From Lachnospiraceae bacterium (GTDB lineage: Bacteria; Bacillota; Clostridia; Lachnospirales; Lachnospiraceae): 64,000 nt of DNA. The DNA is taken from the NCBI GenBank assembly GCA_963643215.1, contig CAVIJY010000002.1, positions 1,073 to 65,072 on the forward strand. Reading direction: 5' to 3'. The notes under the pieces were generated by a model that saw nothing but the letters and a program-made list of their open reading frames with translations, was not told where the DNA came from and did no database searches. Positions 1-64,000 of the stretch are shown piece by piece (the first letter of the stretch is position 1; each line of letters begins with the position of its first letter). A program made the position numbers and the translations under genes.

Positions 1-63
1 TCCGCATGCCGTAAGACTCACGAGCATGCCTGCGGCAAGCATCATTGCCAGTATCTTTTTCAT
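1..63 (-). CDS. 5' end of a lipoprotein gene truncated by the window edge (MKKILAMMLAAGMLVSLTACG...)
   Basis: ATG at 63-61 follows a GGAGGAG Shine-Dalgarno at 73-79. The hydrophobic signal ends in lipobox L-T-A-C. It is absent from the ORF track only because it is truncated. Confidence 0.45.
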   Translation of the reverse strand, partial: MKKILAMMLAAGMLVSLTACG

Positions 64-108
64 AATAAATATCTCCTCCTGTTCTCGTCTGTCAACGATC
101 ATCTGTGA

Positions 109-1734
109 TTATTCTACCTTATTTTTCCTGTACTTCAAGCCCTTGTGCATTGTAAATGCGGCGATGCACGCCCATACTGCGCCAAGTCCGCCCAGCAGAG
201 CCCTTGCTCCGGCGGGCAGCGGTCCCAGGTCTCTTTCTCCTGCTCCCGCATCCGTCACGGTCTGATCCAGCCTGTACAGAGATGTCATATCAGCATACAG
301 GTTCTCTATATAGGCATCGTCTACCGTCTTTTTGCGCCGCACCGACTTGACCACATCCTCTATCATCTCTCCGGCGGCCTGACGAAGCGACGCGGATCCG
401 TTGAATACCGGAGTTACAAATGTATCCTGAGTATGATCTATCAGCAGCTGTGTCGCCTTTATCTTGACATCATAGTGCTGCGAGTCGTCCTCTCCGCTGC
501 GGCTCAGATAGTCCTGATATTCATCCGACTCCCGTGCGCATACAGTCACGGGCACATAGCCCTCCGTCTGCGCATATGCAGTCTGCACGCCGTCAGAGAG
601 CAGATATTGTACGAACAGCCATGCGGCGAGCACCTCCTGCGGATCCCTTTTATTGAATATACATATCGACGGTCCCTGAGATATCATCTTCGGATCAGAC
701 GGGTCAAGCTGCGGCACTGTCATTACTTCCGTTCTGAATTCTACCTTTTTTTCCTCCGCAATATCCGAAAGCGGCGCATTGCTGCCCATCCATGTCGAGC
801 CTGCGGATGAGTCAACGGCAAATATGCATTGTCCGGCATTCAGAAAATTCGCCGGATAGCCTGATATGGCAAATGTTGAAAATGCTCTGGATGCCGCATG
901 CTCCCTGACCTCCCGGAGCACCTGCGTTGTCTCATCCGAAAAGATCAGCACATTTCCCTCATCATCGGAATACGGCGCACCCATCTGTCTGAGTATGGTT
1001 ATCATCATATTGTCAGTTGACTTATAGATGAACGGTATGAGAACCTTCTGGCCGTTCAGGACAAATGTTCCGTCGTCGGCTTTTGCCATGGCGGCCTCAG
1101 ATACCTCCCATACATAATCCCATGTCAGCACATCCGGAAGCGTATATCCGAGCCTTTCAACCAGATCACGGTTTACATAGCATATCTCGGTGGAGCGCAC
1201 AAAAGGAACCGCATAGTAATGCCCGGAGAAGTAGCACTCGCTCATATACTCCTCTATCATATCCTCCCGCTCCGGCCCCTTATAGGCGAGCTCACTTCCG
1301 CCGAAGCCGTATCGTTCATCCGACATTAGCTCATCCAACTGGGCGACCGTGCCCTCGCCTGTCAGATATGTGGCTATATGGTCAGGATATGTGATGCAGA
1401 CATTGGGCGTGGTATCCGTTGATATATTCGTGATCACATCATTGTATATCCTCGAATAGTCAGTATACATCTTGGTATTGATCCTGATATTCGGATAGAG
1501 TGCCTCAAAGTCCCGGACCGCCTTCTCATATGCCAGCGTCTGATTCTTATTTGTCTCGTTTTTCGCCCAGAATGTGATCTCATAGCTTCGTGAAGTATCA
1601 AAGCTGTCCGGCATCACAAACTCCTTAGCCGCCTGCTCTCCGTGACAGCCTGTCATGAGCAGCACGCAGATGCAGAGCCATGCCGGACTCAAAAGGCGCA
1701 GCCATGCGCCCCGTGAAGCCGCAGCTGCCTTCAT
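109..1734 (-). CDS. ABC transporter extracellular solute-binding lipoprotein (carbohydrate type) with an extra C-terminal hydrophobic tail
   Basis: 541-aa ORF with lipoprotein signal LLMTGC. It is the last gene of an ATPase-permease-permease-SBP operon. The C-terminus is LPAGARALLGGLGAVWACIAAFTMHKGLKYRKNKVE. Confidence 0.8.
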   Translation of the reverse strand: MKAAAASRGAWLRLLSPAWLCICVLLMTGCHGEQAAKEFVMPDSFDTSRSYEITFWAKNETNKNQTLAYEKAVRDFEALYPNIRINTKMYTDYSRIYNDVITNISTDTTPNVCITYPDHIATYLTGEGTVAQLDELMSDERYGFGGSELAYKGPEREDMIEEYMSECYFSGHYYAVPFVRSTEICYVNRDLVERLGYTLPDVLTWDYVWEVSEAAMAKADDGTFVLNGQKVLIPFIYKSTDNMMITILRQMGAPYSDDEGNVLIFSDETTQVLREVREHAASRAFSTFAISGYPANFLNAGQCIFAVDSSAGSTWMGSNAPLSDIAEEKKVEFRTEVMTVPQLDPSDPKMISQGPSICIFNKRDPQEVLAAWLFVQYLLSDGVQTAYAQTEGYVPVTVCARESDEYQDYLSRSGEDDSQHYDVKIKATQLLIDHTQDTFVTPVFNGSASLRQAAGEMIEDVVKSVRRKKTVDDAYIENLYADMTSLYRLDQTVTDAGAGERDLGPLPAGARALLGGLGAVWACIAAFTMHKGLKYRKNKVE

Positions 1735-2594
1735 CCCTTTGTTCCTCCTCTCGATACACCCTCCATGATACGCTTTCTGAATATCAGAAACAGCACTATG
1801 ATCGGCACGGATATCATCACGACGGCCGCCATCATGGCAGGGACATTTTCCCGGCCGAAGCCGTTTTCGCGGATCTGCTGTATACCGTTTGAAACAAGAA
1901 AACGGCTTTGATCATCCGTGATAAGTCTCGGCCATGCATACGAGTTCCAGCACTCGATCACCTTAAGGATCGTGACGGTGACTATGGTCGGTCTTGATAT
2001 GGGGATCATGATTCTCAGAAGATATCTCAGATCCGAGGCCCCGTCTATCTTTGCAGCCTTGTACAGATTCTCCGGAATCATCTCGAAGTTTTCCTTCAGC
2101 AGATAGATATAAAATACCGATGTCACCGACGGAAGTATCAGACCCGAGAATGTGTTGCGCATACCGAGATTTGTTATGGTTACAAAGTTTGTGATGATGA
2201 CAAGCTCCGACGGAACCATCATCAGGGAAAGCAGTAGCGTAAACAGAACACCCTTTCCTTTAAAATCAAGCCTCGCAAATGCATATGCCGCCAGGACAGA
2301 TACCACCAGCATAAGCCCGGTTGTCACAGCCGCGTATATGACAGTATTGATCAGATACCGCATGAGCGGAACCTCTGTATATGCCTGTATATAGTTTTCA
2401 AGTGTAGGAGACGCCGTAAAAAGCTGAGGTATATATTCTGAATTGTATGCGCCGTAGCTTTTCAGAGATGTAAGTATCATCCAGTAAAAGGGAAACAGCA
2501 CGATGAACGCCCAGACCGTAAGCAGCGCATATATGACCGCTCGGCGGGCAGCTATGCCCCGGCGTATATTGCGATTTTTCATATCTCCGCTCAT
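1731..2594 (-). CDS. ABC transporter permease (MalG/UgpE-like)
   Basis: Multi-TM protein with a typical binding-protein-dependent transport motif region. The start was trimmed to the ATG at 2594, which overlaps the upstream stop (ATGA). Confidence 0.85.
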   Translation of the reverse strand: MSGDMKNRNIRRGIAARRAVIYALLTVWAFIVLFPFYWMILTSLKSYGAYNSEYIPQLFTASPTLENYIQAYTEVPLMRYLINTVIYAAVTTGLMLVVSVLAAYAFARLDFKGKGVLFTLLLSLMMVPSELVIITNFVTITNLGMRNTFSGLILPSVTSVFYIYLLKENFEMIPENLYKAAKIDGASDLRYLLRIMIPISRPTIVTVTILKVIECWNSYAWPRLITDDQSRFLVSNGIQQIRENGFGRENVPAMMAAVVMISVPIIVLFLIFRKRIMEGVSRGGTKG

Positions 2595-3502
2595 ACGGAC
2601 TCCCTTCTGATCATGAGATTTATGCATGTGACCGTCAGCACTATCACAAACAGAATCAGCGCTGCGGCGGATGCATACGACGGATAACCGCCGCTGTTGC
2701 CGTAGAGCATGTCATATATATAGCCGACTATAGTATTCATGCCTGCTGCATTAAGATCCGTTCCGAAGAGAGCCACGGCATCGCTGTATGCCTTGAAGGC
2801 TCCTATGAATCCGGTGATCACCAGATAAAAGATCATCGGAGATATCATCGGAAGAGTGATCCTGAAAAAGATGGCTGTTGAACCGGCCCCGTCAAGCTTG
2901 GCAGCGGCATAGTAGTTTCTGTCCACGGATGCCAGAGCACTGGTAAGTATCAGTATCTTAAATGGCAGCACTACCCATACAGTATAGATGCACAGCATCG
3001 TCATCTTCGCCCAGTACGGCCCTGTCACAAAATCAACGGACTGTCCCCCCGCCATATGTATGAGTGCATTGATCATCCCCTCCGAATAGGGTGTGGTTTT
3101 GAACAGTATCATGAAGACGAGCCCTACGGCCAGCGTGTTGGTCACATAGGGCAGAAAATATATCGTCTGATAGAGCTCTCTGAGCTTTGAGATCGAGCAA
3201 AGCCCGAGCGATATCATAAGCGCAAGACATGTTGATACAGGCACCGTGATGCCTACCAGTATAAACGTGTTTTTCAGAGCCTGAAGAAAGTAAATATCAT
3301 GCAGGACATAGGAGAAGTTATACCATCCCACTCCGAAATATCTTCCCGACGCAAAGTTATATCCCTCCTCAAGGGAGTATATGATGACATCTATGAGCGG
3401 ATAAACCATAAAGACCGCAAGAAATATTCCTGCAGGAAGCAGGTATATCAGCGGCCTGATATGCTTGTATACTCCCCGGCGTTGCAAACCGTCTTCTTTC
3501 AT
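2591..3502 (-). CDS. ABC transporter permease (MalF/UgpA-like)
   Basis: 303-aa multi-TM ORF. Its start overlaps the stop of the ATPase gene. Confidence 0.85.
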   Translation of the reverse strand: MKEDGLQRRGVYKHIRPLIYLLPAGIFLAVFMVYPLIDVIIYSLEEGYNFASGRYFGVGWYNFSYVLHDIYFLQALKNTFILVGITVPVSTCLALMISLGLCSISKLRELYQTIYFLPYVTNTLAVGLVFMILFKTTPYSEGMINALIHMAGGQSVDFVTGPYWAKMTMLCIYTVWVVLPFKILILTSALASVDRNYYAAAKLDGAGSTAIFFRITLPMISPMIFYLVITGFIGAFKAYSDAVALFGTDLNAAGMNTIVGYIYDMLYGNSGGYPSYASAAALILFVIVLTVTCINLMIRRESV

Positions 3503-4590
3503 CTGATGCGCCCCTGTGTCTGTCTGTCAAAAACCAGCAGCTTCTCCGGTCTTACGGTAAACCGGATCCGATCGCCCTGCTTTGCACCCGCAGAAGCTGC
3601 CGGTACTATGCTGCGCATGACCGGAGCCTCGCATTCCGCATGACTGCACAGCAGGCTTGTATCTCTCCCCATGACCTCAACCCGCTGCAAAGTACACGAA
3701 AGCGGGCCGTCCTTATCAGGGATGAAGCCCTCAGGACGGATACATACATATACATCCTTTTCCTCTGTGCCTGACACGATGCTGCCCACAGCATTATCTC
3801 CGATGTATACTCCTGTGCCGCGTATTCTGCCTTTGAATACATTGATCTGCGGTGTTCCAAGAAATCTGGCCACAAAGAGATTAACCGGATCATCATATAC
3901 ATCCTGCGGTCTGCCTATCTGCTGAAGCTTCCCTGCGTTCATCACTATAATGAGATCTGATATGCTCATGGCCTCATCCTGATCATGAGTGACAAACACG
4001 GTTGTTATCCCGGTTTCCTTCTGTATCCGGCGTATCTCCTCACGCGTTTGCAGACGGAGTCTTGCATCAAGATTGGACAGCGGCTCGTCCAGCAGCAGCA
4101 CAGACGGCATCCTTACAAGCGCTCTCGCTATCGCCACCCTCTGCTGCTGACCTCCGGAGAGCTGCGAAGGCTTTCTGTCAAGCTGCTCCTCTATCTGCAC
4201 CAGCCTGGCGGCCTCCAGCACCTTTTCCTTCATGGCCTCCCTTGAGAGTCTCCTGTCCTTTTTTACATTTTCAAGCGGAAAACGGATATTCTGCTCCACG
4301 GTCATATGCGGATAGAGAGCGTAATTCTGGAATACCATGCCCACGCCCCGATGCTCCGGCGGCACATCTGTCATATCGGCATCATCAAACCATATATGTC
4401 CGCTTGTCGGGCTTTCCAGTCCGCATATAAGATTCAGGGTTGTGCTTTTGCCGCATCCCGACGGTCCCAGCAGTGCCACCAGCTTCCCGTCCGGAATCTC
4501 AAAGTTAAAATCATCCACGGCAGTCACAGGTCTTTGCCCTCTCTGCCTGTCAAATATCTTGGTCAGATTTTCAAGAACAACCTTCATCAT
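3499..4590 (-). CDS. ABC transporter ATP-binding protein (MalK/MsmX/UgpC-like)
   Basis: Walker [10 protein letters not shown], signature [15 protein letters not shown] and Walker B LLLDEPLSNLD. A C-terminal MalK-like regulatory domain is present. Confidence 0.9.
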   Translation of the reverse strand: MMKVVLENLTKIFDRQRGQRPVTAVDDFNFEIPDGKLVALLGPSGCGKSTTLNLICGLESPTSGHIWFDDADMTDVPPEHRGVGMVFQNYALYPHMTVEQNIRFPLENVKKDRRLSREAMKEKVLEAARLVQIEEQLDRKPSQLSGGQQQRVAIARALVRMPSVLLLDEPLSNLDARLRLQTREEIRRIQKETGITTVFVTHDQDEAMSISDLIIVMNAGKLQQIGRPQDVYDDPVNLFVARFLGTPQINVFKGRIRGTGVYIGDNAVGSIVSGTEEKDVYVCIRPEGFIPDKDGPLSCTLQRVEVMGRDTSLLCSHAECEAPVMRSIVPAASAGAKQGDRIRFTVRPEKLLVFDRQTQGRIR

Positions 4591-4796
4591 TGTCCTCCAG
4601 ATTCAAGCACAAGCTGTGCTTGCTTCCAAACTTATCTCCTTGCTGCATACCGGTTTATTATATCAAACCGGTGCCGTGATTTCACAAAAATATGTAACTG
4701 CTCAGAGCCAAGCAAAATTTCGTAAATCAGACGAGAAATGCGAAGCATTTTGGAGGTTGGCTCTGAACAGTTACAAAAATATCAGCTCATGACACA

Positions 4797-4833
4797 CTTA
4801 AAAGACCCGGAGCAGTTTCATGCTGCCCGGGTC
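4797..4833 (-). terminator. Intrinsic terminator after phoR
   Basis: Minus strand reads GACCCGGGCAGC-loop-GCTCCGGGTC followed by TTTTAAG, 24 nt after the phoR stop. Confidence 0.55.
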
Positions 4834-4856
4834 GTAGTATAAATGTATGGCACATC

Positions 4857-6503
4857 TTAAAATGTAACCGAAATCGCGGTTCCCTTGTCGGGAGCACTTT
4901 CGATCTCAAGCTTTGCGTGATGATACTGCGCTGCATGCTTGACGATGGAGAGCCCCAGCCCTGTCCCGCCTGACTGCTTTGAGTGGCTCTTGTCAACTCT
5001 GAAGAATCGTTCAAATATCTTATCCTGATACTCCGGTGCTACTCCGATGCCTGTGTCCGCCACCCGAAGTCGCACATGCCCTTCATCATCCGACACAGAT
5101 ACTTTCACCTTGCCATCGATCTTATTGTATTTTATGGCATTGTCGCACAGATTGTATACTATCTCATACAGCAGCCGTCTCACACCGTTTACCATACCGT
5201 CGTCGCCCTCTATCTCAAATGTGATATTCTTCGCGGCGGCAGCATCCGACAGAGTCGCGCCCACTTCCTCTGCCACAGCCTTAAGCGATACATCCTCTCT
5301 GGGCATATCATCACCCTCGTCGAGCTGTGACAGCTTTATGATATCGTCTATCAAGGCTACAAGCCTCTCAGCCTCCTTGCGTATACGCTTTGTGAAGCGC
5401 GGCACATCCTCTTCCTTAACTATACCGTTTTCCATAAGCTCGGCAGAGCCTATGATCGACTGCAGCGGCGTTTTGAGCTCGTGGGAGACATTGGCTGTAA
5501 ACTCCTGACGGTTTTTCTCCGCATTGACCTGATCCGTTATGTCAAAGGCCATCAGCGCCATGCCGTATGTTCCCGCATCGGAATCAATGCGATTCATATC
5601 GAATTGATATATAAGCCCGTTTCTAATCTCTCTGAATGACGAATGTCCCTGCGCCTTCGTTTCTTCAAGCGCAATCCTCATGTCCTGTCTGCGGTCTATG
5701 GAAAGTATATCCGCTCCGGCCTGCACATCTCCAAGCCCGTAGAGCCTTCTGGCTGCCTGATTCAGCGTGAGCACCCGGCCGGACGCGTCTGTCAGTATAA
5801 GAGCCTCTCTCAGATTGTTTGTTATCTTGTCAAATTCCTCCCGCTTTTCCCTGAGCGTCATCATCTGGCTTTTTATCTGCTGCTGCTGTACATGAATACG
5901 ACGAAGCAGCGGCGATATCTCATCGTATGCATCATTTTCCAGCGGAGCATCCAGATTCAGCTCGTTGAGAGGCTTTACAACATCCTTTGCGACCCGTCTC
6001 GACAGCCATGCCGACAGCGCTATGGCAAGAACAGCCAGTATGCAGATAGGACGCGCCATACCCATAACCAGAAGCAGCGCAGTCGCGGTGCTCACCGAGA
6101 TACGCAGGACGCTTCCGTCCGAGAGCCGTTTTGCCTCATACATGGTCTGCTGCATCAGTGTGATCGACTTTCTGACGCTGCTTCCCTTACCGGTCTCCAG
6201 TGCCTCTCTGATCTCTTCGCGATCCGCGTGATTCTCCATAGATGCCGCATCAGCCTGATTGTCATACAGAACTCTCCCGTCCGGCGCAACAAGCGTCAAT
6301 CTGTAGTCATCAAGTTTCAGCCTTGACAGATAATCCGTGCCCAGCTCCTGCACAGCCTCTGCGGCAAATGTCAGCTCGTCCTGAAGCTGCATTTTCTGAA
6401 GCTGCGTAAAGTAAGGATACAGTATGCCGACTATGACGATGAGTCCTGCCAGCAGAACACCCAGGGCAACATTTAGCGTGGATCTGAATATCTTACCTGC
6501 CAT
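4857..6503 (-). CDS. phoR: Phosphate-regulon sensor histidine kinase (PhoR-like)
   Basis: TM region, PAS-like region, H-box SHELKTPL and HATPase motifs (DNAIKY, DTGIGV, GGTGLGLSIV). The start was trimmed to MAGKIF, which overlaps the response-regulator stop. It sits directly downstream of pst-phoU-phoP. Confidence 0.8.
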   Translation of the reverse strand: MAGKIFRSTLNVALGVLLAGLIVIVGILYPYFTQLQKMQLQDELTFAAEAVQELGTDYLSRLKLDDYRLTLVAPDGRVLYDNQADAASMENHADREEIREALETGKGSSVRKSITLMQQTMYEAKRLSDGSVLRISVSTATALLLVMGMARPICILAVLAIALSAWLSRRVAKDVVKPLNELNLDAPLENDAYDEISPLLRRIHVQQQQIKSQMMTLREKREEFDKITNNLREALILTDASGRVLTLNQAARRLYGLGDVQAGADILSIDRRQDMRIALEETKAQGHSSFREIRNGLIYQFDMNRIDSDAGTYGMALMAFDITDQVNAEKNRQEFTANVSHELKTPLQSIIGSAELMENGIVKEEDVPRFTKRIRKEAERLVALIDDIIKLSQLDEGDDMPREDVSLKAVAEEVGATLSDAAAAKNITFEIEGDDGMVNGVRRLLYEIVYNLCDNAIKYNKIDGKVKVSVSDDEGHVRLRVADTGIGVAPEYQDKIFERFFRVDKSHSKQSGGTGLGLSIVKHAAQYHHAKLEIESAPDKGTAISVTF

Positions 6504-7174
6504 CAGTCTGCCTCCCATCGATACCCGACATTTCTCACAGTCTCTATGTGAGAGCCGTAATCTCCAAGCTTCTGACGCAATGTCCTGATATGAGCATCCA
6601 GCGTTCTGGTGTCTCCCATATAGTCCATATCCCACACCTGCGAGAAAAGCTGCTCCCTTGTATATACCTTGCCCGCATGAGACAGAAACATACGCAGCAG
6701 CTCAAATTCCTTATATGTGAGCTGCACCCGCTCTCCGTCTGCCGTGACTGTTCTCTCATCAAGATTGACTATCAGGCCTCCCGCCTTCAGAAGCGTTGAT
6801 ACCTGCATCGGCTGACTTCTGCGAAGGACCGCCCTGACTCTGGACACCATCTCCATCACGCTGAAGGGCTTTACGATATAATCATCCGCCCCCAGATCGA
6901 GCCCTTTGATCCTGTCATATTCCTGTCCGCTGGCTGTGGCAAGAATCACCGGGATGGATCTGTAGGCCGCGGACTCCTTCATCCTTGTAAGCAGCTCCAT
7001 GCCGTTCATTCCCGGAAGCATCACATCAAGAACTATGAGCTCGGGCGTCTCCTTTTTCAGTGCCTCCCAGCATGACAGCCCGTCCTCATAACCCCTTGTC
7101 TCAAAGCCCGCGGATTCAAGCGCATACAGCTCTATATCTCTGATCCCGCTGTCATCCTCAACACACCAGATCAC
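6503..7174 (-). CDS. phoP: OmpR/PhoB-family response regulator
   Basis: A receiver domain (DDSGIRD...VLDVMLPGMNG) is joined to a winged-helix C-terminus (VRNVGYRW). Its position in the pho operon supports the call. Confidence 0.85.
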   Translation of the reverse strand: MIWCVEDDSGIRDIELYALESAGFETRGYEDGLSCWEALKKETPELIVLDVMLPGMNGMELLTRMKESAAYRSIPVILATASGQEYDRIKGLDLGADDYIVKPFSVMEMVSRVRAVLRRSQPMQVSTLLKAGGLIVNLDERTVTADGERVQLTYKEFELLRMFLSHAGKVYTREQLFSQVWDMDYMGDTRTLDAHIRTLRQKLGDYGSHIETVRNVGYRWEAD

Positions 7175-7830
7175 AGCTGCACCCCCTCATTTTCCTCGTG
7201 AACTCCCGTTACGGCATATATAACCCACTCGGCTATATTGGTTGCGTGATCTCCGATGCGCTCCAGATACTTCGTGATCATAAGTATATCCAGAGCAAAT
7301 TCTCCGTCCGACGGATTGTTCTTGATGAGCGTGATCAGATTGCTCTTGATTTTGTTGAAATAGTCGTCCACGATATCATCGCGGTTTATCACATCCTGTG
7401 CCAGATCCACATCCTTTTTGACAAATGCATCCACGCTTGATGTCACCATCCCCATAGTCTCGTTGACCATCTCGCGCAGAAGCTCAAGATTGTCAGTCGT
7501 CCGGCCGTTCAGAAACTCCACTATCTCGGATATATCCTCGGCCTGATCTCCGATCCGCTCCATATCAGTTATCATCTTCAGCGCCGCCGATATCTGACGT
7601 AGATCCCTCGCCACAGGCTGCTGATGAAGCAGCAGCTTCATACAGCTGCTTTCTATATCTCTCTCCATCTGATCTATGGCAGGCCCGTTGACGCGCACCT
7701 TTCTGGCAAGCTGCGTATCTCCGTCACCGAGTGCCTTGAAGGCCGAGCCTATAGCTTCCTCACACATGGCTCCCATCTCTATGATTTTTCGGTTGAGCTC
7801 AAACAGCTCCTCATCAAAACGGTTTCTCAT
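7171..7830 (-). CDS. phoU: Phosphate signalling complex protein PhoU
   Basis: 219 aa with two PhoU repeats (ERIGDQAEDI and ERIGDHATNIAEW), immediately after pstB. Confidence 0.9.
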   Translation of the reverse strand: MRNRFDEELFELNRKIIEMGAMCEEAIGSAFKALGDGDTQLARKVRVNGPAIDQMERDIESSCMKLLLHQQPVARDLRQISAALKMITDMERIGDQAEDISEIVEFLNGRTTDNLELLREMVNETMGMVTSSVDAFVKKDVDLAQDVINRDDIVDDYFNKIKSNLITLIKNNPSDGEFALDILMITKYLERIGDHATNIAEWVIYAVTGVHEENEGVQL

Positions 7831-8585
7831 CAGCCAAACCTCCCCGTTATATAATCCTCTGTACGCTTGTCCTTCGGCTGGGAGAATATATCATCGGTCT
7901 TTCCGAACTCGACAAGCTCTCCCAGCAGGAAAAATGCTGTATAGTCAGATACACGCACCGCCTGCTGCATATTGTGTGTGACCATAACTATCGTATACCT
8001 TTCCTTCAGCTCCATCACCAGCTCCTCGATATGCGATGTCGATATGGGATCCAGCGCCGATGTGGGCTCGTCCATCAGCAGCACCTTCGGCTGCACGGCC
8101 AGCGCTCTTGCTATGCACAGACGCTGCTGCTGCCCGCCCGACATCCCCAGAGCATTTTTCTTCAGTCTGTCCTTGACCTCATCCCATATCGCCGCTCCGC
8201 GAAGCGCCTGCTCGACTATCTCATCGAGCTGGGTCTTGTTCGTGATGCCGTGTGTGCGCGGTCCGTATGCAATATTATCATATATGCTCATAGGAAACGG
8301 GTTCGGCTTCTGAAATACCATTCCGATCTCCTTGCGCAGATTGTTCACATCCACATCCCCGGCAAATATATCATGACCGTCGTAGCATACCTTTCCTGTG
8401 ATCCTCACTGAGGGTATCAGATCATTCATCCGGTTGAGTGACTTCAGAAATGTCGACTTCCCGCACCCGGACGGGCCGATAAGCGCGGTGATGCACTTCT
8501 CGGGTATATCTATATTTATATTCTTAAGCGCCTGATGGTCTCCGTACCACAGGCACATATCCTTTACCGTTATAATTGAATTCAT
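7830..8585 (-). CDS. pstB: Phosphate ABC transporter ATP-binding protein PstB
   Basis: Walker [10 protein letters not shown], signature [15 protein letters not shown] and the PstB-typical C-terminus YITGRFG. Confidence 0.95.
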
Positions 8586-9439
8586 TGGCTTCTCCTTCTC
8601 GCAAAATACTCCTGAACCAGCGTCGCCGCAAGGTTGATGATCACCGTAAGTATCATCAGTATCGAAGCTATCGCAAACGCGGCCTCAAACTCACCCTGCT
8701 CCTTGGCATATACATAAAGCGCAACCGTCAGCGTGGCTCCCGGTGATGTCAGTCCCTCCGCAAAGCCGTGCACTGTATGCGCAAATCCCGCCGTAAACAG
8801 CAATGCGGCCGACTCCCCGAGTATGCGCCCCGCAGCCAGTATGCAGCCCGTGATCACACCGTCCACGCAGTTCGGAAGCACCACGGTGCGTACCACACGC
8901 CATTTGCCGGCTCCCAGTCCGAAGGCGCCCTCACGATAGGACTGCGGCACCGTCTTCAGACTTTCCTGAGTGTTTCGCATGATGGTCGGCAGATTCATTA
9001 TAACCAAAGTCAGCGCTCCTGACAGCAGGCTCGTCCCCATAGTGTTCGAAAAAAGCAGCATTCCTGCAAGACCGTATATGACAGAGGGGATGCCGGACAG
9101 CGTTTCTGCCGCATATTCTATAAGTGCTACGATCCTTTGATTGGTCGCATATTCAGTCAGATATATGGCTGCCCCGACTCCAAGGGGAAGCACCATCAAA
9201 AGCGTTGCTATCACAATATATACCGTGTTGAGCACATCCGGAAGGATACCGATGCGGTCCGAAAGATAGCTCGGGCTTGTTGACAGCAGCTCCCATGTGA
9301 CATTGGGAAGTCCTCTTTTCATCACATATATAAGCAGAAACGCCACAAGCGCCGCCGTCAGGCCTACGGATATCAGCATGAAAGCTCTCATCCGCAGCTC
9401 ATAGCCCTTTCTCTTGCCTGATAATGATTGATTCATCAT
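8582..9439 (-). CDS. pstA: Phosphate ABC transporter permease PstA
   Basis: 285-aa multi-TM permease lying between pstC and pstB. Confidence 0.9.
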
Positions 9440-9442
9440 GTT

Positions 9443-10372
9443 TTATTCCTTTTCATGCTTTAGAAAGAAGTTCAAAGCAGCATTGATCAGCATATTGAAG
9501 ATAAACAGGGTCAATGCTATCGAAAACAGCGCCTGTCTGTGCAATCCGCTCGAATATGACATCTCGCTGGATACTGCCGTAGTCAGAAAGCGCACGCTCT
9601 GAAACAATGAGTCCGGCATGTTCGAGGCGTTGCCGGCAACCATCATGACCGCCATGGCCTCTCCGACCGCTCTTCCTATGCCGAGCACTACAGCTGCCGC
9701 TATACCGCTTTTCGCTGCCGGGACCGATACTCTGAAATATGTCTCGATCGGCGTCGCGCCGAGCGCCAGAGATGCGTCCTCGTATTCCTTCGGTACAGCG
9801 TCAAGCGCAGTGACCGACATCTTGATGATGGAGGGCAATATCATGATGGCCAGCACAATGATCGCCGCCAGCAGACCCGCTCCGTCGGGAACTCCAAAGA
9901 TCTCCCGGATGCCGGGTACCAGAACCATCATGCCGACCAGTCCGTATACCACCGACGGGATACCCGCAAGAACACTGACTGCGGAGAGTATCGCAAATTT
10001 TGTCTTCGCCGATGCTATCTTGGAGAGGTATACCGCAGCCATAAAGCCCACCGGAACACCGAGCAGTATGGCTCCGGCTGTTCCGCACACGGTTGTCAGG
10101 ATAAACGGCAGGATACCGTACTTCGGATCGCCCGATGTAGGTGCCCACTTCCTTCCCAGCAGAAAATCCGCTATTCCTATCTCCTTTATGGCCGGTATAC
10201 CGGATATCACCAGATATGCCGTGATCAGAACAACACAGCCTACAGTGATCAGTCCGAGTATGAGAAATATCCCATGTATCAATTCTTCAATGAATGTCTT
10301 TGTCTTCATATTCAACCCGTATACAGCCAGAGCGGCCTTGTCTGTACCGCCCTGGCTGCGATTCGTCGTCAT
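9443..10372 (-). CDS. pstC: Phosphate ABC transporter permease PstC
   Basis: Multi-TM permease. The ORF-track N-terminal extension was trimmed to the ATG at 10372, which overlaps the pstS stop. Confidence 0.9.
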   Translation of the reverse strand: MTTNRSQGGTDKAALAVYGLNMKTKTFIEELIHGIFLILGLITVGCVVLITAYLVISGIPAIKEIGIADFLLGRKWAPTSGDPKYGILPFILTTVCGTAGAILLGVPVGFMAAVYLSKIASAKTKFAILSAVSVLAGIPSVVYGLVGMMVLVPGIREIFGVPDGAGLLAAIIVLAIMILPSIIKMSVTALDAVPKEYEDASLALGATPIETYFRVSVPAAKSGIAAAVVLGIGRAVGEAMAVMMVAGNASNMPDSLFQSVRFLTTAVSSEMSYSSGLHRQALFSIALTLFIFNMLINAALNFFLKHEKE

Positions 10373-11238
10373 TATTTTACAGGAACTGCACCGGCTGCCG
10401 AGATGATCTCGCCTGCAGCCTCGGATGTCGCATAGTCGAAGAACAGCTGGGCTGCATCCGAGAGCTTTGCATCTGTCTTTGTGACAAGCACGAAGGGACG
10501 CTGTACCACATAGCTTCCGTCCTTGATGGTCTCCTCTGAGGGTGTCACTCCGCCCACATTCAGAGCCTTGACCGTATTCTTTACCGATGCAAGCGATGCA
10601 TATCCTATGGCTGCCGGATTCTGGGATACCGTCGTGATCACATCGCCTGTGGATGTGAGCTCCTGACGATACTTGCACGCATCCTTTGTTCCGGTGATTG
10701 TCTCAAAGCCGTCCCTTGTGCCCGAGCCTGCCTCGCGGCCTATAACCACAATTTCTGCATCCTCGCCTCCGAGATCCTTCCAGTTTGTGATCTCCCCTGT
10801 ATAGATCTTAGCGATGGTATCGACATCGATATCCGAGAGAGCATTATCCGGGTTGACTATGATTGCGATGCCGTCATATGCCAGAACCGTCTCCGTGAGT
10901 CCTGCCGACTTCTCATCATCCTTGAGTGCTCTTGACGAGAGACCTATATCGCAGCGTCCCTCCTGTACCGCCTGAATGCCTGAGCCCGATCCGGTCGGAT
11001 TGTAGCTGAAGCTGATCTTTGTGTCATTCTGGAACGCCTCGCCCAGAGCTCCTATAACCTTTTCCATAGATGTAGAGCCGTCTGTTGATACGCTTCCCGT
11101 AACCTGTGCCGCCGCTGCTGCCGCTGTTGTTGCGGTATCCGCTGCAGCTGATGTCTGATCTGCTGTCGATGCGGAGCATCCGGCCAGCATCGAAGAAGCC
11201 ATAAGTCCTGCCAACAAAACACTGATTGTCTTTTTCAT
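10372..11238 (-). CDS. pstS: Phosphate-binding lipoprotein PstS
   Basis: Lipobox LAGCSA and a PBP-like domain (YNPTGSGSGI, GREAGSGTRD). It is the first gene of the pst operon. Confidence 0.9.
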   Translation of the reverse strand: MKKTISVLLAGLMASSMLAGCSASTADQTSAAADTATTAAAAAAQVTGSVSTDGSTSMEKVIGALGEAFQNDTKISFSYNPTGSGSGIQAVQEGRCDIGLSSRALKDDEKSAGLTETVLAYDGIAIIVNPDNALSDIDVDTIAKIYTGEITNWKDLGGEDAEIVVIGREAGSGTRDGFETITGTKDACKYRQELTSTGDVITTVSQNPAAIGYASLASVKNTVKALNVGGVTPSEETIKDGSYVVQRPFVLVTKTDAKLSDAAQLFFDYATSEAAGEIISAAGAVPVK

Positions 11239-11320
11239 TTTTGTCCTCCAGATTTTTGATAACTCTGTTATCGTTTTTTCTTTTTATCTCCTCGTTACGG
11301 TTATCATTCTAGGAGTCGAA

Positions 11321-11360
11321 TGTAAAATCCAAAATGCAGGTTATGTAAAATCCATGTAAA
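11321..11360 (-). promoter_or_regulatory. Pho-box-like direct repeats upstream of pstS
   Basis: Minus strand has TTTACA at 11360, 11349 and 11326. The first two are exactly 11 bp apart (TTTACA-N5-TTTACA), as in the Bacillus PhoP box consensus TT(A/T/C)ACA. Confidence 0.5.
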
Positions 11361-11392
11361 AAAGGCGACCAGCCTTTCCGCTTGATCGCCTT
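11358..11392 (-). terminator. Intrinsic terminator after the hydrolase gene
   Basis: AAGGCGA...TCGCCTT stem directly after the stop, followed by a T run on the minus strand. Confidence 0.55.
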
Positions 11393-12148
11393 TTATTTGA
11401 AAAAATTTATAACCTCATGTATTGCCAGATCCATGGATTTCGGGTCGGAGAATCTGTGATCGGCATTCTCTGCCCGGATCAGCTCTATCACATTGTTTTC
11501 CGCGAATGCTTCCGAGACCTCTATAGGTACCATCTCATCCTTCGTCCCGTGTATTATCAGGATATCGTCGGCATAGTCCATATAGTCGTTTTTTGATATG
11601 TCGCAGCTTTTAAGCTCCTCTATGAACTCGCGGTCGAGCTTTATGATCCGGTCATGTCCCCGCTTTACGTCTCTTCCTCTTGCCAGCTGATCCCACTCCT
11701 CCTGGGTGAAGTCTCTGGTCAGAGACTCGTATATGTTTATGGCCGGGCACCTTAGCGCAATTCTTTTAAATGGATTGCCCCGATCAGCCAGATACTTTAA
11801 TGTCAGGTAAGCACCCAGGCTTGATGAATAATTATAAAGCGCTCCGGCATGCAATGTGCCTCTCGCGTACTCACAGACAAGCTCTATATATGACATGCAG
11901 TCCTCAAGCCTCAGCTTGTTTCTGGCATCAGTTCCGTGGCACGGCCAGTCCGGTGTGATCACAGCATAGCCCTTGTACTGGGAAAGAAGGCGCTCTGCAA
12001 ACTTTGATACGGCCTTGTTGTCCTTGTTTCCGCCAAAGCCGTAGGTAGCGATGACCGCCGACTGTATGTCCCGAGGATCCTTTGCATAATACAGCTTGCA
12101 TCGTACGCTGTATCCTCTTTCATTAATATCAGTATATTTTTCATTCAT
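11393..12148 (-). CDS. Alpha/beta hydrolase (dienelactone hydrolase / S9-like)
   Basis: Nucleophile elbow YSSSLGAY, then HGTKDEMV and ADHRF as a candidate catalytic triad. The start (MNEKY, 12148) is uncertain. Confidence 0.65.
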   Translation of the reverse strand: MNEKYTDINERGYSVRCKLYYAKDPRDIQSAVIATYGFGGNKDNKAVSKFAERLLSQYKGYAVITPDWPCHGTDARNKLRLEDCMSYIELVCEYARGTLHAGALYNYSSSLGAYLTLKYLADRGNPFKRIALRCPAINIYESLTRDFTQEEWDQLARGRDVKRGHDRIIKLDREFIEELKSCDISKNDYMDYADDILIIHGTKDEMVPIEVSEAFAENNVIELIRAENADHRFSDPKSMDLAIHEVINFFK

Positions 12149-12229
12149 GGCTCTTATACCCGAAAAAATCCGCACAGACAACCGGTACTCCGATGTATGT
12201 GCGGATCTTAATGATGTTGCAGTCAGTCT

Positions 12230-13132
12230 TTATTCGGCATCTGCGAACTTAGCTGAAAGCTCGTCTATGGTTCCTGCCTCCTTAAGCTTGGCGATAGATG
12301 CATTGATCTTCTCAAGAAGCTCTGTGTTGCCCTTCTGAACGGCGATAGCATACTCCTCTGAAGCAAATGCCTCATCATCCTCGACGATCTTCAGACCCTC
12401 GTTGTTCTTGATATACTGGTTAGCTGTTGCGGAGTCGATGACAACTACATCGCACTTTCCGTTTACCAGCTCGAGAACGGCCTCTGTGCCCTTCTTGAAG
12501 GCCTCATACTCATAGCCCATCTCCTGAACAGCTGTCTCACCCGTATAGCCCTGGATGACAGTGATCTTCTTGCCTTCCATATCGGAAGCCTTGGCGATAT
12601 CGGAATCCTCCTTAACGATCATAACCTGCTTAGCTACATAGTACGGATCTGAGAAATCAACAGCCTCCTTGCGCTCCTCGGTTACAGTCATTCCTGCTAC
12701 TACAGCATCGATCTGTCCGCCTGTAAGAGCTACAAGCAGGGAATCAAACTCCATGTTGTTGACCTTTACTGTTGCGCCGTTGTCATCTGCGATCAGCTTG
12801 AACATCTGCATATCAATGCCTGTGTATCCGTCTACTGACTCAGGATCATCAGCCTCTGCAGGCATCTCGAAGGGAGGGAACTCGGCATTTGTTCCGATGG
12901 TCCACACAACAGCTTCAGCAGCCTCTGCTGCGGTTGTCTCTGCTCCTGCAGCTGTTGTTTCTGCCTCGGCTGCAGTTGTCTCTGCCTCGGCAGCTGTTGT
13001 CTCTGCTGCTGCGGTTGTCTCCTCTGCCTTTGTCTCCGTTGTTGAAGACGATGAGCTGCAGGCTGTAAGAGCAGATACTGCCATCATTCCTGCAAGCGCC
13101 ATTGCTGCAAATTTCTTGATACTCTTTTTCAT
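12230..13132 (-). CDS. Amino-acid ABC transporter substrate-binding lipoprotein
   Basis: MKKSIKKF...LTACSS lipobox, an ETTAAE low-complexity linker, then a PBP type-3 domain. A good RBS (GGAGGAAGAATT) precedes the ATG at 13132. Confidence 0.85.
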   Translation of the reverse strand: MKKSIKKFAAMALAGMMAVSALTACSSSSSTTETKAEETTAAAETTAAEAETTAAEAETTAAGAETTAAEAAEAVVWTIGTNAEFPPFEMPAEADDPESVDGYTGIDMQMFKLIADDNGATVKVNNMEFDSLLVALTGGQIDAVVAGMTVTEERKEAVDFSDPYYVAKQVMIVKEDSDIAKASDMEGKKITVIQGYTGETAVQEMGYEYEAFKKGTEAVLELVNGKCDVVVIDSATANQYIKNNEGLKIVEDDEAFASEEYAIAVQKGNTELLEKINASIAKLKEAGTIDELSAKFADAE

Positions 13133-13287
13133 AATTCTTCCTCCATAAAAAAACAAATCTTATATTGCCTCCGGGCTTCTTTGAGACTCGAAGCATCCGG
13201 GAATGCACAACCTTCATCGTCCATCGGACTCAATGCATTGTTTTAGCACATTTATCATTTTTGTCAACATGATGCCGCAAAATGTGC

Positions 13288-14016
13288 CTACAGCACCTTG
13301 CTCAGGAACTGCTTTGTGCGGTCGTTCTGCGGATTTGCAAATACAGCCTTGGGATCTCCGCTTTCCGCGACAACTCCGTCGTCTATGAACAGAAGCCTGG
13401 TTCCCACCTCTCTGGCAAATCCCATCTCATGAGTCACAACTACCATCGTCATGCCCTGCTCGGCCAGATTTCTCATTACATCAAGAACCTCACCGACCAT
13501 CTCCGGATCAAGTGCCGATGTCGGCTCATCAAAAAGCATGATCTCCGGATCCATCTCCAGAGCTCTGGCTATAGCCACACGCTGCTTCTGACCTCCCGAC
13601 AGCGCTGCCGGATAATCGTCAGCCCGATCCCCGAGCCCGACACGCTTTAAAAGCTCCAGACCCTTCTCTCTTGCCTGCTCCGGCGTCATCTTCTTGAGCT
13701 TAACCGGTGCAAGCGTGATATTCTCCATGACTGTCAGATGCGGGAACAGATTGAACTGCTGAAACACCATACCCATCTTCTGCCTGATCTGGTTGACATC
13801 TACCTTGCTGTCATTTATCTTCACACCGTCAATGATGATATCACCCTCGCTCGGCTCCTCAAGAAGATTCAGGCATCGAAGAAATGTGCTCTTTCCAGAG
13901 CCTGACGGGCCGATCACTACGACAACCTCGCCCTTGTCTATGTGCTCGTCGACACCGCACAGAACCTCTTTGTCTCCGAATTTTTTATGAAGATTTTTTA
14001 CCTGTATCATCGCCAT
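13288..14016 (-). CDS. Amino-acid ABC transporter ATP-binding protein (GlnQ-like)
   Basis: Walker [10 protein letters not shown], signature [15 protein letters not shown] and Walker [12 protein letters not shown]. The start was set at the ATG at 14016, 6 nt after GAGGTGA. Confidence 0.9.
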
Positions 14017-14024
14017 GTCGCCGA

Positions 14025-14714
14025 TCACCTCATCTCCGACTTTCTCAGTTTCTCCTCACACCTTCCCAGAACCAGTGTAAGCAGCTTCACAAGCACAAAG
14101 TATATAACCGCGGTTCCGATCAGCGGCATGAACGGCTTGTATGTTGCTGATTTTATGAAGTCGCCTGCCTTCTGGATATCTACAAGCCCTACATATCCTA
14201 CTATGGCCGTTTCCTTGATCAATGTGATAAACTCATTGCCCATAGCCGGGAATATATTCTTGACCGCCTGCGGAACTACTATATATGTCATGGTCTGGCT
14301 CGCGGACAGTCCGAGAGACCTTCCCGCCTCCGTCTGCCCCTTGTCTATGGACATGATGCCCGCACGGATGATCTCCGATACATATGCTCCGGAATTGATG
14401 CCGAAGGCGATTGATACGATGATCCATTTCGGCCAGTCGATGGTGGCAAATACTACAAAGTATATGATCATCAGCTGTGTGACCGAGGGTGTGCCTCTTA
14501 TGACATCCGTATATATCTTGCCAAGTCTGTTGAGAAGCTTGTTCTTCGACAGATTGCAAAGAGCCACCAGAAATCCGATGATCATGCCCAGCACTGCCGC
14601 AAATATCGAAACCTTGATAGTGACAGCAAGGCCGTCCACAAACATCAGATATCTATCTTTTTTTATAAAGCATTGATAGAAATCGGCTACTATTTTACTC
14701 CACCACTCGCTCAC
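14025..14714 (-). CDS. Amino-acid ABC transporter permease (HisM/GlnP-like)
   Basis: 229-aa multi-TM protein with a GTP..TQL motif region and a GTG start. Confidence 0.85.
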
Positions 14715-14771
14715 CGTATTACCTCACCGCATTTTTATAAATATGCATTTCTCGCAACTTTCGCCGAATTA

Positions 14772-14841
14772 TGGTTCGGGTGCACCCGAACCTCCGATTA
14801 CTCGGATTGTTTCGTGCTTCGCACTCCCACAATCCGGTCTC
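14772..14841 (-). repeat. Structured intergenic repeat, family 1, copy A
   Basis: Near-identical to 23634-23702 and 47244-47313. Contains the perfect 20-bp palindrome GGTTCGGGTGCACCCGAACC plus a nested hairpin GGATTGT..GTGC-GAA-GCAC..ACAATCC. Confidence 0.85.
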
Positions 14842-14985
14842 CATTCGGATTCTCGTGGGGCTTTTGCCCCACTTCATCCTCATTGAGAGGCGTGTCATAA
14901 ACTCTATCTCCCACCGACATGTCCCTAAAGGGACTAGCTGCGCGTCGCAGCATGTCGTGGGAGATGAGTTTTGACACTGTAATCA

Positions 14986-14994
14986 ATTATATCA
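14986..14994 (-). promoter_or_regulatory. Extended -10 promoter element (TGATATAAT) for the amino-acid ABC operon leader
   Basis: Minus strand reads TGATATAAT about 270 nt upstream of the permease start. The -35 is weak. Confidence 0.45.
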
Positions 14995-15028
14995 CAACCT
15001 GCATAAAAATGCACTATTTTTATTGTAT

Positions 15029-15562
15029 TTATTCAAGTGCGGTATTTTTAGCCTTGTTTATGGCGCTTCTCACTGCCGGAACGCTCAATATTGCAAATGT
15101 GATCACTGCCTCGGCTCCTATGTAGATGATGTTGTATACTGCCGAGTACGGCGCTGCTCCCCAGCCCTCCCATGCATATTCACCGAAGAATATCCAGCCT
15201 GAAAGAAAAGAGCACAGCCATCTTCCTGCACAGCCTGCAAGATATCCGACCTTCAATCCGTTCCTTGCGTTTGAGAAAAGACCCGCGCACAGCCCCAGCA
15301 CCGCAAATGCGCCGTAGTCAAGCACAACCTGTACAGGCGTCAGAAAATACGGCTCCATGACGAACTGAAGCAGTCCGTAAGCCGCTCCTGCGCAAAAGCC
15401 GGTCACCGGTCCGAAGAAATATCCGGGAAGCGCGCCGAACAGCATGGAGCACAGCGTAAGCGACCCTCCGGTCGGAAAGCTGAACAGCTTGATCATGCTT
15501 GTGACCGTGGCCAGCGCAACACACATGGCGCTGTAGACAAGAACCTTAACATTTTTAGACAT
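15029..15562 (-). CDS. thiT: ECF-type S component, thiamine transporter ThiT-like
   Basis: 177-aa six-TM protein directly downstream of a TPP riboswitch. The ATG at 15562 is preceded by an AAGGAGG Shine-Dalgarno. Confidence 0.65.
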   Translation of the reverse strand: MSKNVKVLVYSAMCVALATVTSMIKLFSFPTGGSLTLCSMLFGALPGYFFGPVTGFCAGAAYGLLQFVMEPYFLTPVQVVLDYGAFAVLGLCAGLFSNARNGLKVGYLAGCAGRWLCSFLSGWIFFGEYAWEGWGAAPYSAVYNIIYIGAEAVITFAILSVPAVRSAINKAKNTALE

Positions 15563-15638
15563 AAAAAAACCTCCTTCTGATATAGGAGGGGGATACAGGC
15601 GCAGAAAGCACGCCTTTCGCGCGCTCTGCAGTATCAAT

Positions 15639-15747
15639 GCTTCCTTCCGCCGGCATTATCCGGTTCAAGTTATAAGGGTCAGCCGCGACACGCACCCGGT
15701 ATCAAACCTCCGTGCATACGCCGGCCTTCTCAGCATCTGCTCCCCCA
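15639..15747 (-). promoter_or_regulatory. TPP (THI-box) riboswitch
   Basis: Minus strand reads GGGGGAGC..GCTGAGA..ACCCTTATAACTTGAACCGGATAATGCCGGCGGAAGGAAGC, which matches the THI-box core. Downstream, CCCTCCT could sequester the AGGAGG Shine-Dalgarno. Confidence 0.88.
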
Positions 15748-15825
15748 GCAATTTGGACACTTACAGTATATACAAAAAGCCTGTTAAAGCAACAGTGATT
15801 TCTTTCTTCTGCATCAACAGGTCTT

Positions 15826-17415
15826 CTACATCAGTGGAGCGAAGAGTCTGAAGAAGACCTGCATCAGCAATTTTCCTCTTCCCAGACGCGTCCCGTAGTC
15901 CTGCGTCACCTCGCGGGCCTGAGACATCATATGCTCAAGATCCTTTTTCGTATCCTCCACGGCCCTGCAGTTCATATATACGCAACCGTTTTCAAACTGA
16001 TGATAAAAGCTGCGATAGTCAAGATTGACGGTGCCGCAGGTGGCTACCAGATCATCTGCCACACACAGCTTGCAATGGGAAAATCCCGGCGACCATTCAA
16101 ATATCCGCACCCCGTTTCTGACCAGCATGGAATAATACGATCTGGTCGCATTGTATACCAGCTTTTTGTCCGGTATGCCGGGAGTGATTATCCGAACATC
16201 CACGCCGCGCTTGGCCGCTATGCTTAGCTCGTGCGCCATCTCATCCGTGATGATAAGATACGGCGTTGCAAACCAGCAGTATTCCGTGGCCTTGTCTATG
16301 ACCGTTATATAAACCTCCTCTCCCACATGCTCATGTCCGAGAGGGCTGTCCGCATACGGCTGCACAAATGCATCCTCTTGTGCCTGATGCTCTGTCTGCG
16401 GCATGAATCTGTCAAAATCCGCCTCATGATCCACCTGATCCTTCTGATAGCGGCTCTTTACTGCATTCCAGTTTTCCAGAAATGTGGCCGTCATGCTGCG
16501 AACCGCCTGCCCGGTTATCCTTATACCGGCATCCTTCCATTCTCCGTACGGCTGAGTGATATTAAAATACTCGTTGGCCAGATTATAGCCTCCGGTAAAT
16601 CCTGTCACGCCGTCTATGACGCATATCTTGCGGTGATCGCGATTGTTAAGAAATATATTCAGGCCGGGAAGAAAAGGATTGAAAAACCTGCATTTTATCC
16701 CCTTTGATGTCAGCCGACGCCTGAATTCTCTGTTGTTCACAAAAAATATGGAGCCGATGTCGTCATAGAATACGCGCACCTCCACTCCCGCGGCTGCACG
16801 CTCGGCGAGCAGCTCCTCTATCTCATGCCAGGTCTCCTTGTCCTCTATTGCATAATATTCCATGAATATAAATGACTCTGCCCTGCTGATAGCCTCCTTT
16901 TGCGCCTTCAGACACTCGGATGCCGATGAGAAGTATTTGATATCTGTATTCTGATAAACCGGATATCCGGCAGTGTTTTCGATATAGTGTGCAATGTTGT
17001 GCAAATGCCGGCTGAGGCCTCTGAGTCTGACCGACGCGGCATCGGTATCCTCTCCGGCCTGCCCCTCTTTAAGCTTGGGCAAGACTATGGCGTCTATATC
17101 CTCGTACCGTCTGCGCATCCTCTTTGTCGAAAGATTCAGACCGACCATCAGATACAGACCTATGCCCACCACAGGAAGCGTCATGATCAATATAATCCAC
17201 GGAAGCTTTGTGCTTGCTGCGCTGTCGCTGCTGTAGATGGCCAGCGCCAGTATCAGCGCGATGACCGTTAGAGACCGTGTCAGCCATTCCACAGCCGATG
17301 TGAGCTGGCCGATCTGTCTTGTCAGCAGCAATATCTCAAGCAATATGATAAGCGTCGTGAGCAGCAATCTTCCCACGCCGCTTCGCACCGCCGCCTTCTT
17401 TTCAACTGTATTCAT
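15826..17415 (-). CDS. cls: Cardiolipin synthase
   Basis: N-terminal TM helices plus two PLD HKD motifs (NRDHRKICVIDG and FSHCKLCVADD). The start codon is uncertain (ATG at 17415 or GTG at 17448). Confidence 0.85.
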   Translation of the reverse strand: MNTVEKKAAVRSGVGRLLLTTLIILLEILLLTRQIGQLTSAVEWLTRSLTVIALILALAIYSSDSAASTKLPWIILIMTLPVVGIGLYLMVGLNLSTKRMRRRYEDIDAIVLPKLKEGQAGEDTDAASVRLRGLSRHLHNIAHYIENTAGYPVYQNTDIKYFSSASECLKAQKEAISRAESFIFMEYYAIEDKETWHEIEELLAERAAAGVEVRVFYDDIGSIFFVNNREFRRRLTSKGIKCRFFNPFLPGLNIFLNNRDHRKICVIDGVTGFTGGYNLANEYFNITQPYGEWKDAGIRITGQAVRSMTATFLENWNAVKSRYQKDQVDHEADFDRFMPQTEHQAQEDAFVQPYADSPLGHEHVGEEVYITVIDKATEYCWFATPYLIITDEMAHELSIAAKRGVDVRIITPGIPDKKLVYNATRSYYSMLVRNGVRIFEWSPGFSHCKLCVADDLVATCGTVNLDYRSFYHQFENGCVYMNCRAVEDTKKDLEHMMSQAREVTQDYGTRLGRGKLLMQVFFRLFAPLM

Positions 17416-17523
17416 CCGATTAAATCCGTGACTCAACCTGTAGCTCACACTCCCTTGTAAAGTCAGACACTTGCTACACTATAACACAGCGGACACACCG
17501 TGTCAGTGTGTCCGCGTATTTTT

Positions 17524-17609
17524 ACGCGAAGCAATGAGTCAAAGTCTGAGCTTGCTCAAGACCTTGATGAATGCCGCGATAGCGAGGGAACACGCGAAGC
17601 GTGTTCCCG
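17524..17609 (+). repeat. Intergenic repeat, family 2, copy a (opposite orientation to the other two)
   Basis: ACGCGAAGCAATGAGTCAAAGTCTGAGCTTGCTCAAGACCTTGATGAATGCCGCGATAGCGAGG plus hairpin GGGAACACGCGAAGCGTGTTCCC. It is preceded by a hairpin (17491-17513) and a T run. Confidence 0.75.
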
Positions 17610-17612
17610 AGA

Positions 17613-18182
17613 TCACACAAACTTCACTATATCATCAAAGGCCAGCTTTGGTACATAGTAGTTGCGCTCGTCATCGACCCAGTACTTCAGCTCTCCGTCC
17701 TTCGCATCTGTCAGTGTGCTGGTGCAGCCAGGCTTTCCTATGGCTATCACAAGTCTTACAGACAGCTCGTCGGGGATGGATAAAAGCTCCTTTATCCCGC
17801 TTCTGACCACATTGCCCATGATGCAGCTTCCGTACCCTTTTTCGTACAGTGAAGCAACTATGGCATGTGTCGCTATGCCTGCGTCCACATCTGCCGCGCC
17901 CGGCGCTCCTGTCTCACACACAACTATAAATGCCGTAGGCTGCTCGTCCTTATGCGGCGTTCCTACTGACGGGTCGAGAGCCGCGGCAAATCTGACCAGA
18001 GGCTGCATCCGCTCCAGCGTCTCTGATCCGTTTACTGCATAGTAGCGAAGCGGCTGTTTGTTGCTTGCGCTGTTTGCTATTCTGGCATTTTCAAGCGCAT
18101 ATCTGAGTACATCCTCAGGCACCGGATCCTGCAGAAATCTCCTGTAGGTCCTGCACCCGAGCTGTATTTCATGCATATTCAT
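17613..18182 (-). CDS. Nitroreductase-family oxidoreductase
   Basis: Nitroreductase-like sequence (CRTYRRF, NKQPLRYYAV, GSCIMGN). The start was chosen 8 nt after GGAGG. Confidence 0.75.
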   Translation of the reverse strand: MNMHEIQLGCRTYRRFLQDPVPEDVLRYALENARIANSASNKQPLRYYAVNGSETLERMQPLVRFAAALDPSVGTPHKDEQPTAFIVVCETGAPGAADVDAGIATHAIVASLYEKGYGSCIMGNVVRSGIKELLSIPDELSVRLVIAIGKPGCTSTLTDAKDGELKYWVDDERNYYVPKLAFDDIVKFV

Positions 18183-18244
18183 TGACATATCCTCCTTTGT
18201 TCTGGCTCCTTCAGTATTTTCTGTGCTGCCCATCGGCATTTAGC

Positions 18245-18976
18245 TTACATCATAAAATATTGACATTCCTGACGATATGCTTCAGCTTCTTTTTGCATCA
18301 ATTCCAGTAATTTATCGACCTTTTGATGTTCTCTGAATTCTTTCAGACCTTCCAGATACCTGCTTCTGTCATCATCTAAAATGATAAACGGTTCCAGCTC
18401 ATCATATTTTAAGCTTTCCCGAAACAATATCATTCTTCCTGTTCTTCCGTTTCCATCCTGAAACGGATGAATTGACTCATATTTTGCATGAAATTCAGCA
18501 AGTGCTTTCATGCTTTTCTCTTGGCTGTGATACCGATCCAAAAGCTGCTTCATCTCTGTTTCCACATCTTTTGGCAAAGGGGTTTTATACATTCCTATCA
18601 TATTCGGGCGCTTCTTATAATCTCCGATAGCATATCCATTTGCCCGGTCTTCAAAAACTCCTGATTTTAATTCGTAATGCATCTGTTTAATCAAATCTTC
18701 TGTCAATTCCTCTTCCAGTGTATCCAGCATATAATTAAACATCAGGAAATGCCCGTTCATCTCTTCTACATCTTTCGCACGATAATAGTCGTCACTGGCC
18801 GGTAATGTTCCATTATCAAACAATGATGCCGTCTGTTCGGGCGTCAGCGTGCTTCCTTCGATTTTATTTGAATTATATGCCATCGCTCTTTGTGTATAGG
18901 CATAAACTCCTGATCTGTCAAATCGCTTTCGTTCTATTTTAAATCGTTCAACTAACCATTGTTTAAATTCCGGCAT
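18245..18976 (-). CDS. Fic-family protein (class II, with autoinhibitory SxxxEG helix)
   Basis: Fic motif HPFQDGNGRTGR, plus N-terminal SNKIEG matching the inhibitory [ST]xxxE[GN] motif. Confidence 0.85.
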   Translation of the reverse strand: MPEFKQWLVERFKIERKRFDRSGVYAYTQRAMAYNSNKIEGSTLTPEQTASLFDNGTLPASDDYYRAKDVEEMNGHFLMFNYMLDTLEEELTEDLIKQMHYELKSGVFEDRANGYAIGDYKKRPNMIGMYKTPLPKDVETEMKQLLDRYHSQEKSMKALAEFHAKYESIHPFQDGNGRTGRMILFRESLKYDELEPFIILDDDRSRYLEGLKEFREHQKVDKLLELMQKEAEAYRQECQYFMM

Positions 18977-19034
18977 CCTGATATCACCTCTTTTCTGTCC
19001 GAAATATTTTTTGAAGCATTCAAATCATCCGGAC

Positions 19035-20171
19035 TCAATAGTTCTCGTCTCCGCGGTCAATATTGATCCTGCATACATACTTATCATCGATCTCGAGCAT
19101 CAGCTTCGAAATCTGCTCCTTAAGTCTCTCCTCCTGCTGCGATGTATACCTGTACGGCACGGACAGATCAAAGCTTATGGGATGCTTTGCCCCGAACCTG
19201 ACCTGCAGATCGTGAAAGCCGGCATCAGGATCTAGTATTCCCAGCACCTGTGTCAGCTTGTCCCTGATCTTCAGTACACGGGCATCGTCCATCTCCGTGG
19301 GATCCACATGTACCACAAGATCTATCCCGTACTGCTCCTTGACGCCCTTCTCTATATGATCGGCCAGATGATGCGAGTCTATAAGCGAAAGGCTCTGGGG
19401 AACCTCGACATGGAGCGAGCCCATGTACCTTCCCGGGCCGTAGCCGTGAAGAATGATATCGTGAACGTCAACCACTCCCTCATATCCTATCACCGTGCTC
19501 CTGATCTTTTCTATAAGCGCCGGATCCGCTCTGTCTCCCAGCAGCATACCGACAGAATCCTTCATGATGCCGATTCCGCTCCACAGCACGATGCAGGATA
19601 TCAGAAGTCCTGCGTATCCGTCGATATTTATCCCCTTTGTATGATAGATTCCGACCGATATCAGTGTCGCGCCCGATGCGAAGGCATCCATGAGTGAATC
19701 CATGGCTGTCGCGTCGATGGTTCTGTTGTCAGTCTTTGCTGCCAGCGCCTTATTGAATACAAAAAGCCCGAGCTTTATGAATATGGATATTATCAGCAGA
19801 ATCAGCGATATGCTGTGCACGGTCAGCGGCTGCGGATTGCGGATATTCTCGACGGAGCTTTTCAGAAAATCTATTCCCACATTGAAGATCAGTACGGCTA
19901 TCACAAGAGTCGCTATATACTCCATCCTTCCGTATCCGAAGGGATGCTCTCTGTCTGTCGGCCTTCCGGATATCCTTGCCGCGGCAAGCGCTATCACGGA
20001 CGAGGCCGCGTCCGACATATTGTTGAACGCATCCGCGGTCACAGCGGTGGAATGACTCACCAGTCCTACACCCAGCTTCACGGCCGATAAAAGAACATTG
20101 CAGACAATGCCTGCAATCCCCGACAGTATGCCGTATTCAGTTCTTGTCTTGCCGGAGTTTTCTGCTCCCAT
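19035..20171 (-). CDS. Cation diffusion facilitator family transporter
   Basis: Six TM helices with a CDF signature region and a C-terminal cytoplasmic domain. Confidence 0.85.
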   Translation of the reverse strand: MGAENSGKTRTEYGILSGIAGIVCNVLLSAVKLGVGLVSHSTAVTADAFNNMSDAASSVIALAAARISGRPTDREHPFGYGRMEYIATLVIAVLIFNVGIDFLKSSVENIRNPQPLTVHSISLILLIISIFIKLGLFVFNKALAAKTDNRTIDATAMDSLMDAFASGATLISVGIYHTKGINIDGYAGLLISCIVLWSGIGIMKDSVGMLLGDRADPALIEKIRSTVIGYEGVVDVHDIILHGYGPGRYMGSLHVEVPQSLSLIDSHHLADHIEKGVKEQYGIDLVVHVDPTEMDDARVLKIRDKLTQVLGILDPDAGFHDLQVRFGAKHPISFDLSVPYRYTSQQEERLKEQISKLMLEIDDKYVCRINIDRGDENY

Positions 20172-20348
20172 CGTCTATGCACGCTCCGTTTTATATATTG
20201 TGCCGAAGCACATTCCTCATGATAATATCTGCATACTTTGTTAGTCAATTACAACAGCTTCGAAAGCAGAACCCGTGTCCATACTCTCGAAGCTGTCTGT
20301 TTTACATATTCTGCTTTTATATTCCGATGCCGGCTGATCCGTGTAAGC

Positions 20349-20858
20349 TCAGCCCTCCATGCTCTCCAGTGTCAGATATATCCTCTCACGAACCGAATCA
20401 AAGGCCTCGTCAAGCGAGTATGCAAGCTCCGTAAAGAGAAGCCTCTCAGCTGTATTCAGATATCTCTGCGTCATGCTGGTCACTGCCTTGCCTGATCTGA
20501 TCCGTGATGCTCTGGCCTTATACAGCGCCTTTATCAGCGCCATCATCTCTCTGGCATCATTTTTGTTGATCACAGCCGATATATATGGCTCTCCCCGCTT
20601 CCCCTCGGGCAGCTGCGGGCTTTCAAGAGCTTCTATATGCTCCATCAGGCCTCTTGCCTCGGCGCCGCTCAAGACCCTGTGGAACTTGTCCTCGGAGCCT
20701 TCAACCGCCACATAGAGCATACCGTTTTTATTCTCCGATGATACCAGCATATAGTACAGCTTCTCACTTCCCTTGGCGGCAAATGGCGGCACCAGTATGT
20801 CCCTGATTTCGCAAAGTCCCCGGCTCCCGTAAACAACAACATCGCCTATACTCAGCAT
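20349..20858 (-). CDS. CarD/CdnL-family transcriptional regulator
   Basis: The N-terminus MLSIGDVVVYGSRGLCEIRDI is typical of the CarD_CdnL_TRCF domain. Confidence 0.75.
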   Translation of the reverse strand: MLSIGDVVVYGSRGLCEIRDILVPPFAAKGSEKLYYMLVSSENKNGMLYVAVEGSEDKFHRVLSGAEARGLMEHIEALESPQLPEGKRGEPYISAVINKNDAREMMALIKALYKARASRIRSGKAVTSMTQRYLNTAERLLFTELAYSLDEAFDSVRERIYLTLESMEG

Positions 20859-21027
20859 CTCTCCTCCTTTGCCATGCTTTGCGTTCTTTTCCCGTCATCA
20901 TGATTGTACTTATATATATACTTTATCACATTTCCGGCAAAAACGCCTGCATCAATAACAACAAGGATTCAGACACCATTTATGGGTGATTTTGCACAAT
21001 CAGCTCCGCCTCTTTGTCAGGCAGCAC

Positions 21028-23427
21028 TTATTTCACGACAAAATTGATGATCTTGCCCGGCACATATATCTCCTTCACCAGGGTTTTGCCCTCGATAAAG
21101 GAAGCTACATTCCTGTTTGCCTTTGCTGCATCAAGAGCCTGATCCTTAGTGGCATCCGCTGCTACTGTCACCGTACCGCGCAGCTTTCCGTTGACCTGAA
21201 CGCCTACCTCTATGGTCTCGTCCACTGTCTTTGCCTCGTCATGCTCGGGCCACTGCGATACAGTTAAAAAGTCCGTATATCCGAGCTCGTGATATATCTC
21301 CTCCGTGATATGCGGCGCAAAGGGAGACAGCAGCTTGATAAATGTAACCAGCTGATCCCTGCCTATCTTTCCGACCTTGTAGATGTCATTGACCAGTCCC
21401 ATCATGGCAGCTATAGCCGTGTTGAACTTCATGTCGTCTATGTCAGACGATACTTTCTTTATGGTCTTGTGAAGCCCGGACTCCAGCTCATGAACAGGCT
21501 CCGGTGTGACGATATCCGTCATTGCGGCAACTCTGTCGAGGAATCTCTTGCAGCCCTTCACAGAAGCGTCATTCCACGGCGCCGCACTTCCGTAGTCTCC
21601 CATGAAAAGCACATAAACCCTGAGTGTGTCCGCGCCGTAGGCATCCACGATGTCCAGCGGGTCAACCACATTGCCCTTGGACTTGCTCATCTTCTCGCCG
21701 TCGGCGCCCAGTATCATTCCCTGTGCGCTTCTCTTCTTATAGGGCTCCGGACACGGCACCTCATTGATATCGTAAAGGAACTGATGCCAGAATCTCGAAT
21801 ACAGCAGATGCCTGGTCACATGCTCCATGCCTCCGTTGTACCAGTCTACCGGCATCCAGTATTTAAGCTTTTCCGGATCTGCAAATGCCTTGTCATTGTG
21901 CGGATCGCAGTATCTCAGGAAGTACCAGGATGAACCCGCCCACTGAGGCATGGTATCCGTCTCACGCTTTGCCGGTCCGCCGCACTTGGGACATGTGCAG
22001 TTTACAAAGCTGTCGATCTTCGCCAGAGGAGACTTTCCGTCCGTTCCCGGTTCAAAGTCCTGCACCTGAGGCAGTCTGAGCGGCAGCTGATCATACGGCA
22101 CGCCTACCACACCGCATTTCTCACAATGTATCAGCGGGATCGGCTCGCCCCAGTATCTCTGCCTGTTGAACGCCCAGTCCTTCATCTTGAACTGAACCCC
22201 GGCATGGCCTATACCCTGCTCCTGAAGATGCTCTATCATCCTGGCGATGGAGTCCTTCTTATTTGTCAGACCGTTGAGGAATCCGGAGTTGATCATCTCC
22301 CCGTCTCCTGTATAGGCCTCCTTTTCGATATCTCCGCCTCTGATGACCTCTACAATATCAATGCCGAACGCATGGGCGAAGTCCCAGTCTCTCTGATCAT
22401 GAGCAGGCACGGCCATGATCGCTCCGGTTCCGTATCCCATCATGACATAATCCGCCACGAATATCGGAACCTCTCTGCCTGTGATGGGATTGACCGCTGT
22501 GAGTCCCTCAAGCTTCAGGCCTGTCTTGTCCTTCACCAGCTGTGTGCGCTCAAACTCCGTCTTCTTTGCGCATTCCTCGCGATATGCAGTGACAGCTTCC
22601 ATGTTGGATATTCTGGAGGCATATCTGTCAATGATCGGATGCTCCGGAGCCATAACCATGAATGTCACTCCGAACAGCGTATCCGGGCGCGTCGTATATA
22701 TCTCTATCCTGTCGTCCTCGCCTGCGATCGGGAAGTTTACAAATGCTCCTGTGGACTTGCCGATCCAGTTGACCTCCTGCTGCTTTATAGCCTCGGGATA
22801 GTCCACATCATCCAGCCCTTTAAGAAGACGGTCCGCATACTTCGTTATCTTCAGATACCACACATCCTTGGGCAGCTGCACCACATCGCTGTGGCAGATA
22901 TCGCATTTTCCTCCCTGCGAGTCCTCATTGGAGAGCACCACCTTGCAGTGCGGACAGTAATTGACAAGAGCCTTGTTTCTGAATACAAGGCCGTGATCAA
23001 AGAGTTTGAGGAAGATCCACTGCGTCCATTTATAGTAGTCCTCATCCGTCGTATCTATGACGCGGGTCCAGTCAAATGAAAAGCCGACGCTTTTGAGCTG
23101 GTTTGAGAATCTCTTGATATTTGTATCCGTTATGATACGCGGATGTGTATTGGTCTTTACTGCATAGTTCTCGGTCGGAAGACCGAATGCGTCAAATCCG
23201 ATAGGCAATAGGACATTGTATCCCTGCATACGACGCTTTCTTCCGATAACCTCTATGCTGGAATACGCTTTGATATGACCGACATGCATTCCCGCCCCGC
23301 TCGGGTACGGAAACTCCACCAGTCCGTAGAATTTCGGCTTCTCGGAGAAATCCTCCGCGTGGAACAGACCTGCGTCCTCCCACTCCTTCTGCCATTTCGG
23401 CTCGATCTTCTTGAAATTGTAGTTCAT
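21028..23427 (-). CDS. leuS: Leucine--tRNA ligase
   Basis: 799 aa with HIGH-type motif (HVGH) and KMSKS, and overall LeuS architecture. Confidence 0.97.
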   Translation of the reverse strand: MNYNFKKIEPKWQKEWEDAGLFHAEDFSEKPKFYGLVEFPYPSGAGMHVGHIKAYSSIEVIGRKRRMQGYNVLLPIGFDAFGLPTENYAVKTNTHPRIITDTNIKRFSNQLKSVGFSFDWTRVIDTTDEDYYKWTQWIFLKLFDHGLVFRNKALVNYCPHCKVVLSNEDSQGGKCDICHSDVVQLPKDVWYLKITKYADRLLKGLDDVDYPEAIKQQEVNWIGKSTGAFVNFPIAGEDDRIEIYTTRPDTLFGVTFMVMAPEHPIIDRYASRISNMEAVTAYREECAKKTEFERTQLVKDKTGLKLEGLTAVNPITGREVPIFVADYVMMGYGTGAIMAVPAHDQRDWDFAHAFGIDIVEVIRGGDIEKEAYTGDGEMINSGFLNGLTNKKDSIARMIEHLQEQGIGHAGVQFKMKDWAFNRQRYWGEPIPLIHCEKCGVVGVPYDQLPLRLPQVQDFEPGTDGKSPLAKIDSFVNCTCPKCGGPAKRETDTMPQWAGSSWYFLRYCDPHNDKAFADPEKLKYWMPVDWYNGGMEHVTRHLLYSRFWHQFLYDINEVPCPEPYKKRSAQGMILGADGEKMSKSKGNVVDPLDIVDAYGADTLRVYVLFMGDYGSAAPWNDASVKGCKRFLDRVAAMTDIVTPEPVHELESGLHKTIKKVSSDIDDMKFNTAIAAMMGLVNDIYKVGKIGRDQLVTFIKLLSPFAPHITEEIYHELGYTDFLTVSQWPEHDEAKTVDETIEVGVQVNGKLRGTVTVAADATKDQALDAAKANRNVASFIEGKTLVKEIYVPGKIINFVVK

Positions 23428-23633
23428 CTTGTCCTATCTCCTTTTTAACGCATTAAAAGCGCGACACCTCGTCACCTTGCGAAATGTCCGCACCTGTTAA
23501 TCACTATAAAAGTGACTACAATCCCTGTCAAGGCGAAAGTCAACTGATGCTGCAATGTGGCGCTGAAGCCATGGCTGTGAGGATACACGGCCGAGTCTGA
23601 TCTCCGGACAGCTGCGGTTCGTGCTCTCAATTA

Positions 23634-23702
23634 TGGTTCGGGGTGCACCCGAACTTCCGGTTACACGGATTGTTTCGTGCTTCGCACTCCCACACTGTAA
23701 CC
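23634..23702 (-). repeat. Structured intergenic repeat, family 1, copy B
   Basis: Same core as copies A and C. The outer stem is changed in a compensatory way (GGTTACA...TGTAACC instead of CGGATTGT...ACAATCCG). Confidence 0.85.
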
Positions 23703-23802
23703 AATTATCTTGTCATTCTCAACATGCAACTCTTGCTTGCTTTCGGCATCTGTCATGGTATAAGTAAGAACGACAACGGCTTCATACATTTGTTGCAAAG
23801 GT

Positions 23803-24675
23803 ATGGTGAATGAGATGAGCTTTACACAAAGGGATCTGACAAGACTGACCGGCATGGTCGCCGCCGGAGTCATCAGTGCATTGAACATGGTTCTGTTCGT
23901 TCAGGCCGGAGAGCTGTTTCCGGGCGGGATGGCAGGACTCACTCTGCTGCTTCAGCGGAGCGCGCTGAAGTATCTCGGTCTCGCACTACCATACTCCACT
24001 GTCAATATAGCGCTGAACGCATTTCCCGTATATATTGGCTTCAGATATGTCGGGAAAAAATTCACTCTGTTCTCGCTGTTTATGATAGTTTTAAGCAGCT
24101 TTCTGGTTGACTTCTTTGGAATATTTCAGCCATTCACAGATGACATACTTCTGATCAGCGTCTTCGGAGGCATCATCAACGGCCTTGCCAACAGCATCGC
24201 CCTGCGTCAAAACGCCAGCTTCGGCGGAACAGACTTTCTGGCCATGTACATGAATGCCAGACATGGCATGGATTCCTGGAATATGATACTCGGAATCAAT
24301 ACTGTGATACTTTGTGTTGCCGGGATACTTTTCGGATGGGACAAGGCACTATACTCCATCATATATCAGTTTGCATCTACTCAGACAGTCAAGATGCTGT
24401 ACAAGAAGTACCAGCAGATTACTCTTCTGATAGTAACCAACAGCCCGGATGAGATATGCCGTGAAATCCGGCGAACAACCGGACACGGCTCAACCATACT
24501 GCGCGCAGAGGGAGCCTATAAGCACGAAGAACGCGATATCGTCTACTCTGTGGTCAGCGCCCCCGACAAAAGGCAGGTTTTAAGCCTTGTCCACAGAATA
24601 GATCCCACCGCATTCATCAATACCATGCGCACCGAGCAGGTTCAGGGCAAATTTGTGATCGAAAAGCAGGAATAA
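23803..24675 (+). CDS. YitT-family membrane protein (DUF2179 C-terminus)
   Basis: Five or six TM helices plus a C-terminal DUF2179-like domain. It is one of only two plus-strand genes. Confidence 0.8.
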   Translation: MVNEMSFTQRDLTRLTGMVAAGVISALNMVLFVQAGELFPGGMAGLTLLLQRSALKYLGLALPYSTVNIALNAFPVYIGFRYVGKKFTLFSLFMIVLSSFLVDFFGIFQPFTDDILLISVFGGIINGLANSIALRQNASFGGTDFLAMYMNARHGMDSWNMILGINTVILCVAGILFGWDKALYSIIYQFASTQTVKMLYKKYQQITLLIVTNSPDEICREIRRTTGHGSTILRAEGAYKHEERDIVYSVVSAPDKRQVLSLVHRIDPTAFINTMRTEQVQGKFVIEKQE

Positions 24676-24689
24676 ATCTGCAAGCAGAT

Positions 24690-25286
24690 CTACTTCCGTT
24701 CATCCTTTTCTTTTTCGATCGACTTCATCTCTTCCTGCTCTATCTGCTTTGCCAGCCGCAGCGTCTGAATGATGTTCGAGGCCAGCACTGCCAGCAGCGG
24801 CAGCAATATGATCGGGAAAAATATCAGAGGATTGGAAGCCAGCCTCACAAGCTTTCCCAGCAGCAGAGACGACCATACCACCTTTCCGATGATTTCACTC
24901 TCGAATACCGGCTCATCGTCGATGCTGTGATTTGCATCACCCTTTGTCCGGAATATAAGTTCTTCGCCTGACTGCTCGATACCCACTATCCTGTGAGTAT
25001 TGACCATGCCCATGATCTGCTCATCCTTGGAATAAAAGGATATCACATCGCCCGTCCTCAGCGCACCCGGATCCTCCTCCCTGACAACTATAAACGAGTC
25101 AACCGGAAGCTCCGGCTCCATGCTGCCCGACATGACACGAAATGCCGAATATCCGAATACCTTCGGTGTATCGCCGCTCTTTGTGTTGATGGCTACAAAC
25201 AGAACATATATCGCCGCAAGAATAATTGCAATTGATATGAAATTGATGATTCCTGTTATCACTTTCCTTATCATGCTGCTTCCCAT
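24690..25286 (-). CDS. sipW: Signal peptidase I, SipW/archaeal type (copy 2)
   Basis: N-terminal TM, catalytic box VMSGSMEP, a second conserved box HRIVG, and a C-terminal TM. It is the last gene of the riboswitch R1 unit. Confidence 0.85.
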   Translation of the reverse strand: MGSSMIRKVITGIINFISIAIILAAIYVLFVAINTKSGDTPKVFGYSAFRVMSGSMEPELPVDSFIVVREEDPGALRTGDVISFYSKDEQIMGMVNTHRIVGIEQSGEELIFRTKGDANHSIDDEPVFESEIIGKVVWSSLLLGKLVRLASNPLIFFPIILLPLLAVLASNIIQTLRLAKQIEQEEMKSIEKEKDERK

Positions 25287-25352
25287 ATCACGCTCGAAGA
25301 GCTCTCCGGGGGTTCAGATCTTTGCCGCTTATACCGCGGCATACGATTCTTG

Positions 25353-27713
25353 TCATTTTCTTCGTCCGAGCACACGGCCTATGTATCCGGACAGACTTGT
25401 ATCGTTCATCTCCCTGCTCAGCTCTCTGCCAAGCTCCCGGCGATTCTCCTCTGATTCGTCAAGCTCTCTTGTCTTTTTCTCAAGCTTTGAAGTAAGCTCC
25501 TCTATGCTCGCCTCCAGCTGTGACAGTTTCAGATCATTGCATGCCCTATCCTCCGCCCGAGCCGCATTTGCTTCGTCAAGCTCTCTTTGGAGCTCTCTTA
25601 AAGGCCTTTGAGCATCGATAGTCTCCTTCAGGCTTGCATTCTCCTGTTCCTGAGCCGATATCCTCTCAAGCAGCTCCTGCTGCGCCGCCTTGAGTCCGTC
25701 AGCCGTATCTCTGAGCTTCTGAAGATTCTCCAGAGCTTTTGAAAGCTCCTCCTGCACGCTGTCGCGAGCCTTCGTCATACGATCAAGCTCTTTTGATGTA
25801 GCTATGCGAAGCTTGTCCGCCACCTTCGCTTTTTCGCTCTCGGAGGCCGCCAGATCCTTATATCTTGCTATGTCCGCGTCGCTCGCCTGTCTGATGCCTG
25901 TAATCTTTGCATTGAACTCGGATACACTCGCCGCATACTTCTCGTTGAGCTTCGCTACACTGTCCTCATGCTCCTCTTTGAGCTTCGCTACACCGGACGC
26001 ATGCTCCGCATTGAGCTTCGCTAAACTTGCCTCATGCTCCGCATTCAGCCTTGCCGTGCCGGCTGTATGCTCCTTCTCGAGCCTTGTAATGTCGGCATCC
26101 TTTTCTTCTCTCAGCTGAGTCATGCTCTCTTCATGCTCCGCGTTGAGCACAGCTATGCTCTCGTCCCGCTCCTTGACAAGTCTGGCCATATCAGCCTCAT
26201 GCTTCGCATTCTGCCTTGCTATCTTTTCATTCTTTTCCTTCACGGCAGCGGCCACCTCAGCCTGTGAAGCTGCGGTTATATCGGCCACGGTTCTGTCCCG
26301 CTCTTCCTCGGCCTTCCTTATACCCTCTGTCTTCTCGGCTTCGGCCTTCTCGATGGCTGCCTGCTTCTCCTCCTCGGCCTTCTTTATACCCTCGGTCTTC
26401 TCAGCCTCGGCCTTCTCGATAGCCGCCTGCTTCTCCTCCTCAGCCTTCCTTATGCCCTCAGTTTTCTCAGCCTCAGCCTTCTCGATAGCCGCCTGCTTCT
26501 CCAGCTGAGCGCTTACGGCAGCGGCCTCCGCGTCAAGTGCCCGATTCTCCGCCTGTGCAGCACGCGCGTCCGCATCAGCTTTTGCATTCTCAGCCTCGAT
26601 GCGAGCCTGCTTTTCCTCCTCGTACTTGGCCTCGGCCTCCAGCTGAGCCTGAGTCACCTCCTCGATGAATACCCGGCGGATCTCCACATCCGGCAGATCC
26701 GGATCATCCACCTTCATCTCCTCTATCTTCTTGATGAACTTCGGGATTCTCTGACGGTGATGCTTCCAAAGCTCCTTCGTCAGCTCTCGATGATCAGGCT
26801 CGAGTATCGACTTGAACACCGCATAGTTCATGATAAAGTTCGAATACAGCTGGAACAGATACTCCTCATCGAACTGCAGCGTCGACTCCTCCACATTTAT
26901 GGAATAGCCGACCTCCTCATATGTCTCCAGAAACTGCCACAGCTTATAGCATATCCTGTAGTCGCGATCCTTCATCAGAAGGTTCGTCCTCTGTATAGGA
27001 CTGCGCACCTGCTGACATCCGTGCATCAGCTCGCAGAATGCGCTGTTTTTCAGAGCCATGGTCATACGCCTCACGCGATCGATACGCATGAAGACATTCA
27101 TATTGTCGCTGTCATTTTCGGCGAAGCTCTGCAGATTTTTTATAGTCATCTCGATCTTATAATCTATCTGCTCGTATGCATCGTCCACATGACTTGAAAA
27201 TGTCAGCTTGTTCCTTTTTTCATCTCCCGTAGACCAGAATATAACATCCGTTCTCTTATCGATGAATCTTACAAGGCGCTGGATGAGGTGGTATATGAAT
27301 CGGTTCTCATAAAGATCATATGTCTCCTCCACAGTTACATTCAGTATCTTTATGGGATTGACCTCACCGTCTTCCGCGCTTGCTATCAGCTGCGTGTTCT
27401 GACTCAGATGACGCACGCTCTCCGAGGAAATTCGCTTGGCAAGGGATACCGGCACGACCTCCTCGTTGGTTTTCAGCATACGGCGCGGATTCTCTATGAT
27501 CTTGTTTATGGAATCCAGCGCCTCCTCGATAGTGGACAGCCACCTCTCGTCCACCACCTTGCGCAGGATCTGATTCGTTTGATTGATCTCATTCTCACCT
27601 GCGCGGATCATGGTGAAAAGATATCTGAAGTACTTGTCGCCCTCCAGCGCTCCGCCTATGTTCTCAGCGTATTTCAGATACAGATCATTAAGTGTTGCGT
27701 TGTTTTCTTCCAT
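25353..27713 (-). CDS. McrC-N-terminal/DUF2357-like protein fused to a ~440-aa coiled coil; no nuclease motif recognised
   Basis: YDLYENRFIYHLIQRL is the McrC/DUF2357 hallmark (my recollection of the family). The C-terminal half is E/K/A-rich heptad sequence with internal repeats. The start was set at MEENNATL, 8 nt after GGGAG. Confidence 0.6.
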   Translation of the reverse strand: MEENNATLNDLYLKYAENIGGALEGDKYFRYLFTMIRAGENEINQTNQILRKVVDERWLSTIEEALDSINKIIENPRRMLKTNEEVVPVSLAKRISSESVRHLSQNTQLIASAEDGEVNPIKILNVTVEETYDLYENRFIYHLIQRLVRFIDKRTDVIFWSTGDEKRNKLTFSSHVDDAYEQIDYKIEMTIKNLQSFAENDSDNMNVFMRIDRVRRMTMALKNSAFCELMHGCQQVRSPIQRTNLLMKDRDYRICYKLWQFLETYEEVGYSINVEESTLQFDEEYLFQLYSNFIMNYAVFKSILEPDHRELTKELWKHHRQRIPKFIKKIEEMKVDDPDLPDVEIRRVFIEEVTQAQLEAEAKYEEEKQARIEAENAKADADARAAQAENRALDAEAAAVSAQLEKQAAIEKAEAEKTEGIRKAEEEKQAAIEKAEAEKTEGIKKAEEEKQAAIEKAEAEKTEGIRKAEEERDRTVADITAASQAEVAAAVKEKNEKIARQNAKHEADMARLVKERDESIAVLNAEHEESMTQLREEKDADITRLEKEHTAGTARLNAEHEASLAKLNAEHASGVAKLKEEHEDSVAKLNEKYAASVSEFNAKITGIRQASDADIARYKDLAASESEKAKVADKLRIATSKELDRMTKARDSVQEELSKALENLQKLRDTADGLKAAQQELLERISAQEQENASLKETIDAQRPLRELQRELDEANAARAEDRACNDLKLSQLEASIEELTSKLEKKTRELDESEENRRELGRELSREMNDTSLSGYIGRVLGRRK
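26306..26503 (-). repeat. In-frame tandem repeat, 3 x 66 nt (22 aa: QAAIEKAEAEKTEGI[RK]KAEEEK)
   Basis: Units start at 26306, 26372 and 26438 and are nearly identical at the DNA level. Confidence 0.9.
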
Positions 27714-27793
27714 CAGATATCTCCCGGCTGCAGACAATCAATCTCCCGCGGGCTCTTCAAAAGCCGGCGGGAGGCATATCCGATCCGCAGCAG

Positions 27794-27856
27794 CGCCTCA
27801 CGCGATCTCTGCGCATGAAGGCATTCATATTGTCATTGTCGGCGAAGCTTTGCATC
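27794..27856 (-). repeat. Intergenic relic copy of an internal segment (27067-27134) of the downstream gene
   Basis: CGCCTCACGCGATC..GCATGAAG.CATTCATATTGTC...GGCGAAGCT.TGCA is shared by both sites, at roughly 85% identity by eye. Confidence 0.7.
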
Positions 27857-27866
27857 ACGCTGTATT

Positions 27867-29600
27867 TCAATACAGATTCTGGATTCTTGTCAGATAATCC
27901 TGACTGTCCCTCATCTCGTTCTTGCCGAACACCTTCTCCATGTATACCATCAGATTCTTGATCTCATCACGGATGAACATCACATTCTGACTCTCGAACT
28001 TCTTGAGAATCTTTCTTGCAAATATGTAATCAAGACCGCCCAGCTCTGTTCCGCCGCATGCTACATACACGGGGATAAAATCATACATCTGCTTTGTGAT
28101 ACGGTTTCCGAATGCAAGCCTGAAGCGGCTCTGCAGATAGTTGTCAAGCTTTACCATCTTGGCAAGTGTGGCATCGCTTATCGGATGCTCATCCTTGGCC
28201 TTCGCGAAAAGCTCACGAAGATGCGCCGATGTCATCAGAAGCCTCGGCTCCATAGGACATTCAAACGGAGCAGCCTTTTCATTCAGCTCTATGGGCATCG
28301 CACGGTCATAAACCTTGTCGGTGATGGTAAATGTGGAATCGTCGTTGTTCGCCGTTCCGATATACCATGTGTTGTCGCTAACCTTAATCTTGCCGTTCTG
28401 AAGAAGCTCCGGATCCCCCGGCCACGGAGTGGGAACCAGCTCCACGAGCCATTCCTTCTTGTCAGGCATCTCCAGTACAGAAAGCATATCCGCAAAATAG
28501 TACTCTATACGCGCGAGGTTCATCTCATCCAGCACTATCATGGTGACATCCTCTCTGAAGCCCGCCTCATATACGGCCCTCAGAAATTCTGTCTCGTTGA
28601 AGCGCTTTGAGAATTCATTGAAATATCCCAGCAGATCCGTTCTCTCCCTGAATGACGGCTGCACAGATATCATCGTGGCCGGATTGTCAAGATACCGGCT
28701 GAATGAATACGGCAGTGATGTCTTACCTGTACCGGAGATACCCTCCAGAATCAGTATCTGACTCGAGGCCATACCCGCTACAAATCTTCGGACTATCTCA
28801 GGCGTATAGTACAGATGAAGCTGACTTGCGGCAAACCTTCTGTATCCCTCGACGATCTCCTCAAGCGTGACATTCTCATTGTATGCCGGCCACTCGTAGT
28901 CCCTGTACTTCTGATCCACCGCCTCCAGCTTCGGAAAGCGTGATGTGTTCGCACGTTCCTGCTCCTCTGCCGAGCTTTTGGCCTGAGCCACTGCCGTAGC
29001 AGCGGCGGCAGCAGCATTTGCTATGGTATCCGAGCTTATCTCTGCTCCCTCGATATTGCCGCCTATTCCCATGACAGTCCCGGCTGCAGCTCCGCCCTCG
29101 CCGGATACGGCTGTATCCGAGAGAGGATCCACAAGCCCGCCGACCAGTGCGCCTGCAGAACCGGCCGCACCGGGTACGCCGTCCCCATTCAGTCCGGCAG
29201 CTCCGTATCTGGCAAGCTCCTGTGTGGGAACCTTCATGGCGAGTATCTGCTCCTTCTCATCCATCAGCTCGAGCACCTGACGGTTGAGCCTTCCTATCTC
29301 CTTGTACAGCACCATGCTGTCCTGCCCGTCCATCCTCAGAGACGCCACCAGATAGATATGCCGTATGATAAGAATGATGATCAGGATCGGTATGGCTATC
29401 AATATGATCGCAAGGATGATAGACAGAAATCTTGCAACTATATTCATTGATACAAAATACGATCTGAATATGAGAGCGTATTCTCCCCAGCCCGTGATAA
29501 ATACCTTCACAAAGCCATTGATAAAATTCACAACCCATGAAGCTATGTTGTAGATGATTCTTGCTATCAGCTCATATGCGAGCTTGAGAAATTCACTCAT
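27867..29600 (-). CDS. Membrane-anchored McrB-like AAA+ (AAA_5) NTPase
   Basis: N-terminal TM helices (ILAIILIAIPILIIILII), a coiled coil and a G/A-rich linker. Then Walker A GISGTGKTS, Walker B MIVLDEMNLARIEYYF and GTANNDDS (compare McrB GTMNTADRS). The ATG overlaps the sipW stop. Confidence 0.7.
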   Translation of the reverse strand: MSEFLKLAYELIARIIYNIASWVVNFINGFVKVFITGWGEYALIFRSYFVSMNIVARFLSIILAIILIAIPILIIILIIRHIYLVASLRMDGQDSMVLYKEIGRLNRQVLELMDEKEQILAMKVPTQELARYGAAGLNGDGVPGAAGSAGALVGGLVDPLSDTAVSGEGGAAAGTVMGIGGNIEGAEISSDTIANAAAAAATAVAQAKSSAEEQERANTSRFPKLEAVDQKYRDYEWPAYNENVTLEEIVEGYRRFAASQLHLYYTPEIVRRFVAGMASSQILILEGISGTGKTSLPYSFSRYLDNPATMISVQPSFRERTDLLGYFNEFSKRFNETEFLRAVYEAGFREDVTMIVLDEMNLARIEYYFADMLSVLEMPDKKEWLVELVPTPWPGDPELLQNGKIKVSDNTWYIGTANNDDSTFTITDKVYDRAMPIELNEKAAPFECPMEPRLLMTSAHLRELFAKAKDEHPISDATLAKMVKLDNYLQSRFRLAFGNRITKQMYDFIPVYVACGGTELGGLDYIFARKILKKFESQNVMFIRDEIKNLMVYMEKVFGKNEMRDSQDYLTRIQNLY

Positions 29601-30400
29601 ATCCTGTCATCCTTGGATTCAGTCTGTTTTTTTGCGGACTCGTCCGCCTCAAGAGCCGCCAGCCGGGCCTGAGCCTGGGCAAGCTGTCTCTTCAGCCTCT
29701 CGGCCTCTGCCGCAGCATCCTCGCGGTTCTGCGCTCCTTCAGCAGACGCTCCCGCGTTAATCTGCGCCGCTGTACCTTTATCACTGTCCGGCTGCTCTGT
29801 TCGTACATTCTGTGCCGCCTGCGCCGCGGCCTGCGCTGTTTCTATGGCCACAGCCTTCTTCAGCTGGATGCTGACCATGATCAGGTGATATACCTGATAT
29901 ATGAAGAAGATCAGCATCGGCAGAACTATCACCACCAGAAATCCCGTCGAGCTTGACAGAAAGTCGAGCACCTTGCCGAGTCCCTTGACTCTTCCCGTGT
30001 ATTTTCCGACGATATCTCCGTCCGAGATGATATGAGTATCGCTTATCTGGTTGTTATCACCCTTTGTCACATAGGATCTGTATCCGCCGCTCTCGCTTAT
30101 CTCTACGATACGGTGAGTGTTCAGCGCGTACTGATTCAGAATGATGGTATGGAAGGTTATGATATCGCCCTCCTTCAATGTCGCGGGATCAACCTTTTTT
30201 ATGATGATCAGATCTCCCGCATCAAAGGTCGGGGACATTGATTCAGTCTGAACGGACAGCGGAGTATATCCGAACAGGTTGCTTACATTGTTCACGTCTC
30301 TGGTTGCAAGTGTGGTGAAGGTAAAAAGTGCCGCGAGCAGGATGACAGCCCATAACACAACGCTTGCAAGCACCGTCGCAACCTTCTTCAAGACTTCCAT
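29597..30400 (-). CDS. sipW: Signal peptidase I, SipW/archaeal type (copy 1) with C-terminal TM and ~90-aa charged tail
   Basis: Catalytic box VQTESMSP and second box HRIVE. A C-terminal TM is followed by the coiled tail AERLKRQLAQAQARLAALE. Confidence 0.85.
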   Translation of the reverse strand: MEVLKKVATVLASVVLWAVILLAALFTFTTLATRDVNNVSNLFGYTPLSVQTESMSPTFDAGDLIIIKKVDPATLKEGDIITFHTIILNQYALNTHRIVEISESGGYRSYVTKGDNNQISDTHIISDGDIVGKYTGRVKGLGKVLDFLSSSTGFLVVIVLPMLIFFIYQVYHLIMVSIQLKKAVAIETAQAAAQAAQNVRTEQPDSDKGTAAQINAGASAEGAQNREDAAAEAERLKRQLAQAQARLAALEADESAKKQTESKDDRI

Positions 30401-30425
30401 AATGATATTGTCCTTTCATGTTCAC

Positions 30426-31226
30426 TTATTCAAAGGGGATGTTGTTCTCATCAGTGCCTGTGAACTTCATGCGGATCGAAAACTGCTCCGTTTTAAGCTC
30501 ATTTGTGCATTCCTCGTCGCTTCCCTCAAGCCATATGCAGACATCTACGGGTTTGTCCTCCCCGGCGACGGCGGAAAACAAGGCATTTCTGTCATTATAA
30601 ACCATTTCGGTATCATTTGAAATGCCGAAAAATCGCACATTATCAAGGTTTTTGCTTTCATCCCCCATATCCGGATCATATACAAGGAATTTATCATCCA
30701 CTAAAAAGCCTATCCGCATGGCTTTGACCAGCGGCGCGCTGTCCGAGACTATAAGCGTAGCCTCCTCATCCCCGTCCTGCGCCGTAAGATGGACTATCAT
30801 ATCCCTGGATGCCATAAAATGAAGTCTGTATCGGATAAAGTCTCCGCTTTCCTCAGATGCGCTCTGTCCGAACTGATATGTGAATGTGATTCCGTCGTCC
30901 GTTGTGACGGGCTCAAGAGTCTTTGTCGTGATATCAACGCCTGTGTCCTGCAGTATCCTCTCGGCTATCTGATTGAAGCTCAGCGTCTGCACATATTCGT
31001 CGATCGTCTCGTGCGCATCAAGATCAAAACGCAGCGACTGCCCTGTCGTGATGTCAAGCCCTATGCCTCGCAGGCGCGTATTGTCGGCTATCGTAAACCA
31101 CGCCGCCGTGGCTGCCGTGATACTGACAAGAGCAATCAGGGCGATCAGAATCGTAGTTCTGACCGTCGATCTTCTGCTCATATTCAGTCTGTCAGTTCCC
31201 CGCTGCATATTCCTCGTCCCCTGCAT
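30426..31226 (-). CDS. TasA/camelysin-like secreted protein with SipW-type signal (putative fibre subunit)
   Basis: Signal ...ITAATAAWFTIAD. The C-terminus is IWLEGSDEECTNE...FSIRMKFTG. Confidence 0.65.
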   Translation of the reverse strand: MQGTRNMQRGTDRLNMSRRSTVRTTILIALIALVSITAATAAWFTIADNTRLRGIGLDITTGQSLRFDLDAHETIDEYVQTLSFNQIAERILQDTGVDITTKTLEPVTTDDGITFTYQFGQSASEESGDFIRYRLHFMASRDMIVHLTAQDGDEEATLIVSDSAPLVKAMRIGFLVDDKFLVYDPDMGDESKNLDNVRFFGISNDTEMVYNDRNALFSAVAGEDKPVDVCIWLEGSDEECTNELKTEQFSIRMKFTGTDENNIPFE

Positions 31227-31262
31227 CGCCCTTCTGTATCAAAAGCTCACATCCATGCGCTG

Positions 31263-31366
31263 TGTCGGCGGCTCTCGCGCTTGCGCTATGTCGTCGGCTC
31301 TCACCCTTGCTCCATGTCGTCGGCTCTCACCCTTGCGCTGTGTCGTCGGCTCTCGCCCGACTCCCG
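31263..31366 (-). repeat. Intergenic tandem repeat, 4 x 26 nt
   Basis: Units start at 31263, 31289, 31315 and 31341 (TGTCGTCGGCTCTCACCCTTGCGCTG on the plus strand). They lie between two TasA-like genes. Confidence 0.9.
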
Positions 31367-31382
31367 CATCAGCCGCTCCGCC

Positions 31383-32273
31383 TCATTCCTGTGTCAGCGC
31401 CGCATAGAATCCGAGCTTCATGGTGACCTCACTTGCTATGATTGATTCTACACAGTCCGGATCACAGCCCTCCAGATAAAAATATATATCCACAAGAACC
31501 GGCGTATTCAGCTCGATGACAGCCAGTGAGCTTTCGGGATATTCAGTCGAATCCGCCGTCATGGTCACTGTGGATATCGCAACAGCCGGATCGTCTACAG
31601 CATTTACGCTGCTTCCGTTCACCTCCAGAACCTGTCCCTCGCTCGCCAGTGTGCTCCCTATGTATGTATTGCTGCGTCTGTCCGAGGTCTCCTGCGCATC
31701 ATCAAAATATAGAATCACCGCGCTTGAGGAATCCTCCGAGAAGACAAATCCCAGCCTTGACGCCGCCAGTATGCCGCTTGAGTTTTCGTCTGTTCCTATG
31801 CTGTCCGTACCTGAGCCCTCATCAAGATATATGGCTGCTTTCATTCCCTCAAACCGATCAGTTCTGTCTGTGCGCACCTCCATATATATCTGGCCGTGAT
31901 AGCAATATGTGCCGTTCTCGTCGATATCTACCTCTTCGTATACGCCGTATCCGTCATTACTGTCCTCGGATATGGATACCGCGTGAGCCCAGCTTTGCAG
32001 ATCGGAGGTGGATACCGGAAGCAGCATATCATCCTCAGAGGAATTGACCCGGCTTATCTCCGCTTCGTCATTCCGGCTCAGATCACCTTCACTTGTTCCG
32101 AGAAGCAGCTCCAGACCGTCCTCCCCGGTGCGACCCGAGGCGTAGCTCGTATAGACCCTCTGGTTTCCCGTAAACCACGCATATGTGGCGCTTCCCAGAG
32201 AAAAGGCAAGGATCATGATCCACGCAAACGATATAAGCAGCGTCTTCTGCATAGAGCCCATATCCATCCTCAT
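31383..32273 (-). CDS. TasA/camelysin-like secreted protein with SipW-type signal
   Basis: Signal ...LGSATYAWFTGN. The C-terminus is YFYLEGCDPDCVES...VTMKLGFYA. Confidence 0.65.
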   Translation of the reverse strand: MRMDMGSMQKTLLISFAWIMILAFSLGSATYAWFTGNQRVYTSYASGRTGEDGLELLLGTSEGDLSRNDEAEISRVNSSEDDMLLPVSTSDLQSWAHAVSISEDSNDGYGVYEEVDIDENGTYCYHGQIYMEVRTDRTDRFEGMKAAIYLDEGSGTDSIGTDENSSGILAASRLGFVFSEDSSSAVILYFDDAQETSDRRSNTYIGSTLASEGQVLEVNGSSVNAVDDPAVAISTVTMTADSTEYPESSLAVIELNTPVLVDIYFYLEGCDPDCVESIIASEVTMKLGFYAALTQE

Positions 32274-32286
32274 GCCTCATCCTCCG

Positions 32287-33153
32287 TCAATCCGAATCAA
32301 CGCCTATACCGGCAAATCCCATATTGAATCTCACATCCCCGCCCTGAACATCATTGACACAGCCGTCATCGCAGCCCTCAAGATAAAGATAATATTCCAC
32401 GGTTATGACCGTATTGGCCGGAATCAGTGCCAGCGCGCGGCTTCCCGCGGTAAAGTCGTTCTGGCCTGCCGAATATGCCATATATCCGGCGATATCCTCT
32501 GCGGGATCGGCGACAAATGCAGGATATCCGCCCGCATCGACTCCGTCAATAACGACATTTTCCTTTTCTACGGTGAGTGATGCCTCCGGAGTGGAGCCTG
32601 TCCTGTCCATGTCCAGCTGATCGAGCGCGAGTATCACACGTGCCAGCTCGTCTCCTGTGGACTCATTGCGCAATACCAGTCCGAGACGCGCCGCCTGCTC
32701 GGCGCCGTTGCCCATGGTAAAGAGCATGTCGGCTCTGTTCAGATATACATTGCAATCCTGATTTTCCGCCAGCAGATAGACATTTCCGTGAAATATCATG
32801 GCATCAAGCGTCGACTGAACGGTGATCTCCCGAAATCCGGTGGATATGCCGTTCCTGTCCTGAGCGATTGACTCATACCAGCGCTCGAGTGTGGATGTCG
32901 ATACCGGGTACAGGCTCTCGGACTCATTGTTCTGATATGAGAGCGCACACTCTGTGCCGAAGGAGCCGCTGTAGGAATCCGAAATCTTCAGATCCACGCC
33001 GCCCCGCCCTACGGAGCCCGCCATAGGCGTGATATTGGTATCAACGCCGAATGTAAACCACGCAAAAGCAGCTCCTCCCAGCGCCAGAAGCGCCAAAAGA
33101 AGCCATACCAGAGATGCAAGCAGTGTGGTTTTCCTCAGCGAATTTTTATCCAT
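32287..33153 (-). CDS. TasA/camelysin-like secreted protein with SipW-type signal
   Basis: Signal ...LGGAAFAWFTFG. The C-terminus YLYLEGCDDGCVNDVQGGDVRFNMGFAG resembles camelysin FLDNGKDQNKFQGDSIKLDFTFDAT. Confidence 0.7.
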   Translation of the reverse strand: MDKNSLRKTTLLASLVWLLLALLALGGAAFAWFTFGVDTNITPMAGSVGRGGVDLKISDSYSGSFGTECALSYQNNESESLYPVSTSTLERWYESIAQDRNGISTGFREITVQSTLDAMIFHGNVYLLAENQDCNVYLNRADMLFTMGNGAEQAARLGLVLRNESTGDELARVILALDQLDMDRTGSTPEASLTVEKENVVIDGVDAGGYPAFVADPAEDIAGYMAYSAGQNDFTAGSRALALIPANTVITVEYYLYLEGCDDGCVNDVQGGDVRFNMGFAGIGVDSD

Positions 33154-33159
33154 TTACTG

Positions 33160-34074
33160 TCACGAGCCCTGATATCCCGCAAATGATATCGAAAGATTAT
33201 CAAAGATCTCGCCCTCTATATCCGAATAGCAGTCAGGATCGCATCCCTCCAGCCATACATAGACATCTATCTTCACCGGATCTCCGTATGATGCACCGGT
33301 GTCGCCTGATGCTCCTTTGCCGCTTACAGTACAGATCTGAACGGAATCGCTCTTCAGCGTCACCTTACCGGTTTCTGTGTCATAGCTGCACATGTTGTCG
33401 CTGTCATAGGTCTCTACAGGAACCACTGACCCGTCTGTCTTTTCATGATCCAGCACCAGATTCAGGTACGAGCCGTCTGCACTGTATCCTTCTTTTGTAT
33501 TGTATTGTCCGGACGCTCCCGGCGTCGAATCAAGTTCAAAGAAGAACTGCTTTCCGTTCTCGACAACCAGCCCGATGCGAAGAGCCTTGGCCAGCTTCTC
33601 TCCGGTGCCTGACTCGCCTATCTGAGATACATATATCGGCAGATCTCCGTCGTATGATGTACGAAGGAAAAGCTGCGTATGATAGAAATCAGCGGTATCA
33701 GCGCGTCCGAATACCGATGCCAGCATGTAGTTTCTTTCTGCATCTCCTGCCGTAAATTTCTGAGCTGACTGGAATCCTCCGTCCTGCGCCGATGTGTCGA
33801 TATAGTCGGTCGACACAGGCGTCAGTATCACCGTTTTATCATCATTGCCGACCTTCAGACTTGTCGATGTGCCGTAATCACCGTCCTTCGCATTGGAGAT
33901 CTGCAGCGAGACCGAGGATCCGGCCGTCATCTTCACATCTATAGTATTGCCGCTTGTATGATATATATACCAGGCAAATGTAGTCACGGTAGCGGTCATC
34001 AGCGCAAGAAGCATGAATACGGCGGCCCCCAGCAGCTGCCTTCTCAGCACTGTGCTGTGTTCATTTCGTTCCAT
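33160..34074 (-). CDS. TasA/camelysin-like secreted protein with SipW-type signal
   Basis: The start was trimmed to MERNEHS at 34074. Signal ...ATVTTFAWYIYH. The C-terminus is YVWLEGCDPDCYSDIEGEIFDNLSISFAG. Confidence 0.65.
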   Translation of the reverse strand: MERNEHSTVLRRQLLGAAVFMLLALMTATVTTFAWYIYHTSGNTIDVKMTAGSSVSLQISNAKDGDYGTSTSLKVGNDDKTVILTPVSTDYIDTSAQDGGFQSAQKFTAGDAERNYMLASVFGRADTADFYHTQLFLRTSYDGDLPIYVSQIGESGTGEKLAKALRIGLVVENGKQFFFELDSTPGASGQYNTKEGYSADGSYLNLVLDHEKTDGSVVPVETYDSDNMCSYDTETGKVTLKSDSVQICTVSGKGASGDTGASYGDPVKIDVYVWLEGCDPDCYSDIEGEIFDNLSISFAGYQGS

Positions 34075-34078
34075 GATA

Positions 34079-36118
34079 TCATTCCTCTGATTTACGGTTT
34101 GACGGACTGGCAAGCTGAGGCCTTGAATCCGTCTCTGACGATGTATCCGAGTTCTTATCACTGTCTTTTTTATCTGTTCCGTCCGTGGTTTTATCCGCGG
34201 GCTTAGTGCTGACATCGGCCTTCGGATCCGTGATTCCGTCTATCGTGAGATCGTTTATAAAATCCGTCTCGACATCTATGATACGGTTTACAATCATATC
34301 AGCCTGTGCATCATCGGCGAGTATCAGCGATGCATACTCCTGCCCCTCCTCGCCTGCGACTATATCGCTGTATATGATGTCTATTCTTTCTATCCTCGTA
34401 TCCTCATCAGCAGACATAAGCAGGATATAAGCGGCTATATCATCCTCTGTATATCCGTCTGCCAGCTTGCTGAGTCTGCCTCTCTCATCATATACCGCGC
34501 ATACCGTCATATCCTCGGCAACTGCGCAATACGAGGCCTTCCTCAGGAATCTCTGCGACAGCACTATGCCGACGGACACCGGTTCGTCAGAGGCTGCCGT
34601 CTCAGCCGCTGTTGTTTTCTCAGCTGCGGTTGTCTCCTCAGCTGCACTTGTCTCCGCAGACGCGGTTGTCTCTGCAGCTGCGGTTGTCTCTTCGGCTGCG
34701 GATGTTTCCTCAGCTACGGTTGTTTCCGCAGATACAGTTGTTTCTGCAGCTGTGGTTGTCTTCTCGGCTGCGCTTGTCTCCGCAGGCTTTGTCTCGGGTG
34801 TCTTTGTTATGATTCCGTCTGCGACATCATCGGCCTCAAACTCAAGACCGCTGCCGTCGCCCTTTGCAAATCTTATTCCGGCATCCTCCGGCAGCTCAAG
34901 CACCAGCTCTCCGGCTATCATATCGTCATCAAGCTTTGCCACCTTGAGACCCACAGTACCGTCCGCCATGGCACTCTCGAACACATTTCCGAGATACTCC
35001 TCCGCTGCTCCGAGCGTATCAGGCATGCCGGATATATATTTTGCCGATCCGTATATGTTTATCTGTGCATCATAGTATACGGGAGCGGCGCTCTGTCTGT
35101 ATTCCCTGATCTCCTCCGGGTCTATAAAAAGATAGCTGTCAAGATAGAGCATGGAGGCTCCTTCTGTGATATCTATGGCAGCATCCTCTCCGTCTGCACC
35201 ATCCTCGGCCATCTCGCAGGCTCTCTTAAAATCGGCCGTCCACACCGCCGCTGTCTCTGCATCTATTCCGTCTGTAATCTCGAGATCATAGCCGTCATTA
35301 CAGTATATAATCTCAGTATCGGAGGCTCCGGCCAGCTTCACCACCGCCGCGCCGTCATCGCATTCGTATTCTGCCAGCCATACATCATCTTCCGGCTCAT
35401 CATAAAAAGCAGCAGCAGGCTCCGTATATTCCAGCTCTGTCTCCATGCCGCGAACCGCAGCATAGCAGCCGTCATTGACGCTTACCATCACACTGTTTAT
35501 GCTCATATCTGTCTGGTCAAACCTGAGTATATAGTTTCTGCCGACCTCATCGATATAATAGCTGCAGGCCTCCAGTTTCTCTTCATCCAGATCTATGATA
35601 TATATGAGTTCTCCGTCATTTGCCACGACGGCTCTTTTCAGCTGATCAAGGCTTATCTCCCCGTCAGCTGCCGTCAGTGCAAGCGTATGCCCCTGCTCCT
35701 CGTATTCAGAGTCAAACGATATCCTGAGCTCTATATCCGGCTCTGACTTGCAGAAATATGTATTGATCGCTATGATCGTCTCCCGCTGCGCAGGGTTGAG
35801 CGTAAAGTCATGAAGATAGCTTTCTGTCCTGATTTTCTCGTCTTGAGCCTCGTATATCAGTCTGGCCGCATTCGACTTAAAGACATAGTTAAGAAGCAGC
35901 CTGTCGGCATCACCGTATTCTTCCTCTATCTGCCGTCCGAAGGCATCGAGAATCTCCTCGTTTACCGAGAAAAATGCCTTTCTCTCATCGCTTTCCTCTG
36001 ATGCCCATGTTCCCGGCGCAGCAGCACATATCATAAAAGCAGCAGCAAGAAGCATCGCAAGGCATCTCCTTGCGATGCGTCCGCATCTTATATATCTGTC
36101 TATGACAGATCGAAGCAT
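34079..36118 (-). CDS. Secreted acidic protein of unknown function with a conventional Sec signal; first gene of the R1 unit
   Basis: Signal ...AAAPGTWA/SEES. It is very D/E-rich, has an ETTAAE low-complexity segment and a K/D/S-rich tail. I recognise no family. Confidence 0.5.
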   Translation of the reverse strand: MLRSVIDRYIRCGRIARRCLAMLLAAAFMICAAAPGTWASEESDERKAFFSVNEEILDAFGRQIEEEYGDADRLLLNYVFKSNAARLIYEAQDEKIRTESYLHDFTLNPAQRETIIAINTYFCKSEPDIELRISFDSEYEEQGHTLALTAADGEISLDQLKRAVVANDGELIYIIDLDEEKLEACSYYIDEVGRNYILRFDQTDMSINSVMVSVNDGCYAAVRGMETELEYTEPAAAFYDEPEDDVWLAEYECDDGAAVVKLAGASDTEIIYCNDGYDLEITDGIDAETAAVWTADFKRACEMAEDGADGEDAAIDITEGASMLYLDSYLFIDPEEIREYRQSAAPVYYDAQINIYGSAKYISGMPDTLGAAEEYLGNVFESAMADGTVGLKVAKLDDDMIAGELVLELPEDAGIRFAKGDGSGLEFEADDVADGIITKTPETKPAETSAAEKTTTAAETTVSAETTVAEETSAAEETTAAAETTASAETSAAEETTAAEKTTAAETAASDEPVSVGIVLSQRFLRKASYCAVAEDMTVCAVYDERGRLSKLADGYTEDDIAAYILLMSADEDTRIERIDIIYSDIVAGEEGQEYASLILADDAQADMIVNRIIDVETDFINDLTIDGITDPKADVSTKPADKTTDGTDKKDSDKNSDTSSETDSRPQLASPSNRKSEE

Positions 36119-36160
36119 CTCCTATTTCCTTCCTGTCTGTATATCAGTATAACTCGCTCT

Positions 36161-36364
36161 GACTTTGGCTCATTGCTTCGCGTAACTGCGGAAAACTCGC
36201 CTTGCGGTTTTCCTCGTTATCGCGGCATTCACCAAGGTCCCGTGCAAGCACGTGACCGTCAAGAATCTCTCCCTTTGCCGTGGATATGCTTCGCGCATCC
36301 ACGGCTGCGTGAGCGCTTCTTGACTTCCCCGTATACGGGGACTTTGGCTCATTGCTTCGCGTAA
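36161..36364 (-). repeat. Intergenic repeat, family 2, copy b (two 25-nt direct repeats flanking a 154-nt core)
   Basis: GACTTTGGCTCATTGCTTCGCGTAA occurs at 36161-36185 and 36340-36364. The core shares CCGCGATAACGAGGAAAAC..GTTTTCC with copies a and c and has extra hairpins. Confidence 0.8.
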
Positions 36365-36475
36365 AAAAACCAGCTCACATGTAAATCTCTGTGACCTGGC
36401 AACTGGCTGGCTGCAATGCCGCAGCCCCTATAGCTTTGCGTCATCGGATCGCTCCGATTTTGCCTTCTTTTCAAT
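36363..36475 (-). promoter_or_regulatory. c-di-GMP-I (GEMM-I) riboswitch R1 with terminator
   Basis: Minus strand reads AGAAGGCAAAATCGGA-GCGA-TCCGATGACGCAAAGCTATAGGGGCTGC..GCAGCCAGCCAGTTGCC. A CCAGGTCACA..TGTGAGCTGG hairpin and T7 follow. Confidence 0.85.
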
Positions 36476-36482
36476 CGATACC

Positions 36483-36511
36483 ATGATACCATCCATTTCA
36501 GCGTAAATCAA
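36483..36511 (-). promoter_or_regulatory. Sigma-A-type promoter for R1 (TTGATT-17-TATCAT)
   Basis: -35 at 36511-36506 and -10 at 36488-36483, about 8 nt upstream of the aptamer. Confidence 0.6.
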
Positions 36512-36521
36512 GACTTCAATC

Positions 36522-38828
36522 TCATCTCTCGCATACTCTGGCAAAGAGATATCCCAGGCTTCCCATCTCTTCCTTTGTGAGTATCCGATGATTTTTCTCC
36601 ATCTCCCGCCTGATGGCTACCATGATCTCCAAGAGTCCGATGGGCACACCCTGAGCAGCTGCCAGATAAGCAGCCGTGAGCGCCACATTTTTGATGATGG
36701 CTCCGGTGAATTTAAATATCCTTGCCAGCTCACGATAGTCAACCTCCGAGGCAACCGGCGCCTGCTTCGGGAACACACTGCTCCATATCTCATAGCGGAT
36801 CTGCTCATCAGGCTCCTTGAACAGGAGATAATATCTGAATCTTCTCAGGAACGCATTATCTATGGATGTCATGTTGTTTGTCGCAAGTATCGATATCCCG
36901 TCGAATTCCTCTATGCATTGCAGCAGCAAAGAGGACTCTATATTGGCAAAACGCTCATTGGCATCCTTTGCATCCATACGCTTGTTGAATATGGAATCGG
37001 CCTCGTCAAAGAAAAGCACGCTGTTGCTCTTTTTTGCCTGATCAAATATCCTTCTGATATTCTTCTCCGTCTCTCCGACATATTTGTCTATAAGCTGAGA
37101 AAGATCTATCTTGTAAAGCTCCATCCCGAGCTCATTGGCCACGACCTGCGCAGCCATGGTCTTTCCGGTTCCGGGAGGACCTGCAAAAAGCACGGTTACC
37201 CCTGAGCCGTACGGAACCTTGCTCTCGAAATTCCACTCCTGCATGACGATATGACGGTTTCTTACAGTATCGCACACATCCCTCAGCAGCGTCTTATCTC
37301 TGGGATCCATCTTGATATCATCCCATTTAAACGGCGACTCAACCTTCTGTGTATGATCCTTGAGCGGATGCCCCATGACCGCATAGCAGCTTTTATAAAG
37401 CATCCCTCGTGATACATCCTCATGCAGAAATGCCTGTCTTGCCGCCCGGTTTATCTGTCCCGGCGTCAGTGTGAAGCTGTTGGCCAGCTGCTGTATCTCT
37501 CCCTCGGAAAGAGCAAGGCTCCTGTCGCCGCTATAGCCTCGAAGATAGTATGTCCATATCCTCGCTCTTGTGACGGCATCCGGCATCTTCACTGCAAAAA
37601 GATATACACCCTCGATGTAGTCCGGCACTGTCTCCGCCTCAATCAGCATACATACCGGAACATTCACAGATCCGGCTTTTCCTGTCAGCCAGCTTATATA
37701 CAGCTTCTGCCGATCCGCAGAGTAGCCTCCCAGCCCGGATATGACCAGCATCCTGTCTGTCACTATACACTCGCGCACCGCATACAGTGTATGATCCATC
37801 AGCACAGAGATGTCTCCGGCTGCATTTGCCTCATTCAGACACTCTCCCGCATCGTACTCTATCGCACGCATACCGGTGTCTGCCAATGCTCCTGCCGCTA
37901 TAGTGTGCTTTCCCGCTCCGCGCGCTCCCCAGAGGACAATCGGAGCTGAGTATGACCTGAGACGGCGGGCGAGACTCTCCCTGTCATCCCTCATATAAGC
38001 ATACGGAGAATCCTGCGCGGAATCGTCCTCGGACGCCGCGCCGCTCAACATATGCATACCGTACAGCAGATTCAGAGAAGCCTGAGCCGCATCCGGTATA
38101 CGTCCATATGTAAGTCCTGTCGGAAATCCTGCCGCAGAAGCACTTGCCGCAAAGCCGTTGGCCTCATCCGTCATCAGCTCGTACAGCCGCATGTCAAGCT
38201 GCGGTGTCAAGTGGAATATATCCTCTGCTCCGTCGCACTCCGGGAAGAGATATCCGAGAGAATCAGCGACCTCACTCAGCATTCTGCTCACGCGGGCTCC
38301 GCCGTAAAGCCCGTCTCCGAACAGGAGATTTACCACATCATACAGACTTTTCGCCCCCACCATCGATGCATAGTCTCTGTCCAGATATACATGATAGTAG
38401 TAAATCAATGTCTCCGTCATCCAGTCCGGAAGCAACAGCCTTTCAAGCAGTATATTCAGCGCCGGGATCTTTCCTGCCGTCACGCTGACATCCCGGCGCG
38501 CGATGATCTGGTCGGCCCACAGCTGCGCGGTCTGACCCTCTGACAGCCCCCGCATGATCAGTCTTGTGCGCAGGTATTCAATTGCTCTCACACATCGTGA
38601 CAGCTCTGTTGATTCCGGTCCCGACAGCACAGTCTCTCCCACTGCAGCATCACTCGCTGTAGCATCGCGCGGCTCAAGCATCTGCAAACCACTCTTTTCC
38701 AGAAGGCTCTGCCGCTCCTGCATGATTTCAAGTATTCTCAGGTCAACGAAAACAGACAGCTCCTCGACATATTCAAAGCTGTCTGTATATGGTCTGTCTC
38801 CTGCAAATCGTACCAACGGATCATTCAT
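36522..38828 (-). CDS. Two-domain AAA+ ATPase (degenerate D1, canonical classic-clade D2)
   Basis: D1 is LWGARGAGKHT. D2 has GPPGTGKTMAAQVVANELG, Walker B VLFFDEADSIF and ILATNN..DNAFLRRF. Confidence 0.8.
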   Translation of the reverse strand: MNDPLVRFAGDRPYTDSFEYVEELSVFVDLRILEIMQERQSLLEKSGLQMLEPRDATASDAAVGETVLSGPESTELSRCVRAIEYLRTRLIMRGLSEGQTAQLWADQIIARRDVSVTAGKIPALNILLERLLLPDWMTETLIYYYHVYLDRDYASMVGAKSLYDVVNLLFGDGLYGGARVSRMLSEVADSLGYLFPECDGAEDIFHLTPQLDMRLYELMTDEANGFAASASAAGFPTGLTYGRIPDAAQASLNLLYGMHMLSGAASEDDSAQDSPYAYMRDDRESLARRLRSYSAPIVLWGARGAGKHTIAAGALADTGMRAIEYDAGECLNEANAAGDISVLMDHTLYAVRECIVTDRMLVISGLGGYSADRQKLYISWLTGKAGSVNVPVCMLIEAETVPDYIEGVYLFAVKMPDAVTRARIWTYYLRGYSGDRSLALSEGEIQQLANSFTLTPGQINRAARQAFLHEDVSRGMLYKSCYAVMGHPLKDHTQKVESPFKWDDIKMDPRDKTLLRDVCDTVRNRHIVMQEWNFESKVPYGSGVTVLFAGPPGTGKTMAAQVVANELGMELYKIDLSQLIDKYVGETEKNIRRIFDQAKKSNSVLFFDEADSIFNKRMDAKDANERFANIESSLLLQCIEEFDGISILATNNMTSIDNAFLRRFRYYLLFKEPDEQIRYEIWSSVFPKQAPVASEVDYRELARIFKFTGAIIKNVALTAAYLAAAQGVPIGLLEIMVAIRREMEKNHRILTKEEMGSLGYLFARVCER

Positions 38829-38997
38829 CTATGTTTCTCCTATGTTCCGACCTTAAAAACCTGAGGCATATTCAAAGCCTCCTTCTTTTGCAAATTCTAA
38901 TATCAGATGCGCCGTCTGTCCTGATATTCGCAGCTTCGCCAAACCCTGTTTCACAGATATTCTGACATGTCTCCGGCAAAATGTCCATGCATCATCC

Positions 38998-41900
38998 TCA
39001 GCTCGTCCCCGCGGGAATCTCTATCTTGGAATCGGATGCGATCTTCGTATCGTTGACCTTTACCTCGACATTCACATCGCTGCTCAGCTTAAAGCCGTCA
39101 AGTATGATTGCTTCGCTAGAGGATGTAACCGTGATCTCATCTCTGGATGCCACAGACTTCGGATCGGTATCTGATGCTTTCTCGTAGTTGTATGCGAACA
39201 GCGGCACTATGTCAACCGTCGTGTCTGTAGTCGTCTGATAACTGTAGGACACCACAAACTCATCCTCCAGCTTCGCTGTATATGCCGTACCCTCCGGAAT
39301 ATCTGAAAAGGCTTCGCCGGTATTCAGCGCTTGGATATTCCTGATAACCGTAGCCTGCGTCCAGTCATCATCTATGCCCCATACTCCGTCAGCAGGCTTC
39401 TCTACCTCATCGGTCTGAGTAATCGTGGTATCCGCTGTTTTGTTGTATTCCGTGATCGTACGGAAGAACCTTTCGGAGCTGTCCGTCGAAGCAGTCATCT
39501 GCGTGTCCGCGTTCATGACAGTTACATCCGCCGCCTTATATACACAGGCGGCACCGGCTACAGCGGCTCCGGATCCTGCTGCTTCAGACTCAAATGTGAC
39601 CGTGATTTTATCTGATGATGTCACCGCGGAAGCTGCCGCGCTGTTCTTAAATTCTAGCGCTACGGCAGCGTCCTTTACCGCCGCGAAGCCTACACCGTCG
39701 GGGCATCTGCCTGTGTCTGATGTCACTGTCTCCATAGTCTCTGTTCGTGTGATCTCCTGCATGCCGGTGTTCGGATTGGAGCAGATATCAAGATAGAACA
39801 GATAGGCCCCGATACCTGATGCCGAGCCAAGTGCGTACTCTCCCCTGTTGACAGGGATCTGAAAGTAATACACCGCAGACTGAATGAGATTCTCCGTAGC
39901 AGTGATCCATGCTGTATCAAATACAAGATTTGCATCAGTTACACATGCCGGAGCATCTGATGCAGGTGTATCATACTCGCCGCCGCTGTATGAAGAATAT
40001 GTCCCATCCGCATATTCATATACATAGCTGCCCGAATCCTTGTATATTCGACTTATCTCCTTGATATCTGTGATTTTGTTCTCATCATCCCTGTAAATAT
40101 GATGCAGCGAGAAGAAGCTTGTGTTATTGCCATAATATGTTCCTGCATAGAACGAGATATATCCCGCCTGATTGAGCATAAAGTCTATGCTGTTGCGCGG
40201 CATCTGATAATTGTCATAACTGATGCCGTTTATCCACGCTGTCGGCATCTCTGCCACATTGGCCTTACTGATAGTCGCCGGCATAAAGTGAAGCCCGTAG
40301 ATGGTTCCCGCATCGGCTTCAAACATATCTGCCAGCTCCTCCCGGGCCGCATCATATACCGTTTTGTTCAGCCCAAGCTCAGTCAGAGTCTTTTTGGTTA
40401 TGCCCGATACATCTGAACTTATATTTGTATTGTTCGCATTCGCACTGTCCGAGATGCGAAACTGTCCATCAGTAGTCTGTGTCAGAATCTCGAGCTGTCC
40501 GTCAGCATATGCGGATAATCCGTTAAGCGATGCCGTAAGCCTCCCGGCCAGGGAATATCCGGCAACACGTATATTTCCCAGAGGATTTGAACCGGCTTCC
40601 GATTTCTGCTCTGCTCCTCCGACAAAATATCCAGTATTTGCATATCCGTCCTCCGTGCTTTCAGTTCGCGTGCTGTATCCGCCGGAGGGATAAGAGCCTG
40701 TGACTGTCTCATTTACAGCAATCGGAAATATGGAATCGTAGGTGGCATAGACTGCGCTTGCGGATTCCGTGATTGTATATTGATAGGTTATCTTTTCATT
40801 CTTTGATGTCTGCGTGCATTCGTAGGCGCTTGTGTCTCCGTCGGCGACCTTGATTATCTGCACCTTTGGAGTGTTTCCCTTGGCATTACTTGTCGTGGAT
40901 TCACTTGTGTCTGTACTGACCTTCCAGATTCTGTACGATACAAAAGAGTTCAAATACCATGTGAAATTCAGATAATATGTTGTTCCGCCTGAGCTGTCCG
41001 GCTTTGTAGCCAGATAGTATATTGAAGGATCTGCAGCGTCGGCAGCCTGCATTTCCCATTGCGTTACCCCGCTGTTTTCAATTTTAAGAGTGCCTGCAGA
41101 GGTATCCACATTCAGATACTTTCTTTCATCATCCGCTGCAATTGACAAGTATCCATCATTGTCGAAATGCCACTGCGCTTTATAGTCAGTGTTTTTCGCG
41201 CCTTTTACAGAGCCGACATACGGAAGTGAGGCTTCGTTGCTTTGTAAATAGCTTTCGATTTTCCATGTATTATCGCAGGAATAGTCACTGTACAGATAGT
41301 GATAATTATTACGAAGATAATATGATTCCTGTATATTTACTACCTGCTCTGCCTGCTCTACCTTCCATTTGCCGTCTGAGGTGTCATAAAACAGATAATA
41401 TGTTCCGCTGTTGTAAACATAGCCTCCGGCTACTGAGGTGCGCGTCCATGCGCTGGCACTTGCATATGCCGTTTCAATCTTAAGCGACAGATCGCTGTCT
41501 ATAGTTAGAAAATATGTAGTGCTGCCCGACTTAGTGATCAGATAGCTGCTTCCCCCGGTGACATGATCATGACTCACATATGACCACAGCGTTGCATCGT
41601 CTTCGCTGTCTGCGGCTACTATACTTGTACCGCTGAGTGTGAGGTATTTACCGTTTTGCTGTATGGTAAATGTCTCGCAATTCTTTGTGGTGTATGTCGT
41701 CGTCCTGGTCATGGTTTCTGAACCTGTCGGCTGGGTGATATTGTCAGCTCCATGAAGAGCTGCATATGTGCCTGAAGAGTTGGATGAAAAGCTATAGGAA
41801 GCCCAATCATCGCTGAAATTTTTGAACGCAGCGTTCGAAACGGACACCTTTCCCGAATACTCAATCTCTCCGTCCAGAGAAAACGCTGCATTCGGGTTTG

Positions 41901-43005
41901 ATCTTGTATAGTTCGCGGTCACACCGGTATACACCGGAGCGTCTGATGTCTTGCCGCTGCCGTAGACATTCTTCAGTCTCTGAAACAGAGACTTCATGTC
42001 GATGGTTCCGCCGAATTCGCTGTCTGCCTCTCTTACCTCAAAATCCGCCGATTTGACGCACACGCTGTGCGCCACACCAACGATCTTGGAGGTGTCGCAA
42101 TATCCTACTGTGGTATAGTACGACAGCTTCTCTGTGGGTATCATATCATCAGCCGATGTGCCCACATCGACTCCCGCGGATGCTGCCGAGCCGTCTATGC
42201 TGCCGTTCACCAGTACATCTGCCATGCCTGCGCTGCCACCGACATAGCCCGCGGCCAGTCCGGCAAGACAGCGCTGTGTTTTGCCTACTACCGATATATT
42301 GTCTATCTTCACATTTTCTATCGATGCGATCACGCTGCTGCTTACAGCGCTCCCGCTGTACTCGCCGACCACTCCGAACAGTCCTATGATCTCGGCCTCT
42401 TCTCCCAGATCCGTCGCGCCGTCCTTGGCCAGCTCCTCCTTGACCTGCAGCGGCATCTCCGAATCCTTGCCCGATCCGGCCTCCATATCTGTTCCGTCAG
42501 CTCTGTTGCTTATCGTCAGATTGCTGATTGTATAGCCGTTGCCGTCAAAGCTGCCCACAAAGGGATACTCCTTTGTTCCTATGGGCGGGAGCACCCAGCC
42601 CGTCATATCAAGATCCGCCGAAAGATAGAAATAAAACGGCGGCTCATCGGAATCGTTAAAGTAACCCAGATACTGCAGCCATGCCAGATTGTAGAGCTGT
42701 TCAGGCGTCTTGATCTCGTATGCCGCCGGAGTATCAACAGCCTTGTGCTCCTCATCAGTATATGATGTGCCGTCAGCCTTTTTGCCGAATACAGGGGATC
42801 CGTCAGCATCATAACCTGTGACGATCTCATCCGGCTGTGATCCGTCTCCTGATTCGAAATATCTGGCCACATATGTTACCGATCCGGCCAGCTCTATATC
42901 CGCCTTGTGAATCTCGCCGTACCACGCAAAAGAGGCGCCGGTTATAGCAACCAGCGCCAGTATGATGCATATCTGTGAGCATATACGCCGCATCATGTAC
43001 TTCAT
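38998..43005 (-). CDS. Giant secreted protein (1335 aa) with SipW-type signal and GLUG/beta-helix-like N-terminal module; putative adhesin
   Basis: Signal ...ITGASFAWYGEI. FDGNGYTISNLTISN and IGLFGVVG/LAGLAAGYV motifs are present. The centre is rich in Y/S/T/G repeats. Confidence 0.7.
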   Translation of the reverse strand: MKYMMRRICSQICIILALVAITGASFAWYGEIHKADIELAGSVTYVARYFESGDGSQPDEIVTGYDADGSPVFGKKADGTSYTDEEHKAVDTPAAYEIKTPEQLYNLAWLQYLGYFNDSDEPPFYFYLSADLDMTGWVLPPIGTKEYPFVGSFDGNGYTISNLTISNRADGTDMEAGSGKDSEMPLQVKEELAKDGATDLGEEAEIIGLFGVVGEYSGSAVSSSVIASIENVKIDNISVVGKTQRCLAGLAAGYVGGSAGMADVLVNGSIDGSAASAGVDVGTSADDMIPTEKLSYYTTVGYCDTSKIVGVAHSVCVKSADFEVREADSEFGGTIDMKSLFQRLKNVYGSGKTSDAPVYTGVTANYTRSNPNAAFSLDGEIEYSGKVSVSNAAFKNFSDDWASYSFSSNSSGTYAALHGADNITQPTGSETMTRTTTYTTKNCETFTIQQNGKYLTLSGTSIVAADSEDDATLWSYVSHDHVTGGSSYLITKSGSTTYFLTIDSDLSLKIETAYASASAWTRTSVAGGYVYNSGTYYLFYDTSDGKWKVEQAEQVVNIQESYYLRNNYHYLYSDYSCDNTWKIESYLQSNEASLPYVGSVKGAKNTDYKAQWHFDNDGYLSIAADDERKYLNVDTSAGTLKIENSGVTQWEMQAADAADPSIYYLATKPDSSGGTTYYLNFTWYLNSFVSYRIWKVSTDTSESTTSNAKGNTPKVQIIKVADGDTSAYECTQTSKNEKITYQYTITESASAVYATYDSIFPIAVNETVTGSYPSGGYSTRTESTEDGYANTGYFVGGAEQKSEAGSNPLGNIRVAGYSLAGRLTASLNGLSAYADGQLEILTQTTDGQFRISDSANANNTNISSDVSGITKKTLTELGLNKTVYDAAREELADMFEADAGTIYGLHFMPATISKANVAEMPTAWINGISYDNYQMPRNSIDFMLNQAGYISFYAGTYYGNNTSFFSLHHIYRDDENKITDIKEISRIYKDSGSYVYEYADGTYSSYSGGEYDTPASDAPACVTDANLVFDTAWITATENLIQSAVYYFQIPVNRGEYALGSASGIGAYLFYLDICSNPNTGMQEITRTETMETVTSDTGRCPDGVGFAAVKDAAVALEFKNSAAASAVTSSDKITVTFESEAAGSGAAVAGAACVYKAADVTVMNADTQMTASTDSSERFFRTITEYNKTADTTITQTDEVEKPADGVWGIDDDWTQATVIRNIQALNTGEAFSDIPEGTAYTAKLEDEFVVSYSYQTTTDTTVDIVPLFAYNYEKASDTDPKSVASRDEITVTSSSEAIILDGFKLSSDVNVEVKVNDTKIASDSKIEIPAGTS

Positions 43006-43080
43006 GTTCCCGTATTCCCCTTTGCAGGCTCAGGCACTCCGCCCAGCACTGCATCGCTGTATACACAAACCTGTCCTGTA

Positions 43081-46000
43081 TCATGCGGCCGGAACCTCGA
43101 TGGAGGCTCCTTTGCTCAGCTCAGTATCGTTGATCGTCGCACTGTACGGACTTACTATCTCATCACCTCTGATAGTGATAGCCTTATCCGAGGCAGCTCT
43201 GATAGTATATTCCGACAGTTCGCTGCTCTTGTCAATAGGTTCAGCACCCATAGCCGGGTAATCCTCATCCTGTATCGATGATATTCCTCCATTGGTCAGA
43301 AGCGTCGGGTGAGATACTATGCTCACATTTGCGCCGTTTTCATCATAATAATGGTACCTGATGATCGTATCAGCGGCCGCAATATCGTGCCCGTCATCCT
43401 CGAAGTTCGTATCCTGCGTTCCTTCGTCGGCCTCCCAGTCGCTGTAGATATAGCGCTCTGCCGTCCTGGTCACAGCACCGGCATTATCCGTCGACTCCTT
43501 CGTAGTCGTCACAGTAAATGTCGTCTCCTTTGTGGTGCAGTTGTAGGTATAGACCGTAATCTTCTCCGTTTCATCCTTCGATGTTGCAGTCGCTGTCATA
43601 GTCAGCTCGTTGCCGTTTGAATCCTCCAGCACGATGCCGTCCCCGACAAATGCTCCTGTCCCTATACCCGTGCTGCTGACCGTAAGCACAGCCCTGTCGC
43701 CGCTCCTGCTGATAGAGGCGCTCGCTACCGAGCCTGCGGCCATGACCGCGCATGCCGAGTCTGAATCCGATGTATATCCGCTGCCCGCTGCCACAAGCTG
43801 TACTCCCTTTGGATACTCATATGTATCCCTTGTGACAGTCGTGATCTCTGTCAGCTCCTGCTTTCGCAGCTCCTGAGCATTGGTCGAAAGGTCAAGATAC
43901 ATCAGATACCCTCCGCTGCTGCCGCTCACGCTGCCCAGTGCGTACTCGCCCGCATTTGCCGGTATCTCGAAGTAAAAGACACGATTACTGCCGTAGGAGA
44001 TAGCGTCATTATATCCGATCCATTCCATATCAAATACCTTGTCCACTCTCCCGGCAGAGGACGAGTAGGTGCCGTCGCTGTACAGATACACATATACGCC
44101 TGCCTCAGCTGTCGAGTATACCTGGGCTATCTCCTTGATATCCGTGATCTCCTGTGTCGCCTCATCTCTGATTATCTGATGAAGCGTAAAAAAGCTCTTA
44201 TTTCCGGAATAATATTCTCCGGCAAAGAAGTTTATATACCCGGCCTCCCGAAGATTGAAGTCTATGCAATGGCGCGGAACCTTATAGTTTGCATACTCAT
44301 TGCGATCTATGACCGCCTTCGGTATCACAGCCGCATCATCCTTGGCGATGCTCGCGTCCATGAAATGAAGTCCGTATACATACGACTGTCCGCTCAGTGT
44401 CTTTAAAAACGCTGTCTTTGAGTCATCATACTTGACAAAAGTATGGCTTGTCGGAATCGTCTGTATCCCGCTGTCATTTATCGTATAAACGGAGGTAAAG
44501 GCTCCGCTGTTCTTATTGTATGAGGCGGATATATTGCTTATTGTGTAACCGGATACACGGATGTCTCCTGAGCTTCTCGGCCAATAACCGCTGCTCCTGT
44601 AGCTGGATCCCGATACGATATATCCGGTATTGATATCCTTGACAGCATATCCGTTCGCCTGATTTTCAGCCGTCAGCGGCAGGTAGGTGTCCGGTACGGT
44701 TGCAGTGGCGCTCGCTGTGGTTGTGCTCTGCGTAGTGGTCGGCTTTTGAGCAGCTGTTGATATCAGTGACAGTGTCTCCGCCGGCATGTTTGCCGCCTTG
44801 AATGTAAGCACAGCCGCTTCCTCCGCAGGAGCATATGTCGGCTCGATCTCAAAGCTTGCGTCACCTGCAGCAGAGTTCAGACGTCGATTGCTGCTGTATG
44901 ACAGCCCGCTGCTGCCTACGCTCAGAACATAGTAGTAGGTTCTCCCCCAGCCCCCTCCTGAACTTGCAGAGATGTAGTAGTAGGTGGCTCCTGAGTATGT
45001 ATATGCGCTCCATATGCTGTTGGATGTGCTCTGAGAGCCGGTGAGGCTCACATAATAATTTCCCCCGTATGCGTTACTTGCCAGATAAAGATAATACTCC
45101 GTTCCGTTCACATCCGTGCTGATATAGTATCCGCCTGACGCCGCTGTGACACTCCACCATGCGGCGCTGTCAATATCTGTCGTGGTGGAAAAACTGCGAT
45201 TCGATGATACCGTCACATATGTTCCGTATCCGTTTGATATCACATATCCGCTTTTCCCTGCTGCCAGCACCCAGCTCCCGGACGCGTCGTCATATGCTAT
45301 ATAGTACCTTGTTGTAACTCCTCCGGTTGTATAGTCACTGTACAGCCTTCCGTCATCATCTCTCGTCCATGCCGTAGCCGTGGCTGAGGTATAGTCACCT
45401 GATGCGATAAGCGTCCCGCCGTCATTGTACAGATAATAGTCTGCTCCGCCTGCAGATGTGCTGATCACATACTTTCCGTCAGTATTTTCATATACATACC
45501 ACTTCGAGGCGGTTTCGGAATCCGCTGATGCTGTCACCGAGTCTCCCGTCCCGGAGTAGACCATATAGTGCTCTCCGTCCGTGATATAGGAGCGCTTTGC
45601 TGCGGATATCAGCGTCCAGCATTGTGCAGTTTCATCATACTTCAGATAGTAGTCGGTCTCTCCGTCCGTAGTATATATACGATTGCTTTCCCGAATCCAT
45701 GTCACTGCCGAGGTGCTGTCCGCAGTTATAGTCAGCTCTGTGCCGGACCGGCTCAGATAATACACTTCATCGTCTATATATGTCTCCAGCGTGCCGGAAT
45801 CCGCGCCGGAAAAAACCCACTTTGTCGCCGTATCCTCACTGTCCCCGGTTTCAATCCCCGTCACAGTGGCGTTCAGATAGTGTGTCCCGTCAGAGGCGAT
45901 CACTGCGCCCACCTCCTCATGCGAATAGGTGGTATTGATGTATGTTTTGCTGACGGTAAAGTCCGCTGCACCGATCAGATAATTATACATCGTGCTCCAG

Positions 46001-47214
46001 CCGCTTGAGTAATGTGCGGCAAGCGTCGCCGAGCCGGCCTTTTCATCCGTATAATTTCGTATGTACTGCGATATGATCTGAGGATTGCTGTATGCAGTCA
46101 CGCTGGTTCCGTCCGCCTGCGTGACCGTGGTCTCCGTCGCATAGTATGTGGGATTCGTGCCGTTGCTCTCCATATATTCTATACGGTTGTACAGGCTGAG
46201 CATATCAATGGAGCCGCCCCATGCGTCCCCGCTTGCCTGCGCATCCGCTCTGGAGATCATAAGACCCGGCTTCGACATCTCAATCGTCGCTACATCAAGT
46301 GTGTCCTTGTACTCGTCCTCGCAGTAGCCCACCAGCATATAGTCGGACAGCTTGTCTGTCATGCTTTCCGAATCAAGCGCCTCTGCTCCGGTCTCGTTGC
46401 TGATGGTTCCGTCGCTTACCGCAATCTCCGCAAGAGTCCCGTTTACATAGCCTGCGGCCAGACCCGCAAGAGACCTTTGCGTTCTGGTTTCTATGACTAT
46501 CCCGTCGATACGCAGGTTCTTTATCTCTGATATGGCGCCCGAATATGTGGCACCTCCGCTATACTCGCCGACCACTCCGAACAGTCCTATGATCTCGGCC
46601 TCTTCTCCGAGATCTGTCGCGCCGTCCTTGGCCAGCTCCTCCTTGACCTGCAGCGGCATCTCCGAATCCTTGCCCGATCCGGCCTCCATATCTGTTCCGT
46701 CAGCTCTGTTGCTTATCGTCAGATTGCTGATTGTATAGCCGTTGCCGTCAAAGCTGCCAAGAAAGGGATATTCCTTTGTTCCTATGGGCGGAAGCACCCA
46801 GCCCGTCATATTAAGATCGGCCGAAAGATAAAAATAGAACGGCTGCTCATTAAAATACCCCAGATACTGCAGCCATGCCAGATTGTAGAGCTGCTCGGGC
46901 GTCTTGATCTCGTATGCCGCCGCAGTGTCGACAGCCTTGTGCTCCTCATCCGTATATGATGTGCCGTCTGGCTTTTTGCCGAATACAGGGGATCCGTCCG
47001 CATCATAGCCTGTGACGATCTCATCCGGCTGTGATCCGTCGCCCGACTCGAAGTATCTGGCCACATAGGTTACCGATCCGGCCAGATCCACACCGGCCCT
47101 GCGGATCTCTCCGTACCAGGCCAAAGAAGCGCCGGTCGTCACGGCCAGCGCCATCAGCAGGGATATCCCTGTATATATTCGCAATATCTTCTGTCGCATC
47201 CTTTTCTGCATCAT
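43081..47214 (-). CDS. Giant secreted protein (1377 aa), paralogue of 38998-43005
   Basis: The start was trimmed to MMQKRMRQK at 47214 because the upstream ORF extension runs through repeat family 1. Signal ...TTGASLAWYGEI. About 200 N-terminal aa are nearly identical to the neighbour. Confidence 0.7.
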   Translation of the reverse strand: MMQKRMRQKILRIYTGISLLMALAVTTGASLAWYGEIRRAGVDLAGSVTYVARYFESGDGSQPDEIVTGYDADGSPVFGKKPDGTSYTDEEHKAVDTAAAYEIKTPEQLYNLAWLQYLGYFNEQPFYFYLSADLNMTGWVLPPIGTKEYPFLGSFDGNGYTISNLTISNRADGTDMEAGSGKDSEMPLQVKEELAKDGATDLGEEAEIIGLFGVVGEYSGGATYSGAISEIKNLRIDGIVIETRTQRSLAGLAAGYVNGTLAEIAVSDGTISNETGAEALDSESMTDKLSDYMLVGYCEDEYKDTLDVATIEMSKPGLMISRADAQASGDAWGGSIDMLSLYNRIEYMESNGTNPTYYATETTVTQADGTSVTAYSNPQIISQYIRNYTDEKAGSATLAAHYSSGWSTMYNYLIGAADFTVSKTYINTTYSHEEVGAVIASDGTHYLNATVTGIETGDSEDTATKWVFSGADSGTLETYIDDEVYYLSRSGTELTITADSTSAVTWIRESNRIYTTDGETDYYLKYDETAQCWTLISAAKRSYITDGEHYMVYSGTGDSVTASADSETASKWYVYENTDGKYVISTSAGGADYYLYNDGGTLIASGDYTSATATAWTRDDDGRLYSDYTTGGVTTRYYIAYDDASGSWVLAAGKSGYVISNGYGTYVTVSSNRSFSTTTDIDSAAWWSVTAASGGYYISTDVNGTEYYLYLASNAYGGNYYVSLTGSQSTSNSIWSAYTYSGATYYYISASSGGGWGRTYYYVLSVGSSGLSYSSNRRLNSAAGDASFEIEPTYAPAEEAAVLTFKAANMPAETLSLISTAAQKPTTTQSTTTASATATVPDTYLPLTAENQANGYAVKDINTGYIVSGSSYRSSGYWPRSSGDIRVSGYTISNISASYNKNSGAFTSVYTINDSGIQTIPTSHTFVKYDDSKTAFLKTLSGQSYVYGLHFMDASIAKDDAAVIPKAVIDRNEYANYKVPRHCIDFNLREAGYINFFAGEYYSGNKSFFTLHQIIRDEATQEITDIKEIAQVYSTAEAGVYVYLYSDGTYSSSAGRVDKVFDMEWIGYNDAISYGSNRVFYFEIPANAGEYALGSVSGSSGGYLMYLDLSTNAQELRKQELTEITTVTRDTYEYPKGVQLVAAGSGYTSDSDSACAVMAAGSVASASISRSGDRAVLTVSSTGIGTGAFVGDGIVLEDSNGNELTMTATATSKDETEKITVYTYNCTTKETTFTVTTTKESTDNAGAVTRTAERYIYSDWEADEGTQDTNFEDDGHDIAAADTIIRYHYYDENGANVSIVSHPTLLTNGGISSIQDEDYPAMGAEPIDKSSELSEYTIRAASDKAITIRGDEIVSPYSATINDTELSKGASIEVPAA

Positions 47215-47243
47215 GCATCTCGTCCTTTGACTATGCGAAAGAT

Positions 47244-47313
47244 TGGTTCGGGTGCACCCGAACCTTCGGTTACTCGGATTGTTTCGTGCTTCGCACTCCC
47301 ACAATCCGGTCTC
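47244..47313 (-). repeat. Structured intergenic repeat, family 1, copy C
   Basis: Same 70-nt element as copies A and B. It lies intercistronically between 47368-48288 and the giant gene. Confidence 0.85.
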
Positions 47314-47367
47314 AATTCGCGAATGCTCTACGGTAGTTGCGATCGCTTGTCTCGGTGAAGTGAGATG

Positions 47368-48288
47368 TCACTCAACCGTGACAGATGTGATGTCGGCATT
47401 AAAGTTCTCGGTTACACGCTGGTTCAGTCGTCCCGACAGAGACTGATAATTGCTGTTCAGATAAACTTCAACCAGAGCCTGTGAGTAGTCAAACTTTATG
47501 AAGAATACCGCTGTAGTGATGCCGTTGTCATATGTGGTGGTATCATAGCCCGAGAAGTTAAATGTCAGGCTGTTTGACTTGGTTGCATCTCCAAGCTCTG
47601 TATATCTTCCGTGCGCCTCAGGAATGGCCGAAAAAAAGCTTTTTAGCTCCGGCGCGCCCTCGCCGCTCCATGTCAGCCCCTTGCAGCCCTTATATACCGT
47701 ATCCGCGTCTGTCTCAGTCTCCAGTGAGGGTATCTGCACAGCCTGAGCCGCAACTACATTAGATAGATTCAGAGCGATATTTCCCTGAGTCCAATGCTTG
47801 TCAGCATCTGTTTTCGTGTATCTCAGTCCCTCATCATCTGTGGCATTCTTCAGATCTCCGGTGTTTTCCCGGTTCAGCGTGACTGTGATATCACCCTTGT
47901 CGGACACCTTCTGACCGGCTATGGTCAGGCGCATGTATACGGCTGTATCCTCGTTCCTTCCGACTACGGCATCATATCCGTTCATGGAGACCTTATCTGG
48001 AGAGCTGATCACAGCTCCGGTCGCTGATATCTTTCCGTCACTGCCGGTTGTCAGCTCACCGTAGTAAAGATTGCACTCGGTGACAGCCAGCTGTGTATCA
48101 TCCGATACTATGGCCGTCTCTCCTCTCTGAGCGATGCGGCCGAAGACCTGCCATGCTCCCGTCAGCGCGGCTGCCATGATCACCACCGACAGCAGCGCCA
48201 GAACAGCCAGTATTGCAGTAACGCCGCCCTTTCCTCCGGGCAGAGAAAAGGGCGGACGCTTTTTATCATTATCCTGTGAACTCTTCAT
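47368..48288 (-). CDS. Secreted/membrane protein with weaker SipW-like signal (LTGAWQVFG)
   Basis: ATG at 48288, 6 nt after GAGGAG. It has a TM/signal but no W-x-EG-x-D C-terminal motif. Confidence 0.5.
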   Translation of the reverse strand: MKSSQDNDKKRPPFSLPGGKGGVTAILAVLALLSVVIMAAALTGAWQVFGRIAQRGETAIVSDDTQLAVTECNLYYGELTTGSDGKISATGAVISSPDKVSMNGYDAVVGRNEDTAVYMRLTIAGQKVSDKGDITVTLNRENTGDLKNATDDEGLRYTKTDADKHWTQGNIALNLSNVVAAQAVQIPSLETETDADTVYKGCKGLTWSGEGAPELKSFFSAIPEAHGRYTELGDATKSNSLTFNFSGYDTTTYDNGITTAVFFIKFDYSQALVEVYLNSNYQSLSGRLNQRVTENFNADITSVTVE

Positions 48289-48299
48289 AATGGCTCCTC

Positions 48300-49406
48300 T
48301 CAATCACCGCCGGTTGTCGTCGGAACCACTCCAACATAGCTGACCTTCACGCTCAAGCCGATGTCATCACTGTCAGACATGCCGACCATAGCCGCGCTGT
48401 CGGTACCCTCCAGCCATACATACACCTCGACATCCACTCCTGCTGTAGTCGCGGTGCAGAGCTTTGTGGTGCCTGCCTCATATATATGCTCTGATCCCGA
48501 TGACTTTTTCCCCTCATAGTCGGCCAATCCCGCGTCTCCGACTGTTATCGCAGGACTCTCAAGCTTCCATGTCGCCGAAGAGCCTGCTGTGGTTTCCTCT
48601 ACTATCGCCTTGTAGTTTGTATCTGCATCTCCGTCCGTATTACCGCTTTCGGTCTCCGCTACCGGAGCATATATGAGAAGCACATCCCCGCTTTTAATTC
48701 CTACACGAACCGCCTTTTTAAAGCTGTCCTTGCCGCTTGAGGTGCCGCTGGTATTTAAGGTTACCGTGATCGGAGCGTCCGGATTCAGATATATATCAAG
48801 ATCGCCGCTTTCGGTATACAGATTGTCGCATGTATAGTAGTACGCGGTTCTTTGCTGATTCTCAAAGGCATTCGTATAAACGCCTGATACCCCGGTTGAA
48901 TCAAGCTCGATCCCGCCGCCTGTAGTTATCTTCGTGAAGTCATCCGCCAGCGGCGCGGATATGTCCACCGTGGTGGTTGTGGTTGATCCCGAAGCGTCAA
49001 TAGTATACCCGCCCAGTCTGAAGCTGCTCGCATAGAACCAGTTCGTAAGATCATTGGTCGATATGGGATACAAGGCCGCTTCGATATTTCGTGTCACGCT
49101 TTCTGCATACTTCTTATCCTCATCCGCCTGAGCCTTCTCGCTTGACGGTCTGATATACAGGGACGGCGACGGAGTATCCGAGGTGATAGAGGAGTTGGCG
49201 CTTTCCACCTTTTTGTTGCTGGCAAACCACGCACGCGAAAGAAACGCACCCGTGGACATCCCTGCCACAAGCACGCTCACCATGATGAGCATTATCTGCT
49301 GGTGCATGCGTCTGCGCAACTGCGCGACAGACGGCACGGACTGCCCGTCCCGGACTGCCTCCTGTTCATTATCATATATGCGGTTTTTATCCCTGTTAAA
49401 CAGCAT
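48300..49406 (-). CDS. TasA/camelysin-like secreted protein with SipW-type signal; first gene of the R2 unit
   Basis: Start MLFNRDKN at 49406, after GAGGAA. Signal ...GAFLSRAWFASN. The C-terminus is VYVWLEGTDSAAMVG...LSVKVSYVG. In-frame upstream ATGs inside repeat family 2 cannot be excluded. Confidence 0.6.
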   Translation of the reverse strand: MLFNRDKNRIYDNEQEAVRDGQSVPSVAQLRRRMHQQIMLIMVSVLVAGMSTGAFLSRAWFASNKKVESANSSITSDTPSPSLYIRPSSEKAQADEDKKYAESVTRNIEAALYPISTNDLTNWFYASSFRLGGYTIDASGSTTTTTVDISAPLADDFTKITTGGGIELDSTGVSGVYTNAFENQQRTAYYYTCDNLYTESGDLDIYLNPDAPITVTLNTSGTSSGKDSFKKAVRVGIKSGDVLLIYAPVAETESGNTDGDADTNYKAIVEETTAGSSATWKLESPAITVGDAGLADYEGKKSSGSEHIYEAGTTKLCTATTAGVDVEVYVWLEGTDSAAMVGMSDSDDIGLSVKVSYVGVVPTTTGGD

Positions 49407-49426
49407 AAAATGATTCCTCAAGCTCT

Positions 49427-49544
49427 GACCTTGGCTCATTGCTTCGCGTAACTGCGGAAAACACGCTTTGCGAGTTTTCCTCGTTATCGCGGCGTTCATC
49501 AATGTCCTGAGCAAGCTCGGACCTTGATTCATTGCTTCGCGTAA
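49427..49544 (-). repeat. Intergenic repeat, family 2, copy c (two 25-nt direct repeats flanking a 68-nt core)
   Basis: GACCTTGGCTCATTGCTTCGCGTAA at 49427-49451 and GACCTTGATTCATTGCTTCGCGTAA at 49520-49544. The core contains the hairpin GGAAAACTCGCAAAGCGTGTTTTCC. Confidence 0.8.
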
Positions 49545-49650
49545 AAAAAATCAGCCGCTGCAAATATATATTATCTGCAACTGGCTGACTTATTCAAGTC
49601 CCTTTAGCTTTGCGTCACCGCTTCACAACGGCTTTGCCCCTCTATTTGTG
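49543..49650 (-). promoter_or_regulatory. c-di-GMP-I (GEMM-I) riboswitch R2 with terminator
   Basis: Minus strand reads GAGGGGCAAAGCCGTT-GTGA-AGCGGTGACGCAAAGCTAAAGGGACTT..AAGTCAGCCAGTTGC. The terminator is TCAGCCAGTTGCAGAT..ATTTGCAGCGGCTGA plus T8, and its 5' arm overlaps the aptamer 3' strand. Confidence 0.88.
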
Positions 49651-49657
49651 TATACAC

Positions 49658-49686
49658 AGTTTAACGTCACAACCGACTCTTGTCAA
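49658..49686 (-). promoter_or_regulatory. Sigma-A-type promoter for R2 (TTGACA-17-TAAACT)
   Basis: -35 at 49686-49681 and -10 at 49663-49658. Confidence 0.55.
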
Positions 49687-49699
49687 TTATGTTTTGTTT

Positions 49700-50002
49700 T
49701 TACATCACAGCAGCTCTGTACGGTTCTATTTCCGCAATATCTTTTGCAATACTCGTTTTCAGTGCTCTTATATCAATATCATTTTGCATATCCAGAAAAT
49801 ATCGATCCGATACACCGAAGAATTTAGCCAGTCTCAAGGATGTGTCGGGGGTAATTCTCCTACCGCTGTTCAGGATAGCCTGTATTCTGGATACGGGAAC
49901 ATGAATGCCCTGAGCCAACTTATAGGCCGAAATATTCATCGGCTCCATGAACTCTTCTTTGAGGATTTCACCCATCGCGGGCGCTTTAATATACTCAGTC
50001 AT
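49700..50002 (-). CDS. higA: HigA-family antitoxin (XRE HTH)
   Basis: 100 aa. ISAYKLAQGIHVPVSRIQAILNGRRITPDTSLRLAKFFG is typical of HigA. It lies downstream of higB. Confidence 0.85.
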   Translation of the reverse strand: MTEYIKAPAMGEILKEEFMEPMNISAYKLAQGIHVPVSRIQAILNSGRRITPDTSLRLAKFFGVSDRYFLDMQNDIDIRALKTSIAKDIAEIEPYRAAVM

Positions 50003-50044
50003 GCTTCTCCTCCCCTCCGTTTATCGCAGCATGCCTATGCTCCG

Positions 50045-50329
50045 CTAATGATAATCAACGATTTCGACATGATAGAACTCGTTTCGTCCTTCTATCGAAA
50101 AGCAAATACGATACTGGTCATTGATTCGAATGCTGTATTGTCCTTCCCTGTCGCCATGGAGAGCCTCCAGGCGATTTGCGGGAGGAACTTTCAGATCCTC
50201 CAAGCATCCTGCATTGTCTATCATGATCAACTTTCGCAGCGCCACCCGCTGAATATCATGTGGGAGCTTCTTTGAAAAAATCTGCTGATAGATTTTCTGC
50301 GTCTCCTTGTCATTGAAGCTCTTTATCAT
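50045..50329 (-). CDS. higB: HigB-family (RelE/ParE superfamily) toxin
   Basis: 94 aa. MIKSF.DKETQKIY...LEALHGDREGQYSIRINDQYRICF matches plasmid-maintenance killer HigB. Confidence 0.85.
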   Translation of the reverse strand: MIKSFNDKETQKIYQQIFSKKLPHDIQRVALRKLIMIDNAGCLEDLKVPPANRLEALHGDREGQYSIRINDQYRICFSIEGRNEFYHVEIVDYH

Positions 50330-50511
50330 GCAGCTATATTATACCCGTTTCGCGTGTATTTTCAATGGTGTGTCGCGCAGAATTTTGCATGGAATAAATG
50401 TGTTTCTATCTCATTATTCGTTGTAAAAAATGTGGTTATGCAGCGAAATTTCGTCGCAATTTTTGTGATTATATATTATACTGTGCCTATATCATAAACG
50501 GAGGTGCCCAT

Positions 50512-51810
50512 ATGTACCGTATTGCAATTGAAAAGCTATCAAAATGGAAGGAAAGCAAGCATCGCAAACCTTTGATTATCGAAGGTGCCCGGCAGGTTGG
50601 CAAGACCTGGCTGATGAAAGAATTCGGCAGACAGGCTTATGCCGATACCGTATATATCAATTTTGACTCCAATTCCAGAATGACAGAGCTGTTTGCTTCC
50701 GATCTGGATACGGAGCGGCTGATAATGGGATTAGAGTTATATATCGGACGCAAAATTGATCCTGACAATTCATTGCTGATATTTGATGAAGTGCAGGAAG
50801 TCCCGAGAGCGCTAAGTTCACTCAAATATTTCTACGAGAACGCCCCTCAATATCACATCATGTGTGCAGGATCCCTGCTCGGCATCGCTATGCATCAGGG
50901 CACATCTTTCCCCGTAGGCAAGGTGGATTTTCTAAAGCTGTATCCTCTTTCTTTCAGGGAATTTCTGATGGCCACCGGCAAAGAGCATTACGCAGAATTA
51001 CTTGTTAAACAGGATTTTAAAATGATTACAGGCTTCAAGCAGACATACATCGATGCCTTGAAGCACTATTACTTTGTCGGCGGGATGCCCGAAGCGGTAC
51101 AAATTTTTGTTGAAAGTTGGGATTTTAGTGAGGTTCGCAGAATTCAAAGCGGAATCCTGGCAGCATACGAGCAGGATTTTTCCAAACATGCTCCCAATGA
51201 AATTGTTCCGAGGCTGCGCATGCTGTGGAACAGCATACCCTCGCAGCTGGCAAAAGAAAATAAGAAGTTTATCTATGGTCTTGTTCGTGAGGGTGCCAGA
51301 GCCAAAGATTATGAAACAGCAATCATGTGGCTCAGCGACTGCGGTCTCGTCCACAAGGTAAGCCGCATCAGCGCAGCGGATATCCCTTTGCGGGCACATG
51401 AGGATCTTAAAGCCTTTAAACTGTTTGTGTTGGATGTCGGACTTCTTGGCTGCATGACCGGACTGCGCCAGAGCACTTTGCTTGACGGCAATAGTCTTTT
51501 TGTAGAGTTCAAAGGCGCACTGACAGAACAGTATGTTTATCAGCAGCTCAAAACTGTCGATGGTCTAGAGGTTTATTACTACACCAACGACAGAGGATCC
51601 TGTGAGGTGGACTTTGTCGTTGATACCGGTGAAATGATTATTCCCGTAGAGGTGAAGGCAGAAGTAAACCTGAAAGCCAAGAGTCTGAAAACCTATCGGG
51701 AGAGATTTTCTCCCGAAATTTCCGTTCGCACATCCATGGCGGACTATAAAAAAGAGGACTGGCTCATCAATCTGCCGCTGTATGCTATAGATCAGATTGC
51801 GAATATATAG
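50512..51810 (+). CDS. AAA-domain ATPase with DUF4143 C-terminus
   Basis: Start MYRIAIEKL follows GGAGGTG. Walker A GARQVGKTW and Walker B LLIFDEVQ. The architecture is typical of the widespread AAA_14/DUF4143 family. Confidence 0.8.
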   Translation: MYRIAIEKLSKWKESKHRKPLIIEGARQVGKTWLMKEFGRQAYADTVYINFDSNSRMTELFASDLDTERLIMGLELYIGRKIDPDNSLLIFDEVQEVPRALSSLKYFYENAPQYHIMCAGSLLGIAMHQGTSFPVGKVDFLKLYPLSFREFLMATGKEHYAELLVKQDFKMITGFKQTYIDALKHYYFVGGMPEAVQIFVESWDFSEVRRIQSGILAAYEQDFSKHAPNEIVPRLRMLWNSIPSQLAKENKKFIYGLVREGARAKDYETAIMWLSDCGLVHKVSRISAADIPLRAHEDLKAFKLFVLDVGLLGCMTGLRQSTLLDGNSLFVEFKGALTEQYVYQQLKTVDGLEVYYYTNDRGSCEVDFVVDTGEMIIPVEVKAEVNLKAKSLKTYRERFSPEISVRTSMADYKKEDWLINLPLYAIDQIANI

Positions 51811-51875
51811 CATGAGAATGTTTTCAAAAGATGCACTTTGATTCTGTGAGATCGCAAAAACTGTGAGATCACAAA

Positions 51876-51901
51876 CAGGGGAGACCGCATGGCCTCCCCT
51901 G
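51876..51901 (-). terminator. Hairpin terminator between convergent genes (ends the R3 unit)
   Basis: CAGGGGAG-N10-CTCCCCTG, with TTTG following on the minus strand, 30 nt after the 385-aa gene stop. Confidence 0.5.
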
Positions 51902-51930
51902 TCATATCATTCTATCCTGTCAGATCCTGC

Positions 51931-53088
51931 TTATGTCGTAGGCATCTTGCACTGATTCGTTACATCAACCGGATACAGTCCGTCCACCAGCTTGTATACA
52001 AAACTGGATGTACCAAATGTTGTGCTAGTCGTGTACAGCTTTGTTCCGTCTGTCATAGCTACGCTAAGCTCGTAGTACTTTGTGCCGTCGATCGCGACTG
52101 TCTTGTCATCAGTTGTCTGTGCTGTCGCTGTCGACAGATCTGTCTTTGCTGCTGTGCTTGTTGCATTCAGCTTGGTTACAGCATCTGTTGTATCATCCTG
52201 AAGTGTTATCGCAACATCCAGATTCCATGCATCCGTCAGATTTGCAAATGTCGAGTTGGTGCACTTCTTATCCATACCTTCGATCCACATACGTATGGCA
52301 ACCTTATAGTACCTTGTCTCACCTGCAGCGATGTTGTCATCAATCACAGCATTTTCATTATTGGGTGTAAAGTCACAGGTCGCCACACTTGTCTCGCCCT
52401 CTACAGCTTCTGTACCATTTTGGTATTCATAACCGGTAGGTGCATATACCCACTTAAGGCTTGCCTTATCGATGGGGGCAACAGAAGTACTTTGTGTTGT
52501 TGTACCGGCATCTGTGACAAATACTGCTGTACGGAATGCCTTGATGGCCTCTGCATCTACACCGCCGTATACAAGATTAAGTCCTGTCATCACAACCTTC
52601 TGAGCAGAGGAGCCTGTGTTTACAGCCTTAAGACGGAAAACATAGTCTATATAACCCTTAGCACCATCAGTAGTCTTTATCTCATAGTTCTCAGAGAACT
52701 TGTTCTTGTATCCTGCAGATCCTGCCTCCTGGCCTGTAGTTGCATATTCAATAAATACATTATCGATTTGTGAACCGTCAGCTCTTGCATTTTTTGTGCT
52801 TGTATAGTAGAAATCATCGCCGTCAATCGTCGAAACAGGCTCCAGCAATGCGCTCTGCGACTGAACCAGCGCAGTCGCGAAATCTGTTTCAGGCACAGGA
52901 GTAGTCTGATTCTCTATTGTATCTTTCGCGATGAACAGGTTGTTGCTTACCTTTGTCGTCACGCTCATGCCTGTAGCCGTAACCTTGTTGTTTATCGCAA
53001 ACCATGCATATGTCGAGCTGCCGAGTGCTATAGCTGCGACCAGCACCATTGCGATTGCAGCCATCAGCTGCCTTCTTAATGCCTTCAT
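51931..53088 (-). CDS. TasA/camelysin-like secreted protein with SipW-type signal (candidate major subunit; monocistronic)
   Basis: Signal MKALRRQLMAAIAMVLVAAIALGSSTYAWFAINN, a strong RBS (GGAGG) and the C-terminus IRMWIEGMDKKCTNS. Confidence 0.7.
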   Translation of the reverse strand: MKALRRQLMAAIAMVLVAAIALGSSTYAWFAINNKVTATGMSVTTKVSNNLFIAKDTIENQTTPVPETDFATALVQSQSALLEPVSTIDGDDFYYTSTKNARADGSQIDNVFIEYATTGQEAGSAGYKNKFSENYEIKTTDGAKGYIDYVFRLKAVNTGSSAQKVVMTGLNLVYGGVDAEAIKAFRTAVFVTDAGTTTQSTSVAPIDKASLKWVYAPTGYEYQNGTEAVEGETSVATCDFTPNNENAVIDDNIAAGETRYYKVAIRMWIEGMDKKCTNSTFANLTDAWNLDVAITLQDDTTDAVTKLNATSTAAKTDLSTATAQTTDDKTVAIDGTKYYELSVAMTDGTKLYTTSTTFGTSSFVYKLVDGLYPVDVTNQCKMPTT

Positions 53089-53218
53089 AATCTTACCTCC
53101 GAGTAAATTCTTTGCCGGCCTGCACAGGCCTCAAAGGCATGCTCTGCATGTCCCTGACTTGTCCGGACTGTATTTGTCCGAACTATTTCATCCGAACTGT
53201 CTCGTCCAAGCTGCATAT

Positions 53219-53330
53219 AAAAAAACACATCTGCACCCTTTCGAAGCACAAATGTGGCAACTGGCTGACTGAGATCCCAGTCCCTCTAGTTTTGCGTCAC
53301 AACCTCACGATTGCTTTGCCCTTATCACTT
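53219..53330 (-). promoter_or_regulatory. c-di-GMP-I (GEMM-I) riboswitch R3 with terminator
   Basis: Minus strand reads AAGGGCAAAGCAATC-GTGA-GGTTGTGACGCAAAACTAGAGGGACTGGG..TCAGTCAGCCAGTTGCC. A CACATTTGTGC..GTGCAGATGTG hairpin and T7 follow. Confidence 0.85.
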
Positions 53331-53336
53331 GGTTCG

Positions 53337-53365
53337 AGTATAACTGCTGCAATAGCTAAAATCAA
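53337..53365 (-). promoter_or_regulatory. Sigma-A-type promoter for R3 (TTGATT-17-TATACT)
   Basis: -35 at 53365-53360 and -10 at 53342-53337, with the aptamer starting about 8 nt downstream. Confidence 0.6.
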
Positions 53366-53480
53366 GCTTAAATAGAGAAACAATACTGTCAATTTTGCAT
53401 CGTTTTGAATACAGTAGTTTCATTCTCCCTTATTCTTTGTTTCTTATTCCTTATTCCTTATTCCCTATCACCGTTTCGCG

Positions 53481-54752
53481 TCACTGTGTGCCGGAAGCAT
53501 CCGTGCTCTCGCTCTGCTCTCCCCCGTTGCGTCTGGTATACCAGTTCACATTCTGATACTTGAAGTAGTCGGGAGCTTCTGTTCCTGCCGCGCCGATGGG
53601 TCTGTCTCCGCTGATGCTGTCCTTGATATCCTGTATGAACTTCGCAAGGAGCGTGGTTTCATTGTTGTCCGCCGCCGCGATGTTCATAGAGAACTCGACC
53701 GAGCCGCCTATGATGTCATCGATGCACTCGGGATCGTCTCCCTCCATCCATATGACGACAGTATACTTGTTGACATATCCTACCTTGAAGTCATTCTCCT
53801 GAAATGAGCATACCACCTTGGGGCTTTCAAAGTTCACGCAGCCCTGCTCCGGCTCCCCGCCGGCAGACGGCCATGCATACACTGTTCTGACTCCGTCTCT
53901 CCATACGGCGACTCTCGCCGCCTCCTCTGCGCCCTTGGAGCTGGAGTCCAGCGTGACTCTAGCTATATAGTCCACATCCTCCTTGCCCGCATTTCTCACA
54001 TAATAGGTATATGCCATATAGTTGCGTCCGTTATGACCCCCGTCCACATCCGCTATATCAAACGGCAGATCCTCTATGGATATATTGGTCGCGTCCTCCA
54101 CATGACTTGCCACAAGCCTTGCGGTAGGCGATGTAAACTCGGGATCCGCCGACATGGCTATTCCCTTCCTGAAAAGCTCAAGTCTGTCCAGATTGATGGT
54201 GAAGTTGCCCATCCGCTCCTGCATGAACGCCAGTATGAAAAGAAGCGCTATCGCCATGAGCGACCCCATCAGAAAGAGTCGCATTTTGTCAAGCCTCAGC
54301 AGAGCCCGTCCTATCAGCTTCGCGCGTCTTACGGGGATATATGTGCTGAGTACATCGCGGGTATCCTCCTGATTGTAGTTGTAATCAGCCTTTCCGATAT
54401 CCTCGACACGAACCATGCGGAAGCTCTGCCGCTTCTTACTTCTTTTGAAGAGTCTTTTTTTTGAGTTCTCCGGTTCGCCGTCTCTGTCCGCACGAGCAAA
54501 CCGTCGAAGACCACGCGACTGCTTTTTCTGCCCCTCGGGGAGCTGAGCTTTGCCTGAGGCTTCATTCTCACCCGGAGTCTGAGTCCATCCCGGAGCCTTG
54601 ATCTCGCCCGAAGCCTCCGGCTGCCCGTCACTTCGAGTATCAGCTCTCTCGGGTTCGGTCTCCTGCATCTCCTCCTCGAGCGGATCTCCTATCTCATATT
54701 CATTTGTATCGGCATCCTGTCTGTACTTGTCATGCCAGTGCTTATCATTCAT
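53481..54752 (-). CDS. Membrane-anchored TasA-like protein (acidic cytoplasmic N-terminus, one TM, extracellular TasA-like domain)
   Basis: TM LFLMGSLMAIALLFILAFM without an A-W-F cleavage-type motif. The C-terminus VVIWMEGDDPECIDDIIGGSVEFSMNIAA is shared with the fibre-subunit family. Confidence 0.6.
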   Translation of the reverse strand: MNDKHWHDKYRQDADTNEYEIGDPLEEEMQETEPERADTRSDGQPEASGEIKAPGWTQTPGENEASGKAQLPEGQKKQSRGLRRFARADRDGEPENSKKRLFKRSKKRQSFRMVRVEDIGKADYNYNQEDTRDVLSTYIPVRRAKLIGRALLRLDKMRLFLMGSLMAIALLFILAFMQERMGNFTINLDRLELFRKGIAMSADPEFTSPTARLVASHVEDATNISIEDLPFDIADVDGGHNGRNYMAYTYYVRNAGKEDVDYIARVTLDSSSKGAEEAARVAVWRDGVRTVYAWPSAGGEPEQGCVNFESPKVVCSFQENDFKVGYVNKYTVVIWMEGDDPECIDDIIGGSVEFSMNIAAADNNETTLLAKFIQDIKDSISGDRPIGAAGTEAPDYFKYQNVNWYTRRNGGEQSESTDASGTQ

Positions 54753-54785
54753 AGCCTTACCTCTGTGCTCGCATCCGTTCCGGCA

Positions 54786-55466
54786 TCAGAGCTTGTATAC
54801 CTTTCTTGCGTGCTCTACATACAGAGCCATCCGCTCCTTCTCCTCCGGGTCTGCAAAGCGGTACTGGATACCGCACATGAACTTGTACATGCTGCCCTTC
54901 GGAGCCTCCCGCTCCCAGCATACGACTCCGGATATATCGTCAATCCCGGCGCCGTCCGGCTCCGTGCCCACACGCGGCAGACTGCAGTTTATGACCTCGC
55001 CCACCTCGAATCTGCTGCTCATAAAGAGCGCCATACCTCCTGCGGAGATATCCAGCGTGAAGCCCTCGCTCGGCTCTATCACGCCATCCGCATTGACAGG
55101 CCAGGTCTCCGACATATAGCTCATGCGAAGAGATATCCTGTATCGTGTGTCCTGACGCTGCGTGTACTGACGCTGGTTGCTGACCCTGCGTATCTTCCAG
55201 CAGCTTCTGAAGCCCTCCGTGACCGCATCATCGGCAAATCCCGCTATGATCATCTCCTCGGAGCCTGACTCATAGCGGAACAGGAGCTTTTGCATATTGT
55301 CGAACTCGGCTTTTCTGCCGTCGCTCATCGGTACGGTTATCAGAAATGCCGCATCATCCACCTGCTTCACGAAGGTGCATATCATATTGAATTGCGGATC
55401 CTGCCCTGCGGGCATCTCCCTTGCGGCCTGCATTCGCATGCCCGGTTTTATCGTAAGCTCAGCCAT
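54786..55466 (-). CDS. YcgR-like PilZ-domain c-di-GMP receptor
   Basis: RxxxR (QRQDTRYRI) and D-x-S-x-x-G (LDISAGGMAL) PilZ motifs in the C-terminal half, with an N-terminal PilZN-like half. Confidence 0.75.
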   Translation of the reverse strand: MAELTIKPGMRMQAAREMPAGQDPQFNMICTFVKQVDDAAFLITVPMSDGRKAEFDNMQKLLFRYESGSEEMIIAGFADDAVTEGFRSCWKIRRVSNQRQYTQRQDTRYRISLRMSYMSETWPVNADGVIEPSEGFTLDISAGGMALFMSSRFEVGEVINCSLPRVGTEPDGAGIDDISGVVCWEREAPKGSMYKFMCGIQYRFADPEEKERMALYVEHARKVYKL

Positions 55467-57300
55467 CTAAACTCTCTTTCCTGTATATGTCGCACATTTT
55501 ATCATAGACCGCCTTGAATGTCTCTATGAGCCGCGGTCCGAAGGAGCCGCATTCCCCGTCAAGTATCATGCGGTACACCTGTGACGGTGCATACGCGTCC
55601 TTGTATGAGCGCGGGCTGATGAGCGCGTCAAAGACATCCGCAAGCGAAACCGCCTGCACGCCTATCGATATCTCGTCTCCCTTCAGCCCCTCCGGATAGC
55701 CTCCTCCGTCATATCTTTCGTGATGATGGAGCGCCACATCTCTGCAGCATGCAAGCATCTCCTCCTGTCCTCTGGCATGGATACGGTCTATGATCTGCGC
55801 CCCGCGCAGCGTATGACTGCGCATGATTTCATGCTCCTCCTCGCTGAGCACACCCGGCTTGTTCAATATGGCATCCGGTACGGCGATCTTTCCTATATCG
55901 TGCATCACGGCGGCCATTGCATACATATCTACGGTGCTTTTGTTCAGTCCGTAATGCGGGCTGCGCTCCGAGAGATCCGTGAGCAGTATCCTGACCAGCT
56001 CGGATACATGCGCTATATGCGGGCCGCTTTCGACATTTCGAAACTCAACAAGACCTGCCATCGTGATGAGCATGATCTGGTTGTATTCATCGAGCCTGGC
56101 CTGCTCCAGACGCTCCGACTGCTGCGCCTTGTACTGCGTGATCCTGTCGATATCGTTGCGGTAAACCCTGTACCGGCTCCTGCCTATGGGCACCAGTATC
56201 TCGGAATATGTCTTTGCCTTTCTCGAGCCGGGACGGTTCAGCACCGTCTCCATGATATACTGTCCGTCTCTGACAGCCTTTTTCAGAAAGTTCTCATCCA
56301 GCAGCCGCATGTATCTGCTCTGCGTCTCCTGCGGGATGATCCCGTGCCTCGCGTAGCTGTCTATCTGCCCGGAAAAGCTGTATGACTTCTCCATACGCAC
56401 GAAGCGGCCTTTCTTCTTCTCATACGGGAACAGTCTGTCGCCGTCGATGTCTATCTCGTATATCCCGTCAAAAAGCGCCGCCAGATCCGGATCCTCGATA
56501 AATGCTTTGTTCTCCAGCGCAAGTCCGTTCTGTATCATGCCGTTGTCGTACTGGCTGGTCACGGCCTTGATATATATGATGCCGCGGTATCTCCTGACTT
56601 TTCCTGAGATCTCCGGTATCCGCTCGAATCGAAGCTGTATGTACTGCGGCTCGTTCTCTCTGCGGATACAGACTATGCTTGTAACCTCGGTTCTCCCCTC
56701 GTCAAATGCCGCCGTAAGCGACTTTCTGCTCCAGTGCTTTTGAAGTATGAGAGACGAGTCGTCATCCACCAGTTCAAGCAGATATGTCAGCAGTGCCTCG
56801 TAGCGTCCCCTCCTCGGCAGCTTTGCAGATCCGTCAGCGGCCTGACTCTGCGCATCCTCCGGGGTCTTCGAAGAATCTTCTCCCTCTCCGGTTCCGGCCT
56901 CGCTCTCATCAACTATCCTTCCCGTGCCGCTTTCGATATGATATGAGTCGCCTCCTATATCGGCAGATGCCACCAGAAGATATATCTTCTCCATGACTTT
57001 CGCGATTCTGACGCCTGCGTACCCGCCGTCACCATCCTCCGGGGAGCTCTTCGGCTGCTCCGGGCGTGAGTACCTGACTGTTTTGGATGTATTGATCCTG
57101 CGCACAGGCTCTTCCGCGCCCTCTTCGTCCTTCGGAAGGATCCCGAACATGCGAAGAGCGGCAGCTGCGCTGCGCAGCGTGCTGCCGTTCCTCGATCTTT
57201 TCTCCGTCATCCCCGTGAGAACAGCGTCTCTCGGACTTGCGGAGCCATATTCATCTGTCTCGCCGGCTTCCTGTCTCGGGCTTTCGTCTTCATCAAACAC
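55459..57300 (-). CDS. HD-GYP domain phosphodiesterase (c-di-GMP hydrolase type) with large unknown N-terminal region
   Basis: AAVMHDIGKIAVP...HHHERYDGGGYPEGL...LADVFDAL. Its stop overlaps the PilZ gene start by 8 nt. Confidence 0.8.
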   Translation of the reverse strand: MFDEDESPRQEAGETDEYGSASPRDAVLTGMTEKRSRNGSTLRSAAAALRMFGILPKDEEGAEEPVRRINTSKTVRYSRPEQPKSSPEDGDGGYAGVRIAKVMEKIYLLVASADIGGDSYHIESGTGRIVDESEAGTGEGEDSSKTPEDAQSQAADGSAKLPRRGRYEALLTYLLELVDDDSSLILQKHWSRKSLTAAFDEGRTEVTSIVCIRRENEPQYIQLRFERIPEISGKVRRYRGIIYIKAVTSQYDNGMIQNGLALENKAFIEDPDLAALFDGIYEIDIDGDRLFPYEKKKGRFVRMEKSYSFSGQIDSYARHGIIPQETQSRYMRLLDENFLKKAVRDGQYIMETVLNRPGSRKAKTYSEILVPIGRSRYRVYRNDIDRITQYKAQQSERLEQARLDEYNQIMLITMAGLVEFRNVESGPHIAHVSELVRILLTDLSERSPHYGLNKSTVDMYAMAAVMHDIGKIAVPDAILNKPGVLSEEEHEIMRSHTLRGAQIIDRIHARGQEEMLACCRDVALHHHERYDGGGYPEGLKGDEISIGVQAVSLADVFDALISPRSYKDAYAPSQVYRMILDGECGSFGPRLIETFKAVYDKMCDIYRKESLDG

Positions 57301-57345
57301 AGCGTGCCCCCTCCGGCCCGTCTCTGAAGATCCGGGCTATGCGGA

Positions 57346-59118
57346 TCAATATCTGGCTCCCTCCGGTATGCCCGCCACCGATCCGTCGTTGAGATTATAA
57401 GTCACACCTGCTGCATCTGTAAAGCTGCCCTTTACCATGGCTCCCAGCGTTCCCTGGCTTCCGTCGCTCAGATAATACTGATATCCGCCGTCTTCTATCC
57501 AGCCCGTCACCATCCTGTGATCGGCGTCAAAGTAGTACCAGTCACTCTCTATCTGCTTCCATCCCGGCCCGACAGCTGTTCCGTTCTTGTCGAAATAGTA
57601 CCACGCACCCAGCGTATACTGCCATCCCTTGACCCTGTTTCCGTCCTCATCTCTCATGGTCATCGATCCGGCTGTGTATCTGATCTCGCCGTCAGTGGTA
57701 TTTGCCAGAGCCCACTCGTCGAGATTGCTGATCTCTACGGCCTTTGAGGTGAGATAATATTTGGAGGATGCGTCCGAGCCCATGGCATAAAGCTTGACAT
57801 TTATAGGCTCAAGATCTGAGCTCGTGTCATCATATTCGAAGTATCCTCCCAGATCATAATAGTTTGTGCTGATGATCTCCGCATGGAGCTGCGTCTTTCC
57901 CTGATATATGGCTATCTTGTATCTTGAGGCGCGATCGACCTTCTTCCAGTTGAGCACAGTCGCCTCGTTGATATAGAGATTGCTTGGCGTCTCAAGCGTC
58001 AGCTTCGGTATATAGTAAAATGTCAGTCTCGCGCTTGTAGATGATCTCGATGTCACCTGCACATCACTTCCGCGGCAGCTGAAGACCGTGCTGCTCGTAA
58101 ATTCATAGTTGTTTCCTGCCTTGAGCAGCATGGAGACCTGCACGCCGCTTCCCGCGCTCCACTGCTCCTGAGGCTGGCTGTATGTGATATTCTCTATCGT
58201 AAAGCCTGTTCCGGCCGTAAATGTAGTCGTCGACAGCTTTCCCGGCTCAACCGACTTTTCCGATACGCTGATGGCCGCCTTCGTCAGCTTGGTCAAGACA
58301 GGCGGTGACATCCTTGTCCCTGATGCAGATACCGACTGCCCCTGTGACACATATTCTCCTGACTCATTTACCGGGTACCCGTCCGGCGTAGTGGTATTTA
58401 CATACAGATTGCCGTTCTTCTTGTCAAAGTAGTACCATTTCCCGCTGATCTGCTGCCAGCCCGTCTGCATGACGCCCTTGCTTGAGAAATGGTATCTCTG
58501 CCCTCCGTCGTCTATCCACTCGTTCTTGGCCTTGATGCCGCCGCTCTTGTAGTAGAACCAGGTTCCGTCCAGCTGGTACTCCCATCCTAGCTTGCCTGAC
58601 TCTGCCTCGGCCTCCACGGTCTTGATGCGGTTCTTGATGGTCTTGAGAGTATCGTAGTCGATTTCCAGCTCCTCGCTCTCGACCATAGTCTCCTCGCCGC
58701 CGTTCACAGAATATACAGCGAAGTAGTAGCTTCCTGTGCCGTTGTTGGCGATATATGATGTCGCATCAAAGCTGCCTCCCGAGACCTTGCCCCAGTTTCT
58801 GATGACCCGGCTGCTGTAGCCCTTGTATATGAGAAGCTTATATGCTGTGGAGCTCTCGGCCTTCTCCCATCGGCATCTCACGGTTCCTGTCGCGGAGTCC
58901 AGATCCCACCACGCATCTCCTATAGTATAGTCCTTGTCATCATCTGTGGCGGCGTGAGCCTCGATCCGCAGCGCAGATGCCGCTGCAAGGAAGGCGCCGG
59001 TGCCTGTCAGCACAGAGGCCGCCGCTATCGCAAAAGAAGCCGCGGCCATGGTCAGTCGTCCCTTCCATGCCGCAGCTGTCATATATGTCTTATCTGTACA
59101 AAACAGACTTGTCCTCAT
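57346..59118 (-). CDS. Secreted protein with cell-wall-binding (CW_binding_1 / choline-binding-like) repeats
   Basis: Repeats include GWQQISGKWYYFDKKNGNLY, GWQYTLGAWYYFDKNGTAVGPGW, KQIESDWYYFDADHRMVTGW and others. A signal peptide is present; the exact start is uncertain. Confidence 0.75.
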   Translation of the reverse strand: MRTSLFCTDKTYMTAAAWKGRLTMAAASFAIAAASVLTGTGAFLAAASALRIEAHAATDDDKDYTIGDAWWDLDSATGTVRCRWEKAESSTAYKLLIYKGYSSRVIRNWGKVSGGSFDATSYIANNGTGSYYFAVYSVNGGEETMVESEELEIDYDTLKTIKNRIKTVEAEAESGKLGWEYQLDGTWFYYKSGGIKAKNEWIDDGGQRYHFSSKGVMQTGWQQISGKWYYFDKKNGNLYVNTTTPDGYPVNESGEYVSQGQSVSASGTRMSPPVLTKLTKAAISVSEKSVEPGKLSTTTFTAGTGFTIENITYSQPQEQWSAGSGVQVSMLLKAGNNYEFTSSTVFSCRGSDVQVTSRSSTSARLTFYYIPKLTLETPSNLYINEATVLNWKKVDRASRYKIAIYQGKTQLHAEIISTNYYDLGGYFEYDDTSSDLEPINVKLYAMGSDASSKYYLTSKAVEISNLDEWALANTTDGEIRYTAGSMTMRDEDGNRVKGWQYTLGAWYYFDKNGTAVGPGWKQIESDWYYFDADHRMVTGWIEDGGYQYYLSDGSQGTLGAMVKGSFTDAAGVTYNLNDGSVAGIPEGARY

Positions 59119-59336
59119 ATGTTACTTACCCGCTTTCTGTTAGCTTGATCCCATCTCGTACTGCATCCATGGAAACTATAAAGCAGGCATTTGCAAATTT
59201 CAAGTCTGCCCGGATTACGGCAGGCTTACAAAGAGCTTAAGGAATCAGTCATCTCATACCGCGCAGTCCCTGCATCCGTGCCGGGTATCCTTATGTCTGC
59301 GCAGCTGTCTCCACGCAGTCCCGAAGCGGCCTCAGA

Positions 59337-60446
59337 TCACAACATCGGCTTCTGCGGTATATACTCATACTCCGCCGAGAGGAAGTTGTCCCAGTTGACC
59401 TCGACTCCGAGTCCTGGTCTGTCAGGCACCATCAGAAGGCCGTTTTCCAGCTTCAGGGGAGTCTTGAGAAATGCTTCATTCTCATCCCATGCGCGTCCCT
59501 GCGACTCCTGGAATACTATATTGGGCAGCGTGATATCCACATGAGCCGCCTGAAGCGTCGCCAGTATGGAATTGGAGTTGTGCGGCTGTACCTTCATGAA
59601 TTTCTTGCCTGTCATGCCGCCGATGAGCTTTGTCTCAAGTATGCCGCCGTCATGAGTGAGATCCGGCTGCACCACAGACGCGATCTCCCGCATATTCTCA
59701 AAGCGGAAGCCGAAGCGCGAGAATACCCTCTCACCATGCGCTATGGGCGTGCGCACCGTGGCTGCAAGGCGCTTATAGCCTGCTATATCCTCCGGATATA
59801 CCGGCTCCTCTATGTACATGAGTCCCAGCGGCTCGGCCTTGCGGAAATACTCTCTCATGGTGTCGATGTCCGTGCAGTGCACATCAACCATCAGATCTAC
59901 ATCCCAGCCCACGGCCTCTCTCACCGCCTTGAGCATGTCTATGCCGTGCTTAACCCGGTGAGGATCGCTGGCGGGAGTGCAGAACGGACCGCCCTTGAGC
60001 GCCGTAAAGCCCTTGGCTACTGTAGCAGCGGCGGTCTCGGCAGCCTTCTCGGGTGATCCGCCCATGCCCCATCCGCCGTATACGCGGACGCCGTCTCTCT
60101 TTTTTCCGCCGAGCAGATTGTAGATCGGCTCGCCCAGCGCCTTGCCTATGATATCCCAGAGTGCGCACTCAACGCCTGCAAACGCCGTGATATTTACAAC
60201 GCCGCCGCTTGAGCGCCACGCGTCCAGCGCATAGTAGTTGTGGAACATATCATTGATGCAGAATACATCCTTGCCTATCATCAGATATGCCAGATCGCTC
60301 TGGATAGCCTCGTACACTGCCTTTTCCTTCTGTCTGAGCGTGCATTCGCCCACACCGGAGATGCCCTCGTCCGTATCGACCTTGACCCAGATGACATTGC
60401 GTCCGACAGACTTGCGCATATATGTATTTATAGCTGTAATCTTCAT
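59337..60446 (-). CDS. Enolase-superfamily enzyme (mandelate racemase / D-galactonate or mannonate dehydratase-like)
   Basis: MKITAINTY...VKVDTDEGISGVGE capping domain plus a barrel with MYIEEP and HGER-type motifs. Confidence 0.75.
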   Translation of the reverse strand: MKITAINTYMRKSVGRNVIWVKVDTDEGISGVGECTLRQKEKAVYEAIQSDLAYLMIGKDVFCINDMFHNYYALDAWRSSGGVVNITAFAGVECALWDIIGKALGEPIYNLLGGKKRDGVRVYGGWGMGGSPEKAAETAAATVAKGFTALKGGPFCTPASDPHRVKHGIDMLKAVREAVGWDVDLMVDVHCTDIDTMREYFRKAEPLGLMYIEEPVYPEDIAGYKRLAATVRTPIAHGERVFSRFGFRFENMREIASVVQPDLTHDGGILETKLIGGMTGKKFMKVQPHNSNSILATLQAAHVDITLPNIVFQESQGRAWDENEAFLKTPLKLENGLLMVPDRPGLGVEVNWDNFLSAEYEYIPQKPML

Positions 60447-61507
60447 GCCTGCACCTCCTCATATCCTTCCAGATCAGGCTCCGCACCCAGACCCGCCGCG
60501 CCGTCATTCAGGATCAGCTTTCCGTCCTTTATCTCATGAGCCAGCCTCCATGTGCCTGAAGCCCGTTCCAGATCGGCAAGCGAGATGTCAAGCTGCGACA
60601 GATTGGCCGCTACTGCCGCGCTGTGGATATTGGCCAGGAATCCTCCGAAGCTCTCATATGTATACGAAACCTTCAGATAATGCGCCTCCGTCAGAGTCGT
60701 CACTATGCGGGTCTCGCATATGCCGCCGATGGTATCAGTGTCAAATGTGACGGTAGCCACATCTCCCTTTTCTATAAACTGCTCCAGCTCCAGCACTGAA
60801 GCGGCATATTCTCCGTCCTCCATGGGCTGATCAAATGTCTGAGCCAGCTTGTATATGCCTCCGAAGTCTCCGTACAGGCAGGGATTTGAGACACACGCTA
60901 TCTCCATATCCTCGATATCCTTAAAGAGCGACATGGTCTGATCATGGTCAAGTATATGATCCAGATCCAGTGTTATCTTTATATCCGGTCCTACGGCCTT
61001 CCTGACGGCTCTTATCACATCCGCGGCCGGAGTCATCACCAGCCTGCGGAAATCCAGCGTGGCAAAGGGCAGTCCGTGAAGCGGATTGAACTTAATGGAT
61101 GTGTATCCCTTTGCAACAACCTTTACCGCCGCCTCTGCATACTCCTGCGGCGTGACACAGTCGGTATCCCATCCGCATGCTCTCAGCACTATGGGACGCA
61201 GCATCTTTCCTCCCAGCAGGTTGTATACCGGCTGTCTTGTCTTCTTTCCGAAGATGTCCCACATGCAGGCCTCTACAGCTCCCAGAGCTGATGAAAGCGG
61301 TCCGTTGTCATGGCATCTGAACATCTCTCCCATGCTCTCCGTGTTGTAGACGGATCTTCCTATGAGTCTGTTCTTCACCAGTCCCAGAGTAAACTGTGCG
61401 ATAGGACATGCAAGCTCGCTGTAGCCCTTCAGGCCGTTCTCCGCCTCTACCTCCACGATAGCCGGAGCGCCTGTCTTTTTGTACAGGCGTATCGCCTTGA
61501 TCTTCAT
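60443..61507 (-). CDS. Enolase-superfamily enzyme (MR/MLE family), second paralogue
   Basis: The start was trimmed to MKIKAIRLY at 61507. Its stop overlaps the downstream paralogue's start. Confidence 0.7.
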   Translation of the reverse strand: MKIKAIRLYKKTGAPAIVEVEAENGLKGYSELACPIAQFTLGLVKNRLIGRSVYNTESMGEMFRCHDNGPLSSALGAVEACMWDIFGKKTRQPVYNLLGGKMLRPIVLRACGWDTDCVTPQEYAEAAVKVVAKGYTSIKFNPLHGLPFATLDFRRLVMTPAADVIRAVRKAVGPDIKITLDLDHILDHDQTMSLFKDIEDMEIACVSNPCLYGDFGGIYKLAQTFDQPMEDGEYAASVLELEQFIEKGDVATVTFDTDTIGGICETRIVTTLTEAHYLKVSYTYESFGGFLANIHSAAVAANLSQLDISLADLERASGTWRLAHEIKDGKLILNDGAAGLGAEPDLEGYEEVQA

Positions 61508-61564
61508 AAATAACCCCCTTTGCGGTGTTTGAATCCTGCGTACCAGGTCAGTGTAGCACGCAAA

Positions 61565-61589
61565 CACCCCGTACACAATGTACGGGGTG
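61565..61589 (-). terminator. Perfect 11-bp hairpin, possible prfC terminator
   Basis: CACCCCGTACA-CAA-TGTACGGGGTG is followed on the minus strand only by TTTG, a weak U tract. Confidence 0.35.
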
Positions 61590-61753
61590 TTATACATTCC
61601 ATACCTCTTCGTTTCCTCGCGATGCTCAGCGGTTCGCTGTCTCCACTCCGCCGTCGCGCTTCGCGCTCGAGCGATCGTGGACAGCTATCGCATGGCACTT
61701 CGTAAACGCGTGCTGCTTGCGCGGCACGCGAACTCAGTGCTCAAACTCAGTGC

Positions 61754-63337
61754 TCATCGGCTGAATTCGCTCAGCACCAGACCGGGGTTGCGGTCCAGAG
61801 TCATCCGTATGCTCCATTCATTTGCCCAGATCAGCAGCGGATTGCCCTTCAGATCCTCCACGCGCTTCATATCGCTGGTGCCCTGCAGCCTGTCCACGGG
61901 AACAGGAGTCTCGACAACCCAGCGGATATGCTCATAGGGGAGTATATCCATCGCAACCTCGACATTATACTCATTCTTCAGTCTGTATGTCAGCACCTCA
62001 AACTGCAGCACGCCGACCACTCCGACTATGATCTCCTCCATTCCGGTATTCATCTCTCGGAATATCTGGATGGCTCCCTCCTGCGCTATCTGATAGATGC
62101 CCTTCGTGAACTGCTTGCGCTTCATCGTATCCACCTGACGAACCCTCGCAAAATGCTCCGGGGCAAATGTCGGTATGCCCTCGAACTGCACTTTCTTCTT
62201 CGCCGTGGATATGGTGTCTCCTATGGAGAATATGCCCGGATCAAATATGCCGATGATATCTCCGGCGTATGCCCTCTCTACGATCTTGCGCTCGTCCGCC
62301 ATCATCTGCGTCGACTGATTCAGGCGCAGCTTCCGGCCGGTCTGTACATGATCGACCTCCATTCCGGCCTCGTACTCACCCGAGCAGATGCGCATGAAGG
62401 CGATGCGGTCACGATGCGCCTTGTTCATATTGGCCTGTATTTTGAATACAAATGCCGAGAAGAACTCATCCTGCATGGGATCAACTATCCCGTCCAGCGT
62501 CTCTCTGGGCAGCGGTGATGTGGTCATCTTAAGGAAATGCTCCAGAAATGTCTGCACACCGAAATTGGTCAGCGCCGATCCGAAAAATACCGGCGAGAGC
62601 TCGCCCCTGTCAACCCTTGCCTGATCGAGCTCGTCGCTGGCTCCGTCCAGCATCTCTATATCATCCAGAAGCTGTCTGTGAAAGCCCGGCGTGATGAGCG
62701 AATCCAGCTCCGGATCCTGCGCGTCTATGTATCTTGTCTCAACCTCCTCCATACCCGCATGCGCGGCTGTGAAGAGATTCACCTTTCCTGATGTGCGGTC
62801 ATAGACCCCCTTGAAGCTCTTGCCGCTTCCTATCGGCCAGTTCACCGGGCATGTTCTTATGCCCAGCACCGATTCTATCTCGTCCAGCAGCTCGTAGGGA
62901 TCTCTCGAATCACGATCCAGCTTGTTTATAAATGTAAATATGGGAATATGGCGCAGTGTACATACCTTGAAGAGCTTGATGGTCTGCGCCTCCACGCCTT
63001 TTCCCGCGTCGATGACCATGACCGCTGAATCTGCAGCCATGAGCGTACGGTATGTATCCTCGGAGAAGTCCTGATGTCCCGGTGTATCCAGTATGTTGAT
63101 GCAGAAGCCGTCATAGTTGAACTGCATCACGGATGATGTGACGGAGATTCCTCTCTCCTTTTCTATATCCATCCAGTCTGAAACTGCGTATTTCTGTGTC
63201 TTCTTGCCCTTTACGGAGCCTGCCAGATTGATAGCTCCGCCGTAGAGCAGGAACTTCTCCGTGAGTGTTGTCTTCCCGGCATCCGGGTGGGATATGATTG
63301 CAAATGTGCGTCTCTTCTTTACCTCATCAAAAAGCAT
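61754..63337 (-). CDS. prfC: Peptide chain release factor 3
   Basis: GTPase motifs AIISHPDAGKTT, DTPGHQDF and NKLD, with RF3-like length and C-terminal domains. Confidence 0.93.
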   Translation of the reverse strand: MLFDEVKKRRTFAIISHPDAGKTTLTEKFLLYGGAINLAGSVKGKKTQKYAVSDWMDIEKERGISVTSSVMQFNYDGFCINILDTPGHQDFSEDTYRTLMAADSAVMVIDAGKGVEAQTIKLFKVCTLRHIPIFTFINKLDRDSRDPYELLDEIESVLGIRTCPVNWPIGSGKSFKGVYDRTSGKVNLFTAAHAGMEEVETRYIDAQDPELDSLITPGFHRQLLDDIEMLDGASDELDQARVDRGELSPVFFGSALTNFGVQTFLEHFLKMTTSPLPRETLDGIVDPMQDEFFSAFVFKIQANMNKAHRDRIAFMRICSGEYEAGMEVDHVQTGRKLRLNQSTQMMADERKIVERAYAGDIIGIFDPGIFSIGDTISTAKKKVQFEGIPTFAPEHFARVRQVDTMKRKQFTKGIYQIAQEGAIQIFREMNTGMEEIIVGVVGVLQFEVLTYRLKNEYNVEVAMDILPYEHIRWVVETPVPVDRLQGTSDMKRVEDLKGNPLLIWANEWSIRMTLDRNPGLVLSEFSR

Positions 63338-63342
63338 GTTTT

Positions 63343-64000
63343 TTAATACCCCACTATGATACCGTTTCTCTCTGCATAGAAGCAGTCGAGACCTCTGGTC
63401 TTATATATACTGATCATCTCGGCGTTGATGCCGAGCTCCCTGACTATGCTGTCCTTGAGCTGCTGAGCCAGCTGAGGATTGTTTACATGAGATATCACTA
63501 TCTCGTTGTCCGGACGGTTGCGGCGCTCACGGATGTCCCCGATGATGGAGGCTATAACCTTGGCATTGCCCCGTGCGCTGTTCTTCAGCTTTATGCGGCC
63601 CTCTCCGTCGTCCGTGCCGATGCCCCACAGCTTCAGAGCCTTTGCAAAGAAGCCGACTATGGGCGTCACACGGCCGTTCTTTATCAGATTGTTGTATGAG
63701 CAAAGCGCAAAAACAGTATGGGTATGCTTTGCCTGATCCTTGGCCATCTCCACGACCCTGTCAAAATCATATCCCGCCTTGATGCACTCTATAACCTTGT
63801 TGATGATGATGATATTGGTCGGGCCTGTGCCGCCGGAATCTATGACATCCACCTTCTTGTCCGCGTGCTTTTCCTGTATCATGTGGCGCCCGGCCATAGC
63901 GGCATTGAAGCTTCCCGATAGATTCTGAGATATGGTAAATGCTATCGCATGCCCCTGCCTCTCGAAATACTGAAGCCACTCTCCCGGCGACGGGCATGCC
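63343..64000 (-). CDS. DegV-family fatty-acid-binding protein, 5' end beyond the window
   Basis: The frame stays open upstream of the ORF-track Met. Translation ...ACPSPGEWLQYFERQGHAIAFTISQNLSGSFNAA...VDVIDSGG matches the DegV TSxPSPxxF / ISSxLSGT motifs. Confidence 0.8.
   Translation of the reverse strand, partial: ACPSPGEWLQYFERQGHAIAFTISQNLSGSFNAAMAGRHMIQEKHADKKVDVIDSGGTGPTNIIIINKVIECIKAGYDFDRVVEMAKDQAKHTHTVFALCSYNNLIKNGRVTPIVGFFAKALKLWGIGTDDGEGRIKLKNSARGNAKVIASIIGDIRERRNRPDNEIVISHVNNPQLAQQLKDSIVRELGINAEMISIYKTRGLDCFYAERNGIIVGY

Follow-up and report, generated by a model that had tools for sequence, protein, structure and literature searches.

The minus strand of the 64,000-nt window carries a long string of genes headed by a putative c-di-GMP riboswitch, here termed R1. 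The unit extends over ∼11.8 kb, between a presumed transcription start around 36476 and the final stop codon at 24690, and no convincing internal terminator was found within it; the originally predicted length of ∼11.7 kb and the predicted gene order both held. The first gene (34079-36118, minus strand, as are the features below unless described otherwise) encodes an acidic secreted protein of 679 residues (pI 4.05; 149 Asp plus Glu versus 55 Lys plus Arg) that carries a signal peptide at its N terminus (...APGTWA/SEE) and a repeat region rich in Thr, Ala, and Glu, and for which no Pfam or NCBIfam family match was obtained. Four secreted proteins follow (30426-34074), which were recognized as paralogues by pairwise BLASTP (E 1e-5 to 3e-26), with gene sizes in relatives forming part of the basis for their delimitation. 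These comprise 304 residues when read from Met48 of the open reading frame (33160-34074), 288 residues (32287-33153), 296 residues (31383-32273), and 251 residues when read from Met16 (30426-31181). In all four, the hydrophobic N terminus closes with A-x-A-W-F/Y, and the C-terminal part bears the motif [WY]LEGxDxxC.

The distal part of the unit begins with a SipW-type (archaeal/ER-type) signal peptidase I (29597-30400; TIGR02228, 104 bits against a cut-off of 51.85; SipW model, 99.9 bits) that has an Ala/Gln/Glu-rich C-terminal tail. It is followed by a membrane-anchored AAA_5-like ATPase of the MoxR/McrB/midasin type (577 residues, 27867-29600) and by a DUF2357 (McrC N-terminal-like) protein of 794 residues (25353-27737; PF09823, E 1.7e-12), which contains a long Glu/Lys/Ala coiled coil and in-frame 33/66-nt repeats in its gene. 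The last gene encodes a second SipW-type peptidase (24690-25286; TIGR02228, 96.3 bits; SipW model, 112 bits). A convergent YitT-family gene ends at 24675, 14 nt from this last gene.

The names originally given to these genes fared unequally. The acidic secreted protein, the four paralogues, and the SipW peptidases were recovered as described, but the designation of the paralogues as TasA-like found no support. None of the four matched a Pfam family at E ≤ 0.01, Peptidase_M73 included, or an NCBIfam family at E ≤ 0.1, and a profile built from 54 paralogue homologues found no TasA among PDB sequences. An AlphaFold model of a paralogue is a β-sandwich (pLDDT 83.8), for which a Foldseek search of the PDB returned nothing at E ≤ 0.001 and placed TasA outside the top 50 matches. 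The best relevant match was the archaeal bundling pilin 7ueg (rank 2, E 0.022, probability 0.44, TM 0.22-0.31). The paralogues share the unit with two TIGR02228/SipW genes, and they are presumably processed by SipW.

The label “McrB-like” corresponds to an AAA_5 match on the 577-residue protein that lies below the Pfam cut-off (18.9 bits versus 22; E 0.0016); a search of PDB sequences with this ATPase found midasin AAA domains alone (E 6e-4). The DUF2357 assignment of the 794-residue protein is solid (47.6 bits versus a cut-off of 23.3). An McrB-type protein is an AAA_5 NTPase, and its McrC-type partner consists of a DUF2357 N-terminal domain plus a PD-(D/E)xK nuclease. Because the 794-residue protein gave no Pfam match besides DUF2357, the rest being coiled coil, no nuclease domain was detected. 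Collectively, the products of the R1 unit probably make up a surface fibre or matrix system.

R1 is one of three riboswitches of the same class in the window. RF01051 was also matched at 49573-49648 (R2, 56.2 bits) and at 53253-53330 (R3, 59.0 bits), both with a GUGA loop. R3 heads a gene for a 385-residue paralogue (51931-53088), and R2 controls paralogous genes of the same locus, in which seven paralogues with a common C-terminal motif and two SipW genes are present. No Pfam or NCBIfam match was obtained for the secreted proteins and giant proteins of the locus. At its upstream edge (54786-57300) lie two genes of c-di-GMP signaling, encoding a PilZ protein (54786-55466; PF07238, E 2.3e-10; RxxxR and DxSxxG motifs) and an HD-GYP protein (55459-57300; PF13487, E 7e-25; HDIGK and HHERYDGGGYP motifs). 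The window also contains a Clostridiales-1 RNA, as identified with Rfam.

Intervals of 3.6 and 13.1 kb separate the three aptamers, which together span 16.9 kb, in agreement with the initial count of three within 17 kb. The accompanying description of this arrangement as unusually dense was an overstatement, since denser c-di-GMP-I arrangements have been published: surveys list 347 doublet and 12 triplet tandems and one genome with seven riboswitches in 7 kb (PMC9481103). Three separate riboswitches in 17 kb are notable, not exceptional. A tandem riboswitch was considered for R1-R3 and rejected, as genes and promoters lie between the aptamers.

An Rfam scan, proposed with the original prediction as a check, identified R1 as a c-di-GMP-I (GEMM-I) aptamer. 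The RF01051 match at 36474-36395 scored 62.1 bits, 27 bits over the gathering score of 35, with an E-value of 9.7e-10 that refers to both strands of the whole 64 kb searched against 4227 Rfam families. The two-hairpin core is conserved (GGCAAA...GACGCAAAGC...CAGCCAGUUGCC), and the GCGA tetraloop on P2 and the GACGCAAAGCUAUAGGGGCUGC string that had been predicted are both present, on the minus strand at the positions originally given. The P2 stem (AUCGGA/UCCGAU) is closed by this GCGA loop (36452-36449), which conforms to GYRA, and P3 is devoid of the tetraloop-receptor bulge, CUAA being missing in the alignment to the model; R1 thus fits the type 2 definition. Type definitions and the mapping of ligand-contact positions were taken from PMC11218506, in which Bc1 residues G11, A38, and C81 provide the basis for correspondence to G20, A47, and C92 in Vc2 numbering. 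The equivalents in R1 are G20 at 36464, A47 at 36437, and C92 at 36399. Among five copies (R1, R2, R3, and those of the relatives L128 and L129), compensatory changes affecting both sides of a pair were found in P2 and P3 for 8 of the 19 consensus pairs. R1 is accordingly predicted to bind c-di-GMP.

It is highly improbable that R1 senses another ligand, such as c-AMP-GMP or whatever ligand the c-di-GMP-I-UAU variant recognizes. That variant (RF03168) did give the lowest E-value of its clan on the short region, but its 58.3 bits fall below the gathering score of 65.9, and positions 20, 47, and 92 of R1 read G/A/C and not U/A/U, so membership of the variant family was rejected. Moreover, the residue at position 20 is the c-di-GMP-selective G and not the A linked to c-AMP-GMP (PMC9481103). 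No P1 helix could be found in R1, as the 5′ leader showed no complementarity to the nucleotides that follow C92; the pairing UUGA/UCA(C)A, a weak candidate, is disrupted in the relative L130.

Immediately upstream of R1 lies an AAA+ open reading frame (36522-38828; PF00004, E 2.4e-34) with its stop codon at 36524-36522. As predicted, a TTGATT-17-TATCAT promoter begins 11 nt past this stop codon. The −35 hexamer TTGATT is at 36511-36506, and the −10 region is of the extended type (TGG-TATCAT, 36491-36483; hexamer 36488-36483), which would place the transcription start near 36476/36475. The interval from the AAA+ stop codon to R1 contained no terminator, and the minus strand from R2 to R1 contained no convincing one. 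With no terminator to separate the AAA+ gene from R1, read-through from the R2 unit would be gated again by R1, a possibility that the original prediction had overlooked.

The same observations would be expected if R1 had no promoter of its own and were an internal attenuator of a single operon initiated at R2 (49.66-24.69 kb), with a fortuitous TTGATT-17-TATCAT match. The promoter is indeed a 9/12 match of a kind that occurs in the R1 region at chance level (3 per 2 kb found versus 2.5 expected). This interpretation is nevertheless quite unlikely. In L128, whose first operon protein is 56% identical, the promoter-aptamer-terminator block also precedes the orthologous operon, and the −35 and −10 hexamers, the TGn, the 17-nt spacing, and the distance to the aptamer are those of R1, although the block there stands behind different genes, namely a 76-aa open reading frame and a gene whose product bears no relation to the AAA+ protein. 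The spacers are identical at ∼10 of 17 positions, and the sequence 5′ of the −35 hexamer is unrelated. TGn-TATCAT is kept in L128, L129, and L130 alike. In addition, R2 and R3 carry equivalent promoters (TTGACA-17-TAAACT at 49686-49658 and TTGATT-17-TATACT at 53365-53337, respectively) at an equal distance from their aptamers. That the block is retained in L128 behind an unrelated upstream gene argues that the R1 unit is autonomous. An own promoter and gating of read-through are compatible, and both may occur.

An intrinsic terminator follows the aptamer at 36400-36363, as had been predicted, and is retained in L128, L129, and L130. Its 5′ arm (GCCAG-G-UCACA, 36400-36390) is separated by a 10-nt loop (36389-36380) from the 3′ arm (UGUGA-G-CUGGU, 36379-36369), and the U7 tract occupies 36369-36363. 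A simple terminator scan missed this hairpin on account of the 10-nt loop and the G·G mismatch. In L128, the terminator has a longer upper stem and a different loop, and a G-to-A change leaves an A-U bottom pair. The 5′ arm of the R1 terminator opens with GCC, which contains C92 and C93 of the aptamer and is the only overlap between the two structures. The complete hairpin has a calculated stability of −14.5 kcal/mol, which is halved to −7.3 kcal/mol when the GCC is withheld. No antiterminator partner for either arm was apparent by inspection or in folds; in the minimum-free-energy fold of R1, the A-rich 5′ leader pairs with the U tract.

Judged by its sequence, R1 is a bona fide c-di-GMP riboswitch of class I, unremarkable for its type and equipped with a promoter and a terminator of its own. 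It probably acts as a c-di-GMP-sensing type 2 GEMM-I transcription attenuator that heads an autonomous ∼11.8-kb unit and is ON when bound. The ON direction is favored because withholding the GCC halves the stability of the hairpin with no antiterminator partner in evidence, because Bc2 provides a precedent for a class I ON switch that controls an adhesin (PMC11218506), and because the sister riboswitch R2 has a clear ON architecture. The R2 terminator hairpin (∼49590-49551, followed by U8 at 49550-49543) uses the 3′ strand of aptamer P3 as its 5′ arm, and enforcing the aptamer abolishes the terminator (−37.0 versus −16.7 kcal/mol). The modeled layout of R2 is thus unambiguously that of an ON switch, in which aptamer and terminator are predicted to be mutually exclusive.

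Under the favored ON mechanism, transcription would begin near 36476 at the sigma-A-type promoter TTGATT-17-TGnTATCAT, and the R1 aptamer would be the first element to fold. The polymerase would next reach the hairpin and U7 tract, the bottom GCC of which holds the ligand-pairing C92 and its neighbor C93. Without c-di-GMP, the complete hairpin would form, and the majority of transcripts would stop at ∼36363. With c-di-GMP bound, the GCC would be kept in the binding pocket, leaving only the weakened hairpin, which ends 3 nt short of the U tract. Read-through transcripts would then cross the ∼245-nt repeat-filled leader into the genes of the operon, and any R2-unit transcripts extending as far as R1 would there pass a second gate.

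A counterpoint to the ON direction is that the aptamer and terminator of R1 are nearly compatible: when the aptamer is enforced and G20, A47, and C92 are kept unpaired, the penalty is only 3.2 kcal/mol and the terminator persists in shortened form. In R3, whose terminator lies at 53256-53226 with a U7 tract, the two structures can coexist fully. Such coexistence, together with the failure of the 5′ leader to form a P1, would suit an OFF switch in which c-di-GMP favors the terminator and the fibre genes are expressed at low c-di-GMP. The ligand-C92 pair could stack on the C93-G pair of the terminator, whose stem would then serve as a surrogate P1. All characterized class I c-di-GMP riboswitches of Clostridioides difficile are likewise transcriptional OFF switches, one of them upstream of an adhesin (PMC11477304). 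We nonetheless regard OFF control of R1 as unlikely. No ligand-free antiterminator is available, as neither arm of the terminator has a good pairing partner in the aptamer, and pairing of the ligand with C92 requires opening of the bottom C-G pair of the terminator. R2, which belongs to the same locus and controls paralogous genes, is moreover built as an ON switch.

The distance from the R1 terminator to the first start codon, which the original prediction overlooked, is ∼245 nt. Most of it is a structured leader (36362-36153; fold z = −5.7) that consists of ∼2.5 degenerate units of a ∼93-nt hairpin-rich repeat. The repeat starts directly 3′ of the U7 tract, and each unit begins with ACGCGAAGCAATGAGCCAAAGTC; exact 23-mers are located at 36362-36340 and 36183-36161. 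The same repeat is also found behind the R2 terminator (49.6 kb, from 49542) and behind an unrelated hairpin at 17.5 kb. A coding reading of the repeat, each unit of which holds ATGAGCCAAAGTC, was rejected because differences among the copies are non-synonymous and the stems keep pairing by compensatory changes. No Rfam family accounts for the repeat, and an E-value search over 36050-36530 returned the c-di-GMP clan alone. A contig scan with the 15-mer ACGCGAAGCAATGAG yielded 118 matches, all attributable to chance and none including the 23-mer. In JGI metagenomes, the 23-mer had 0 matches and a mid-repeat 24-mer had 2, both by chance in a high-GC coding region, and the repeat was not found in plasmids (blastn) or in IMG/VR. 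The repeat is modular and lineage-specific; it could represent either a mobile element that seeks out terminators or an RNA module that has been co-opted.

A leader of this length and predicted structure would be in keeping with an R1 that no longer switches, its terminator being constitutively leaky and the real control residing in the leader or in translation. The terminator barely overlaps the aptamer, and Bc1, a class I riboswitch with a long (220-nt) expression platform, responds weakly in vivo (PMC11218506). Loss of switching is very unlikely, however, given that the aptamer core and its three ligand contacts are kept, with compensatory changes, in a relative with 56% protein identity (L128), in which the sequence of the leader is not.

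Orthologues of the 679-residue protein, 88-91% and 56% identical, all stand behind the same riboswitch, and genes for the AAA_5-like ATPase and the DUF2357 protein are present in every homologous cassette examined. The more divergent cassettes L120-L126, at 35-44% identity, had no detected c-di-GMP riboswitch within 10 kb, although in L124, L126, and L120/L121 a gene of >3500 codons runs beyond the compared stretch and a riboswitch may be located farther upstream. The distribution suggests that riboswitch control is lineage-specific.

R1 resembles other type 2 members of RF01051 in its two-hairpin core, its G20, A47, and C92 contacts, its GCGA loop, its intrinsic-terminator platform, and its association with surface or adhesion genes. 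It differs from typical members in that no P1 is identifiable, in that the terminator starts in the binding-site GCC and does not overlap a P1 strand, and in the length of the leader between the terminator and start codon. Bc2 of Bacillus thuringiensis, which precedes cap, the gene for the collagen adhesion protein, is also a Firmicute class I aptamer that exerts transcriptional control over a surface or secreted protein gene and is turned ON by c-di-GMP (PMC11218506). This is the direction proposed for R1, but it was established by experiment for Bc2 and is predicted from sequence for R1, and Bc2 serves a single adhesin gene whereas R1 serves an ∼11.8-kb operon in a locus with three riboswitches. 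Bc1 of the B. cereus group shares with R1 a long stretch between the aptamer and AUG (220 versus ∼275 nt) and the potential for poly(U)/poly(A) pairing. In contrast to R1, Bc1 has two terminators in place of one, is of type 1 (GAAA loop and receptor), and precedes a chemotaxis gene; the long leader of R1 is, unlike that of Bc1, built from a dispersed repeat.

Clustered c-di-GMP-I riboswitches, such as the triple tandem Bc3-5 and the seven in 7 kb of Desulfuromonas acetoxidans, likewise devote several riboswitches of the same class to one output (PMC9481103, PMC4759541). Unlike these, R1-R3 each have a separate promoter and terminator and each head a different transcription unit, and R2 and R1 would act in series if read-through occurs. 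SipW-TasA/CalY operons of Bacillus are comparable to the R1 unit in the placement of a SipW-type peptidase beside several small secreted β-rich paralogues and in the unusual aromatic residue just past the hydrophobic N terminus of those paralogues. The R1 unit is distinguished by the absence of sequence similarity or significant structural similarity to TasA/camelysin, by its two SipW genes, and by an AAA_5-like ATPase and a DUF2357 coiled-coil protein as conserved parts of the cassette. A literature search for “c-di-GMP riboswitch” in connection with TasA or SipW found no paper.

As a riboswitch, R1 is nothing new in kind: its aptamer is of the textbook c-di-GMP class I type and is followed by a terminator. 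A broader reading of the locus has three parts, which in combination are rather unlikely. First, the stretch between ∼57.3 and 24.7 kb may constitute a c-di-GMP module that is complete in itself and new to the literature; it would comprise three type 2 GEMM-I riboswitches, a PilZ protein, and an HD-GYP protein and would govern a novel fibre or adhesin system dependent on SipW. The core components of that system (four β-sandwich paralogues, two SipW peptidases, the membrane AAA_5 ATPase, and the DUF2357 coiled-coil protein) are conserved across uncultured Clostridia and appear unrelated in sequence to TasA. Second, the platforms of R1 and R3 may be unusual in doing without P1 and in drawing the base of the terminator from the ligand-pairing nucleotides C92/C93 themselves. 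Third, the leader repeat would be a mobile or co-opted element.

The value of R1 lies in flagging ∼33 kb of genes that otherwise defy annotation as a c-di-GMP signaling output, which implies that the locus is probably a surface, matrix, or adhesion system of an uncultured bacterium of Clostridia type. The arrangement of R2 and R1 in series would offer a natural case in which to ask whether two riboswitches for the same ligand sharpen the response, as tandems do, and the cassette of SipW, secreted paralogues, AAA_5 ATPase, and DUF2357 protein deserves characterization.

Searching the window against all 4227 Rfam families at gathering thresholds returned a c-di-GMP-I (RF01051) match at 36474-36395 on the minus strand, termed R1, with a score of 62.1 bits (gathering threshold, 35; E = 9.7e-10), which bears out the original prediction of a riboswitch at this site. 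The predicted GCGA loop on P2 and the string GACGCAAAGCUAUAGGGGCUGC were both present. Ligand is contacted in the characterised class I riboswitch Vc2 by G20, A47, and C92, corresponding to G11, A38, and C81 of Bc1 (PMC11218506), and the equivalents in R1 are G36464, A36437, and C36399. A G at position 20 (Vc2 numbering) selects c-di-GMP, and an A has been linked to c-AMP-GMP (PMC9481103). Judged by alignment, R1 carries the c-di-GMP-selective G and not the A of c-AMP-GMP. The c-di-GMP-I-UAU variant, whose model was retained by the clan filter in an E-value-mode search of a short region, was rejected for R1; it scored 58.3 bits, below its gathering threshold of 65.9, and the contacts are not U/A/U. 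RF01051 was also matched at 49648-49573 (R2) and 53330-53253 (R3), both on the minus strand and with GUGA loops on P2. With a GYRA loop and no receptor bulge, R1, R2, and R3 fit the type 2 definition for class I aptamers given in PMC11218506. In a comparison of R1, R1 orthologues, R2, and R3, 8 of the 19 consensus pairs showed compensatory changes on both sides with pairing kept. R1 is almost certainly a c-di-GMP-I transcription attenuator.

The AAA+ ORF upstream of R1 (36522-38828, minus strand; PF00004, E 2.4e-34) ends in a TGA stop at 36524-36522. Just past it, the predicted promoter was present, with a -35 hexamer TTGATT (36511-36506) and a -10 hexamer TATCAT (36488-36483) separated by 17 nt, the latter extended by a TGG immediately before it. 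The predicted terminator was also found directly 3′ of the aptamer, as the hairpin GCCAG-G-UCACA GAGAUUUACA UGUGA-G-CUGGU (36400-36369; -14.5 kcal/mol), in which GAGAUUUACA forms the loop, followed by seven U residues (36369-36363). A simple terminator scan overlooked this hairpin because of its 10-nt loop and the G·G mismatch in its stem.

Matches to 9 of 12 promoter positions occurred three times in 2 kb (2.5 expected), so the R1 match alone is not above chance. Comparison with related contigs provides stronger evidence that R1 may have its own promoter. Homologues of the first protein encoded by the R1 unit, 88-91% identical in L129-L131 and 56% identical in L128, each have RF01051 in the corresponding position. 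In L128, the -35 hexamer, 17-nt spacing, TGn, and -10 hexamer are all identical to those of R1; only ∼10 of 17 spacer positions are identical, and the sequence upstream of the -35 is unrelated. The R1-type block in L128 is preceded by a 76-aa ORF and a gene without similarity to the AAA+ protein, and this conservation despite different upstream genes indicates that promoter, aptamer, and terminator travel with the operon, not with the AAA+ gene. Equivalent promoters lie at the same distance from the R2 (TTGACA-17-TAAACT) and R3 (TTGATT-17-TATACT) aptamers. Between the stop codon of a 423-aa gene and the R3 promoter are six tandem copies of AATAAGG (53428-53468, minus strand). The interval from the AAA+ stop to R1 contained no terminator, and the stretch from R2 to R1 no convincing one on the minus strand, so any transcript reading through from the R2 unit would be checked a second time on reaching R1.

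In R2, the 3′ strand of aptamer P3 doubles as the 5′ arm of the terminator. Folded without constraint, the RNA formed the terminator (-37.0 kcal/mol); once the aptamer was enforced (-16.7 kcal/mol), no terminator was left, a predicted arrangement with the clear layout of a classical ON switch. In R1 the overlap is confined to GCC (36400-36398), the site of C92 and C93. With the R1 aptamer enforced and G20, A47, and C92 kept unpaired, the cost was 3.2 kcal/mol, and a shortened terminator persisted. Such a terminator, coexisting with the aptamer, could be stabilised by ligand stacking, which would make R1 an OFF switch, as are all characterised class I riboswitches of Clostridioides difficile (PMC11477304); we regard this as unlikely. 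When GCC was withheld from the R1 hairpin, its stability fell from -14.5 to -7.3 kcal/mol, and the hairpin lay 3 nt away from the U tract. The simplest reading of these models is that R1 would terminate by default and that capture of C92 by ligand would relieve termination. An ON switch agrees with the layout of R2 and with Bc2, a class I ON switch controlling an adhesin (PMC11218506), and is somewhat favored for R1. Neither a P1 helix, for which a weak UUGA/UCA(C)A candidate is broken in L130, nor a ligand-free antiterminator was found in R1; that R1 does not switch at all is improbable.

Between the U tract and the first ORF start (36118) lies a leader of ∼245 nt, unmentioned in the original prediction and strongly structured (z = -5.7). 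It opens, immediately after U7, with the 23-mer ACGCGAAGCAATGAGCCAAAGTC, of which five copies were found in the window at up to three mismatches (zero expected): two in the R1 leader, two in the R2 leader from right after its U8, and one at 17524 (plus strand). The 23-mer opens a repeat unit of ∼93 nt, beginning ACGCGAAGCAATGAG[C/T]CAA[A/G]GTC and comprising two hairpins with compensatory stem changes from copy to copy; the R1 leader holds ∼2.5 degenerate units. At all three sites (36362-36153 and 49542-49419, minus strand; 17521-17615, plus strand), a terminator-like hairpin with its T run ends 0-2 nt before the repeat. The 17.5-kb copy immediately follows a hairpin and T5 and lies in antisense orientation, with a nitroreductase gene on one side and a PLD-type gene on the other. 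Hairpin and repeat are both missing at the orthologous position of L134 (3571-3672), from a related species, where the intergenic region measures 102 nt, compared with 197 nt for the window. In L135, a strain with 98% identity, the repeat contains an additional, nested 52-nt palindromic insert (∼3617-3668), and in L128 the same promoter, aptamer, and terminator are followed past the U tract by a different sequence plus an assembly gap. These differences mark the element as an unstable, modular intergenic repeat particular to this lineage and resembling REP, BOX, or MITE elements; by its distribution, it does not belong to the conserved riboswitch. It had no match in Rfam, PLSDB plasmids, IMG/VR, or JGI metagenomes. 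After R2, the longest ORF (410 aa; 48300-49532, minus strand) starts inside the repeat and translates repeat sequence. Its true start is probably a downstream Met, such as that at 49405 or the one preceding the hydrophobic segment, and automatic annotation would therefore make this gene too long.

The R1 unit runs from ∼36476 to 24690 with no credible internal terminator found, and its length of ∼11.8 kb is close to the ∼11.7 kb predicted. Its gene content, all on the minus strand, is as originally listed. The first gene encodes an acidic protein of 679 aa (pI 4.05) that carries a classical signal peptide. There follows a cassette (24690-34074) of four paralogues of 251-304 aa (mutual BLASTP E 1e-5 to 3e-26), a SipW-type signal peptidase (TIGR02228, 104 bits), a membrane-anchored ATPase (AAA_5 match below threshold; midasin AAA domains also matched), a DUF2357 protein with a long coiled coil (47.6 bits), and a second SipW (96 bits). 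A tandem repeat (31245-31358; period 26, 4.4 copies, 82% matches, minus-strand unit ∼GAGAGCCGACGACAYAGCGCAAGGGT) occupies the ∼200-nt gap that separates paralogue genes three and four. A convergent YitT-family gene lies 14 nt from the end of the unit.

The label "TasA-like" for the paralogues does not hold as a family assignment. They matched no Pfam or NCBIfam family, a 54-sequence paralogue profile recovered no TasA from PDB sequences, and TasA family membership is not supported by sequence. An AlphaFold model was a confident β-sandwich (pLDDT 83.8) for which Foldseek gave no match at E ≤ 0.001, an archaeal bundling pilin ranking second (E 0.022). The paralogues may nevertheless work like TasA, as SipW-processed, secreted, β-rich subunits. 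Common to all four are an N-terminal A-x-A-W-F/Y motif and a C-terminal [WY]LEGxDxxC motif. The latter recurs in the R3-headed gene (385 aa), the first gene after R2 (the 410-aa ORF), and the 423-aa gene upstream of R3. The N-terminal, SipW-type motif (ASFAWY/ASLAWY) is shared by two giant proteins of the R2 unit (38998-47304, minus strand; 1335 and 1407 aa), which are 50% identical over their N-terminal ∼580 residues and contain no Pfam domain. Gene calls over this stretch in relatives (1376 + 407 + 904, 1376 + 719 + 621, or 1334 + 1358 aa) suggest rapid rearrangement or frameshifts.

The cassette recurs across several uncultured Clostridia-type contigs (L120-L126 and L128-L131) and is kept at 35-44% identity in several distant metagenomic loci; a pair of ATPase and DUF2357 (McrC N-terminal-like) genes inside a secreted-protein operon is unexpected. 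No c-di-GMP riboswitch was found within 10 kb of the distant cassettes, which points to riboswitch control being specific to this lineage. Directly upstream of one distant homologue, a Mu-like prophage region of L122 holds two type II hammerhead ribozymes (898-964 and 1931-2001; 50.1 and 40.9 bits). Clostridiales-1 RNA occurs in L128 (10453-10625; 127 bits) directly after the cassette ATPase gene, at the expected DUF2357 position, and in the window (14795-14985, minus strand; RF01699, 115 bits) beside a TPP riboswitch (15625-15756) and a thiamine transporter gene.

The motifs shared across units, together with a PilZ protein (RxxxR and DxSxxG motifs) and an HD-GYP protein at the locus edge, support well the proposal of one functional locus under c-di-GMP. 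An AAA_14/DUF4143 ATPase gene (50398-51810, plus strand) between the R3 and R2 units breaks the otherwise co-directional locus. The three riboswitches do fall within 17 kb (16.9 kb), but this density is not exceptional against a survey that found 347 tandem doublets, 12 tandem triplets, and one genome in which a 7-kb stretch contains seven riboswitches (PMC9481103); a triple tandem has also been characterised (PMC4759541). The original observation on R1 is confirmed and its interpretation partly supported, and R1 belongs to an already known kind, the class I c-di-GMP riboswitch. A full-text literature search found no paper with "c-di-GMP riboswitch" together with TasA or SipW. Mildly unusual are the P1-less platform of R1 and R3 with its minimal terminator overlap, the placement of R2 and R1 in series without an intervening terminator, the provision of each of three independent units of one locus with its own class I riboswitch beside PilZ and HD-GYP genes, and the nature of the regulated genes, an uncharacterised SipW-associated cassette.

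Follow-up and report, generated by a model that had tools for sequence, protein, structure and literature searches.

Conversion between paralogous adhesin genes, as in Helicobacter pylori babA/babB and Neisseria pilE/pilS, mainly diversifies the exposed part of the protein. In Clostridioides difficile, c-di-GMP riboswitches control surface proteins that are either type IV pilins or adhesins anchored by sortase. In the Bacillus subtilis tapA-sipW-tasA operon, TasA fibres are built by donor-strand exchange, with TapA as the nucleator (PMC9674648, PMC10151520). The sipW-bsaA matrix locus of C. perfringens is described as specifying a clostridial SipW-dependent extracellular polymer (PMC7395162; bioRxiv 10.1101/2024.11.04.621531).

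Here a window of 64,000 nt from a Lachnospiraceae bacterium was analysed, in which a locus of ~32 kb encodes two giant exported proteins, A and B. Like the Bacillus operon, this locus has an ER/archaeal-type signal peptidase gene beside the genes of its (here putative) substrates, several secreted paralogs, and signal ends of a G/S-T-[FWY]-A-[FWA]-F-like type. The proteins also share a flexible N-terminal segment, the part that TasA and TapA donate as a strand. A biofilm or surface-structure role is a further likeness, suggested for the A/B locus by its genes. Unlike TasA, the proteins of the A/B locus have no sequence match to TasA/camelysin models and the fold match is weak, and the Bacillus operon lacks the ~32 kb extent, the giants of 1300+ aa, the AAA_5 ATPase with its DUF2357 partner, the PilZ protein and the c-di-GMP riboswitches. 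Compared by description only, the sipW-bsaA locus shares the small secreted subunits, and the portions of its descriptions consulted contain no report of giant lectin-like members or riboswitch control. As in C. difficile, surface-protein operons of a Clostridia-type organism have c-di-GMP aptamers immediately before them, but the A/B proteins lack LPXTG and would follow a SipW-type route. As with babA/babB and pilE/pilS, non-reciprocal exchange between nearby paralogs gives mosaic surface proteins; in A and B, however, conversion homogenises the constant N module and the exposed part stays divergent.

Two giant exported proteins and their family

A and B are encoded in tandem, and their parts are as follows.

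43081..47214, minus strand: gene B, giant exported protein of 1377 aa, upstream paralog (open reading frame and translation, from ATG)
38998..43005, minus strand: gene A, giant exported protein of 1335 aa, downstream paralog (open reading frame and translation)
47119..47214, minus strand: signal peptide of B, codons 1-32, ending between ...TGASLA and WYGE (alignment with A)
42925..43005, minus strand: signal peptide of A, codons 1-27, putative cleavage position between ...TGASFA and WYGE (predicted N-terminal helix 2-30)
41956..42858, minus strand: conserved N domain of A, residues ~50-350 (homolog coverage ~110 of 120; many invariant residues)
40726..41718, minus strand: variable core of A, beta-trefoil-like modules, residues ~430-760 (Foldseek and profile matches)
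44815..45897, minus strand: variable core of B, YY[LI]...W repeats, residues ~440-800 (repeat periods in the sequence only)
39676..40650, minus strand: conserved C-proximal beta-sandwich domain of A, residues ~786-1110 (homolog coverage 100-115 of 120)
43765..44670, minus strand: conserved C-proximal domain of B, residues ~849-1150 (alignment with A and homolog coverage)
38998..39675, minus strand: variable tail of A, residues 1111-1335 (alignment and homolog coverage)

The open frame of B extends to a TTG at 47304, beyond the ATG-start call of 1377 aa (ORF listing). The stop of B and the start of A are separated by 75 nt, and a convincing terminator was not found in this gap. Orthologs of A and B in a sister strain (P0001 and P0002, respectively) are each 96% identical. 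A and B are old paralogs, with synonymous sites saturated outside the homogenised tract described below.

The two are members of a large family, so far without annotation, whose giant exported proteins are 800-2300 aa long, come from Firmicutes of gut and rumen, and form about 930 clusters at 50% identity. Matches to the N domain (927 clusters at E <= 1e-10) are nearly always N-terminal. The order of parts is a hydrophobic signal ending in A before W-Y (W-Y/F in the family), a flexible segment of ~20 residues, an N domain of ~300 aa, a variable beta-trefoil array, a conserved beta-sandwich domain of ~320 aa and a variable tail. The initial annotation took a TasA-type signal on proteins of >1300 aa to be unusual. 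Within the family it is routine: AW[FYLIV] is found near the N terminus in 115 of 120 homologs, and W28 of A is invariant in 64. A description of such a signal on giants of this kind was not found in the literature searched.

No other part of the family is as well conserved as the N domain, in which many residues are invariant; in the structure prediction of A its pLDDT is mostly 80-92. It had been called GLUG-like. The Pfam Glug model has no match to A or B even at E <= 10; what stands is that a 45-aa unit (A125-170) is homologous to one recurring in proteins rich in GLUG and M26_N matches (Y.L..D[IL]DMTG....PIG....PF.G.FDGNG..I.NLTI, per-unit E 1e-9 to 1e-15 against P0242). The GLUG-motif/M26 (IgA1-protease-type) Firmicute giants (PF07581, PF05342) thus share the unit, but A and B have it singly near the N terminus, with no array and no peptidase domain.

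A second block of homology, marked by YGLHFM..SFF[ST]LH..GEYALGS and placed by the initial annotation in the C-terminal ~350 aa, is real, but it is internal and corresponds to the C-proximal domains, ~50-60% identical in their best-conserved part. That of A has a pLDDT of about 90 (against B, dN 0.42 and dS 2.2), and a named fold match to it was not found. The tails of ~230 aa that follow are not alignable to each other, and that of A lacks both an LPXTG motif and a membrane anchor.

The cores are <25% identical. Recurring Y/W repeats had been noticed in them by eye, and in B the spacing of the [YF]Y[LIV]...W units shows periods of ~39 and ~114-115 aa. The core of A has Foldseek matches to hisactophilin (prob 1.0, TMt 0.62), the IL-1 family, fascin and Symfoil, and in BFVD to FGF and ricin-B-like proteins; the family profile matches the SeviL lectin at E = 1.3e-3, and a Pfam ricin-type match is absent from both cores. 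From these matches, structurally clear and statistically modest, the variable cores are predicted to be beta-trefoil arrays, a lectin-type fold. The ~40 aa triple periodicity and the fold are those of beta-trefoil lectins (ricin-B type, SeviL) and of botulinum-complex binding domains, from which the A/B arrays differ in lying between two family-specific conserved domains and in having putative binding. These matches suggest that A and B are probably sugar-binding surface proteins, and the earlier proposal that their binding regions diversify is plausible on the same grounds.

The surrounding locus

The following features accompany A and B.

49573..49648, minus strand: c-di-GMP-I riboswitch aptamer (RF01051, 56.2 bits; gathering score 35), heading the sp410-sp311-B-A(-AAA768) string
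53253..53330, minus strand: c-di-GMP-I riboswitch (RF01051, 59 bits), upstream of sp385
36395..36474, minus strand: c-di-GMP-I riboswitch (RF01051, 62.1 bits), upstream of p679 and of small-subunit/peptidase genes
48300..49532, minus strand: sp410, secreted protein (signal motif ...SRAWFASN, C-terminal VYVWLEGTD motif)
47368..48303, minus strand: sp311, small secreted protein encoded immediately 5′ of B, putative partner of the giants
51931..53088, minus strand: sp385, candidate major small subunit (1229 homologs, all unnamed)
30426..34215, minus strand: four small paralogous secreted subunits, sp266, sp296, sp288 and sp351 (mutual phmmer matches)
29597..30400, minus strand: archaeal-type (SipW-like) signal peptidase I (TIGR02228, 104.3 bits, cutoff 51.85)
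24690..25286, minus strand: possible second S26 signal peptidase (Pfam Peptidase_S26, E = 2.4e-4, 21.5 bits, just under the cutoff of 22.9)
25353..29600, minus strand: TM577, membrane-anchored AAA_5-type ATPase, and p794, with a DUF2357 N domain and a long coiled coil (Walker motifs, profile matches)
53481..55466, minus strand: p423, membrane-anchored relative of the small subunits (motif), and a PilZ-domain protein (PilZ E = 2.3e-10)

The locus is conserved across taxa, and c-di-GMP riboswitches are also present in four other homologous loci. The gene after A encodes a 768 aa AAA ATPase. Of 59 homologous loci, 56 have a co-directional ORF that ends within 700 nt 5′ of the gene for the giant; 45 of these ORFs encode a W-motif signal, most of them being 240-330 aa long. 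The true start of sp410 is probably downstream of 49532, its 5′ end overlapping a leader repeat. Homologs of the SipW-like peptidase, which scores 99.9 bits with the Bacillus SipW model (under the cutoff of 190), are found in 32 of 81 homologous loci, and two S26 copies are common. TM577 (AAA_5, 18.9 bits; midasin AAA, E = 6e-4) and p794 (DUF2357, E = 1.7e-12) have homologs that co-occur with giants in 23-24 of 81 loci.

Seven small secreted paralogs lie within the locus. The pattern TYAWF...PvST.D..W...VYiWlEG.D.dC is common to sp266, sp296, sp288 and sp351, and p423 shares a C-terminal ...VIWMEGDDPEC motif with sp288. The small subunits have no match to TasA/camelysin models, and the TIGR04088 SipW-signal model matches 1 of 40 (E = 0.039). 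The AF2 model of sp385 (pLDDT 87.6) has a signal helix, a disordered segment at 22-40 and a beta-sandwich, with weak fold matches to FimA, the TasA fibre (E = 0.03, prob 0.30, TM < 0.3), Ena, CanA and EcpA. Giants and small subunits resemble each other solely in the signal and the ~20 residues after it (hhalign, prob 79%, E = 1.6e-5).

A tract homogenised by gene conversion

Near-identity of A and B, from AGSVTYVARYF to GLFGVVGEYSG in the pairwise alignment, is confined to one tract.

42352..42894, minus strand: homogenised (gene-converted) tract in A, codons ~38-218 (alignment, dS, direct repeats, blastn)
46555..47088, minus strand: homogenised tract in B, codons ~43-220 (direct repeats, blastn)

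The tract is ~540-600 nt long, 91.5% identical in DNA (blastn over 590 nt) and 93% in protein, and in A it spans the flexible N-terminal strand and the first N sub-domain, including the GLUG-type unit. Its direct repeats are 96% (42353-42647 and 46556-46850) and 88% identical (42653-42952 and 46847-47146). A single 9-nt indel (DSDEPP in A, EQP in B) interrupts it, and blastn finds no third copy within the window. Nucleotide identity in 30-codon bins is 0.91-0.98 in the tract, 0.69 in the boundary bin, then 0.60, 0.57 and 0.35-0.5 beyond. The 3′ edge is sharp, directly after GEYSG at A codon 218, and matches a pLDDT dip at residues 219-222; the 5′ edge, around codon 38, is softer. The near-identical N-terminal cassette with one small indel and an abrupt end, as initially annotated, is thus borne out.

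Divergence along the genes is not uniform. Between A and B, the tract has a dS of 0.25, compared with 1.5 for the remainder of the N domain and 2.2 for the conserved C domain, with core and tail saturated; the tract value is 6-10 times below dS elsewhere, with dN/dS of 0.05. Because sites outside are saturated, the conserved C domain included, selection at the protein level alone is insufficient for the near-identity. The signal peptides upstream are only ~40% identical (dS 0.69), which makes the homogenised stretch an internal one.

Two more assemblies of the species were compared, together with about 20 protein variants. Along the whole gene, ortholog dS is 0.1-0.2. In the sister strain homogenisation has gone further in the 5′ half of the tract (dS 0.107 vs 0.317 in the window strain), and in the window strain in the 3′ half (0.212 vs 0.394 in the sister strain), with an asymmetry of private sites between the sub-tracts (Fisher p = 1.1e-4). 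Polymorphisms are shared by both paralogs across strains, and an ELAKDG state restricted to the window strain is nevertheless in both A and B. In a third strain A equals B over ~533 nt with the 3′ edge unchanged, an identity possibly inflated by repeat collapse, as its B copy lies at a contig end. P0004 is the closest relative of B outside the host species; the tract of A (78.7% identical) is as close to it as that of B (79.5%), the rest of A being ~36-38% identical, and so by sequence the tract of A is of B type. Gene conversion, patchy, repeated and running both ways, keeps codons ~38-218 of A and B near-identical. The gene conversion first proposed is supported, more strongly than the sequence of the window alone allowed.

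Alternative explanations and a proposed role

That near-identity reflects nothing but very strong purifying selection on an essential module is very improbable. The N domain is indeed the most conserved in the family, but the dS contrast with the equally conserved C domain refutes such selection as the sole cause, and distant homologs are 45-65% identical over the tract residues. Even less credible is an assembly artefact, in which two diverged copies would have been merged or mixed up by a metagenomic assembler. The window and its relatives are metagenome assemblies, and the third-strain B copy starts exactly at the repeat; however, both copies are resolved in two independent assemblies, each with differences of its own but with the indel in common, and about ten further protein variants per gene have the same structure. 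An unlikely reading, though one to be taken more seriously, is that the tract is a one-off chimera (the B 5′ segment copied into A) or the product of neutral conversion, with no functional need for identical N modules and no shared docking partner, later exchanges arising solely from DNA similarity. Informative sites of the window and sister strains mostly group orthologs (17 ORTHO vs 1 CONCERTED), and the tract ends where alignable A-B DNA ends, just past the family-wide GxFGVVG motif, as recombination mechanics alone predict. Tandem giant paralogs in three other genomes have N domains 39-52% identical, so that identity is not a family requirement, a shared partner need not demand it, and homogenisation could be a neutral by-product of homology. 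Against this reading stand the independent homogenisation of sub-tracts in different strains, the polymorphisms shared between paralogs with the one strain-specific state, the strong constraint on the module (dN/dS as above), and alleles at one locus of another species that are 97.9% identical over 2143 nt and diverge from about codon 325, again a constant N and a variable rest.

A and B could also be polymorphic secreted effectors and not fibre-borne adhesins, with a constant N trafficking domain and variable toxin-like or enzyme payloads (cf. LXG, Rhs, CdiA and botulinum-complex components), which we consider slightly less likely again. A constant N and variable C part, within and between strains, fits this, as do tails of unassigned function, and the best whole-model fold matches of A include NTNHA and BoNT binding domains; but the TM of these matches is < 0.1, and the trefoil modules explain them. 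Toxin, nuclease and peptidase domains were searched for in A and B and not found, a small immunity-like gene is absent after either, and the small secreted paralogs, c-di-GMP riboswitches and PilZ protein point to surface structures.

The explanation we favour, with modest confidence, is that A and B are exported giants cut by the peptidase of the locus, whose conversion-matched N modules dock on a shared scaffold and whose trefoil arrays bind different glycans. Export of both proteins would be via Sec, before this cleavage. One and the same partner would recognise the N-terminal strand and first N sub-domain that they have in common, most likely a fibre or surface scaffold made of small subunits; strand complementation, as between TasA and TapA, is a possible mechanism, and A and B may dock onto such a fibre. 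Once c-di-GMP turns the locus on, the different trefoil arrays would bind different glycans. Conversion would keep both paralogs matched to their common partner, leaving the remainder of each protein free to diverge or be swapped.

Gene conversion between the two giant genes

Two ORFs, co-oriented on the minus strand and separated by 75 nt, fill the interval in which tandem giant proteins had been noted:

43081-47214, minus strand: gene B, ORF of 1377 aa counted from the ATG
38998-43005, minus strand: gene A, ORF of 1335 aa

In a MAFFT protein alignment A and B are near identical from AGSVTYVARYF to GLFGVVGEYSG, and identity collapses beyond that point. At the DNA level a repeat finder pairs 42353-42647 with 46556-46850 (96% identity) and 42653-42952 with 46847-47146 (88%), and blastn gives 91.5% identity over 590 nt, with no third copy within the window. 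One 9-nt indel separates the two copies of this tract. The 3′ edge is abrupt: in bins of 30 codons, nt identity is 0.98 in the last full bin, 0.69 in the boundary bin, then 0.60 and 0.57, and further downstream it is 0.35-0.5. The 5′ edge lies ~10 codons past the predicted signal cleavage site, and the signal peptides of A and B are ~40% identical. Thus protein alignment, DNA repeats, blastn and binned identity agree on the near-identical N-terminal segment and the sudden loss of identity that the initial annotation described by eye.

That annotation attributed the segment to recent gene conversion or cassette exchange. Nei-Gojobori estimates on a codon alignment show that divergence is not uniform along the genes. 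Within the tract (codons 40-218) dS is 0.25 and dN 0.012, and synonymous divergence is far higher in the flanks of the same genes: upstream, the signal and linker have a dS of 0.69 (dN 0.375); downstream, dS is 1.5 in the remainder of the N domain (dN 0.65), 2.2 in the conserved C domain (dN 0.42) and saturated in the core and tail (dN ~1.0-1.1). The orthologs in a sister strain (contig L001) display 96% protein identity and an unchanged gene order, and dS between the two strains is 0.04-0.2 along the entire length of both genes. Thus the low-dS patch is internal and specific to the paralog comparison.

The two strains also differ in which part of the tract is homogenised. In the 5′ part, dS between the paralogs is 0.317 in the window strain and 0.107 in the sister strain; in the 3′ part the values are 0.212 and 0.394, respectively. 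Private substitutions number 11 in the window lineage versus 2 in the sister lineage for the 5′ part, and 2 versus 15 for the 3′ part, an asymmetry significant by Fisher's exact test (p = 1.1e-4). Relationships among homologs are discordant as well. The tract of A is 78.7% identical to that of P0004, the closest relative of B outside the species, which is nearly the value for B's own tract (79.5%); outside the tract A and P0004 are just ~36-38% identical, and P0003, the closest full-length relative of A, is 65% identical to A in the tract. By these comparisons the tract of A is of B type.

Some 20 variants of the A and B proteins in other assemblies have polymorphisms common to both paralogs, at the sites KK[A/S/P]DG, DT[P/A/Q]AAY, the DSDEPP/DQP/EQP indel, PF[V/L]G, LT[I/V]SN and EEL[AK/DR/TK]DG. 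The state ELAKDG is seen only in the window strain, in A and B alike; outside that strain A carries DR (TK in a third strain) and B carries TK. In the third strain (L085) the two genes do not differ over ~533 nt, have an unchanged 3′ edge and form a mosaic of A-type and B-type states; because the B copy begins at the end of a contig, some of the identity may come from repeat collapse, and it is taken as supporting evidence only. At informative sites in the window and sister strains, 17 group the orthologs versus 1 that does not. Conversion is therefore patchy and episodic, not continuous. The tract is more than a conserved domain, and the dS contrast, the strain-specific homogenisation, the shared polymorphism and the discordant relationships make a solid evolutionary case for gene conversion. 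Conversion between genes for paralogous adhesins is well known; in this case it keeps a constant module, rather than diversifying an exposed one.

Pairs with N termini 95-99% identical and remainders of 35-55% are also found many times between different assemblies, and at least one such pair is allelic at a single locus. In this pair, L002 8836-10974 and L082 91-2232 (from another species) are 97.9% identical across the preceding gene (253 aa) and ~325 codons at the start of the giant gene, then unrelated; the two giants are 2084 and 1257 aa. A constant N terminus with a replaceable remainder, as in A and B, is seen here between alleles. In L082 the next gene downstream encodes a large serine recombinase.

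Locus composition and riboswitches

The genes of the locus, all on the minus strand, and the predicted RNA elements are, in order of transcription from 57300 to 24690:

55459-57300, minus strand: HD-domain protein (HD_5)
54786-55466, minus strand: PilZ-domain protein
53481-54752, minus strand: p423, membrane-anchored relative of the small subunits
53253-53330, minus strand: c-di-GMP-I riboswitch (RF01051), 59 bits, threshold 35, upstream of sp385
51931-53088, minus strand: sp385, small secreted protein
49573-49648, minus strand: c-di-GMP-I riboswitch (RF01051), 56.2 bits, threshold 35, upstream of sp410
48300-49532, minus strand: sp410, small secreted protein
47368-48303, minus strand: sp311, small secreted protein, between sp410 and B
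43081-47214 and 38998-43005, minus strand: gene B, then gene A
36522-38828, minus strand: 768 aa AAA ATPase with a CDC48/IteA-like AAA domain at the C terminus, after A
36395-36474, minus strand: c-di-GMP-I riboswitch (RF01051), 62.1 bits, threshold 35, upstream of p679
34079-36118, minus strand: p679, 679 aa, acidic, Thr/Ala/Glu-rich, secreted
30426-34215, minus strand: four small paralogs
29597-30400, minus strand: archaeal-type signal peptidase I, TIGR02228 104.3 bits, cutoff 51.85
27867-29600, minus strand: TM577, membrane-anchored AAA_5-type ATPase, Walker A GISGTGKTS, Walker B VLDEMN
25353-27737, minus strand: p794, DUF2357 N domain and a coiled coil of ~450 aa
24690-25286, minus strand: possible second S26 peptidase, Pfam 21.5 bits, just under the cutoff of 22.9

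Several of these genes travel with the giants. Across 81 homologous loci, S26 peptidases are found in 32 (often as two copies), p423 in 26, sp385-like genes in 24, AAA_5 ATPases in 24 and DUF2357 proteins in 23, all lower bounds because many loci are truncated by contig ends. Homologs of the 768 aa protein and p679 are present in only 2-3 of the 81, and these two genes therefore look like lineage-specific additions. TM577 and p794 look like a McrB/McrC-type couple without the nuclease. A restriction system was considered for the pair and rejected, as both co-occur with peptidases and giants across taxa.

The three predicted aptamers lie on the coding strand and head the three gene strings of the locus. 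Such aptamers are found in 4 of 12 other scanned loci: RF01051 recurs in L001, L037, L046 and L065, with up to five copies, and is absent from six others. Downstream of two of the aptamers, leader segments of ~100 nt (49422-49523 and 36156-36257) are 89% identical; the former overlaps the annotated 5′ end of sp410, so the true start of that gene is probably further downstream. Scanning for promoters and terminators gave no useful information.

An insertion of ~2.2 kb relative to the sister strain, in which 196 nt occupy the position, lies at 49688-51863, between sp385 and the riboswitch that heads the giants' operon. It contains ORFs on the plus strand, one of them for a DUF4143/AAA_14 ATPase (50398-51810), and displays a low GC content (0.447) and a reversed GC skew. 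Just upstream of the HD-domain and PilZ genes, 57346-59118 (minus strand) encodes a 590 aa secreted protein with choline-binding/glucan-binding cell-wall repeats, which may be another surface component. Some homologous loci encode extra, much larger proteins of >3300 aa (L003, 18275-25028) and >3600 aa (L084, 1-5967), both truncated by the locus ends, beside three small genes. A Clostridiales-1 sRNA (14795-14985, 115 bits) and a TPP riboswitch (15625-15756, 57 bits), both on the minus strand, are unconnected to the giants and fit a Clostridia-type host.

Domain architecture and predicted export of the giant proteins

Among 5.8 billion proteins searched, 372 of 800-2300 aa are relatives of A, all named "hypothetical protein" at source and none with a Pfam domain. 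Named sources are Lachnospiraceae, Acetatifactor, Oscillibacter, Ruminococcus and other Clostridia; a genome scan adds homologs in R. albus KH2T6 and AR67, R. flavefaciens, Erysipelotrichaceae, Bacilli/Acholeplasmatales MAGs and Christensenella. The isolated N domain matches 927 clusters (50% identity level) at E <= 1e-10, nearly all with the domain at residues ~50-330. Homolog coverage delineates two conserved regions, the N domain (~25-350) and a C-proximal domain (~786-1110), with a variable middle between them and a variable tail at the end. The second block of A/B homology, thought initially to be C-terminal, is indeed homologous but corresponds to this internal domain (A ~786-1110), with an unalignable tail of ~230 aa after it. 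No usable match to Pfam or NCBIfam came from A and B, scanned whole or as isolated segments, phmmer searches of A and sp385 against PDB sequences gave no matches, and no LPXTG motif is present near the C terminus in any of 120 homologs.

An AlphaFold2 model of A residues 1-1200, built on a 64-sequence alignment (mean pLDDT 75), begins with an N-terminal helix (2-30) and a disordered stretch (23-47). The N domain that follows is modelled with confidence except for dips at 174-181 and at 219-222, and the second dip falls exactly on the edge of the tract. The middle is beta-rich, and residues 790-1080 form a beta-sandwich of very high confidence. With the whole model as query, Foldseek gave a name to the trefoil part and none to the N and C domains. 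The middle of A matches hisactophilin (prob 1.0, TMt 0.62, rmsd 3.9) and Symfoil (TMt 0.65), and also IL-1 family, fascin, FGF and ricin-B-like proteins and the trefoil-containing binding regions of BoNT/NTNHA. The family profile matches the trefoil lectin SeviL at E = 1.3e-3. The recurring units reported for the Y/S/T/G-rich cores are present as [YF]Y[LIV]...W, and in B they have periods of ~39 and 114-115 aa, compared with the three lobes of ~40 aa of a trefoil. The cores probably contain beta-trefoil (ricin-B-like) modules, as judged from the structure modelled for A and from modest E-values.

The N module had been likened to GLUG. One 45-aa unit of A, A125-170, has homologs repeated 7-15 times in each of the giant proteins P0242 (11 Glug stretches), P0243 and P0308 (Glug plus M26_N), which are full of GLUG and M26_N hits. 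The Pfam Glug model (PF07581) itself does not match A or B, even at E <= 10 on the isolated N domain. "GLUG-type unit" is a fair label for A125-170, while the designation of A and B as GLUG proteins is not established.

The signal sequences end in ...TGASFA|WYGE in A and ...TGASLA|WYGE in B, and at the motif level the SipW-type cleavage region is present. W28 of A is invariant in 64 homologs, and AW[FYLIV] is found near the N terminus in 115 of 120. The SipW-signal model TIGR04088 does not match A or B at E <= 0.01, and matches one of 40 small subunits at E = 0.039. The peptidase at 29597-30400 scores 99.9 bits with the Bacillus SipW equivalog model, under its cutoff of 190. Giants and small subunits have only their first ~50 residues in common, which comprise the signal, the AW[FY] motif and the ~20 residues that follow (profile-profile, prob 79%, E = 1.6e-5). 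Of the 59 loci in which the sequence before the giant is long enough, 56 have a co-directional ORF that ends within 700 nt of it on the upstream side; the W-motif signal is present in 45 of the 56 ORFs, and nearly all of the 45 are 240-330 aa.

Among known systems, tapA-sipW-tasA of Bacillus and sipW-bsaA of C. perfringens come nearest, and the likeness is in export logic and subunit multiplicity. Membership of the TasA/camelysin family is not established: family models in Pfam/NCBIfam, including TasA/camelysin (Peptidase_M73), match neither A, B nor the small subunits, the small-subunit profile retrieved no TasA entry and only noise from the PDB, and hmmscan of 40 small-subunit members against NCBIfam gave noise only. 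The sp385 model (pLDDT 87.6) displays a beta-sandwich after a disordered stretch (22-40). Its match to the TasA fibre 8aur is weak (Foldseek E = 0.03, prob 0.30, TM 0.18-0.28), and its fold matches, all weak, are enriched in strand-exchange fibre subunits (FimA, TasA fibre 8aur, Ena, CanA, EcpA).

Possible role of the giants in a surface structure

A and B would be exported and cut by the peptidase of the locus, after A27 and A32, respectively. The N-terminal strand that they have in common may then, with the first sub-domain of the N domain, contact a partner that they share with the small subunits. The unlike trefoil arrays of A and B may bind different glycans, and c-di-GMP would control production of both proteins. 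Fibre docking and lectin function are offered here as a reasoned hypothesis. Conversion would keep both paralogs fitted to the one shared partner, and the tract stops just after the family-wide GxFGVVG motif because the alignable DNA stops there. It counts against this functional reading that near-identical N termini are not a general trait of tandem paralogs, with N-domain identities of just 39-52% for the pairs in three other genomes (L009, L069, L070).

Searches of the accessible literature turned up no account of such a protein family or of a locus of this kind. It is possible, if rather doubtful as a whole, that the locus is a previously unrecognised and widespread Gram-positive surface-filament or matrix machinery. 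Archaeal-type peptidases, a membrane AAA_5 (McrB/MoxR-like) ATPase and a DUF2357 partner would assemble subunits that are not detectably TasA, giant lectin-array proteins would plug in by the constant N module, with their variable parts exchanged within and between strains, and c-di-GMP riboswitches would switch the whole. The co-conserved AAA_5 ATPase/DUF2357 pair hints that assembly or release may use energy; TasA-type systems are not known to have such a step.

The A/B tract is a clear, testable example of what may be concerted evolution preserving an assembly interface. The constant N module, kept by conversion and anchoring swapped variable parts, could serve as a handle for cataloguing specificities across strains. 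Hundreds of versions of the giant proteins are found in Clostridia, Erysipelotrichaceae and related Bacilli of the gut and rumen. Should they be glycan-binding tips or parts of a surface structure that is controlled by c-di-GMP and processed by SipW, they would give commensal Firmicutes a major and so far uncharted means of attaching to mucus, to plant fibre or to each other.

Follow-up and report, generated by a model that had tools for sequence, protein, structure and literature searches.

The window analysed here (64,000 nt of a Lachnospiraceae draft genome) carries on its minus strand three copies of a structured sequence, hereafter A, B, and C, which the first-pass annotation had described as a 70-nt element at 14772–14841, 23634–23702, and 47244–47313. 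All three are present at these positions, far beyond chance, the 26-nt core GGGAGTGCGAAGCACGAAACAATCCG having exactly three occurrences in the window, where shuffled sequences give an expectation of 0.00. Copy A lies beside a gene encoding a 229-aa ABC permease and directly downstream of a thiamine-transporter gene headed by a TPP riboswitch (15625–15756), and copy C lies downstream of a gene of 306 aa. Besides the TPP riboswitch, three c-di-GMP-I riboswitches (36395–36474, 49573–49648, and 53253–53330) were found on the minus strand of the window, all four at the Rfam gathering level.

Copy A is a full-length element (14772–14985; TGATTACAGTGTCAAAAC...CCCGAACCA), composed of a four-stem fold and a tail hairpin. 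The first-pass annotation had recognised no known riboswitch or leader consensus and suggested an Rfam search; run on the window, this search identified the fold of copy A (14795–14985, minus strand) as Clostridiales-1 (RF01699) with 115 bits, covering model positions 1–166 and all four stems (gathering score, 48). Weinberg et al. (2010; PMC2864571) described the Clostridiales-1 motif as a large structure of four stems that is very common in human-gut DNA, covaries, and is not consistently associated with any gene. The 70-nt unit is therefore too short as drawn, since the RF01699 match of copy A is complete and extends to 14985 on the upstream side; the repeat is genuine, but its limits were set wrongly. 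In copy A, the tail hairpin is the perfect 20-nt palindrome GGTTCGGGTGCACCCGAACC at 14773–14792. Alignment of filled and empty alleles places the repeat ATAATT on both sides of the element, at 14985–14990 (left) and 14767–14772 (right), and the boundaries of copy A are set by the empty site in other strains; the left ATAATT shares the first T of the element when the termini are read as TG...CA.

Copy B (23634–23703, minus strand) is a mini form, in which the left end TGGTTACAGTG is fused to the distal part of stem P4 (TGGGAGTGCGAAGCACGAAACAATCCG), followed by the 3′ strand of stem P1 and then the tail hairpin, with flanking ATAATT at 23703–23708 and 23629–23634. Copy C (47244–47319, minus strand) corresponds to the right-hand 76 nt of the element (consensus positions 139–214, 96% identity), comprising the end of the P3 3′ strand, P4, the P1 3′ strand, and the tail hairpin (47245–47264); a degenerate weak match reaches 47378, and no clear flanking duplication was found around this copy, which is a truncated or rearranged form of the element. 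Both score below the RF01699 cut-off (36.4 bits for copy C and 20.2 bits for copy B) and are fragments of members of that family; with our own covariance model (R1, see below), copies A and C scored 179.5 and 40.3 bits, respectively. Upstream of copy C, the 306-aa gene has its stop codon in 47368–47378 (...ACG GTT GAG TGA), a region with a weak resemblance to the left end of the element (GGTTGAGTGACA versus GGTTACAGTGTCA); judging from this resemblance, the last codons of the gene may derive from the insertion. A cyanobacterial origin, prompted by a GCGATCGC site near copy C, was considered and dropped.

Several details of the first-pass description hold at this level. The hairpin GTGC-GAA-GCAC is found in all three copies, and no U tract follows the tail hairpin, which continues into ATAATTCGG, AATCTTTCG, or ATAATTGAG, so that an intrinsic terminator was not found in copies A, B, or C. 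The palindrome is perfect in copies A and C, as had been claimed for the element in general, and carries two changes in copy B (GGAAGTTCGGGTGCACCCCGAACC).

The whole unit is about 190–214 bp long and reads TGGTTACAGTGTCAAAA, four-stem fold, tail hairpin, CCCGAACCA. In the RF01699 alignment of copy A, P4 is composed of GGAUUGU / GGGA / GUGC-GAA-GCAC / GAA / ACAAUCC, which is the nested hairpin noticed at first pass, and the GUAAUCG that follows belongs to the closing stem P1 as its 3′ strand, the matching 5′ strand (UGAUUAC) being located 190 nt upstream. Given this placement of P4 and the P1 3′ strand, the 70-mer is the last third of the four-stem motif plus a hairpin outside the Rfam model; the tail hairpin omitted from RF01699 carries the right end of the element. 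The left terminal inverted repeat, TGGTTACAGTGTCAAAA, is made up of the P1 5′ strand and the start of P2, and the right one, TTTTGACACCCGAACCA, sits in the GC-rich tail hairpin 3′ of the fold. With the right end in reverse complement, TGGTTCGGGTGTCAAAA, the left end agrees at 14 of 17 positions (13 of 16 without the terminal base). The complete tail hairpin is GGTTCGGGTG-TTTTGA-CACCCGAACC, of which the 26-nt form GGTTCGGGTGTTTTGACACCCGAACC occurs in other copies and genomes; the palindrome of copy A represents the right terminal inverted repeat and its internal complement with the TTTTGA loop deleted. In the genome to which the window belongs, 48 copies have the 20-nt and 8 the 26-nt form. Complete units in other genera are arranged likewise: the left end TGAT(N3)AGGGTCAAAA comprises the P1 5′ strand and the P2 start, the tail hairpin loop and 3′ arm TTTTGACCC(N4)ATCA, which repeat the left end in inverted orientation, lie 3′ of the P1 3′ strand, and the units are flanked by a 5-bp duplication of the form T-N-N-N-A.

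This anatomy also explains the stem change in copy B, which had been read as structure-preserving covariation of an outer helix. The supposed replacement helix GGTTACA/TGTAACC is helix P1, which is present in every full copy (TGATTAC/GTAATCG in copy A versus GGTTACA/TGTAACC in copy B), and the 3′ strand ACAATCCG of the supposedly exchanged helix is kept in copy B, only its 5′ partner being lost. The covariation argument is thus wrong, because the pairing in copy B results from a deletion. Copy B reads GGTTACAG/TGTGGGAGTGCGAAGCACGAAACAATCCGTGTAACC (the slash marking the junction), lacks P2, P3, and the P4 5′ strand, and is an internal-deletion derivative joining P1 to distal P4; the same junction recurs at seven loci in this genome. 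Most of the seemingly 5′-truncated copies keep the 5′-terminal GGTTACAG and are therefore internal deletions as well. Length variation of another kind is seen at the copy A site, where two strains (L016 and L014) differ by a 25-nt insertion/deletion at the tip of stem P2 (GCGACGCGCAGCTAGTCCCTTTAGGGA versus CG), both forms being also present among the copies within this genome.

The genome itself is a 1.97-Mb draft in 133 contigs with 50.8% G+C. The genome-wide copy count proposed at first pass gave 88 RF01699 matches at E ≤ 1, about 45 of them above the cut-off, and BLAST with the 214-nt consensus gave 122 pieces, which merged to about 110 instances (0.7% of the genome). The units span about 65–214 bp and are short, non-coding, and multi-copy, and the full-length copies of the main lineage (n = 23) have a mean identity of 91%. 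Because 29 of the about 110 instances lie within 130 nt of a contig end, the repeat breaks the assembly. Judged against a crude set of genes called from ORFs, the copies are essentially all intergenic; where they seem to overlap a gene, the ORF is short and spurious or its start is over-extended. Of 75 placed copies, 27 are in divergent regions, which contain promoters and are over-represented, since they account for only 12% of all intergenic regions and 20% of the intergenic length. The upstream flanks of the copies are unique, so that the unit has no promoter of its own. That the three copies in the window point the same way, as the first-pass annotation had noted, is a coincidence (62 minus- and 48 plus-strand copies genome-wide), and a link to particular downstream genes is not borne out: between co-directional genes, 19 copies are sense and 18 antisense, the neighbours are unrelated, and no recurring neighbour gene was found beside the copies in 80 public loci. 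The consistent sense placement in 5′ untranslated regions of related genes that a riboswitch or cis-regulatory leader should display was accordingly not found. Random orientation, positions inside genes, and absence of covariation had been named as marks of a selfish repeat; orientation is indeed random, whereas copies almost never lie inside genes and the full fold covaries strongly between lineages. A clear match to a known RNA family had been named as speaking against novelty, and RF01699 is such a match.

The distribution of the family is patchy. Copies per genome within the genus number 47, 2, 9, 44, 0, 1, and 1, those within the family range from 0 to 40, and about none are present in sixteen other families sampled from the order. 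The exact P4 core was found in 81 stretches from many Lachnospiraceae metagenome-assembled genomes (MAGs) and isolates, of human, rabbit, reindeer, roe deer, and goat origin; cultured carriers of this core include Fusicatenibacter faecihominis and Lachnospiraceae AC3007. Near-identical copies also occur on MAG contigs (L103, L068/L081/L083, L036, and related loci) labelled Alistipes onderdonkii, Bulleidia sp., and Oscillospiraceae; these are likely binning or labelling errors, or else horizontal spread. Within this genome, P3–P4–tail units form tandem arrays with a 120-nt period (C10:42690–42877, C27:11062–11384, and C92:3990–4167), whose junction, from its sequence, looks like a recombination between ...GGGTGTTTTGACAC and ...GAGTTTATGACAC. 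Diverged Clostridiales-1 lineages are likewise found in tandem arrays (C23:931–1450 and C64:5753–6281), one consisting of three exact 180-nt units and another of irregular P4-like hairpins.

Direct evidence of mobility comes from the flanks and from the alleles at the copy A site. Among 24 copies with both ends, 12 have a perfect 6-bp flanking repeat (e.g., ATAATT, ATACTT, AATATT, and AAAGTT), and the mean flank match of 4.9 of 6 positions compares with 3.46 ± 0.19 after random re-pairing of the flanks, the flank logo being A-W-W-N-T-T on both sides. In another MAG, seven of seven further copies are flanked by repeats of this type, all of them perfect. Counting the terminal T and A as part of the element gives a duplication of 4 bp (NNNT) in an A/NNNT/T target, and leaving them out gives 6 bp; two copies with G in the left flank and A in the right favour the 4-bp reading, and the data fit either length. 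The exact 229-aa ABC permease beside copy A is encoded on 20 public contigs, and of the ten places shown among these, four have a spacer of 314 nt between the permease and the upstream thiamine-transporter gene, one has a spacer of 289 nt, and three have a spacer of 96 nt, the two longer lengths representing the filled and the shortest the empty state. The filled allele (...TTATAATT/GGTTAC...CGAACC/ATAATT/CGGCG...) was aligned with TTATAATTCGG, the sequence of the empty copy A site being ...CTGTGTTATAATTCGGCG...; the alignment is clean, showing a clean insertion polymorphism among strains with an identical permease. In the closest sister species, the orthologous copy A site is also without the element, but is partly masked and too divergent for a clean empty site. 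At the sites of copies B and C, the search yielded no empty allele, the contigs ending in the repeat or the neighbouring proteins being absent from public records.

Copy A is inserted in an extended -10-like box (TGTTATAAT) that is intact on the left, with the element starting about 7 nt later. As this box was left intact, transcription probably covers copy A from the very first bases of the element, and probably as the leader of the ABC operon. This promoter-adjacent position is a property of that site, not of the family; targeting of -10 boxes by the element was considered and rejected, as only 10 of 24 copies have a T before the duplication. At the site of copy B, the left junction (GATAATT/GGTTACAG) is identical in four other strains, in which it is followed by the first ~55 nt of a long-form element and then a deletion into the flank. 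The presence of a different derivative at the same site indicates that derivatives also arise in place by deletion or conversion, and some mini forms may have arisen in this way and not by transposition.

Taken together, we consider it very probable (roughly 85%) that the three 70-mers are the right-hand parts of one family of non-autonomous DNA transposons (MITEs). The features found are those of a MITE: short, non-coding, multi-copy units with terminal inverted repeats, target-site duplications, and an empty site at copy A. The Clostridiales-1 four-stem fold forms the body of the transposon, which inserts in either orientation into intergenic A-W-W-N-T-T sites with duplication of 4–6 bp, and the inserted copies then decay by internal deletion, as in copy B, or by truncation, as in copy C. 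The structured leader of the ABC operon and the intercistronic hairpin would be by-products of the landing sites and not designed regulation; the elements are not gene-specific regulators. Of the three readings offered at first pass (an RNA stability or processing element, a protein-binding operator, and a REP/MITE-like repeat), the last was the right one.

The fold is very well conserved. A covariance model (R1), built from six copies and the Rfam-derived structure, gave 103 matches (in the window, 20 loci of this genome, and 69 public loci), in which 92.9% of pair cells are standard pairs, as compared with 30–42% when the 3′ partners are slid by 1–3 columns, with a covariation score of 0.284 versus 0.03–0.04 for the slid partners and changes on both sides in 55 of 60 pairs. 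These counts lean towards the model, as the alignment was fitted to R1, and the cells are not independent events. P1 is expected to covary anyway because it also serves as the terminal inverted repeat, an explanation that does not extend to P2–P4. Lineages of this genome that differ considerably in primary sequence have their stems and the loop motifs AUGAG, GCGAAU, and GGGAG...CGAAGC in common. There are 115 G-U/U-G cells versus 81 A-C/C-A cells, a weak bias that fits selection at either the RNA or the DNA level; the pair statistics look like neutral decay of single copies and not purifying selection on an RNA strand. The near-equal numbers suggest that selection acts on the spreading lineages, not on each inserted copy. 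A plain MITE gives no account of hairpins P2–P4 and loops that are conserved across lineages with diverged ends. We tentatively raise the possibility, which we hold as rather less than probable, that the fold is a functional module needed by the element as single-stranded DNA or RNA, for example, in recruiting or positioning a transposase or host factor. If so, the need for the fold would explain the compensatory conservation of hairpins and loops across lineages that differ in ends and duplication lengths, and the family would represent a structured-nucleic-acid-dependent class of bacterial MITE.

The same fold could be taken to mean that Clostridiales-1 is a multi-copy small RNA gene or a cis-acting leader, which acts through its structure on neighbouring genes or in trans, with its repetition being secondary. 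The high proportion of paired cells (92.9% against 30–42%) with compensatory changes in 55 of 60 pairs, the conserved loop sequences across lineages, and the probable transcription of copy A, about 7 nt past an extended -10 box, are in line with such a role. It is nevertheless unlikely in view of the random orientation relative to genes (19 versus 18), the unique flanks without a conserved promoter, the lack of a U-tract terminator, the target duplications and the empty allele in strains with identical flanking genes, and the copy number of 0–47 among sister species; G-U cells (115) also barely outnumber A-C cells (81), unlike what purifying selection on an RNA would produce.

Two other modes of spread deserve consideration. 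Target duplications, terminal inverted repeats, and an empty site with a clean duplication argue against a palindromic repeat of the REP/BIME type, for which a single-strand Y1 transposase (RAYT or IS200-like) would act on the hairpins, since REP and IS200/IS605 elements are not known to make target duplications or to have terminal inverted repeats. Although the family is high-copy, intergenic, and hairpin-rich, forms tandem arrays with 120- and 180-nt periods, and coexists with a partial Y1_Tnp gene at a contig end of this genome (C14:29928–30113), the closest sister species has 44 copies without a Y1 match, and we regard this mode as quite improbable. Highly improbable is a SINE-like retro-element copied via an RNA intermediate that needs the fold: it would agree with the conserved fold and with the many copies that keep the 3′ end with a varying 5′ start, but the duplication is of fixed length, terminal inverted repeats are present, full copies have both ends defined, and the 5′-truncated ones are mostly internal deletions.

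For the preferred DNA transposon reading, movement would require a transposase supplied in trans, presumably a DDE enzyme and most likely one of the IS3 family, acting by copy-out-paste-in. Searches for DUF772/IS1182, IS66, DDE_Tnp_1, IS1634, rve, and Y1 transposases revealed in this genome only IS1634-family fragments (on C1, C28, and C102), an IS21-like element (on C102), and the partial Y1 gene, with no IS3, IS66, or DUF772/IS1182 transposase. The ends of the IS1634 and IS21 elements have no resemblance to the MITE ends; matching ends were likewise not found at DUF772, IS66, IS4/5, and most rve loci of relatives, and no transposase with MITE-like ends was found in this genome or the MITE-rich relatives sampled. 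The IS1634-family fragments match NCBIfam NF033559, and one has a duplicated flank of about 92 bp. The contig ends C1:1–760 and C28:1–1100 hold the C- and N-terminal parts of one IS1634-family transposase, with the same flank of about 92 bp (ATTATCCTTTTTTTTGCAGTCGC...GAAATCCCCCTC) on both sides, which suggests a very long target duplication; IS1634 is known for such duplications. On C102, the IS21-like element (IstA of 539 aa and IstB) is situated next to or within the C-terminal portion of a second IS1634-family transposase.

The closest resemblance was found, among rve loci of relatives, in an IS3-family element of gut Lachnospiraceae (G023:C32), the right end of which, GTCTTGACAACTGAACCA, is identical to the MITE right end, GTTTTGACACCCGAACCA, at 15 of 18 positions at the terminus. 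Among 301 loci, the pattern TTGACANNNGAACCA occurs only in MITE loci and loci of this IS3 element, with about 0.1 expected by chance. The MITE termini are TG...CA, and the right end carries an outward TTGACA 9 nt from the CA terminus. IS3-family ends finish with CA-3′, and these elements transpose through a minicircle, in which the outward -35 of the right end contributes to a junction promoter (PMC3219604). The MITE thus resembles IS911, IS2, and IS3 in its TG...CA termini, short AT-rich duplication, and outward right-end TTGACA (PMC3219604), and differs from the IS3 family in having no transposase gene and a duplication that may be 6 bp, as against 3–5 bp. Because its left end matches that of the MITE poorly (about 10 of 18), it was not found in this genome or its genus, and the genome holding it has no Clostridiales-1 copies, the IS3 element is regarded as a relative of the true helper and not the helper itself. 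This element is widespread, with at least 585 confirmed stretches in a metagenome-contig scan, many of them from human gut. Its ends (L189 and L204–L283) are conserved as TATAATGG...CCACTATA, several copies having 3-bp duplications; when abutted with a 3-bp spacer, they give TTGACA-17 bp-TATAAT, a textbook minicircle junction promoter.

Short, non-coding, high-copy intergenic elements in either orientation are known from other bacteria, including Correia elements of Neisseria, ERIC/IRU of enterobacteria, and RUP/BOX of Streptococcus pneumoniae, which have inverted-repeat ends and short duplications, form stable hairpins when transcribed, and are often co-transcribed with their neighbours. The Clostridiales-1 element resembles them in these traits and differs in sequence and host group (Lachnospiraceae); its core is a four-way junction with three covarying hairpins, in contrast to the single long hairpin of the others. 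The element thus belongs to a known RNA family and to a known kind of mobile element, and the link between both was not found in the literature searched, in which Clostridiales-1 was not described as a mobile element or repeat. The Rfam entry RF01699 lists it as an sRNA gene of unknown function, whereas here it behaves as a transposon body, with ends in inverted repeat, target duplications, and empty sites.

Rfam has listed the motif as an orphan "sRNA" since 2010, and finding it in the body of a transposon reclassifies it, which also cautions against treating Clostridiales-1 copies as gene-specific leaders. Its transposon nature accounts for many contig breaks in Lachnospiraceae assemblies, and its insertions provide strain-level markers of presence or absence. 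Of wider interest is what makes a mobile element retain so elaborate a fold, with four stems and covariation.
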